Shown here: positions 1 to 26,335 of the stretch, one piece after another
Layout: each line of letters opens with the position of its first letter
Position numbering within the stretch: the stretch's first letter is position 1
IMG/VR virus record: IMGVR_UViG_3300027899_000061
Location: 1 to 26,335 of that record
DNA from: a virus
Lineage: Duplodnaviria > Caudoviricetes
Reading direction: 5' to 3' (one strand)
Length of the DNA: 26,335 bases
The notes under the pieces: model-generated
Databases searched by the model: none
What the model saw: only the letters and a program-made list of their open reading frames with translations
Told to the model about the DNA's origin: nothing
Position numbers and translations under genes: made by a program

Positions 1-30
1 CAACAGTGCGATAAGCTTAGACTTTTTCAT
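1..30 (-). CDS. 5' start of a hypothetical protein (MKKSKLIALL...), runs off window
   Basis: ATG at 30 preceded by AAGGA SD and a consensus promoter at 56-84. Confidence 0.7.
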   Translation of the reverse strand, partial: MKKSKLIALL

Positions 31-55
31 GTGTGTTCCTTGTTGCTATGTGTTT

Positions 56-84
56 ATTATATACTCAAACTGAATTACGGTCAA
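56..84 (-). promoter_or_regulatory. sigma70-type early promoter
   Basis: TTGACC-17nt-TATAAT on minus strand; 55-84 identical to 1512-1541. Confidence 0.85.
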
Positions 85-340
85 ACCATTCATCTACCGT
101 GAGGACAGTGGGTTCATCGTAAACATCTTTACCGTTATCGTAATATGCATGATTTTGAGAAGACCATTTGTGCCCAGCAAACATGAAATTGCCGTAGTTG
201 GCGCCTGTTTTATATGAATCCTTTGCAGCCTTTTCAAATTCCACAGCAAATGCTTCTGCGGATTCATACTCTACTGGAACTGTGTTGCGGCATGAATACG
301 TATAACCATCACCCATCTGATATACAATGACTAATCGCAT
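65..340 (-). CDS. hypothetical phage protein, 91 aa
   Basis: ORF track; co-oriented with neighbours. Confidence 0.75.
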   Translation of the reverse strand: MRLVIVYQMGDGYTYSCRNTVPVEYESAEAFAVEFEKAAKDSYKTGANYGNFMFAGHKWSSQNHAYYDNGKDVYDEPTVLTVDEWFDRNSV

Positions 341-364
341 TTTGAATTCCCATTTGTAACTAAT

Positions 365-733
365 TTACAGACCCAACAGTTCACGTTCTTCTTCGGACAA
401 TTTTTTCAATGCTGCTTGCTTGACTTGATATTGACGTTCTGCCTCACGGGCTTCTTTTTCCTTCGACTCGACACGCCAAGTCAGATCGTTCAGCGACTCT
501 TCGGAATTGGTGCTGTAGAACAGATTAAGCATGTATTTGTAGGTGTGACGATCAACACGATCATACAAGGTAAACGTAAGATCGGAGTTAGCCCGTAGTT
601 CGTAGTTTGCATCCTGCGCCCGAGCCAGCATAGCCATCAAACGTTGCGGATAGGTTGCCTCTTGCTCTGCTTCAACCTGCTGCAACTCAACGGCGAAGCG
701 GGCCAGACGTTCTGCTTTAGTTTCTCTTGCCAT
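365..733 (-). CDS. hypothetical phage protein, 122 aa, C-terminal ALKKLSEEERELLGL helix
   Basis: AGGAG SD; directly downstream of promoter 767-795. Confidence 0.85.
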   Translation of the reverse strand: MARETKAERLARFAVELQQVEAEQEATYPQRLMAMLARAQDANYELRANSDLTFTLYDRVDRHTYKYMLNLFYSTNSEESLNDLTWRVESKEKEAREAERQYQVKQAALKKLSEEERELLGL

Positions 734-760
734 CTCAAACTCCTGTTTGTTGCTGTTTAA

Positions 761-795
761 GTATCTATTATAGCACTATGTGAATTAATTGTCAA
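761..795. repeat. 35-bp exact direct repeat containing a promoter (copy 2 at 1161-1195)
   Basis: gtatctattatagcactatgtgaattaattgtcaa present twice, 400 bp apart. Confidence 0.95.
767..795 (-). promoter_or_regulatory. sigma70-type early promoter
   Basis: perfect TTGACA-17nt-TATAAT. Confidence 0.9.
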
Positions 796-798
796 GCA

Positions 799-1140
799 TT
801 ACCAAATTGTGACTTCGACATCAAAGCCACGATCTTTTACTGAATCCATCCACCAGTCAAGCTCTGCAATGTGATCGCAACCTTCGTTCACAATCTTAAC
901 ACTGATTGGATCACCATCGCCAAAGATGTCGTCATCAGCGTATACATTCACTTGCTCATCTTTGGCTATGCTCAAGACCCAATCCTTGTATGCTTTAATG
1001 TAATCAGCAGATTTAACAATCTCATAAGACACGGTGGTGGGAGTCTGCCAAGCATTGAAATACTCAGTCTGAGACTCAATCTTGCCAGTACGGTTGACAG
1101 TTACTTCCCGCACAGCTTCAAAATGAATGTTCATGCTCAT
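799..1140 (-). CDS. hypothetical phage protein, 113 aa
   Basis: AAGGAG SD; bracketed by two identical promoters. Confidence 0.85.
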   Translation of the reverse strand: MSMNIHFEAVREVTVNRTGKIESQTEYFNAWQTPTTVSYEIVKSADYIKAYKDWVLSIAKDEQVNVYADDDIFGDGDPISVKIVNEGCDHIAELDWWMDSVKDRGFDVEVTIW

Positions 1141-1166
1141 GTTATGCTCCTTATTGCTATGTATCT

Positions 1167-1195
1167 ATTATAGCACTATGTGAATTAATTGTCAA
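1167..1195 (-). promoter_or_regulatory. sigma70-type early promoter
   Basis: perfect TTGACA-17nt-TATAAT; -35 overlaps the TGA stop of 1192..1482. Confidence 0.9.
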
Positions 1196-1482
1196 AAGAA
1201 GTCTTCAAACTCGTCAGCAGACATACAGAGATACTCCATTTCAGTGTATCCATTACGATCCACACCATCGCCTATACCAACATAATTGCCATCACAGTCA
1301 AAGGCAGAATATCCATATCGGTCATAACCTTCGTCATCATAGTCGTCAAACATGGTCTTTTCATCATATGCCACGCCGCTGTCGGAAATTTCTTTTGACC
1401 ACTCAGCAGGTACTTTGCCGTAACAGTTGTAGATAAACTCTTTGTCACGGGGAAGATTTGGAGAATATTTTCCTCGGCTCAT
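1192..1482 (-). CDS. acidic hypothetical protein with YDxxGYD-type repeats, 96 aa
   Basis: YDDEGYDRYGY / DCDGNY / DRNGY; AAGGAG SD. Confidence 0.85.
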   Translation of the reverse strand: MSRGKYSPNLPRDKEFIYNCYGKVPAEWSKEISDSGVAYDEKTMFDDYDDEGYDRYGYSAFDCDGNYVGIGDGVDRNGYTEMEYLCMSADEFEDFF

Positions 1483-1512
1483 GTTCGGCTCCTTGTTGCT
1501 GGTTAAGTATAT

Positions 1513-1541
1513 ATTATATACTCAAACTGAATTACGGTCAA
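1513..1541 (-). promoter_or_regulatory. sigma70-type early promoter
   Basis: TTGACC-17nt-TATAAT; identical to 56-84. Confidence 0.85.
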
Positions 1542-1543
1542 TC

Positions 1544-1768
1544 TTATTTGCGTTTTGCCTTGGAATTTTTAATTTCTTCTGCGCGACGGAATGCATTTAG
1601 ATCGTCACGAGTTAACCAACCGTCATGCCATTTTGGCCCAGGACCGCCGCCCACAAGCCATCGTGTAGGATGCTTGAGTAATTCAGGTTTCAGCTTGTCA
1701 ATTTTCCACATTGGGCGATTCGCAAGCCAATCAGCGTTTCGGGCATTTATTTCAGTGCTGTGTGTCAT
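1544..1768 (-). CDS. hypothetical protein, 74 aa
   Basis: strong AAGGAGGTG SD. Confidence 0.8.
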   Translation of the reverse strand: MTHSTEINARNADWLANRPMWKIDKLKPELLKHPTRWLVGGGPGPKWHDGWLTRDDLNAFRRAEEIKNSKAKRK

Positions 1769-1802
1769 TTCACCTCCTTGATGCCGTGGTCGGTCTCTGC
1801 TC

Positions 1803-2624
1803 TCATTTACTCTCCTTGGTCATATCATCCTGTTGGGGATCGTATGTGCCAATGTTGCCTGTTGCACTTTTGATTTGAGTTTGATAGAAGGGTCTGTAGG
1901 TAATGTGAGTGGGTCCACCATCATTGCCCATTTCTAAATCATCCGGATCGCCACCATATAATTTACCACCAACATCAAAGGCATCGTAGTGAAAAATACC
2001 ATCATAACCAAATGATTCCAACGCTGCTACAAATTCTGAACTGTCACCTATTGTAAACGTATCTATAGTACAATCCTCTAGTATATTTACAATACTACTG
2101 TCATCATCTCCTGCAAGTTCAGATATTTTTTCTGCTACTTCCACAAAGTCTTTCATTCGATAGAGACCATCACTTGCATCGATTTTATACCGTGCACCAG
2201 TGTTGTAAATTATGGTATCTAATTCTTGTAGAATTTCAATTATAGTACCAATATCGTATTTGGGGAATTTGCGAAATATTTCGTCTAGCGTAGCGTTTTC
2301 TCCTAGATCGCGTATGTCAAATGGTGTCTTTATAGCAAGATATACTGGGTGAACATTACTGCCAGCACCATACTCATGGGTAGCTAACTGTCTTGCGTAT
2401 ACACTGGCAACATGTGGATCAGCCGCAAAACTTGATGTTGCTCTCCCCCGTCTTAGACCAAAGCCAGTTGATTTAGGAACTCGTCTGGTACCACGAAACA
2501 CCATCAGTGGACTACCGCTTGAGTCAACAACCTTACTGCCACGAAACCATGCTAAGAATGCTGGATTATACTGTCGCTGTGCCGCTTCCACAATGTTGAT
2601 AAGTTTGCGTATATCGTTGGACAT
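1803..2624 (-). CDS. ADP-ribosyltransferase-fold protein resembling ART-PolyVal (273 aa from MSNDIRK)
   Basis: motifs FxAWFxGSKVVDxxGxPLxVxxGT, VxPVYLxIKxP, GYDGI and QIKSATGNxGTYDP, recognised from memory of the family; start chosen at M21 of the ORF-track protein. Confidence 0.7.
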   Translation of the reverse strand: MSNDIRKLINIVEAAQRQYNPAFLAWFRGSKVVDSSGSPLMVFRGTRRVPKSTGFGLRRGRATSSFAADPHVASVYARQLATHEYGAGSNVHPVYLAIKTPFDIRDLGENATLDEIFRKFPKYDIGTIIEILQELDTIIYNTGARYKIDASDGLYRMKDFVEVAEKISELAGDDDSSIVNILEDCTIDTFTIGDSSEFVAALESFGYDGIFHYDAFDVGGKLYGGDPDDLEMGNDGGPTHITYRPFYQTQIKSATGNIGTYDPQQDDMTKESK

Positions 2625-2628
2625 ACGG

Positions 2629-2636
2629 TATTTATG
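2629..2636 (-). promoter_or_regulatory. putative T4-like late promoter (CATAAATA)
   Basis: 1 mismatch to TATAAATA, 4 nt upstream of the ATG at 2624, no SD. Confidence 0.45.
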
Positions 2637-2719
2637 TTCAACTGGCAACGTATGCCTCAGCTGTTGGGGATGTTGGAAAAACACGCCAGCTGTGCCGCAA
2701 TAAGATCCGTTGGCTCTTG

Positions 2720-2773
2720 TTATTGAGCATATTCAGCAGATTTTTTGTAAAGTTCTTGAATTCGTTCGTTCAT
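2720..2773 (-). pseudogene. truncated MNER-family gene (MNERIQELYKKSAEYAQ*)
   Basis: intact N-terminal box with ATGA overlap, TAA after 17 codons, no central or C-terminal box downstream. Confidence 0.7.
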
Positions 2774-3006
2774 AGTCTACGCCAAATGTGTGTACAATCT
2801 GGACACTGCCATTGTTGCGTCCTATCTGTTTCCATATCGTAAATGCCAATCTGTCGGCCCCACTGCCCCCGCTCTCGTGTGGCACCATACATTGCCGCAA
2901 TACGATCAGCTTCAGCTTCACTGCCAGAATCTTTGTAAAAGTGTTCCCAAATGCTGCCACCATCAAGATCGGCATTGCAGTTAGGGCAATATCCATTTTC
3001 GTTCAT
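2770..3006 (-). CDS. zinc-ribbon-like protein, 78 aa
   Basis: CPNC...CPDC; starts ATGAACGAA at a junction box. Confidence 0.8.
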   Translation of the reverse strand: MNENGYCPNCNADLDGGSIWEHFYKDSGSEAEADRIAAMYGATRERGQWGRQIGIYDMETDRTQQWQCPDCTHIWRRL

Positions 3007-3194
3007 TCTTCAACTCCGATTTTATCTGAGGGAATCTGGTTATAGGGCATATTGTGTTTGCGGCTTTCTTCTATGATATGAGCCAAGTCATCTTCAAATT
3101 TTGTATATCCAGGATTAGATCGTAGTCGTTGCCAGAATGGACTATTAGTGTCATCACTGAACACTTCCTTGATACTGGTTTTATATGCCTTCAT
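3003..3194 (-). CDS. hypothetical protein ending in the GVEE junction box, 63 aa
   Basis: ATGA overlaps at both ends. Confidence 0.8.
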   Translation of the reverse strand: MKAYKTSIKEVFSDDTNSPFWQRLRSNPGYTKFEDDLAHIIEESRKHNMPYNQIPSDKIGVEE

Positions 3195-3472
3195 TTTTCA
3201 ACTCCGAAATGATCTAAAACTGTTTGCCCACAATCATTGATAACTGCTTCTTCAATCTGACTGCGATAATCTTTATAATAACACGGAACACTCAGCACTA
3301 CATTACTACACTTCTTGATAATCAACTCAGCGAACTTTTCTGGATCAAAGTTTTTGTAGACATTGATTTCTTGAAATGTATGAGTTCCATTTCCGTCAAT
3401 ATTTGTTGGTTTAGAGTCCAGTCTATATAACATACCAGCCTGTGTCATAAGTTCTTTAATTCGTTCGTTCAT
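3191..3472 (-). CDS. MNER-FAELI-HFGVE family paralog, 93 aa
   Basis: all three conserved boxes. Confidence 0.9.
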   Translation of the reverse strand: MNERIKELMTQAGMLYRLDSKPTNIDGNGTHTFQEINVYKNFDPEKFAELIIKKCSNVVLSVPCYYKDYRSQIEEAVINDCGQTVLDHFGVEK

Positions 3473-3636
3473 TCTTTAACTCCAGTCTGATTATTCAGCA
3501 CCCAAGTCAGTCTGTCAATAACGTCCTTCAAATCATCTTTGACAATAACTGCACCAACTTTAAGACGGCGTGCATAACTCATATCTGCTACACGTATTGC
3601 CCAATCCATGTATAATTGTGTAAATCTATCTTTCAT
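3469..3636 (-). CDS. 55-aa chimera: dCMP deaminase-like N-terminus fused to a GVKE junction tail
   Basis: manual translation MKDRFTQLYMDWAIRVADMSYARRLKVGAVIVKDDLKDVIDRLTWVLNNQTGVKE; lacks GYNG, HAE and PCxxC. Confidence 0.7.
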   Translation of the reverse strand: MKDRFTQLYMDWAIRVADMSYARRLKVGAVIVKDDLKDVIDRLTWVLNNQTGVKE

Positions 3637-3799
3637 TTTTTAGTTCTAGCAACATTTTTTTAAAATCTGCCATATATGCTAATTGGATATTATGTAGATA
3701 CATGTATAGCTTGGTATCGTTACTCCACTCTTCTATCGCATAGACTAATGCAGAATCAACATGCGGCTCTAATTTTAGTACGTATTCTTCTAATGTCAT
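3626..3799 (-). CDS. hypothetical protein, 57 aa (MTLEEYVLKL...LKNER)
   Basis: manual translation; ATGA overlap at junction box; fills the gap. Confidence 0.7.
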   Translation of the reverse strand: MTLEEYVLKLEPHVDSALVYAIEEWSNDTKLYMYLHNIQLAYMADFKKMLLELKNER

Positions 3800-4071
3800 T
3801 CTTTAACTCCAAAATGGTGATCAATCAATGCTCTCACATACCATGTACTCAGCCCAATATGTCCCCAGCCTGGTCCACGCTCGTGGGGAACATAAACCTT
3901 GTCGCACTTATCATGTTCAGCCTCTGCTAGAAGTTTTTTAAGTTCTTCAATGCCAAATCCCTTAAAGAAATTAAAAGATGATTGAGTTGAAAAATAATGG
4001 TATTCATGTTTAAAGTCAGTGGTTGGATAGCCCTTATCGTAGGGAATTTTTATGCCGTCAAATGCGCCCAT
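3796..4071 (-). CDS. hypothetical protein with HFGVKE tail, 91 aa
   Basis: unrelated body, C-terminal box present. Confidence 0.85.
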   Translation of the reverse strand: MGAFDGIKIPYDKGYPTTDFKHEYHYFSTQSSFNFFKGFGIEELKKLLAEAEHDKCDKVYVPHERGPGWGHIGLSTWYVRALIDHHFGVKE

Positions 4072-4277
4072 TATTCTTCAACTCCGAAATGTGTAAACAA
4101 TAATTCACAGTGGTGTGTTGCTCCATTATCTTCGTACATAACACTGACACATTCTTTGACAATCAACTCGGCGAACTTTTCGTATAGTTTGCTCTCAAAA
4201 TTCTTATACTCCATAATCATAAGGAGTTGCGTTTCTTCCACAGCCTGTTCAGCAAGTTTTCGAATTCGGTCGTTCAT
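4071..4277 (-). CDS. MNER-FAELI-HFGVE family paralog, 68 aa
   Basis: all three boxes. Confidence 0.9.
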   Translation of the reverse strand: MNDRIRKLAEQAVEETQLLMIMEYKNFESKLYEKFAELIVKECVSVMYEDNGATHHCELLFTHFGVEE

Positions 4278-4489
4278 TCTTCAACTCCGAAATGTTGTTT
4301 AACCACGCTACTAAAAGTTGACTCAAGTTCATAATTACGCAAAGTTACTTGAATACATTCTCTGACAATCAACTCGGCGAACTTTTCGATGGCTTCGTCG
4401 CCCACAAGAGCATGCCCCATATAGTCATCATAGATACCAGTATAATGTGGGTCAGCCTGTTCAGCAAGTTCTTTAATTCGTTCGTTCAT
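4274..4489 (-). CDS. MNER-FAELI-HFGVE family paralog, 71 aa
   Basis: all three boxes. Confidence 0.9.
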   Translation of the reverse strand: MNERIKELAEQADPHYTGIYDDYMGHALVGDEAIEKFAELIVRECIQVTLRNYELESTFSSVVKQHFGVEE

Positions 4490-4779
4490 TCTTCAACTCC
4501 GAAAAAATGTTCTCTAATCGCTACGTAACTATCAACACCACACTGAACATAACCATCCCAATGTGTGTCCTTCATCATTTCTTTATCTTCTAACACAGGC
4601 TTATACTGTTCTTCAACCTGACGCATACATTCTTTCACAATCAACTCGGCGAACTTTTCATTATAATCTTCAGCAAACACCTCGTGATAATCTTCCCAAT
4701 TTGGGTAACCTGCTTCTAGCCATTGTTGATTAGCGTATGCTTCAGCTTGACTGACGAGCTGTTTAATTCGTTCGTTCAT
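4486..4779 (-). CDS. MNER-FAELI-HFGVE family paralog, 97 aa
   Basis: all three boxes; start reset to MNER. Confidence 0.9.
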   Translation of the reverse strand: MNERIKQLVSQAEAYANQQWLEAGYPNWEDYHEVFAEDYNEKFAELIVKECMRQVEEQYKPVLEDKEMMKDTHWDGYVQCGVDSYVAIREHFFGVEE

Positions 4780-5107
4780 TAAATGCCTTTCTACAATCAA
4801 TCAATAAGTCTCGCACTTTTTGGTGCTCCATGAGTTCAGGATTAAACAAGCCACCTACTGACAAGTATTCCGTAATTCTATCTACAAGTTGTTTGGTTGG
4901 ATTCATTCTTGTCCTGATAGTGTCGGCAAGGTCTGCTGGATGCGTTGATTTGTCAGCCTCTGCACATATCTTTGCACATGCCTCGTTTTCTGCTGTTGCT
5001 ACAAGGTTGGCAAAACCCTCTAGACTACGCCAGTCATACTTATCCCAAGTGCCGTTCCAATCAAGGTCAACTGCTTTTGCCATGCGTACAATATCATTTT
5101 TGGTCAT
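4763..5107 (-). CDS. hypothetical two-part protein, 114 aa; N-terminal half resembles the array family architecture
   Basis: DIVRMAKA...EGFANLV...EACAKIC; ATGA overlap. Confidence 0.8.
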   Translation of the reverse strand: MTKNDIVRMAKAVDLDWNGTWDKYDWRSLEGFANLVATAENEACAKICAEADKSTHPADLADTIRTRMNPTKQLVDRITEYLSVGGLFNPELMEHQKVRDLLIDCRKAFNERTN

Positions 5108-5301
5108 CGCAACTCCGGTTCTTTTTCATAGCATGGTTTACACACTGCATCTGATCGTGGTCCCATACAGTGATAGATAACACCAGCACAATACTTACAC
5201 AAGATAAATGCGTGAGTCACTATACTGCCTTTTGCCGGCGCATACATGTGATAGTAACCTTCTTCACGCTCTGTGTAGCCAATGTGTTCACGTTCGTTCA
5301 T
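5104..5301 (-). CDS. small Cys-rich (zinc finger-like) protein with MNER start, 65 aa
   Basis: CKYC, HC, CKPC. Confidence 0.8.
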   Translation of the reverse strand: MNEREHIGYTEREEGYYHMYAPAKGSIVTHAFILCKYCAGVIYHCMGPRSDAVCKPCYEKEPELR

Positions 5302-5729
5302 TCGTTAAACTCCTTAAGTTCAAACACATAATGACCACCACGACGAGAGCTTACCCAATTCAGATGCCACATCATATCACACTTTTGCATTGAACTGATA
5401 ATGCTTTCATTGCCACTCCATCCAGCAGTTGAAATATCATACTGATAGACTTTCTCATCTTTGCGATACTCATGATCAGCCTCACCTTCCCCCCAGCCCC
5501 ATGATGGCATGTACCAAATGCTTTTGATAAAGTCGAACCAACCTTTGGCATCGCTCCAGTGCCAGGTTTCAACAATATCAAGTGCAGCATCAGTGGGATA
5601 CCCGTCCTCATCTATTAGGTCTTGCTCCATTAGTTTAGCAATGAGTGCCTTACTGTCTGCAATATCCTGCAACATCTTGGTATGAATTTCTTTAATATAC
5701 GCTTCGTGTTCTTCCTTAGTTCTTTTCAC
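5298..5729 (-). CDS. hypothetical phage protein, 143 aa (DEDGYPT...STAGWSGNE...RGGHY)
   Basis: GTG start overlapping the upstream TGA, with GGAG SD. Confidence 0.8.
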   Translation of the reverse strand: MKRTKEEHEAYIKEIHTKMLQDIADSKALIAKLMEQDLIDEDGYPTDAALDIVETWHWSDAKGWFDFIKSIWYMPSWGWGEGEADHEYRKDEKVYQYDISTAGWSGNESIISSMQKCDMMWHLNWVSSRRGGHYVFELKEFNE

Positions 5730-5914
5730 TGTGTCACTCCAAAGTGTTTCTTTGCTGCATTCCACCCATACTGAAATGCTTCCCATTCTAGTTCATCATA
5801 GCCACATGCACCCGATAGCGAAATATTGCGACCATCTGAGGTATCTTTGAGATATAGATCAAACATATCTGACTGTTCTTGGGTGTCCCAATCTTCTTTC
5901 ATTCGTTCGTTCAT
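5726..5914 (-). CDS. hypothetical protein with MNER start and HFGV tail but unrelated core, 62 aa
   Basis: start reset to M34 of the ORF-track protein. Confidence 0.8.
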   Translation of the reverse strand: MNERMKEDWDTQEQSDMFDLYLKDTSDGRNISLSGACGYDELEWEAFQYGWNAAKKHFGVTQ

Positions 5915-5915
5915 G

Positions 5916-6155
5916 TTATTTCCAGAATTTGTACCAAGGCTTCCTAATAGATACAGGTTTTCCCTCAAAGTAGAGTGCATCAGGACCACATTTTTCTTCA
6001 CGCATGCCGGCATACTGCAAGGGTTTACTCCGTGTCACGTGTGCAAATTTAGCATTAATGGAGCCATCAATTACAGAATACCCATTTTGGGGTGCATGGC
6101 ACCAATCTGCCCTGTACCCCTTCGAAAAATACTTACAGTCTTTACATAATTTCAT
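5916..6155 (-). CDS. small Cys-rich protein, 79 aa
   Basis: CKDC..C..C; C-terminal KPWYKFWK. Confidence 0.8.
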   Translation of the reverse strand: MKLCKDCKYFSKGYRADWCHAPQNGYSVIDGSINAKFAHVTRSKPLQYAGMREEKCGPDALYFEGKPVSIRKPWYKFWK

Positions 6156-6469
6156 TCTTTAGCTCCAAACTTTTCTTGCAGCCGTTTGAACTCAGCAGCA
6201 TCACGCTGTTCTTCAAACTTTGCGTAGTTTTCTTCACGAGCAATGCGCCGTGCCAGTTCTTCGTCAGTTTCTGGTTCATCTTTGCAAACATACAAAGTCT
6301 CTCGATCAGAGTCACTATACGGTTCACACTTGCCCATGATCTGTGCGTCATTGCCATACTTCTCGATCAGCATCTTGACTTTGTTCAATACATCTTCTAG
6401 CGTATTCCATTCAAAATGAATCGAAGTCTTTTCTTTAGAGACCATCTTGCGTTCGTAATTTACTTTCAT
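6152..6469 (-). CDS. hypothetical protein ending FGAKE, 105 aa
   Basis: degenerate junction box GGAGCTAAAGAATGA. Confidence 0.85.
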   Translation of the reverse strand: MKVNYERKMVSKEKTSIHFEWNTLEDVLNKVKMLIEKYGNDAQIMGKCEPYSDSDRETLYVCKDEPETDEELARRIAREENYAKFEEQRDAAEFKRLQEKFGAKE

Positions 6470-6631
6470 TTATTCCACATCCATTTCTTGGTAATTGCGA
6501 TACTCAGATTCGGTATCTTCAAATTCTTCTTTCCAAATCAATGCTTTGACTTCATTATCAAACACTTTCATCGCCGACTTGAATTCGTCACAATAGTTGA
6601 AATAGCACTGATATCCGATCCAGACTTTCAT
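6470..6631 (-). CDS. hypothetical protein, 53 aa (MKVWIGYQCY...EMDVE)
   Basis: manual translation; fills the gap exactly. Confidence 0.75.
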   Translation of the reverse strand: MKVWIGYQCYFNYCDEFKSAMKVFDNEVKALIWKEEFEDTESEYRNYQEMDVE

Positions 6632-6882
6632 TCTTCAACTCCGAAATGTGCTTTAACTCTAGTCATAGCAGCAATTTTAGCAGTTTTATATGCCCCAGAT
6701 GCAGAACAGTCTGTGTCAGGAATAGCCTCAGCAATTTGAGCAGTACATTCCCGAACAATCAACTCGGCAAACCTTTCTGCACTAAAGCACATTGTCTCAT
6801 AAGGCATGTTGTTAGATGGATCAATTGTGGTATCTGGCACATGAGCCTGTTTATAAAGTTCCAACATTCGTTCGTTCATCAC
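6628..6882 (-). CDS. MNER-FAELI-HFGVE family paralog, 84 aa
   Basis: all three boxes. Confidence 0.9.
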   Translation of the reverse strand: MMNERMLELYKQAHVPDTTIDPSNNMPYETMCFSAERFAELIVRECTAQIAEAIPDTDCSASGAYKTAKIAAMTRVKAHFGVEE

Positions 6883-7022
6883 ATGCTCTCCAATGCCTTC
6901 TTTAGTTCAATGAGTTCTTTAGCCAGTTTGTCATAGTCGCTCTTCCGAACAAACTTAATATACTTTGCAGTTCCTACACTGGTCATAGCAGGGACCCAAA
7001 ATGCCCAAGTTTTTGGTTTCAT
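6879..7022 (-). CDS. hypothetical protein, 47 aa (MKPKTWAFW...)
   Basis: ATGA overlaps at both ends. Confidence 0.75.
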   Translation of the reverse strand: MKPKTWAFWVPAMTSVGTAKYIKFVRKSDYDKLAKELIELKKALESM

Positions 7023-7327
7023 TCCGCAACTCCGAAATGTTCTTTGATCTGATTTGCCGCCCAACGAACACCTTTGTCCCATTCGTCATTGCTACCATTA
7101 TCGGCACACTGGTCAATACATTCCTGAACAATCAACTCGGCGAACTTTTGATCTAAGAGTTTTCTATATTCTTCTATGTCAATACCATTATCAATGCTAT
7201 CAACATAGTCTGCGGCTTGTTGTTTAAGTTCTTTAATTCGTTCGTTCATTTTAAGCTCCCAAGAAATGGGAATCACGCAACCTTGGTATTGAACAGTTTG
7301 CGAAATTCCGTCTATATTGTGTATCAT
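7019..7327 (-). CDS. MNER-FAELI-HFGVE family paralog with 26-aa leader
   Basis: all three boxes; alternative start MNER at 7249. Confidence 0.9.
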   Translation of the reverse strand: MIHNIDGISQTVQYQGCVIPISWELKMNERIKELKQQAADYVDSIDNGIDIEEYRKLLDQKFAELIVQECIDQCADNGSNDEWDKGVRWAANQIKEHFGVAE

Positions 7328-7341
7328 TCTTCAACTCCGAA
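7245..7341. repeat. 97-bp exact direct repeat (copy 2 at 10209-10305)
   Basis: base-by-base identity, offset 2964. Confidence 0.95.
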
Positions 7342-7536
7342 CCGTTCTAGTATATGCATATCAATAGCATAGGTTGGCATCATTTTTATTTCACAATATT
7401 CTTCGTGTTCAACAGCAATTTTAGCACACTCCCGAATAATCAACTCGGCAAATTTTTCCATAACTAAATCAGTCCCGTATGCTAGTCTGTCTGGATATCC
7501 AGCCTGACGACCAAGTTCTTTAATTCGTTCGTTCAT
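7324..7536 (-). CDS. MNER-FAELI-HFGVE family paralog, 70 aa
   Basis: all three boxes. Confidence 0.9.
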   Translation of the reverse strand: MNERIKELGRQAGYPDRLAYGTDLVMEKFAELIIRECAKIAVEHEEYCEIKMMPTYAIDMHILERFGVEE

Positions 7537-7775
7537 TATTCGTCTTCCAACAGATTTAATTTTTCTGCCATTTCAACGCACATACGTCTAATTCCCAACA
7601 CTCGGTCACGGTGACTTAGAATTTCTTCCGTCTCGTTCAGAATGTCTTCGGCAATACGCCAAGCACCCTGTGTAAAATCAATCTCGCCACGACCAGCCTT
7701 GACCCCAATACAAACCGCCTGAGCCAGTAAGTCTTTTAACGAAATCTTGCCGTCAATCATACGATCTTCAATCAT
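7536..7775 (-). CDS. hypothetical protein, 79 aa
   Basis: coupled to neighbours by ATGA/TAATG overlaps. Confidence 0.8.
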   Translation of the reverse strand: MIEDRMIDGKISLKDLLAQAVCIGVKAGRGEIDFTQGAWRIAEDILNETEEILSHRDRVLGIRRMCVEMAEKLNLLEDE

Positions 7776-7975
7776 TCTTCAACTCCATATTCTGCTTTCA
7801 AATCATCCATAGCTTTACGCATACGTTCTTTCACTGGAAGATATTGCACAGGATGAATAGGAATATAGGACCACCCCATACCACCCCATATTTTACTACC
7901 TTCTAGCAATTTGTCAATGTCAGCAAGTAGTTGGAATCTAGGATCAGCCCAGAGTTTCTTAACATGTTCGTTCAT
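7772..7975 (-). CDS. hypothetical protein with MNEH start and YGVEE tail, unrelated core, 67 aa
   Basis: terminal boxes only. Confidence 0.8.
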   Translation of the reverse strand: MNEHVKKLWADPRFQLLADIDKLLEGSKIWGGMGWSYIPIHPVQYLPVKERMRKAMDDLKAEYGVEE

Positions 7976-7986
7976 TATTGATATCC

Positions 7987-8169
7987 TTAAAATACAGAAA
8001 CTGGTGGGATCTTTGAGCTACCACAGCCACAGTTTCTCTTGAGAATATGTTGATACTTTTCTGGGTTATCTTTCATATCCTGAAGACGCTGATAGAATCG
8101 TTCTTCAATCTCTTGATCGATGCAAGAAGTATTGAAGAAGTTGCGAATCTTTTCTAATAGTGTTTTCAT
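7987..8169 (-). CDS. hypothetical protein, 60 aa
   Basis: starts at junction box. Confidence 0.75.
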   Translation of the reverse strand: MKTLLEKIRNFFNTSCIDQEIEERFYQRLQDMKDNPEKYQHILKRNCGCGSSKIPPVSVF

Positions 8170-8357
8170 TCTTCAACTCCGAAATGTTCTAAAATTCCAC
8201 CAGGTCCATCATATGCCAAAGAGGCACACTCTCTGACAATCAACTCGGCGAACTTTTCCAAGGTATCTGTGGACATATGAGATACCGTAAGTTTGAATAA
8301 GTCTGGGGATCGCATACCCGCCTGTTTGGCAAGTTTAAGAATTTGTTTGTTCATCAT
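8166..8357 (-). CDS. MNER-FAELI-HFGVE family paralog, 63 aa
   Basis: central and C-terminal boxes intact, N box diverged; first gene after promoter. Confidence 0.9.
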   Translation of the reverse strand: MMNKQILKLAKQAGMRSPDLFKLTVSHMSTDTLEKFAELIVRECASLAYDGPGGILEHFGVEE

Positions 8358-8385
8358 CTACTCCAGTTTTGTTGCGAATGTAAAT

Positions 8386-8414
8386 ATTATAGCATCCACT
8401 GGATTATCAGTCAA
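8386..8414 (-). promoter_or_regulatory. sigma70-type early promoter heading the 2720-8357 sub-array
   Basis: TTGACT-17nt-TATAAT, then GCAACAA...GGAG. Confidence 0.85.
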
Positions 8415-8462
8415 CCGAAAAATTATGAACTAGTACGCGGATTATTCTGCTGAATTGAATAC

Positions 8463-8615
8463 TCAGCCACTGTTATTATCATCAATTGATGTTTGGTCTG
8501 GCAGATTTTCTTCAACAATTACACCGCCCAAACAAGACTGATAGCATTCAGCAACTGCTCTGACGTAAAATTTTATCATAGCACCATTGGTAGTGGTAAG
8601 TTTATAGACGGTCAT
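8463..8615 (-). CDS. hypothetical protein, 50 aa (MTVYKLTTTNG...)
   Basis: manual translation; ATGA overlap. Confidence 0.65.
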   Translation of the reverse strand: MTVYKLTTTNGAMIKFYVRAVAECYQSCLGGVIVEENLPDQTSIDDNNSG

Positions 8616-8800
8616 GCCGCAAATACCTGATATTCTTCATAGGTAAGGAACAGATCAGTCTGGGGATTTATATATTCACCTTGGCTGGGAGAGTAATATA
8701 AGACCCGATTGCCATCATAAAAAAACGGACCTTCTAGACCTTCACGTGCCTCATAACAAGCACGAAATTCCTGAGATACGTTGATAATTTTGTAACCCAT
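8612..8800 (-). CDS. hypothetical phage protein, 62 aa (GLEGPF...VLYY.P..GEY)
   Basis: downstream of promoter 8839-8867. Confidence 0.8.
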   Translation of the reverse strand: MGYKIINVSQEFRACYEAREGLEGPFFYDGNRVLYYSPSQGEYINPQTDLFLTYEEYQVFAA

Positions 8801-8838
8801 TTTCTGTCCACCTACGAAGATATTTATTGTGAATTTAG

Positions 8839-8867
8839 ATTATACGATTCATCTGAATGAACGTCAA
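8839..8867 (-). promoter_or_regulatory. sigma70-type early promoter
   Basis: TTGACG-17nt-TATAAT. Confidence 0.8.
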
Positions 8868-8873
8868 GCATGT

Positions 8874-9134
8874 TTAGCATGCATTCACATGATCATTGAT
8901 CACACCTTCTTGTGAGATAGACCTAATACGAACTCGCGCGTTAACTGCATGTTCAGCTTCTTCAAAAGTTTCAAAATCTTTGGTTACAGAAAACTGTCCG
9001 TCACATACGTACCGACTAATATACTCCCAGGTGTGACCATACCATCGCTTTACCCGAAAACGAACCTGATACATGACCTTGTTGTTACCGTCCACTTCTT
9101 TGATAATCTGATATCGCATGTTAATATTCCTCAA
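8874..9134 (-). CDS. hypothetical protein, up to 86 aa
   Basis: ORF track; start could be 9119. Confidence 0.75.
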   Translation of the reverse strand: MRNINMRYQIIKEVDGNNKVMYQVRFRVKRWYGHTWEYISRYVCDGQFSVTKDFETFEEAEHAVNARVRIRSISQEGVINDHVNAC

Positions 9135-9495
9135 ACATCTTCTTTTCTAGTTCATGCAACTTGACTCGTGCAGCTTCAATGTTCCTATCGTACAAGTCAC
9201 GCTCGATCATCCGAAAGTCTTGCCTGAATTCACCGAAGATTGCTTCGATCACTTGTCGCTTTGTGCGCTCGATTGCATGCGACAGTGCATTGTCTGACTT
9301 CATCTTGTCTAATTCAGAAACAAAACATTCAGAGCCTATGGTAACTCCAATTCTGTATTGTGTCTCTAGTTGAGCGGGATCAGTTCGGATATCCTCACGG
9401 ACACTGAACACATCTTGCAGTAGTGGACTCAATACGTTAATCATACGTACTCTGTCCATCTTTGTTGCTGTGATTGCTTTTACTACTTGACTCAT
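9121..9495 (-). CDS. hypothetical protein, 124 aa
   Basis: ATGA overlap. Confidence 0.85.
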   Translation of the reverse strand: MSQVVKAITATKMDRVRMINVLSPLLQDVFSVREDIRTDPAQLETQYRIGVTIGSECFVSELDKMKSDNALSHAIERTKRQVIEAIFGEFRQDFRMIERDLYDRNIEAARVKLHELEKKMFEEY

Positions 9496-9674
9496 TTTGA
9501 TGCGTAATCCATTAGATAATTGTAAACTTTTTCTGGCTCTGTCTTCCAGACTTCTTCAGGCGTCTGCATGTCAAACGCTTTGTTTTGACCTGACCACCAT
9601 CGCGGGGCTGCATCTTTACCAATCATCGCAATTAGTAGAGCATGACATCTTCCGAGCATAAGTTGCTCATTCAT
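9492..9674 (-). CDS. 60-aa protein resembling the Xre/MbcA/ParS antitoxin C-terminal domain
   Basis: AxxWWxxxNxAFxxxTPxE pattern; recognition only. Confidence 0.5.
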   Translation of the reverse strand: MNEQLMLGRCHALLIAMIGKDAAPRWWSGQNKAFDMQTPEEVWKTEPEKVYNYLMDYASK

Positions 9675-9828
9675 TAGATTTCTCCATCAAAGTTTGCAGT
9701 GCTTTTGCTGCTTCTTCTAGCAAGTCTGCGATTCGATCTGGCTTGCCTTCCTGTACACTCTTGCGGCTTTGAATCTGTCTGCGAATCTCAGCCCGCTTGA
9801 GGAGTCGATAGATTAGATCCTCTCCCAT
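9667..9828 (-). CDS. hypothetical phage protein, 53 aa (MGEDLIYRLLKRAEIRRQI...DRIADLLEEAA)
   Basis: manual translation; fills the gap. Confidence 0.75.
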   Translation of the reverse strand: MGEDLIYRLLKRAEIRRQIQSRKSVQEGKPDRIADLLEEAAKALQTLMEKSNE

Positions 9829-10028
9829 CACCATTCTTTAGTTCCTCGAACAGGAATTCTAACTATAGCGTCACGCCCATTCATTTCACTCTCGAACTGA
9901 ATGTCGATAGTATACCCAATGCCACTTGAATTATCCTTAATCAAATCAAATGCAGATATTTTATTTTCAAGAACAATCTCTCGAATGGCTGCCAAGTCCA
10001 ATGTGCTTAGTCGCATAATAGTATTCAT
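9828..10028 (-). CDS. hypothetical protein, 66 aa
   Basis: starts at junction box. Confidence 0.8.
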   Translation of the reverse strand: MNTIMRLSTLDLAAIREIVLENKISAFDLIKDNSSGIGYTIDIQFESEMNGRDAIVRIPVRGTKEW

Positions 10029-10144
10029 TCTTTTACTCCAAAATGTTGTTCAATCTGATAAGCAATGTGATTACCTTCATCTGAATCACCGTACTCGTCT
10101 ACAATAGCAATACATTGCTGAACAATCAACTGGGCGAACTTTTC
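10025..10144. repeat. ~120-bp imperfect direct repeat (copy 2 at 10795-10914)
   Basis: ungapped match, offset 770, about 11 mismatches by eye. Confidence 0.9.
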
Positions 10145-10291
10145 CAAGTCAATATTGTATTCTGAATAACGATGGTAGCATTGTTCAGCAAGTTGTTTAA
10201 TTCGTTCATTCATTTTAAGCTCCCAAGAAATGGGAATCACGCAACCTTGGTATTGAACAGTTTGCGAAATTCCGTCTATATTGTGTATCAT
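10025..10291 (-). CDS. mosaic MNER-FAELI-HFGVE paralog with 26-aa leader
   Basis: leader identical to 7019..7327; C-terminal half nearly identical to 10795..10989. Confidence 0.9.
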   Translation of the reverse strand: MIHNIDGISQTVQYQGCVIPISWELKMNERIKQLAEQCYHRYSEYNIDLEKFAQLIVQQCIAIVDEYGDSDEGNHIAYQIEQHFGVKE

Positions 10292-10473
10292 TCTTCAACT
10301 CCGAAATGTTTCTTCAACACATCACCGATAATGTCAACACCATAATCATCTACGTGTACGTCTATACACTCCCGAACAATCAACTCGGCGAACCGTTCTA
10401 GATATTTGTTATGGGCAGCAACATACTGTGTTATCTCAGACTGTTCTGCAAGTTCTTTAAGTCGTTCGTTCAT
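10288..10473 (-). CDS. MNER-FAELI-HFGVE family paralog, 61 aa
   Basis: all three boxes. Confidence 0.9.
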   Translation of the reverse strand: MNERLKELAEQSEITQYVAAHNKYLERFAELIVRECIDVHVDDYGVDIIGDVLKKHFGVEE

Positions 10474-10706
10474 TCTTTAACTCCGAAATATGTTTTAACT
10501 TTTTCACATAATCTCTGGACACGTTCTGCTGCTTGTTTGTCTTTGTTACCAACACAATCTAAATATTCTAGTATCAAAATGTCATCAAATTTCTTAACAA
10601 GCAACTCGGCGAAATCTAGATAATTGTCAGGAAATTTATAACCTCTACCCATGTCTTCGGCTAGTCCAGACTTGACAGCAAGGTCATTGATAATTCGTTC
10701 GTTCAT
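10470..10706 (-). CDS. MNER-FAELI-HFGVE family paralog (diverged), 78 aa
   Basis: MNERI / DFAELLV / YFGVKE. Confidence 0.85.
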   Translation of the reverse strand: MNERIINDLAVKSGLAEDMGRGYKFPDNYLDFAELLVKKFDDILILEYLDCVGNKDKQAAERVQRLCEKVKTYFGVKE

Positions 10707-10798
10707 AGTCCTTGTGCCTTTCTGTTAGGACATGCTTCGCATGGTTGATATAACTGTGTCATTGCACATTCAGCACAACTCATCCAAAAAGTTCTCAT
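10703..10798 (-). CDS. 31-aa CxxC...CxxC microprotein
   Basis: MRTFWMSCAECAMTQLYQPCEACPNRKAQGL; ATGA overlaps at both ends. Confidence 0.7.
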   Translation of the reverse strand: MRTFWMSCAECAMTQLYQPCEACPNRKAQGL

Positions 10799-10989
10799 TC
10801 TTCAACTCCGAAGTGTTGTTCAATTTGATAAGCAATGTGATTACCTTCATCTGAATCACCATACTTGTCTACAATAGCAATGCATTGCTGAACAATCAAC
10901 TCGGAAAACTTTTCAATCCTAGTATCAAATTTTGAGTGATGACTGTCCCAGCCAGCCTGTTCAGCAAGTAGTTTAATTCGTTCGTTCAT
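10795..10989 (-). CDS. MNER-FAELI-HFGVE family paralog, 64 aa
   Basis: all three boxes. Confidence 0.9.
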   Translation of the reverse strand: MNERIKLLAEQAGWDSHHSKFDTRIEKFSELIVQQCIAIVDKYGDSDEGNHIAYQIEQHFGVEE

Positions 10990-10992
10990 TCT

Positions 10993-11148
10993 TCAACTCC
11001 AAGCCAATCTAAACTTACCAAAAATAATTTCATAAATTTTCATACCATCAATTGTAGTAGTGCCAAGCCTGAATAAATGATTTACTTGCTCACCTTTGTG
11101 ACTTTTAGTAAACCACAATCCACTTTTTGAATATTCAAATTTTGTCAT
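10993..11148 (-). CDS. hypothetical protein, 51 aa, ending in the junction box read in a shifted frame
   Basis: MTKFEYSK...RLAWS*; TGG AGT TGA AGA ATG. Confidence 0.75.
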   Translation of the reverse strand: MTKFEYSKSGLWFTKSHKGEQVNHLFRLGTTTIDGMKIYEIIFGKFRLAWS

Positions 11149-11393
11149 TATTCAACTCCGAAATGTTCTTTGATCGCTAAAGCAATATTAGTACCGAATA
11201 GACAGTTTCCTGGTTTATTCATACGACCAGCATGGGCACTTTCATCAAACGCAATGCGTACACATTCTTTAACAATCAACTCGGCGAACTTTTCTTGGAA
11301 GTCGCTAGGTACATGAGTACTAATCCGCCATCCGCCATTTTCAGATGAGAATATCATAGCCTGTTTAGCAAGTTCTAGAATTCGTTCGTTCAT
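11148..11393 (-). CDS. MNER-FAELI-HFGVE family paralog, 81 aa
   Basis: all three boxes. Confidence 0.9.
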   Translation of the reverse strand: MNERILELAKQAMIFSSENGGWRISTHVPSDFQEKFAELIVKECVRIAFDESAHAGRMNKPGNCLFGTNIALAIKEHFGVE

Positions 11394-11869
11394 TCTTCAC
11401 CCACCTGTTCTTCGTAAACTTGAGTTGGAGCGTAGGGAAACGTCACGGGAACTCGAGAACCACGACTAGTGAAGTATGTTTTGTAAGGTTTACCGTCATC
11501 GATATCGGGCGAAGAATACCACTCCCAAAAGATTTTGCCTTCACTATCATATGCACCGGCATCATCTTTGAATACACGACCCAATCGTTTGTTTTGATAG
11601 AGTGTGCCGTTGTTACTGCCGGACACCTCTTTTGCAATCTCCATCCACTCAGAGTCTTCGCCAGTCAGAAAAGTCAGTGGTTCATACTTCAACAACTTTG
11701 ACAGCAAGTTGACAGCATAGTTTGCACTGAATCCACTATGTCCTTCTTTAGAGAATTCATGGATCATATGCAAAATGTGTTTACGCATTGCACCATTCAT
11801 CTCATCACCGTCGTCAACTAGACCTATGATGTCTAATTCAGACTCTGCGAATTTCATCATATTACTCAT
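11390..11869 (-). CDS. hypothetical phage protein, 159 aa (GHSGFSA...PLT.LTGED.EW...YQNKR)
   Basis: AAGGA SD before MSNMM; ends VGEE/ATGA. Confidence 0.85.
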   Translation of the reverse strand: MSNMMKFAESELDIIGLVDDGDEMNGAMRKHILHMIHEFSKEGHSGFSANYAVNLLSKLLKYEPLTFLTGEDSEWMEIAKEVSGSNNGTLYQNKRLGRVFKDDAGAYDSEGKIFWEWYSSPDIDDGKPYKTYFTSRGSRVPVTFPYAPTQVYEEQVGEE

Positions 11870-12104
11870 TGTATTTTCCTTTTTCAATTTCATCAGATGT
11901 ACTTTCAGTTGCCCAGTGTACTACAACCCAATCATCAATGCAATCTTTTTCCGACCAAGTCTTATCATATTCTTCTTGACCGTATTTCTCAATCATCTTT
12001 CCGCGCCAATGTGGGTAATACTGTTTGATAATGTCGTTGTCCGAAAGTGTTTCGTACACGACTTCTCCTTTGTCGCCGGGATAACAAATAGTCCAATACT
12101 GCAT
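11862..12104 (-). CDS. hypothetical protein, 80 aa
   Basis: GAGGA SD; overlaps the next gene. Confidence 0.8.
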   Translation of the reverse strand: MQYWTICYPGDKGEVVYETLSDNDIIKQYYPHWRGKMIEKYGQEEYDKTWSEKDCIDDWVVVHWATESTSDEIEKGKYNE

Positions 12105-12107
12105 GAA

Positions 12108-12265
12108 TTATTCCTCGGTCCAGGGATTTGCCTGATTAGGATTATGAACTTCAGTATTATTGTTGATAGCATCTGAATCACTTTGATCAATGACATAAGA
12201 CAGCAACATGGCCAGAATGATAATCATCAAAAAAATCCAACAGCAAGTGCAACTAGAATTAGCAT
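12108..12265 (-). pseudogene. small membrane protein gene apparently frameshifted in a T7 run
   Basis: MLILVALAVGFF* continues as LMIIILAMLLSYV...PWTEE* if one T is added at 12229-12235. Confidence 0.5.
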
Positions 12266-12299
12266 AAAATGCCCCGTGTTAATTATAAACTATCAATTT

Positions 12300-12503
12300 T
12301 CATCGTGTGATCCCAAAATGTTCAACAACCACATCGTACATACAACGGAATTCGCTGTCATTATTTTCAGCTTGATTAGCCACTCTGGCACATTCTTTGA
12401 TCAGATACTCAGAATATATTTTGATAAAAAGATCCTGATCGTAGTTTCCTAGGTCAGGGTGTGCTACTGCCTGCTGAGCCAGCATTTTAATTACGTTATT
12501 CAT
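12300..12503 (-). CDS. degenerate MNER-family paralog, 67 aa
   Basis: MNNVIKMLAQQA / YSEYLIKEC / EHFGI; DNA boxes eroded. Confidence 0.8.
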   Translation of the reverse strand: MNNVIKMLAQQAVAHPDLGNYDQDLFIKIYSEYLIKECARVANQAENNDSEFRCMYDVVVEHFGITR

Positions 12504-12823
12504 GATGTCACTGTGGTTTGATGCGTTGTAGTAAATACAGATTTTCCGCAGTCTCTGATGGACTTGACCAGTACTTGTGGATCAGTCTGGCTTATTTCCA
12601 ATAATTCAGACAAGCATAGTTCAGAATCAAATAACCAGATTTCGGGACATCTTTGTTGATTGTATATGGCTCTGAGAATGAGTTTATTTCCGGGAAATTT
12701 ATTCTCAGATTCACGGCCCTGCAGAGTACTCCAAGTAATATCCTTTTCAAACTCAGTGCAATCATAGATAGTCTCAAATCCCAGAGAATCAAAGTATGCC
12801 AGGTATGTGTGTGGTATACTCAT
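12500..12823 (-). CDS. hypothetical protein, 107 aa
   Basis: ATGA overlap. Confidence 0.8.
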   Translation of the reverse strand: MSIPHTYLAYFDSLGFETIYDCTEFEKDITWSTLQGRESENKFPGNKLILRAIYNQQRCPEIWLFDSELCLSELLEISQTDPQVLVKSIRDCGKSVFTTTHQTTVTS

Positions 12824-12829
12824 GGTATT

Positions 12830-13393
12830 TTAACTGCCGTTATCCTGCTCTCTACGTTTGCGTCGTGCTTCTGCAAGAATGAATACTTTTTCGTTGTCAT
12901 TGACCCAGTCATCTGGAATAGGCACACCATTGATTGCATGATTTTCTTCACTGTCGTAGGCCCAACCAAGGCCGCGCAGCATCTTGTGTTTGACCAGCAG
13001 ATTGGGTACACGGAAATCTTCCAAATCCTGGAATCCTATCATGACCCCAATCTCACACACTGCACCACTGCGACAGACGCCAGCATGGCAGTGTACTATC
13101 ACATTCATGTCCTGGGCCAGTGCATGTTGCAACAGCTTGACTAATTTAGTAGCCTGATCCTGCGTGATGGCAACTTCACTGACGTCAACGAACTCCCCAC
13201 TGCCAAAGTTGGTTATACCATCTTCTTCAATATCAAGAAAATCAAACTGATGTATTTCCTTGAAATGGGCATATTGTGGGGTTGGGTGGTCTCCGGGCGG
13301 ATCGGAAATCTGAATTAGCATGGAGTTTGCCCCGGGGTCTCGATGCGAGCCACGAGAGACTTCACTCCGTGATAAATTTTGAATCCAGGGCAT
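12830..13393 (-). CDS. protein tyrosine/dual-specificity phosphatase-like protein
   Basis: CX5R loop VHCHAGVCRSG; upstream FxDI acid loop. Confidence 0.85.
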   Translation of the reverse strand: MPWIQNLSRSEVSRGSHRDPGANSMLIQISDPPGDHPTPQYAHFKEIHQFDFLDIEEDGITNFGSGEFVDVSEVAITQDQATKLVKLLQHALAQDMNVIVHCHAGVCRSGAVCEIGVMIGFQDLEDFRVPNLLVKHKMLRGLGWAYDSEENHAINGVPIPDDWVNDNEKVFILAEARRKRREQDNGS

Positions 13394-13416
13394 GCATGGT
13401 CTCCGTTATTTTTAAA

Positions 13417-13740
13417 TCAATTTTCCCAGTAGTAGCCTTCCCAGCAATCCTGTGTGCACTTACGGGAAATACGCTTGACCTCAGCCTGGACCAGGCGATA
13501 GAACTGGTCCCGTGTGAGCCGTCCGTGACGCATGGAAACCAGAGTTTTGGCAGCGTCGGTCACACTTCCAAAGTAGATACCCTCTGCTCGCACAGGCTTG
13601 CGATACAGTCGTTTTCCAGTATCATGCAGCACAGCTGATTCAATTTCCTTGCGATCCACAGTGCCAGCGTGGGCACCAAGCAACAGGGAAATACGATTGG
13701 CGCTGCTGGCCAGAGGGAATACGGTATTTGCTACTTTCAT
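13417..13740 (-). CDS. hypothetical protein, possible NUMOD1-like HTH DNA-binding motif
   Basis: KPVRAEGIYFGSVTDAAKTL; AGGAG SD after promoter. Confidence 0.6.
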   Translation of the reverse strand: MKVANTVFPLASSANRISLLLGAHAGTVDRKEIESAVLHDTGKRLYRKPVRAEGIYFGSVTDAAKTLVSMRHGRLTRDQFYRLVQAEVKRISRKCTQDCWEGYYWEN

Positions 13741-13767
13741 TTACTACTCCTAGTTGGTTGAGATTAA

Positions 13768-13795
13768 ATTATAACGGTGAAAGATATTTTGTCAA
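13768..13795 (-). promoter_or_regulatory. sigma70-type early promoter
   Basis: TTGACA-16nt-TATAAT. Confidence 0.8.
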
Positions 13796-13817
13796 CTAAT
13801 ATTCACTAATTCACTAA

Positions 13818-14039
13818 TTATTTGCAAGGAACGCCGTGACCTTGTGCATCCATTACTTGCACAGGGGATCCACGTGTTCCCTTGATGAACTTGAATCCGC
13901 CCATGCAGCGCTCTTCGGTCCAACCTGTGGCCCACGTCCATGAAGTGTCACCGCTGCCGACCAGGAACCCAAGTCGTAGTAGGATTCCCAATACTACCAC
14001 CACGATCATGATTTCGATAAGTGTAAAACCTTTTTGCAT
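13818..14039 (-). CDS. type IV pilin-like protein with prepilin cleavage/N-methylation motif, 73 aa
   Basis: MQKG/FTLIEIMIVVVVLGIL; two C-terminal-half Cys. Confidence 0.85.
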   Translation of the reverse strand: MQKGFTLIEIMIVVVVLGILLRLGFLVGSGDTSWTWATGWTEERCMGGFKFIKGTRGSPVQVMDAQGHGVPCK

Positions 14040-14047
14040 GATAACCC

Positions 14048-14374
14048 TTAATATTGATTGTAAATGCACATATATTCGACATTGGGGACAACACCAACTG
14101 GACGATACAATTGTTGCTCACCGTCCCACTGATCTTGATCGAACAGCACATCATGCTCAGTGACAACAGTGAAGCGAACTTCCTTGCCAGTGTGATGACT
14201 CTTGACAAAGAACTCGCGAGGCATGCCCATATATTCGCTGGCCAATGTAAGCGCACGACGAGCTTTGTTGTATTCGCACAGTGCAAGACACACTGTAGGG
14301 ATCTTAGTTGCCTCGTCAGTGAGTTGGCGATAACGTGCTGCTTCGTAGCGGCGATCTGTTGCTGTACGGTACAT
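14048..14374 (-). CDS. hypothetical phage protein, 108 aa
   Basis: AAGGAG SD after promoter. Confidence 0.85.
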   Translation of the reverse strand: MYRTATDRRYEAARYRQLTDEATKIPTVCLALCEYNKARRALTLASEYMGMPREFFVKSHHTGKEVRFTVVTEHDVLFDQDQWDGEQQLYRPVGVVPNVEYMCIYNQY

Positions 14375-14404
14375 GTGTCTACTCCTTTGTTACGCTATGA
14401 CTGT

Positions 14405-14433
14405 ATTATAACGCAAGAAAGCTCAATAGTCAA
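14405..14433 (-). promoter_or_regulatory. sigma70-type early promoter
   Basis: TTGACT-17nt-TATAAT; -35 overlaps the upstream TGA. Confidence 0.85.
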
Positions 14434-14930
14434 CTATTTTTCTTGATCAGTTCAATCAAAGCTATGGCAATGTCATGATCTCCACGATCCAGTGCATCAT
14501 GGGCAGCAAGCTCAACAAAGTCGCGATCGTCTGCTGCCATATACCATTTCCCGTCTTGCCGCAGACAGTATGCGTACTCTTCACGGGGATGGCTCAGACA
14601 GTACATTTCAAAGTTCCAGTAGGTGTTGACCTGCAACTTCTCGCCGCGATCCCGTGTGTAGAACAAGCATTGATTGCCGTACTGCTCGTTGAACTCCAGG
14701 TACTCTGCACTGGCGTACTTACCAGGATTGGCAAACGGGCGCTGTACACCAATTTCAGGCTTGAGAACACTGATGCCACCGTGTGCGATCAGCGCGAGTG
14801 CTAGGTCCGGATCTGTGTAGTGTTCCAGCAGGATCTTGCCGTTGTTGGAAGGATAACCGTCAAAGTGGCAGTAGACCTGATGAACTGCACCGTCTGCGAG
14901 TTCAACTGCGATTGTGCTGCGTGTTGCCAT
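14430..14930 (-). CDS. hypothetical phage protein, 166 aa (MATRSTI...YCHFDGYP)
   Basis: AGGAG SD after promoter. Confidence 0.85.
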   Translation of the reverse strand: MATRSTIAVELADGAVHQVYCHFDGYPSNNGKILLEHYTDPDLALALIAHGGISVLKPEIGVQRPFANPGKYASAEYLEFNEQYGNQCLFYTRDRGEKLQVNTYWNFEMYCLSHPREEYAYCLRQDGKWYMAADDRDFVELAAHDALDRGDHDIAIALIELIKKNS

Positions 14931-14960
14931 TACCTACTCCTAGTGTGTTGTTGAGCTTGT

Positions 14961-14989
14961 ATTATACTCTCAAATCGAGGCAAAGTCGA
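14961..14989 (-). promoter_or_regulatory. sigma70-type early promoter
   Basis: TCGACT-17nt-TATAAT. Confidence 0.7.
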
Positions 14990-15158
14990 CCTTGGTTTCA
15001 CGAAAGCTTTCAAAAAGATAGCCTTCTTCCATGGCCAAGATCAACATATCCCCATTGCCAATAGCACGTTCGCCGTGGCAGTTGTTCATGATGTACTCAG
15101 CATACTCGTCGTCAAACTCATAACGATCCCAGCGCTGATCAAATTCTGCTTCGGTCAT
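14970..15158 (-). CDS. acidic hypothetical protein, 62 aa (MTEAEF...IGNGDMLI)
   Basis: GGAGG SD and ATGA overlap at 15155-15158. Confidence 0.8.
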   Translation of the reverse strand: MTEAEFDQRWDRYEFDDEYAEYIMNNCHGERAIGNGDMLILAMEEGYLFESFRETKVDFASI

Positions 15159-15328
15159 TTCACTTCCTCCCGTGTTACCCGCATACATTTGTCATTGACC
15201 CATTCCATCTTCACAGATTGGCAGGCACGGTCGCTACCCACCTGACTACCAATGTTAAACGAAGCCCAACACAAAATTACCGCAGTACCCACGAGAAAAA
15301 CGAGTTCTCCTACATCTCTATTATCCAT
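15155..15328 (-). CDS. small single-pass membrane protein, 57 aa
   Basis: manual translation MDNRDVGELVFLVGTAVILCWASF...; GGAG SD after promoter. Confidence 0.75.
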   Translation of the reverse strand: MDNRDVGELVFLVGTAVILCWASFNIGSQVGSDRACQSVKMEWVNDKCMRVTREEVK

Positions 15329-15355
15329 AACTTACTCCGTTGTTGCTGTAACTGT

Positions 15356-15384
15356 ATTATACGATCAAACGGCAGCCTTGTCAA
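15356..15384 (-). promoter_or_regulatory. sigma70-type early promoter
   Basis: TTGACA-17nt-TATAAT. Confidence 0.9.
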
Positions 15385-15781
15385 CTGCAAAGTAGTGATA
15401 GGGCAAGCCAATTAGATAGCACAGGTACTCATCGTCACCGTTGGAATCTTCAGCTTCGTGGATCCAGCGGAGTGCCATTGCACGATCCTTAGCACCAATC
15501 TCCATCAGCGACTTTACCCGCTCCTCGAACTTGTAAGCAGCAGTCTCCTCGTCAGCCCGACGCTGACTTGTGTTGACGATGATCACATGATGCAGAGCCT
15601 CAAACGCTTGGCTGAAGTCGGCTTCATCCCACCCAGAAGTGTCGATGCCGCGTGGACGAATGCCGTAAGCATCCTTGTACATGTCCCAGTAGATTGACTG
15701 GAGTTCTTCTTGGCGGGTAAGTTCTTGCATTTGGTTTCCTTGTTTCTTAATCACTGAGGTAGTGGTGCGTGTTGCAAGCAT
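15365..15781 (-). CDS. hypothetical phage protein (YWDMYKDAYGIRPR motif)
   Basis: ORF after promoter; alternative start MQEL at 15730. Confidence 0.85.
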   Translation of the reverse strand: MLATRTTTSVIKKQGNQMQELTRQEELQSIYWDMYKDAYGIRPRGIDTSGWDEADFSQAFEALHHVIIVNTSQRRADEETAAYKFEERVKSLMEIGAKDRAMALRWIHEAEDSNGDDEYLCYLIGLPYHYFAVDKAAV

Positions 15782-15812
15782 TTCTCATCTCCAAGTTAAT
15801 TACGATGCAGTA

Positions 15813-15841
15813 ATTATACTGCTATCCGGAATTTTGGTCAA
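15813..15841 (-). promoter_or_regulatory. sigma70-type early promoter
   Basis: TTGACC-17nt-TATAAT. Confidence 0.85.
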
Positions 15842-15848
15842 CTGGAGA

Positions 15849-16055
15849 TCAATGTAACGTGCGTGTTTCTAAATCCTGAATGCCAAAAAAGTTTAAGAGC
15901 TGTAGTACATTACCGTGTATATCAGAAGTTTCCAGGGTGTTTGAAAGTATGAGCAATTTCAACTGACCATGTTTGTCGACGACAAAAATATAGTCACTGG
16001 CATCCAGATTACTGGATAAATCTTCAGTTGTAATCACATCGGTAATGCCTGACAT
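15849..16055 (-). CDS. hypothetical protein, 68 aa
   Basis: GGAG SD. Confidence 0.75.
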   Translation of the reverse strand: MSGITDVITTEDLSSNLDASDYIFVVDKHGQLKLLILSNTLETSDIHGNVLQLLNFFGIQDLETRTLH

Positions 16056-16077
16056 AACGTATTACTCCACTATTACT

Positions 16078-16392
16078 TTATTTAAACATAATAAAGGCCA
16101 TGGCCATGGTCTGTCCAATAAATCCCACTCCAATGGTCACAATATTAAGCTGATCCTTGAGCAGTATGGCCCGAGCAAACAACAGAGACAGTGCAATATA
16201 GATAAACATCACAATGTCTAGACTGGGCGGCTTGTCGCTGAGTCCAGTAATCAGAGCCAAAATGCTGGGCACTGTGGACAGATGCAGGGTCACCGCGGTC
16301 AACCAGCCCAGGGTATCTGCTGTGAGTTTTTTCAAGTGATCAATAAAAAACTTACGAACCAACACATAGAAACGGAGAATTTGAGTATTCAT
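16078..16392 (-). CDS. three-helix membrane protein, possibly holin-like
   Basis: three hydrophobic stretches; immediately downstream of the cell wall hydrolase. Confidence 0.6.
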   Translation of the reverse strand: MNTQILRFYVLVRKFFIDHLKKLTADTLGWLTAVTLHLSTVPSILALITGLSDKPPSLDIVMFIYIALSLLFARAILLKDQLNIVTIGVGFIGQTMAMAFIMFK

Positions 16393-16394
16393 GA

Positions 16395-16970
16395 TTAACC
16401 TTTATAAAAAATGTGACGACCAATTTGGACAATTTTTTCCTTGCGCCAGCCCGGATTAACATAGTCGGCGTGATAGTAGATGGCGTTGCTCAGGCTGGGT
16501 AATCTAAAATGTTCCAGCAAAACTTTTTTCGCAACTTCTTCACTTTCAGCATAGAGCTTGGGGTGTATGGGACGAATTTTGACAGCAGCGTCACAGACCC
16601 AGCTAAACTGGCAGATCACTTTTTCATAGAACACATTCTTTTGATATACCACACCACAGACACCGTTGCCAAACATGCCAGCCTCGACTCGGTTCAGAGT
16701 TACCTGTGCCACTGCAACCTTGCCCTCAAAGGGCTCCGAAGCGGCTTCCCAGTAGATGTTGCGTGACAGACACTCTAACTGCCGTGTACGTTCAGCGGCG
16801 GTGGCTATGACTGGCCCACGCGCAGTGTTTTCCAACTGCAACCGTTGCAGTTTATCTTTGGTGACATTAGTTATCAAAAATGCCGCCAGGACCGCGCAGG
16901 TCAGTATCATTACACTTTGAATTGATCTAATCAGCGCTCGATAATATCGATTGGACATAGATTGTATCAT
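16395..16970 (-). CDS. SleB/CwlJ-like (Hydrolase_2) cell wall hydrolase with N-terminal membrane anchor
   Basis: CLSRNIYWEAASE...AVAQVTLNRV...QFSW...YYHADYVNP.W...IGRHIFY. Confidence 0.9.
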   Translation of the reverse strand: MIQSMSNRYYRALIRSIQSVMILTCAVLAAFLITNVTKDKLQRLQLENTARGPVIATAAERTRQLECLSRNIYWEAASEPFEGKVAVAQVTLNRVEAGMFGNGVCGVVYQKNVFYEKVICQFSWVCDAAVKIRPIHPKLYAESEEVAKKVLLEHFRLPSLSNAIYYHADYVNPGWRKEKIVQIGRHIFYKG

Positions 16971-17004
16971 AAGTTTTTTCCTTTTTAAAAAAATGGCACC
17001 AGTG

Positions 17005-17052
17005 GCCGTTGCTCTCCAACGGCATTGTACGCTGAATGCTAATTTAACGCAA
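17005..17052 (-). promoter_or_regulatory. putative promoter plus 7-bp inverted repeat upstream of the hydrolase
   Basis: TTGCGT-17nt-TACAAT (17052-17024); GCCGTTG-N5-CAACGGC (17005-17023). Confidence 0.45.
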
Positions 17053-17057
17053 TACTA

Positions 17058-19148
17058 TTATAGTAGCCCAGTGATTCTGGATCCAGCATTGGCCAAGATC
17101 TGATTGTTCTTGGCCAGGGCCAGCACTGTTCTTGCTACTTCACCTGCGGTGTTTGGCTGACTGATGCCATAGAGCATATAGTCTGTGCCCACATCCTGCG
17201 GATCTTCTGCATAGTACTGCATACTGGAAACAAAATTCCAGTATTGCGAATTATCACTGTAGGTGTCTATGCTTATGTTGGCCTTGGTCCAATTTTTATT
17301 TTCCCAATATAAGTTTTGACAACACCAGAGATAATTTGAATTAATCTGCTCCACGATCGCTGGCATCTCCCCAGAAGTATCGTTGGCAATGATATTTACC
17401 AGATTTAGATACTGTGTTTTTTTCTCTTGGAGTTTTACCTCCCAGTAATCCTGACCATTCACTGGCACAAATGCGTTTGCTGTGTTTATTTCACTCTGCG
17501 ACAGTGGATGCCTACCACGGAATCTGCTGATCTCACTCAGCACATCCCTTAGCTGAATTCCATAATCAGTGGCATACAAACGCGCAATGGCTCGATTCAC
17601 TGATCGAACTCCCTCGATTATATAACCACTGGCCATGCCTATCACATTGATCAAACTCACTGGCCCCTGATCCTTGCCCAGTGGCAATTGCGATCGCAGA
17701 TCATCGATGATGGACTGACTGATCAGCGTGGTCGTATTTCCAGACAATGCTTCCACATTAGCAGTCACCGATGCTTCTACGTTTTCAATGAGTTCAGCCA
17801 GAGCCTGCCCGGTGGTAAATATAGCGTTGATCATCTTGGGATAGATGTCTCGTCCAAATGATTCAAAACTGCGGAAATTTCCATCAATGGGCAACTGTCC
17901 CGAACACAGATACATATCAGTGTAGTCGTAGGCGGAACCAATATTTTTAACATTGGTGTGCAATACCTCCTGAATGACTGCAAGACTATTTCTATTGTTT
18001 ACATTTTTAAGAATTTCTGAGATCACCGGAGTGTAGATGGGGTCGTATATGTTCTCATCAGTGATACCAGCAGCTCGCACAGCCACAGTTATCTTGGCTG
18101 TTGCGCCAAGGTTGTTATCCAACAATGACTTAAGAACAGCATTGGGGGTGCCAAACATACCCGATGGGATGGTCTGGACCAGGACCCCAATATTACGCAG
18201 CGCACTGGTCAAACATATACCTGGTTTATATTTGTCAAATCCCTGTGTAATTAGATCAGAAAAACTGGATGCACCATAATATCCAAGTGTGGTATTTTCT
18301 GCCTTTTTCAATGCCGACAGGTAGGCATTGGAGGTGGTGACCCAGCCCAGTGCTTGGTTAAATGAATTTAAAAAGAATTTGTTATCCCAGAGTGTGACAT
18401 TAGCACTGGTACCGCTCAATCGCTGCAACTGTAAATCCACATAGTAAATAAAATTACCCTGAAGATCGGTAAACGTGTCAGGCATGACCCCGGTCAGGGC
18501 AGGTATTGCGGTATTTGCACCAAATGTGCACTTGGTGGGATCACGGTAATATGTTCTAAAATAGCCTTCGCAGAAAGGTACAATTGCAACCAGGACAGTC
18601 CCTGGATCACTCAGATATTCCTCTAGAGATATAATATCCCCCACATTTCGATAGTTCCCACCAGCAGGACCAGCAGTCATTATGCGAACACGATAACTAC
18701 CGTTGGACAACGACATGGCCACCATGTTGCCCAGTGAGCTCAGTGATCCAGAATAAACTCCACTATTTGGTGCAAATTGGTTGCCTGGATAGTAAGACGT
18801 TGGCTCCACTGAACTTAGACTGCTTGATCCCCAGCCATAACCATTAGGGACGCTGCGATCGTAGTAGGAATTAAAAAAATCAGTGCCAGGCCCCCGGTAA
18901 CCACCGGCCAAGGACCCCAGCTGGCCCGCTAACCCAGCGAAGGCACCAGATATAGCATCAGATATAGATCCAACCAAATCTCCCAACGGTGAATTACCTG
19001 GTGGGCCTGATCCCGGGCCAGTACTCTCACTGCCGCTGTCAATGGAGCAGAATTTGGAGTTTAAAAAATGTTCATGGCCAATGCGCCGGGTATCCAGTCG
19101 CAAGCTGGACGTAACTGTGGGCTCGTTGAAAAAGTTTGAATTTATCAT
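17058..19148 (-). CDS. large hypothetical protein, 696 aa, possibly virion structural
   Basis: long ORF, Gly/Ser-rich N-terminus, downstream of PAAR. Confidence 0.8.
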   Translation of the reverse strand: MINSNFFNEPTVTSSLRLDTRRIGHEHFLNSKFCSIDSGSESTGPGSGPPGNSPLGDLVGSISDAISGAFAGLAGQLGSLAGGYRGPGTDFFNSYYDRSVPNGYGWGSSSLSSVEPTSYYPGNQFAPNSGVYSGSLSSLGNMVAMSLSNGSYRVRIMTAGPAGGNYRNVGDIISLEEYLSDPGTVLVAIVPFCEGYFRTYYRDPTKCTFGANTAIPALTGVMPDTFTDLQGNFIYYVDLQLQRLSGTSANVTLWDNKFFLNSFNQALGWVTTSNAYLSALKKAENTTLGYYGASSFSDLITQGFDKYKPGICLTSALRNIGVLVQTIPSGMFGTPNAVLKSLLDNNLGATAKITVAVRAAGITDENIYDPIYTPVISEILKNVNNRNSLAVIQEVLHTNVKNIGSAYDYTDMYLCSGQLPIDGNFRSFESFGRDIYPKMINAIFTTGQALAELIENVEASVTANVEALSGNTTTLISQSIIDDLRSQLPLGKDQGPVSLINVIGMASGYIIEGVRSVNRAIARLYATDYGIQLRDVLSEISRFRGRHPLSQSEINTANAFVPVNGQDYWEVKLQEKKTQYLNLVNIIANDTSGEMPAIVEQINSNYLWCCQNLYWENKNWTKANISIDTYSDNSQYWNFVSSMQYYAEDPQDVGTDYMLYGISQPNTAGEVARTVLALAKNNQILANAGSRITGLL

Positions 19149-19723
19149 GCGGACATCATGCCACTGGTATCAGCTGGGTCCGGAGTTGTATCTGGGCTAT
19201 TGCTTGGGTCATTATAGCAACCAGATAATGATTTTGAACAAGGGCCATCTCTGCCATCAAATCCCAGCCCATCGCGGCCACCGCCACCATAGGCTATGGA
19301 TCCACTCATCACAGGGGGCCCATAATATGCATAAGTCCCCTTGGCCAGGGTAATGGCATCAAACACAGTGGTCAGAGTGCCTATGGCCACTGTTTCCGTG
19401 CGATCTACGTCGTCCCCGCAATCCACAGCATCTCTGATGATATAGACCTGTTCCCCATTTAAAATAAATGCATCGCCCTGAGCGGCAGAAATATTCCTTA
19501 CTAGATTGGGAGTGCCGGGTATGCCAGTCAGTGGATCAAATTCCAGAGGGCTCAGTGGCTCGCTACTGGCAAACTCCTTCATTGCTGTTAGAAATTCCGA
19601 ATTAACACCAAACGGTGACGGATTACCTTTTATCATGTAATCAATTAGAGTTAATTGCAGCGGGCTGAGACCGCTGAGAGTTTCATTGGGTATGTTGCCT
19701 TTATACGAATTTGGAATTGACAT
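19145..19723 (-). CDS. hypothetical protein, 192 aa, possibly virion-associated
   Basis: directly after PAAR; ATGA overlap with the next gene. Confidence 0.75.
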   Translation of the reverse strand: MSIPNSYKGNIPNETLSGLSPLQLTLIDYMIKGNPSPFGVNSEFLTAMKEFASSEPLSPLEFDPLTGIPGTPNLVRNISAAQGDAFILNGEQVYIIRDAVDCGDDVDRTETVAIGTLTTVFDAITLAKGTYAYYGPPVMSGSIAYGGGGRDGLGFDGRDGPCSKSLSGCYNDPSNSPDTTPDPADTSGMMSA

Positions 19724-19725
19724 GG

Positions 19726-20025
19726 TTAATCCCTTTTACCAAAAAACACATTAAAACTAGATGTTGCAACTTTGTGTCCACATTTTCCCACCCCAGAACG
19801 TGTGATGGGAATTTGCCCGTTGACTATCACACCATAGGGATTATCAAAAGTGGGTCCACCGCAATGTGTGGGCGGACATTTTTTAGCGCCGCAGCAGGGA
19901 TGTGCAGTATATCGAACACCAGATAGCGCCACCTTGCGCCCATTTACAAATACGTTAGAACTCACCGGACTGGTCAAAACACCGCCGGGCCCTAAAATGT
20001 CACCTTGTCTTGCTGCTCCTGGCAT
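19726..20025 (-). CDS. PAAR-domain tail spike tip protein
   Basis: GAARQGD, S.NVFVNGR.VA, V.VNG.IP.R.G...CGH, S.NVF; His/Cys metal ligands. Confidence 0.9.
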   Translation of the reverse strand: MPGAARQGDILGPGGVLTSPVSSNVFVNGRKVALSGVRYTAHPCCGAKKCPPTHCGGPTFDNPYGVIVNGQIPITRSGVGKCGHKVATSSFNVFFGKRD

Positions 20026-20036
20026 TCACATCCGCC

Positions 20037-20348
20037 TTAAATTATAATGGGACCTTTACTCACAGTCTGTATACCAGTGGTAGTCTGAATGTAATGATCC
20101 TCGAGCTGTTTGATCACAGGAGAATGCATCATCACATGCTCCTGTCTAATCTCTACATCCTTATTTATGTCCGCAGAAAACAGACTTTGCATGAGGCCCA
20201 GCCCCTGCGGACTGGGAATAACAGTGCATGGGCGGTGTACCTTCCAACCAGTGGGCTCAGACTGCACTATTTTAGCAACAACTTCATCACCATTAACTAA
20301 CTTGAAACATACAATGTCTCCTGTATTGTAGGCTTTAGATAATAACAT
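20037..20348 (-). CDS. hypothetical phage protein, possible Sm-like fold, 103 aa
   Basis: GDIVCFKLVNGDEVVAKI beta pattern. Confidence 0.7.
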   Translation of the reverse strand: MLLSKAYNTGDIVCFKLVNGDEVVAKIVQSEPTGWKVHRPCTVIPSPQGLGLMQSLFSADINKDVEIRQEHVMMHSPVIKQLEDHYIQTTTGIQTVSKGPIII

Positions 20349-20589
20349 TTAATTTTTCCTTTAATTGATTTTCAGATAATTTAGCAAGACCCTGGAAGCC
20401 ACCTTCGACAAAAAGTTTTCCATTATGATAGATCTGTGGCACCGATCGGTGTCCTGCCCCCAACATAAATTGACGAGCTTCAGGCACTTCGTCTACTTTG
20501 ATTTCTTCAAACTGAATGTTTTTAGATTTAAGTAGATTTTTTGCCTGTGTGCAATGTGGACAATTGTTTTTAGAATATATAGTTAACAT
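20335..20589 (-). CDS. glutaredoxin
   Basis: YSKNNCPHC, RSVPQI, GGF; near RNR genes. Confidence 0.95.
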   Translation of the reverse strand: MLTIYSKNNCPHCTQAKNLLKSKNIQFEEIKVDEVPEARQFMLGAGHRSVPQIYHNGKLFVEGGFQGLAKLSENQLKEKLNVII

Positions 20590-20607
20590 TTTTCTTTCTT
20601 GATTTTG

Positions 20608-21042
20608 TTATTCACACCAACTTTTTTTTGCATCTCCGTAATATTCACGGGCGAATCCATTGGATATCAGCGCAGCTCTAAGGCTCTGCCCGTTTAATAA
20701 TAAATCGCCCAGTACGCGACCACCAAATTTATCCCAATCATACAGTACAACTTGATGAGTCTGTGTAGTGGCTACTGCATTTTTAGTAAATGCCGACGCC
20801 GCCTGACCACGTTGTTCCTCCATGGGGCACTTGGCACGAAATCCTTTTTCAGGAGTATCAACTCCGAAAATCCGAACAGCCAATTCTGGCTTTAATGGTC
20901 TGGGAAGAAATGGTGCTGCAATTACTATAGTATCCCCATCATTGACTCTGACAATTCGTGCATCATAGGTCACACCCTGAGGTGTTTTCTGTGCCAGCGC
21001 CAGGGCCGGGATCATGGCCAATAATATCAATAGTTTTTTCAT
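20608..21042 (-). CDS. SNase-like thermonuclease with signal peptide
   Basis: RVNDGDT, VRIFGVDTPE, DKFGGRVLG, LISNGFA; start MKKLLILL. Confidence 0.9.
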   Translation of the reverse strand: MKKLLILLAMIPALALAQKTPQGVTYDARIVRVNDGDTIVIAAPFLPRPLKPELAVRIFGVDTPEKGFRAKCPMEEQRGQAASAFTKNAVATTQTHQVVLYDWDKFGGRVLGDLLLNGQSLRAALISNGFAREYYGDAKKSWCE

Positions 21043-21644
21043 TTGGTGCTCTTTGCGGGTGTTGCCAGCGGATTTGGTGCCGCAACTGGGTGTTTCACAC
21101 ATGCTTCACGATTGCCCTGCCCAGCCTCGGTTAAAAATTCTGTTCCCTTAGTCAGTTGGCCAATTGGGCAACTGCACGTTGCAGTAATGGTACCGTTGGT
21201 GAGATTTTTATCGTACTTACACATCATCCCCCAGCAGTTGGTAGAGCCTTGGGCCAATTCACCAGAACATGATTGAACTTTTGCCTTGGTGTTGCTAGGC
21301 GGGACTCGCTTAAATTCGTTAGCCTCTTGTGGATAATGGAACCCTTCAATTAATCGAGGTGCGAACAAGCTCCATACCTGTGTGGTGGGATCAGCCACGT
21401 TGCAGCTTCCTTTCATTACTCCGGCAGTCAAATCGGCAATACTGGGCCCCTCTAATACCGGGCATTTACATACAACTTCGGGGTAAGTTTGACCATTGTT
21501 AGTGGTAATAGTTTTTCCAGTTTTGGTGCAGGTGCTAGCTGCACACAATGCAAATTTACCCTGGCATATGGTTAAAGTTTCCTGTGCATACGCATGGTTT
21601 ATATTGAATAATATAACCAGCGCCAATAATAATTTTTTCATCAT
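21039..21644 (-). CDS. secreted Cys-rich protein, 201 aa
   Basis: signal peptide ending AYA; 12 Cys in two similar halves. Confidence 0.8.
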   Translation of the reverse strand: MMKKLLLALVILFNINHAYAQETLTICQGKFALCAASTCTKTGKTITTNNGQTYPEVVCKCPVLEGPSIADLTAGVMKGSCNVADPTTQVWSLFAPRLIEGFHYPQEANEFKRVPPSNTKAKVQSCSGELAQGSTNCWGMMCKYDKNLTNGTITATCSCPIGQLTKGTEFLTEAGQGNREACVKHPVAAPNPLATPAKSTK

Positions 21645-21653
21645 AATTCCTGT

Positions 21654-22763
21654 TTAAATTAAAGGTAGTTCTTCATAATTGAGCTCGTCACTCATGACAC
21701 CAAGCACGTAGTTAGTTGATTCACTTTCCTGTAGTGCTGTTTGTTTTTTGCTGGTATCACTATGCTTGTTAAACCACGGGATGGGGGTAGTCTTGGGAGC
21801 ATGCCCCCAATATTTGATCCCAATTTCTTTAAGAGCGCCCACTGCGGTAAAATCAACAAAATCACACAATATGTTAGCGTTAAGTCCAATGACTGGGCCT
21901 TTCTTGAACAAATATCGTGCCCATTCTTTTTCTTCACGAATAACGTCTGCATATAATGCCGTTACCTCAGCTTCACATTCAGCTTTTGCTTTGGCAAAGC
22001 GTGAATCTTCTTTGACCACCTGATTGATTAGATATGCAGTCCAGCCTTTATGCAATAACTCATCTTGTAGAATCAAGCTAATGATATTGCCATTGCCGAT
22101 AAAGATTTTGTTTTCAACCATGGCCAAACTAGTGGCAAATGATACCATAAAACGGAATGCTTCTAATGCATAGCTGGCATTCAACGCCATCCAAATAGCT
22201 TTAATATGTTTTTCTTCTGGGCAGTTATTTGGATCGTCATCTGTTTCTTTAATACAATTTAATAGGTGTAGGTCATCATAGTACTTGCCCACACTACTTG
22301 CCATGTCCACGATTTCTTTTGTGTCATGAATTGTGTTAAACACATCCTTGGGCACGTTGTAAATATTGCGAATGATATGACTGTAGCTTTTACTATGTAT
22401 GTTAGTTTCAAAGAAGCCCCAGTTATACATCAGTGCTTCTACTTCTGGCAAGCTGCACACTGGTGTGAATACTTGAGTTGGTCCGCGTCCTTGTAGACTA
22501 TCTAGTGCAGTTTGACGCAATAAATTACTAGTAAAAATATGCTTAACTGCATCACTGGATTCTTTGAAGTCGTTGGAGTCTTTGGTAAGACTAATTTCTT
22601 CAGGTTGCCAGAAAAAACCACGTGCAGTAGCTTCAAAGTCTGCAATTTTTTTATACTTGACTTCTTCAAAACGTTGAATGGTCACTGGGCCTGCTGGGTC
22701 CAGAAACATTTTACGACTTAAATAATCAGTTTTGGTGGAGAGATTGTATTGTTCAGTACTCAT
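21654..22763 (-). CDS. nrdB: class Ia ribonucleotide reductase beta subunit
   Basis: FFWQPEE, LDSLQG, ETNIHSKSY (radical Tyr), LEAFRFMVSF, DELLH. Confidence 0.97.
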   Translation of the reverse strand: MSTEQYNLSTKTDYLSRKMFLDPAGPVTIQRFEEVKYKKIADFEATARGFFWQPEEISLTKDSNDFKESSDAVKHIFTSNLLRQTALDSLQGRGPTQVFTPVCSLPEVEALMYNWGFFETNIHSKSYSHIIRNIYNVPKDVFNTIHDTKEIVDMASSVGKYYDDLHLLNCIKETDDDPNNCPEEKHIKAIWMALNASYALEAFRFMVSFATSLAMVENKIFIGNGNIISLILQDELLHKGWTAYLINQVVKEDSRFAKAKAECEAEVTALYADVIREEKEWARYLFKKGPVIGLNANILCDFVDFTAVGALKEIGIKYWGHAPKTTPIPWFNKHSDTSKKQTALQESESTNYVLGVMSDELNYEELPLI

Positions 22764-23053
22764 TTTTTAAAATATTTATTTATTAGTTTAATCCCAAGAT
22801 ACGTACCCAACACTGTGGTCATTACTTTGACCACGGTGATCCATGTATCGCTATTTTCTATAGCAGCGCTTATGCCAAATGCAGTCACGCTCATGCTTAC
22901 CATTGGTTGTCCATTAATAGTCAAACTAGGCCCAGCATCTACATCTGACATGGTGTATAGCATAGTATATAGGTCGTACAGATTAATTGCAACTATATAA
23001 GCCACTATACCCAACAATAAGCATATTACTATTTTTTTATAAGGCGTCTTCAT
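22760..23053 (-). CDS. hypothetical membrane protein, 97 aa
   Basis: hydrophobic helices; ATGA overlaps at both ends. Confidence 0.7.
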
Positions 23054-23370
23054 ACTCTGAAACTTTCCCCGCATCCGCAGCGATCTCGCTCATTGGGGTT
23101 ATTAAATTTAAACCCCACATTTAATCCGCTTCGTACATAATCAACAATCATACCAGTCAAATATACTTGACTTTTTGGATCAATGAAGATTTTACATTGG
23201 TTGGTTTCAAAACATTGATCATCGGTGCTTACTTGGTCTACGTACTCAAGTACATAGGCTAATCCGCTGCACCCAGTGGTTTTAACTCCAATTTTAAGAC
23301 CAACTCCTTTGCCCCTACGTTCTAACTGTCGCAGTACTTTCGCGGCTGCTTGATCAGTTAACGTGATCAT
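23050..23370 (-). CDS. iscA: A-type Fe-S carrier IscA
   Basis: [18 protein letters not shown]...RCGCGESF. Confidence 0.93.
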
Positions 23371-23743
23371 GATGTTTGGACTTATAGTCTGCCACTGCGG
23401 CTTTTATTGCATCCTCGGCAAGGATTGAGCAATGTATTTTGACAGGTGGAAGAGCTAACTCTTCGGCGATATCACTGTTTTTAAGAACTGACGCCTGGTC
23501 AATGTGCATACCTTTGACCCACTCTGTGACAAGACTTGAGCTTGCAATGGCCGAACCACATCCATATGTTTTAAATCTTGCATCTGTGATAATACCATTT
23601 TCATCTACCTTTATTTGTAATTTCATTACGTCACCGCAGGCTGGGGCTCCTACCATGCCTGTACCCACAGTATCATCAATGTCAAATTTTCCTACATTGC
23701 GCGGATTTTCGCAATGATCAATAACTTTTTCTGAATAGGCCAT
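23354..23743 (-). CDS. iscU: Fe-S scaffold IscU
   Basis: [28 protein letters not shown]. Confidence 0.96.
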
Positions 23744-23752
23744 GATATTCCT

Positions 23753-24082
23753 CTATGTGGAAAAACTGCTGCCACATCCACAAGTGGATTGTGCATTGGG
23801 ATTTTGTATACTAAACTGGCTGCCTTCCAGACTTTCTTTATAGTCAATCACTGCTCCCTCGAGATATTGCATGCTCATTGCATCAATCAGAATTTTAATT
23901 CCCTGCTTTTCTAAAACAAAATCATCCTCGTTTACCTGTTCATCAAAGGTGAACCCATATTGGAATCCAGAACATCCGCCACCCTGCACAAATGTTCTCA
24001 ATTTATAATTTGGATTGTTCTCCTCCACCAACAGTTCGGATATCTTGTTAGCAGCATTTTCAGTTATAGTTACTTGATCCAT
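23753..24082 (-). CDS. erpA: A-type Fe-S carrier ErpA
   Basis: [28 protein letters not shown]. Confidence 0.93.
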
Positions 24083-24091
24083 AATTTGTCC

Positions 24092-26335
24092 TTAAAGTTT
24101 GCAGGATTCACAATCTTCCTGTTCGTAATCTTCTAGCAGGTCTGTGTCTGGTTTCACCATGTCCCAGATTCGTTGCTCTTCAGTGGTCCTATCCGGGGCT
24201 TTACTGCCCTGTTTGTTAATCAGACTGTAATACAGAGTCTTTCCTCCCCAATACCAAAAATTCATTAGATTTTTTGCTATTAATGTGGTTGGGACTTTAC
24301 GGCCTTTAAAATGCGCAGGATTATAAAATGTATTTGTGCTGATGCTCTGATCGATATACGCTGCCAGCACTGCTGCGGTCTTTAAGTAACCGTCACAGTC
24401 TTTCTGTTCCCACATCAACTGATATTTGTTCTTCAGCCTGTGATATTCTGGAACAACCTGAGTAAAACTTCCGGCTTTGCTTTCTTTTACGCTGATCAAA
24501 CTCATGGGCATTTCAATGCCATTAGTGCTGTTGATGACCACACTGCTGGATTCCACTGGGGCAATGGCCATCTGTGTGGCATTGCGTACTCCGTATTCTT
24601 TCATAGTGGCACGTAAGGTTTCCCAATCTAGCTCAGGAGCAAAGTTGGTTAGGTCATTTACCCCATTGGCCCGTAGTTCCCAGGGAAATACGCCCTTACC
24701 GTATCTGGTATGGTCACTGCCCAGACACTTGCCGCGCTCACGAGCAAGCTCCACACTGGCCTCGGTAAGGTAGTAGGCCTGATGCTCCATCCAGCTTTTA
24801 ACTTCTTGTAACGCATCCTTTTCACCATAGCGCAGACTACGTTTGGCATGCCAGTAGGCCAGGTTGGTGACACCTATACCCAATGGGCGGATTTCATCGT
24901 TGCTTAGTTTGGATTGGATGCTCAGGAAGTCCTGGTAATCCAATATATTATTAAGACTCCTATGTAGAATACGGCAAGCACGACGCATGTCTTCCGGATT
25001 TCTAAAGGCTCCCCAATTGATTGAGCCCAAAGTACAAAGGGCAATGCGACCATCAGCATCGTCAAGACGCTTAAAGGATCTAGTAGGTAAAAGGATTTCA
25101 CAACAAAGGTTACTCTGGTAAATGGTATGATACTCAGGATCAAACGGACCTTGCTTCATAACATTATCAATGTTAACTAGATAGATACGTCCTGTATCAG
25201 TGCGCTCTTTCAGTATGCCTGACTTGAACACATCTTCGGCATTCATGGTCTTCTTGCGCAGACCCTTTTGTTTTTCATACTTGACGTATAATTCCGCAAA
25301 GAGTTCCGTATTAGTATAGAATGCTTCGTAGAGATCGGGAACTTCGTTGGGATCAAAGAATGTTATGTCTTCTTTGTTCTTGAATCTACGCCAGAAGAAG
25401 GCGGAAAGTACAACTCCGTAATCCATGTGCCTAACTCGGGTCTCTTCAGTCCCTTGGTTGTTTTTAAGTACAATAAGATCATCAAATTGATGATGCCAAA
25501 TAGGATAAAATACAGTAGCACTAGCATTACGAATACCCCCTTGTGAACAACTACGCAAATCACCAAACCACTTCTTCAAGAATGGAATCATGCCAGTGTG
25601 CATGATTTCGCCACCCCTGATGGGACTACCCAACGGGCGTAGGCGTCCAATCTCTAAGCCAATGCCAGCACGTTTGCTAGCATATTTGGCCATCATCTCG
25701 CCACTAGCAAATATACTATCAAGATCATCATCACTGCGAATGAGTACACAGGAAGAAAACTGCTTGGTAGGAGTACCAAGCCCAGCAAGAACAGGAGTGG
25801 CGAGAGTGAAAAGACCGTCTGACGCAGCATTGTAATACTCTTTGATGTAGCGCATTCTCGCGCTATTCGGTTCTTCTCGGTGAAATATAGTAGCGGCCGC
25901 GACCATGTATCTAATTTGCGGAGTTTCATAGATTTCCTTTGTTGCACGATTTTTTACTAGATATTTTTCTATTAATTGCTCAATGGCAGCATAGCCGTAT
26001 TGTTCATCCTTGGTATGATCCAGCATGGTTTCCATCCTATGCCAGTCTTCTTCAGTATACCATTCCAATAATTCCGCAGTGTATAACCCAACTGCAACAT
26101 TGCGTTTTACTACTTCATATAGTGGAGGTACTGCATAGGTACCATATACATCTTTTCTCAACATGCTCAGCCGTTGCTTACCTGCTACATACTGATAGTT
26201 GGTATGCCCCACATCGGGGTTGCTTTCCACATCAATTAAATCAACAATGGCACGTAGTGTTATTTCATCAATTTCCTGAGTAGAAATTCCGTCATAAAAA
26301 TGTGGTTGTGCCTTGATCTCAATCATGCTCTGACT
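24092..26335 (-). CDS. nrdA: class Ia ribonucleotide reductase alpha subunit (5' end outside window)
   Basis: QFSSCVL, SNLCCEI, CTLGSIN, APVESSS, KTLYY, C-terminal CESC; frame open to the window edge. Confidence 0.97.
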   Translation of the reverse strand, partial: SQSMIEIKAQPHFYDGISTQEIDEITLRAIVDLIDVESNPDVGHTNYQYVAGKQRLSMLRKDVYGTYAVPPLYEVVKRNVAVGLYTAELLEWYTEEDWHRMETMLDHTKDEQYGYAAIEQLIEKYLVKNRATKEIYETPQIRYMVAAATIFHREEPNSARMRYIKEYYNAASDGLFTLATPVLAGLGTPTKQFSSCVLIRSDDDLDSIFASGEMMAKYASKRAGIGLEIGRLRPLGSPIRGGEIMHTGMIPFLKKWFGDLRSCSQGGIRNASATVFYPIWHHQFDDLIVLKNNQGTEETRVRHMDYGVVLSAFFWRRFKNKEDITFFDPNEVPDLYEAFYTNTELFAELYVKYEKQKGLRKKTMNAEDVFKSGILKERTDTGRIYLVNIDNVMKQGPFDPEYHTIYQSNLCCEILLPTRSFKRLDDADGRIALCTLGSINWGAFRNPEDMRRACRILHRSLNNILDYQDFLSIQSKLSNDEIRPLGIGVTNLAYWHAKRSLRYGEKDALQEVKSWMEHQAYYLTEASVELARERGKCLGSDHTRYGKGVFPWELRANGVNDLTNFAPELDWETLRATMKEYGVRNATQMAIAPVESSSVVINSTNGIEMPMSLISVKESKAGSFTQVVPEYHRLKNKYQLMWEQKDCDGYLKTAAVLAAYIDQSISTNTFYNPAHFKGRKVPTTLIAKNLMNFWYWGGKTLYYSLINKQGSKAPDRTTEEQRIWDMVKPDTDLLEDYEQEDCESCKL

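Follow-up and report, generated by a model that had tools for sequence, protein, structure and literature searches.

Integrons shuffle genes in cassette-like order, and DGRs present a variable display on a constant scaffold. PMC3157838 describes gp38, the adhesin of T-even phages, as a single-copy virion tail protein whose specificity domain has variable segments between conserved glycine-rich motifs that make up the structural core; there are four HVSs with a restricted palette, sets of HVSs often occur together, and exchange in or near the motifs gives chimeric proteins. The early regions of the T4-type phages RB49 and phi1 are described in PMC2839356 as plastic: PeSL cassettes, each a non-coding promoter plus stem-loop between genes, are repeats that supply homology for insertion, deletion or replacement of small genes, mini-circles were shown, and no dedicated recombinase was identified. 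In the review PMC4534519, bacterial antigen systems draw on silent donor copies to supply a single expression site, with unidirectional transfer, and short conserved stretches of 1–34 bp flank the variable segments of pilE mosaics. Passages of PMC1524935 describe only ordinary duplications.

The window analysed here, the whole 26,335-nt stretch of DNA from an uncultured aquatic phage, carries 13 minus-strand mini-genes (61–97 aa) with three shared DNA boxes, encoding MNERIKELAxQA (B1), EKFAELIVxEC (B2) and xHFGVEE (B3), in the layout B1-V1-B2-V2-B3. All 13 paralogs claimed in a preliminary description were found in place on the minus strand, and its proposal that the boxes anchor exchange is supported by linkage tables in which V1 and V2 reassort. 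The members are as follows, in the direction of transcription.

12300..12503, minus strand: diverged 14th member, 67 aa, still recognisable by its protein motifs; its DNA boxes score 11.6, -3.7 and 8.4 bits, under the PWM thresholds
11148..11393, minus strand: family gene, 81 aa, first of the array; B1 at 11393, B2 at 11294, B3 at 11165; overlaps the stop of the Tad3-like gene
10795..10989, minus strand: family gene, 64 aa; V1 0.97 to L144 and L037, V2 different there; V2 0.94 to gene 10025
10470..10706, minus strand: family gene, 78 aa; V1 found again (protein level) in P0001 with different V2
10288..10473, minus strand: family gene, 61 aa; V2 identical in L079, where V1 differs
10025..10213, minus strand: mosaic family gene, 62 aa; upstream spacer as for gene 7019, V1 0.96 to L110, V2 0.94 to gene 10795
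8166..8354, minus strand: family gene, 62 aa; preceded by a promoter at 8414; V2 again in P0002 with different V1
7324..7536, minus strand: family gene, 70 aa, with boxes
7019..7249, minus strand: family gene, 76 aa; B1-V1-B2 92% like L251
6628..6879, minus strand: family gene, 83 aa; identical copy in run X2, pairing unchanged
4486..4779, minus strand: family gene, 97 aa; V2 0.80 to L112, V1 differs there
4274..4489, minus strand: family gene, 71 aa; AlphaFold model made
4071..4277, minus strand: family gene, 68 aa; V1 0.91 to L122, V2 differs there
3191..3472, minus strand: family gene, 93 aa, with boxes
2720..2773, minus strand: truncated member from the box scan, B1 only, 17-aa ORF

PWM scores of the boxes within the window were 18–59 bits, against a maximum of 2.0 over 20 window shuffles, and the sites lay on a single strand; the boxes are not due to chance. 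B3-like ends were also found on non-family genes (3003, 3469, 3796, 6152, 7772 and 10993), and B2 and B3 have one 7-mer in common, read in two frames. DNA profiles of B1–B3 recovered the boxes across related phages in a frame-blind scan, with B1-B2 in frame in 508 of 509 cases and open in 508/509, and B2-B3 in frame in 504 and open in 510 of 517. The family, which has no name, accounts for 7,981 of 8,000 scored protein clusters, and carrier genomes hold 2 to 17 copies. A tblastn search with one member and blastn searches with three gave no match in cultured phage records (for NrdA, likeness to cultured phages reaches 62% at most), Pfam and PHROGs gave the 14 members no family match beyond one sub-threshold PH match, and no description of the family was found in literature searches that reached few subscription papers. 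Relatives of the diverged member, sought as a control, were not found. An RNA or ssDNA hairpin at the boxes was ruled out by a folding test of 40 genes (RNA parameters, mononucleotide shuffles), in which no hairpin or fold recurred (mean MFE z of 0.22, -0.6 and -0.08; even the most frequent pairing of boxes occurred in just 41 of 250 folds).

The boxes are conserved at silent sites, as the preliminary description had claimed: the B2 leucine is TTG and its preceding codon xAG in 13/13 window genes each, and the B1 arginine is CGA in the 12/12 that have it. In a codon-blind set of 172 genes, B2 codons were likewise far above background: AAG in 128 of 149 (background 0.29), GCC in 140 of 168 (0.22), GAG in 136 of 153 (0.21) and TTG in 150 of 171 (0.31). 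Since B3 carries a Shine-Dalgarno sequence and the overlapping stop/start of the next gene, the conservation of B3 and B1 is partly translational, and therefore B2 alone, which is mid-gene yet has fixed rare codons, is the clean case.

Decoupling was scored by whether a near-identical segment in different phage groups kept its partner. Between phage groups, V1 kept its V2 in 0/43 and its upstream neighbour in 0/43 pairs, while V2 kept its V1 in 0/22 and its downstream neighbour in 0/22 (one intermediate), the pair counts being not fully independent. The enlarged set gave the same picture (V1 to V2, 2/73; V2 to V1, 1/42; V1 to upstream, 3/73; V2 to downstream, 1/42), the partner was kept along 2/104 and 2/101 spanning-tree edges, and 15 of 16 fully identical V1 segments had a different V2. 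Gene order and V1–V2 pairing are not fixed across relatives. Shared tracts crossed no box in 348 of 352 cases and were nearly always one segment long, and no V1 segment was found in a V2 slot. BLAST tract ends fell in boxes in 507 of 704 cases, box zones making up ~12% of nearby DNA, a share not independent of the linkage result because alignments run into similar boxes.

These linkage tables already contradict ordinary duplication and divergence with boxes kept by protein constraint and translation signals only, which we regard as extremely improbable. Such a history would fit the Shine-Dalgarno and start/stop overlap at B3/B1 and the boundary mosaicism that control genes also often show (downstream context preserved in 6/27), but ordinary control genes of the same loci do not split internally, keeping both halves in 18/24 and 22/27 pairs; nor would it place fixed rare codons in a mid-gene box or identical V segments beside unrelated partners. 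It is also highly improbable that the mosaics arose as chimeras of metagenome assembly at repeated boxes. The evidence consists of assembled contigs rather than raw or long reads, Logan contigs end at boxes, and junctions of ~50 identical bases are common to several phages; however, chimeras predict a dominant true pairing, against the 0/43 found, and separately assembled contigs reproduce one another (21-mer containment 0.9–1.0 for many contigs). Furthermore, among the listed unitigs of run X1, six genes (3191, 4071, 6628, 10025, 10288 and 10470) are bridged without differences, three pairings are repeated in other studies, and shared segments often differ by 3–9%.

Arrays also expand, contract and become scrambled, and rearrangement was seen between close strains. 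L122 and L111, with 97% flanks, differ by replacement of the array from B1 to B2, and L091 and L014 share five segments in the order 5,3,4,2,1. A contig of run X2 joins position 10208 to 11389 in register at B1, a B1-B1 indel of 1,180 nt that places gene 10025 directly against the Tad3-like gene; here use was made of a single contig in which the pieces to either side of the joint are long, as the joint tables at likeness 90–93 were dominated by the boxes of other phages. Pairings of genes 3191, 6628 and 10025 were kept in close strains (runs X2 and X3), and therefore exchange is not per-generation at every gene. Back-joints, looked for in assembled contigs as traces of excised mini-circles, were confounded by other phages' boxes. 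No RNA data set was among the listed holders of the sequence.

The V segments had been described as in frame, mostly unalignable and hypervariable. Frame is indeed kept and most V segments are unalignable with one another, but not all are, the V2 segments of genes 10025 and 10795 being 94% alike. The exchange inferred in that description holds, but the inserts are not hypervariable by mutation: dN/dS was 0.13 in the V1 slot and in the V2 slot and 63% of differences were at third codon positions, which indicates, at the sequence level, that V1 and V2 are modules conserved by purifying selection and not hypermutated. Hundreds of types were seen, and Chao1 estimates put the pools at ~1,100 V1 and ~1,500 V2 types. 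The predicted fold agrees with the small helical scaffold proposed earlier: the AlphaFold model of 4274..4489 has helices at residues 3–12, 31–52 and 57–67, with V1 as a low-confidence loop, and suggests a three-helix fold with helical boxes. Foldseek returned nothing at E 0.001 against PDB and only uncharacterised or unnamed proteins against BFVD, VIA gave no Z of 5 (best Z 4.6, rmsd 5.5 over 62 residues), the ESM Atlas yielded a weak PsiF-repeat row (TM 0.60) and otherwise hypothetical viral clusters, and the sole find of a PDB sequence search was a stretch of 20 residues on designed helical repeats; such blank searches do not establish a new fold.

A different view of the products accepts the shuffling but takes the proteins not as specific binders but as parts of a self-spreading linker, with modules that are foldable and harmless and a value in coupling or moving cargo. 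The modules show no V1–V2 length correlation and weak charge and hydrophobicity correlation (rho about -0.1), so that no composite binding surface is kept; copy number varies from 2 to 17, and B3 also heads core genes (DNA ligase, RNA ligase and RNase H). We consider this view doubtful: the low dN/dS and third-position excess, the near absence of frameshifts and stops, and the amphipathic pattern retained at V2 edges argue for sustained selection on module protein sequence.

For the mechanism of exchange, linkage within the boxes is informative. From the V1 side it falls stepwise across B2 (0.91, 0.68, 0.46, 0.22, 0.36, 0.11, 0.08), and it falls gradually across B1 as well. A RecA-family gene was present in 5/5 large carrier genomes (4 of the 5 at least 90% complete) and was UvsX-like in 4/4 checked; the UvsX-type genes are shown for carriers of the family, the window's own genome being covered over 26 kb. 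Across the same five genomes, RT (PF00078/RVT_1) and tyrosine integrase (PF00589) were found in 0/5, RecT and IS110 numbered 0 each and serine resolvase 1. In the window, as the preliminary description had stated, no recombinase or RT was found (56 ORFs scanned against Pfam and PHROGs). Because of the gradual fade over B1 and B2, the RecA/UvsX-family genes in 5/5 and the lack of RT and tyrosine recombinase, homology-guided exchange is the likely mechanism. The boxes are, in our judgement probably, the points where V1, V2 and cargo change partners by mismatch-tolerant homologous recombination through UvsX-type machinery.

Several observations sit uneasily with UvsX-type exchange. Between boxes of paralogs picked at random, the longest stretch of exact identity is 13–15 nt in the median, short for UvsX/RecA; exchange seems faster than point mutation of the segments; one-segment tracts need crossovers repeated very often; B3 crossovers are narrowly concentrated, about positions 3–11; and B2 positions 23–26 are unlinked from both sides (6/35 and 4/26 identical, background 0.06), with only 6 conserved bases between them and V2. 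The short homology, the single-segment tracts, the scrambled order in L091/L014, this coupling-sequence-like 4-nt stretch and the 7-mer common to B2 and B3 in two frames would instead suit a system dedicated to cassette exchange (by a site-specific or microhomology recombinase, small circles, single-strand patches or RT) and acting one segment at a time. We nevertheless hold such a system to be quite unlikely, given the gradual decay in B1 and B2, folding z values near 0 with no recurrent hairpin, strict slot specificity despite the common 7-mer, and the near-empty enzyme search, which an unknown enzyme family would escape.

Under UvsX-type homologous exchange, the most conserved helices would become the sole sequence that paralogs still have in common, and crossovers and conversion there would homogenise the boxes further, a loop that may turn them into hot linkers. 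As each box would pair with its own kind alone, B1 with B1 and B2 with B2, products would be in frame and slot-specific. Whatever lands behind B3 is predicted to be translated through its Shine-Dalgarno sequence and overlapping stop/start, and the products would be acidic three-helix proteins with two independent modules. B3 doubles as ribosome site and start of the next gene, so that foreign genes slot in too. Unrelated cargo genes, not only V segments, are moved by box exchange. The features involved, with their neighbours, are listed below; the B3-B1 spacer, given as 76 nt, precedes both 7019 and 10025.

13768..13795, minus strand: site upstream of the array that matches the sigma70 consensus perfectly; further sites at 14433, 15384, 8867 and 8414
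11390..11893, minus strand: Tad3-family gene (type I Thoeris inhibitor; PF25185, E 8e-36), adjoining the array upstream
10993..11148, minus strand: 51-aa cargo ORF lying from B3 to B1; a 798-nt contig of run X4 has it (10986-11169, 6 differences) beside different flanks
10214..10287, minus strand: spacer or 26-codon cargo from B3 to B1, duplicated at 7250..7323 with different flanks
7250..7323, minus strand: second copy of that B3-B1 spacer
3469..3636, minus strand: 55-aa ORF, likely a captured gene fragment; residues 1–35 match dCMP deaminase (phrog_174, E 6e-8); B3-like junction at its end
3003..3194, minus strand: cargo ORF, 63 aa, started by B3, B3-like junction at its end; 187-nt tract in common with L110

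Upstream sigma70 promoters were confirmed: 12 sites match the consensus at >=11/12 positions (at least 11), every one on the minus strand and outside the boxes, with strong sites at 13795, 14433 and 15384 upstream of the array and 8867 and 8414 within it. Weak sites (59) were near the shuffle mean of 42, and terminator-like sites were at chance level (10 versus 10.8). The products would likely be early-expressed host-interaction proteins. The anti-defence or host-takeover role suggested earlier is unsupported. Its grounds are early promoters and a single neighbouring Tad3-family gene; among 5 relatives of Tad3, none had boxes within 4 kb, and a scan of 150 of the 225 genes behind B3 gave no match to an anti-defence Pfam family. 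The Tad3-family gene is taken as a neighbour of the array. Bacterial loci were tried as a route to the host; each of the 21 loci lies on a MAG contig, the phyla are mixed, and misbinning of phage DNA is the probable cause, so no host was inferred.

A more far-reaching account, which we think unlikely, would combine a phage-community-wide library, in which one helical scaffold could carry ~1 million V1 x V2 combinations, dedicated but not yet recognised microhomology exchange one segment at a time, modules acting as independent inhibitors or binders of host targets, and B3 as an integrase-free, self-translating gene-capture site. The exchange itself makes thousands of unannotated phage proteins two conserved module pools near linkage equilibrium, a natural example, unusually clear, of Botstein-type modular evolution through linkers within genes. 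It opens to testing how little homology is enough for routine exchange in T4-like jumbo phages, and whether phages maintain a common, recombining stock of small interaction modules; being under purifying selection, the modules are candidate host-targeting peptides suited to slot-by-slot screening.

Compared with integrons and DGRs, no attC-like hairpin, integrase or RT was found here, conserved modules are swapped rather than mutagenised, and V differences are mostly synonymous, not the DGR pattern. As in Neisseria pilE/pilS, Borrelia vlsE and Anaplasma msp2, mosaics form at short conserved stretches beside variable segments, but here almost all copies are intact ORFs, each with a ribosome site of its own, and phages have the pool in common. 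The closest known systems are gp38 motif shuffling and PeSL cassettes. The gp38 arrangement (GRM/HVS) shares conserved core motifs that alternate with variable segments and exchange in the motifs; no gp38 homology or glycine-rich motif was found in the 14 members (Pfam, PHROG), the boxes being predicted helices. This family differs from gp38 in its 2–17 copies of a predicted helical protein of 60–100 aa, two slots, near-complete decoupling, intragenomic exchange and cargo capture. With PeSL it shares repeats that bound small-gene changes between close phages (L122/L111, the X2 B1-B1 joint and cargo 10993) and the Botstein-type linker logic, whereas its boxes are coding and free of promoter or hairpin, one of them lying mid-gene and another serving as ribosome site and overlapping stop/start.

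Each of the 13 small minus-strand genes (named by start coordinate) for which the preliminary description had reported three constant boxes, B1 (MNERIKELAxQA), B2 (EKFAELIVxEC) and B3 (xHFGVEE), separated by variable segments V1 and V2, was found. The reported codons were also seen in the window, the B2 Leu being TTG in 13/13 genes, the codon before it xAG in 13/13, and the B1 Arg CGA in 12/12. In 172 genes from loci chosen by a codon-blind pattern, synonymous conservation in the boxes was far over background (codon use in the V segments): B2 had AAG in 128/149, GCC in 140/168, GAG in 136/153 and TTG in 150/171 (background 0.29, 0.22, 0.21 and 0.31, respectively), and B1 had CGA in 139/152 (0.24) and CTT in 128/161 (0.14). 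Because B2 sits mid-gene, translation signals do not account for its codon fixation. B3 reads as a Shine-Dalgarno sequence, a spacer and an overlapping stop/start, and therefore starts the following gene; six non-family genes in the window also end in B3.

Fixed V1–V2 pairing was looked for between phage groups, after near-clonal contigs had been collapsed (which reduced 414 gene instances to 345, spread over 122 groups) and with only between-group pairs counted. Genes whose V1 segments were at least 90% alike retained V2 in 0/43 pairs and the upstream DNA in 0/43, while those with alike V2 retained V1 in 0/22 and the downstream DNA in 0/22 (one intermediate), as expected from the proposed reassortment. 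In an enlarged set (437 genes, 197 groups), a shared V1 went with V2 in 2/73 and with upstream DNA in 3/73 pairs, and a shared V2 with V1 in 1/42 and with downstream DNA in 1/42, most exceptions being short loci possibly from one phage. The partner was retained on 2/104 and 2/101 spanning-tree edges, which limit redundancy, and in 2/107 and 2/40 comparisons of database proteins with locus genes. Control non-family genes of the same loci kept their other half in 18/24 and 22/27 pairs but their upstream context in only 11/24 and their downstream context in only 6/27, indicating that boundary mosaicism is general here whereas intragenic splitting is family-specific. Within the window, genes 10025 and 7019 share an upstream spacer, and 10025 also shares V2 with 10795; both shared tracts end in boxes.

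Two pairs of database proteins (P0124 and P0123; P0125 and P0020) are identical throughout except at B1 codons 6-7 and, in one, the last residue, as box-limited gene conversion would give; only these two cases were seen. In P0001, P0002 and P0015, B3 continues in frame into a second unit; these two-unit fusion proteins may be true tandem fusions or assembly errors.

Gene order was not fixed either: two phage loci, L091 and L014, have five segments in common in the order 5,3,4,2,1. Between L122 and L111, whose flanks are 97% alike on both sides, the array from first B1 to last B2 is replaced (~1,200 vs 580 nt), and one segment is present twice in six loci, the window among them. A 551-nt contig of metagenome run X2 joins 10208 to 11389 in register, B1 to B1, with 1,180 nt absent. 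In strains of runs X2 and X3, genes 3191, 6628 and 10025 retain their pairings, which speaks against a very fast exchange clock. That the mosaics are assembly chimeras formed at the boxes, where unitigs do break, is a fair worry; however, the listed pieces of run X1 span 6/13 genes without differences, replicate contigs agree with one another, and the single dominant pairing predicted by chimerism is not present. The segment-shuffling family is well supported as real.

Linkage of box bases was determined against lineage-matched backgrounds (12-35 pairs per test). Along B2, linkage to V1 falls stepwise (0.91, 0.68, 0.46, 0.22, 0.36, 0.11, 0.08) and linkage to V2 climbs unevenly (0.10, 0.14, 0.23, 0.53, 0.10, 0.54, 0.80); B1 has a gradient resembling that of B2, and B3 linkage changes over about nine bases. 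These gradients fit better with distributed, repeated, mismatch-tolerant exchange at the boxes than with a single cut site. Folding of sampled genes revealed no recurrent hairpin at the boxes, and no V1 segment was seen in a V2 slot. A RecA-family protein is encoded in 5/5 large carrier genomes (UvsX-like in all four checked) and a serine resolvase in 1/5, with RVT_1, tyrosine integrase, RecT and IS110 in 0/5. Paralog boxes are exactly homologous over a median of just 13-15 nt, the T4 recombination requirement being cited as under 50 bp (PMC2839356); furthermore, 348/352 shared tracts do not cross any box, and four B2 bases are linked to neither the V1 nor the V2 side. Given this short homology, the single-segment tracts and the unlinked bases, a dedicated mechanism acting at the boxes is retained as an improbable alternative to distributed exchange.

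The peptide pattern matched 636 scanned viral stretches, 550 of them confirmed, with ~2,700 estimated across the collection. A profile search matched 7,981 of the 8,000 clusters scored, and none of the 120 clusters listed had a Pfam domain. Five large carrier genomes (292-374 kb) had 11, 7, 17, 6 and 2 matches, often spread over several clusters. Whole member proteins rarely recur: 8/10 looked-up window members were in the collection, with cluster sizes of 1 or 2. When 309 sequences were scanned at DNA level without regard to frame, B1-B2 was in frame in 508/509 cases and B2-B3 in 504/517, and 1/309 had boxes on both strands. Among homologous equal-length V pairs (122 and 114 spanning-tree edges), dN/dS was 0.13 in both slots, which marks the V segments as stable modules, not the hypervariable inserts first envisaged. 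Clusters of such modules numbered 385 (V1) and 395 (V2), with Chao1 estimates of ~1,100 and ~1,470.

The suggested helical scaffold agrees with a structure model of one member (pLDDT 78.8, pTM 0.68), in which three predicted helices are built on the boxes (B1; B2 and the V2 start; the V2 end and B3), V1 forming a loop. The model resembles structures predicted for phage proteins that are likewise uncharacterised (TM up to 0.78) and matched no solved structure. The family proteins are acidic, with a median charge of -6, and retain an amphipathic pattern at the V2 edges, so that the V2 types are probably long-diverged homologs and not random captures. Hardly any correlation exists between V1 and V2 properties, pointing to independent modules instead of a single composite surface.

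The window, the entire 26,335-nt record, appears to be part of a large T4-like phage genome and was detected in freshwater, aquatic and marine metagenome runs, the best of which may be its source. It carries ribonucleotide reductase and Fe-S genes, identified by eye in translations (NrdA confirmed by search), and a long series of small minus-strand genes, with all 12 sigma70 sites of at least 11/12 consensus matches on that same strand. Features in and around the array are as follows.

1803-2684, minus strand: member of the ART-PolyVal ADP-ribosyltransferase family (PF18760, E 1e-9), immediately downstream of the array
3469-3636, minus strand: N-terminal dCMP deaminase fragment ending in a B3-like junction, which looks like a captured gene piece
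11390-11893, minus strand: Thoeris inhibitor of the Tad3 family (PF25185, E 8e-36), whose gene overlaps the first array gene at its start
12830-13393, minus strand: protein resembling a dual-specificity or tyrosine phosphatase (PF22785, E 3e-6), located upstream of the array
23050-24082, minus strand: three IscA-, IscU- and ErpA-like Fe-S assembly genes between nrd genes (by eye from translations)

At 5298-5914 (minus strand), non-family genes (5726-5914 and neighbours) have short 90%-alike pieces in loci L119, L128, L144 and L173, in varying combinations hinting at more intragenic mosaics beyond the family.

Boxes were found near Tad3 in 0/5 Tad3 relatives. Cargo between the B3 of one family gene and the B1 of the next starts at the start codon of B3 in 129/137 stretches. 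Scanning 150 of the 225 distinct genes that follow B3 gave 12 genes with a Pfam match (DNA and RNA ligases, RNase H, peptidase M24 and others) and no anti-defence family. B3 gives the start of core genes at L034:8218-9552, L156:2934-4217, L121:457-1464 and L027:2605-3492 (DNA ligase twice, RNA ligase, RNase H). A binder role for the three-box proteins is putative, its basis being their early context and the selection on them.

No published description of the family was found in the literature searched. Shuffling at conserved motifs occurs likewise in the T-even adhesin gp38 (PMC3157838), gene exchange is likewise mediated by the promoter and stem-loop repeats (PeSL) of RB49 and phi1 (PMC2839356), and three-box exchange also recalls segmental conversion of bacterial antigens (PMC4534519). 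Loci L103 and L132 contain a separate family of ~50-nt repeats with a sigma70 promoter consensus in many copies, one of which bounds an insertion or replacement between them; these repeats are PeSL-like, in a carrier phage. The three-box family belongs to none of the gp38, PeSL and antigen-conversion systems, and it is likewise outside integrons and diversity-generating retroelements; it represents a new form of homology-anchored modular exchange at an unusual scale.

Follow-up and report, generated by a model that had tools for sequence, protein, structure and literature searches.

Gene 10025..10291, on the minus strand of the 26,335-nt virus record that was analysed as a whole (hereafter the window), belongs to an uncultured aquatic phage and is a real patchwork: in relatives, each of its three parts (leader, front half, back half) is joined to different partners. 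In the family of small genes to which it belongs, the halves pair freely, breakpoints lie in conserved boxes, the reading frame is kept, and syntenic relatives carry different halves in place. The first 13 kb of this 26-kb record form a chain of small minus-strand genes, many of them overlapping by ATGA, and 14 window genes follow the order N box (MNERIKELAEQ), variable segment V1, M box (EKFAELIVxEC), variable segment V2 and C box (HFGVEE-stop). In gene 10025 the order is leader, N box, V1A, M box, V2 and C box, with the following parts:

10025..10291, minus strand: mosaic gene, 88 aa from the first ATG and 62 aa from the internal N-box ATG
10214..10291, minus strand: 26-codon leader with its own GGAG 6 nt ahead of the N-box ATG
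10181..10213, minus strand: N box MNERIKQLAEQ, predicted helix 1
10145..10180, minus strand: V1A segment; the copies in loci L001 and L086 are 97% identical, with a different V2 in each
10112..10144, minus strand: M box EKFAQLIVQQC, the central crossover box, where predicted helix 2 starts
10046..10111, minus strand: V2 segment, common to gene 10795 with 3 differences in 66 nt; predicted helix-loop-helix
10025..10045, minus strand: C box HFGVKE-stop, with a GGAG and with the ATGA in which the stop codon overlaps the start of the following gene
10209..10305, minus strand: copy 2 of a 97-bp exact repeat (upstream C-box end, leader and N-box start)
7245..7341, minus strand: copy 1 of the 97-bp exact repeat

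Within the 97 bp, the 78-nt leader is preceded by 14 nt from the C box of the upstream gene and followed by 5 nt from the N box; this direct repeat extends to 116 bp if 2 mismatches are allowed. Triplet shuffling of the window (20 shuffles) gave no exact repeat longer than 16 bp. The identical leader of genes 10025 and 7019 claimed in the original prediction is confirmed. The position of the GGAG in the leader makes two starts possible for gene 10025. The V2 segment had been described as shared with gene 10795 apart from about four mostly silent mismatches; comparison of window 10044-10131 with the copy 770 nt away gave 4 mismatches (10055, 10091, 10096 and 10112), 3 of them silent and one an E/K replacement. 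The V1 segments of the two genes are 45% identical in DNA, a match that ranks 8th of 62 V1 segments of similar length by DNA score and 39th of 188 by protein score; with shuffle p values of 0.07 (codons) and 0.20 (residues) the similarity is not significant, in line with the original prediction. The other family genes of the window are:

10795..10989, minus strand: paralog that joins V1C (10915-10956) to the shared V2 (10816-10881); L067 has V1C at 98% identity together with a different V2
10470..10706, minus strand: paralog missing from L086, the indel bounded by N boxes
10288..10473, minus strand: paralog upstream of gene 10025; V1 and V2 unchanged in L086, where the leader also comes next
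7019..7327, minus strand: paralog with the leader and V1B, the leader's usual partner; V2 differs in the syntenic locus L084
7324..7536, minus strand: paralog with a different V1 in place in L084, both flanks kept
8166..8357, minus strand: paralog with a different V2 in place in L084, both flanks kept; its V2 is joined to another V1 in L086
11148..11393, minus strand: paralog coupled to an upstream Tad3-like gene
6628..6879, minus strand: paralog
4071..4779, minus strand: three tandem paralogs (4071-4277, 4274-4489 and 4486-4779)
3191..3472, minus strand: paralog
12300..12503, minus strand: divergent paralog with degenerate boxes

Exchange of halves was analysed in 82 loci and the window, in which 328 ORFs matched the family, 215 had three parsable boxes and 191 of these were non-identical; 113 of the 328 hits lacked at least one parsable box and were left out of the pair count together with 24 identical copies from near-duplicate contigs, and loci L083 and L085 were excluded as the window's own contig. 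At a sharing threshold of 75% DNA identity, 29 of the 18,145 pairs of non-identical genes share V1, 34 share V2 and 1 shares both. The back half is unrelated in 28/29 V1-sharing pairs and the front half in 33/34 V2-sharing pairs, and five pairs have one half fully identical and the other unrelated. Mean per-codon identity of the V1-sharing pairs drops from about 0.87 to about 0.3 directly past the M box, while that of the V2-sharing pairs rises at this box, and the switch happens within one or two codons. The upstream flank is common to none of 28 V1-sharing pairs and the downstream flank to none of 32 scorable V2-sharing pairs. Between the window and the syntenic locus L084, three family genes have one unlike half each, and the sequence is nearly identical up to the boxes. 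These half-sharing pairs, the loci L084 and L086 and the identity drop at the M box support the modular exchange with breakpoints in conserved boxes that had been proposed for gene 10025. In a DNA-level scan the stretch from N to M was in frame and stop-free in 193/193 cases and that from M to C in 188/194. Both halves are under purifying selection at a dN/dS of about 0.1 (0.12 for V1 in 19 pairs, 0.09 for V2 in 23 pairs). Five proteins (P0043, P0060, P0151, P0168 and P0171) have their M, N or C box in duplicate, which is what unequal crossover is expected to produce. Sharing of a half is commoner within a locus (5/303 pairs) than between loci (56/17,842), and Chao1 estimates are about 970 front halves and about 680 back halves.

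Partners of the three parts of gene 10025 were counted in a query-enriched set of 343 non-identical proteins, which contains 12 proteins with V1A, spread over 12 V2 families, 16 with V1B (gene 7019's front half), spread over 15 V2 families, and 5 with the V2 of 10025, spread over 5 V1 families. The same V2 thus occurs with other V1 segments in related phages, which the original prediction had suggested looking for, and both its E and K alleles are found elsewhere. The leader is joined to V1B in 17 of 18 leader-bearing protein clusters and to V1A in the remaining one (P0001), so that its transfer from a V1B gene to V1A is likely; V1B is also found without the leader (P0115). In L086 the leader and V1A already lie beside the orthologue of gene 10288, followed by another V2, and in run X2 V1A and V2 are joined at the same site without a leader match. 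Since both junctions of gene 10025 appear separately in relatives, one crossover in the shared N-V1A-M stretch could build the gene. In the shortest history, an array of the L086 type (10288-leader-V1A) would have crossed over within N-V1A-M with one of the X2/X3 type (V1A-V2-9828 gene), the leader having come earlier from a V1B gene. Judged from the sequences, the copies in the window probably reflect a shared pool, and direct copying from 7019 and 10795 would not be needed.

Whole-gene duplication of 10795 followed by fast V1 change is a highly improbable origin of gene 10025. The N boxes of the two genes agree at 30/33 nt, which 11% of 190 other genes reach, and the V1 codon shuffle gives p 0.07; the N-box agreement may be taken as suggestive only. 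However, a significant alignment of the two V1 segments, which would fit such a duplication, was sought and not found, V1A and V1C both occur at 97-98% identity in other phages, joined there to different V2 segments, and V1 is under purifying selection. Slimmer still are the chances of an assembly chimera across the 97-bp and 35-bp repeats, which had been named as a possible refutation. No single contig spans the whole stretch, and the pieces listed for run X1 leave 10856-10972 uncovered, but L086 and L084, two other assemblies, each hold one path through the repeat: L086 matches window 10097-10473 at 96.8% over 377 bp (gene 10288, leader and V1A) and then continues into another V2, whereas L084 matches window 7118-8755 along the other path (7324 V2, leader and V1B). 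The junctions were checked on assembled contigs from runs X1, X2 and X3 and other loci, and joints of the contig table were left out of use because their short sides lie in boxes. Run X1, which may be the source sample, contains one contig covering 10056-10238 with zero differences. Contigs of two separate studies span V2-M-V1A at the site of gene 10025, where the one from X2 (9758-10214) continues for 94 letters that do not match the leader and the one from X3 (8236-10211) for only 7 letters, and protein cluster P0002 combines V1A and V2 with three other residues. An assembly chimera is thus refuted for gene 10025. Outside support is weaker for the V1C-V2 junction of gene 10795, whose V2 is in place in L086 (98.6%), where it follows another N-terminus.

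Amplification between the two 97-bp repeats was considered, as the X1 contig depth looked higher between them, and was rejected: the longest inner contig has a depth of 13.3, other long contigs range from 10.8 to 13.5, and depth is no copy number here. Run X1 also holds, at window 7468-7511, a second variant with the differences of X2 and X3, so related strains co-occur in one sample.

The halves are probably swapped through the phage's general recombination at population-wide boxes of 20-33 nt, as read from the products of the exchange. Crossovers from box to box, within a genome or between co-infecting phages, would lead to deletions, circles or duplications, and re-insertions. The products would be in frame, as the codon position of every box is fixed, and coupled, as the ribosome site and ATGA overlap for the following gene lie in the C box. 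A RecA/UvsX-like gene and gp23 were found in 3/3 near-complete carrier genomes, and tyrosine and serine recombinases (PF00589, PF00239) and reverse transcriptase in 0/3; this census covered three genomes other than that of the window, itself a 26-kb fragment, with four Pfam models. T4-type recombination is reported to need less than 50 bp of homology, with mini-circles arising between repeats (PMC2839356). Among 37 genes of five genomes, boxes from one genome resemble each other no more closely than boxes from different genomes (permutation p 0.24, 0.08 and 0.26), which makes them a population-wide standard, and genome-specific homogenisation was not detected in this set. Exact runs between random box pairs have a median of 10-13 nt and reach at least 20 nt in 4-23% of pairs, which is low for RecA-type exchange. 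Only one independent hybrid has both parents in one locus, and it is of the circle or duplication type. Patch conversion and successive single crossovers through circles both fit the data and are not separated by them.

A dedicated system, in which an unrecognised phage nickase or recombinase would start the exchanges by cutting a box motif with GAGTTGA as the core of M and C, seems unlikely to us. This heptamer is found in the M and C boxes in different reading frames (143/191 each), which general homology does not predict, and the gene strand of window 1-13400 contains it 24 times, compared to one copy in the remainder and one on the opposite strand; the population-wide box DNA and the short exact runs would also suit such a system. 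Yet no tyrosine or serine recombinase or reverse transcriptase was found in the three genomes or among 76 neighbouring proteins, the heptamer is present in 0/191 N boxes although the N box is a breakpoint, the GGAG of the C box is explained as a ribosome site, and the heptamer count is not independent of the boxes. Just as doubtful is the wider proposal that an undescribed phage factor recognises the boxes and initiates exchange at a common GAGTTGA core, and that large aquatic T4-like phages maintain a population-wide combinatorial library of several hundred fronts and several hundred backs on a single small helical scaffold, each combination being a candidate host-protein binder. We give even less credit to crossovers occurring anywhere with survival of box-bounded products only, chimeras within V segments being non-homologous or misfolded and the constancy of box DNA a by-product of protein constraint and translation signals. 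The boxes do coincide with predicted core helices, and V segments too unlike to recombine would give sharp breakpoints from homology alone. Protein constraint, however, does not explain why the N and M boxes hardly vary at silent sites and use codons that are rare in V segments; the M-box codons TTC GCC GAG TTG have frequencies of 0.80-0.95 compared to 0.18-0.30 in V segments. This explanation differs from general recombination at the boxes only in the reason for their constancy.

Compared to known systems, the 10025 family works like gp38 and PeSL shuffling and resembles DoMo, but it fails the defining tests of each. The gp38 adhesins of T-even phages also have hypervariable segments between conserved in-frame motifs, with exchanges often in or near these motifs and a pool common to T4-type phages (PMC3157838). 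There, a single virion gene encodes gp38, the motifs are rich in glycine and the receptor role is known, whereas the 10025 family has 12-18 copies of 60-100 aa that are predicted helical and also exchanged between paralogs. Its variable segments are likewise exchanged at conserved in-frame motifs; neither gp38 homology nor glycine-rich motifs emerged, with no Pfam, PHROG, NCBIfam or PDB match and with boxes predicted helical. In PeSL of RB49 and phi1, short repeats mediate insertion, deletion and replacement of small ORFs in hyperplastic regions; they include a Shine-Dalgarno site and start codon, and no dedicated recombinase is reported for them (PMC2839356, PMC4122927). Similarly, the C-box GGAG..ATGA lies ahead of many family genes, gene 10470 is missing from L086 between N boxes, and the three carrier genomes have gp23. 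A PeSL is an intergenic promoter plus stem-loop that moves whole genes, while the boxes of the 10025 family are coding, intragenic and move half-genes. Sigma70 sites with 11-12 of 12 matches are not tied to the N, M and C boxes as a class, the leader shows only 9/12 sites, on the opposite strand, and the 10 terminator-like sites compare with 11.0 in shuffles. In the DoMo of hsdS (type I restriction-modification), variable domains flanked by conserved repeats swap between alleles and loci, one- or three-domain units also arise, and the same repeats flank both domains, so that a domain can change position (PMC3077401). The N, M and C boxes differ from each other, and V1-V2 comparisons reached 50% identity in 0 of 117,649 cases.

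Diversity-generating retroelements and shufflons diversify part of a protein on a constant scaffold. Unlike them, the 10025 family comes with no reverse transcriptase or site-specific recombinase in the three carrier genomes. Its boxes are all direct repeats (822/822 hits on the gene strand), in contrast to the inverted or att sites of a shufflon or integron, and whole segments are replaced instead of being mutated at adenines as in retroelements.

The product of gene 10025 is predicted to be a small three-helix protein. The AlphaFold2 model (pLDDT 85) has helices at residues 3-10, 23-41 and 47-57, with helix 1 formed by the N box, helix 2 running from the M box into V2, helix 3 from the end of V2 into the C box, and V1 as a loop. 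The hydrophobic pattern of V2 is helical at both ends, suggesting variants of one hairpin rather than captured foreign DNA. For the leader, a beta-hairpin at residues 11-20 was predicted with moderate confidence; its 4 DNA copies differ by one change, which is non-silent. A structured leader RNA was rejected, as Rfam gave no match and the fold had z = -0.57. Near-consensus sigma70 promoters on the gene strand (e.g. 8867, 8414 and 13795) suggest early expression, and the family is likely a variable early host-interaction factor, a putative role in which, most speculatively, V1 and V2 might be host-target binding surfaces. Upstream of paralog 11148, and ATGA-coupled to it, a minus-strand gene (11390-11893) matches the Pfam family Tad3 (Thoeris inhibitor) with E 8e-36, and its end resembles a C box. 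In other loci, 1 of 76 neighbouring proteins matches a recognised anti-defence family (Lar-like, L095). These neighbours provide a weak context for host interaction.

A profile search gave 9,246 clusters at 50% identity, and about 2,700 IMG/VR stretches are estimated to have the M pattern; three near-complete T4-like genomes (340-374 kb) contain 12, 18 and 14 matches. No family or fold match was found in PHROGs, Pfam, NCBIfam, PADLOC, PDB sequences or Foldseek PDB, nor any family match in cultured phages. BFVD best matches are mostly uncharacterised proteins of uncultured phages, none at E <=0.001, and the ESM Atlas gave unnamed viral clusters only. IMG/VR pattern searches for V2 and for the leader found nothing, and that for V1A returned no contigs other than those of L001 and L002. 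The 18 loci obtained from GTDB lie in MAGs from unrelated taxa and probably are mis-binned phage contigs, so that no host is claimed; a 183-kb contig with two family matches in a Haliscomenobacter MAG (L108, L112) may be a phage contig and a possible host lead. The half-gene shuffling family is apparently undescribed, with no account in the openly readable literature; subscription papers or supplements could hold one. Swapping of halves would yield thousands of mini-proteins of putative function, and the 9,246 clusters are explained by recombining a finite set of selected halves and not by point mutation alone. The family offers a clean natural test, below the gene scale, of the modular theory of phage evolution; its breakpoints between close relatives are resolved to the codon. 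Whole-protein clustering overcounts families with swapped halves. If the halves bind host proteins, they make up a natural library of binders, from which anti-defence candidates could be drawn.

Further features were observed in the window and the loci. Exact intergenic repeats of 30 bp (55-84/1512-1541) and 35 bp (761-795/1161-1195) are consensus sigma70 promoters on the gene strand and candidate PeSL-like early promoter cassettes. Non-family genes 3003-3194, 3796-4071, 6152-6469, 7772-7975 and 5726-5914 have a C-like end or an N-like start without an M box, and the boxes may hook in unrelated genes too. The minus-strand ORF 3469-3636 (55 aa) is likely a chimera formed outside the boxes: its last ~70 nt match the end of a different gene in L086, and its start, without a Pfam hit, looks like what we take to be a dCMP-deaminase fragment. 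An unlisted minus-strand ORF of 31 aa with two CxxC motifs (10703-10798) lies between paralogs 10795 and 10470, is coupled at both ends and is conserved in L086. The window also encodes an ART-PolyVal ADP-ribosyltransferase domain (1803-2684, minus strand; E 1e-9) and dual-specificity phosphatase-like, cell wall hydrolase and SNase-like genes (12830-13393, 16395-16970 and 20608-26326). Its NrdA is closest to Xanthomonas phages BUDD and X1 (62%), and the adjoining genes, recognised by eye, are presumably NrdB, glutaredoxin and Fe-S assembly-like. An ATP-dependent DNA ligase adjoins family genes in three scanned loci (L087, L090 and L037).
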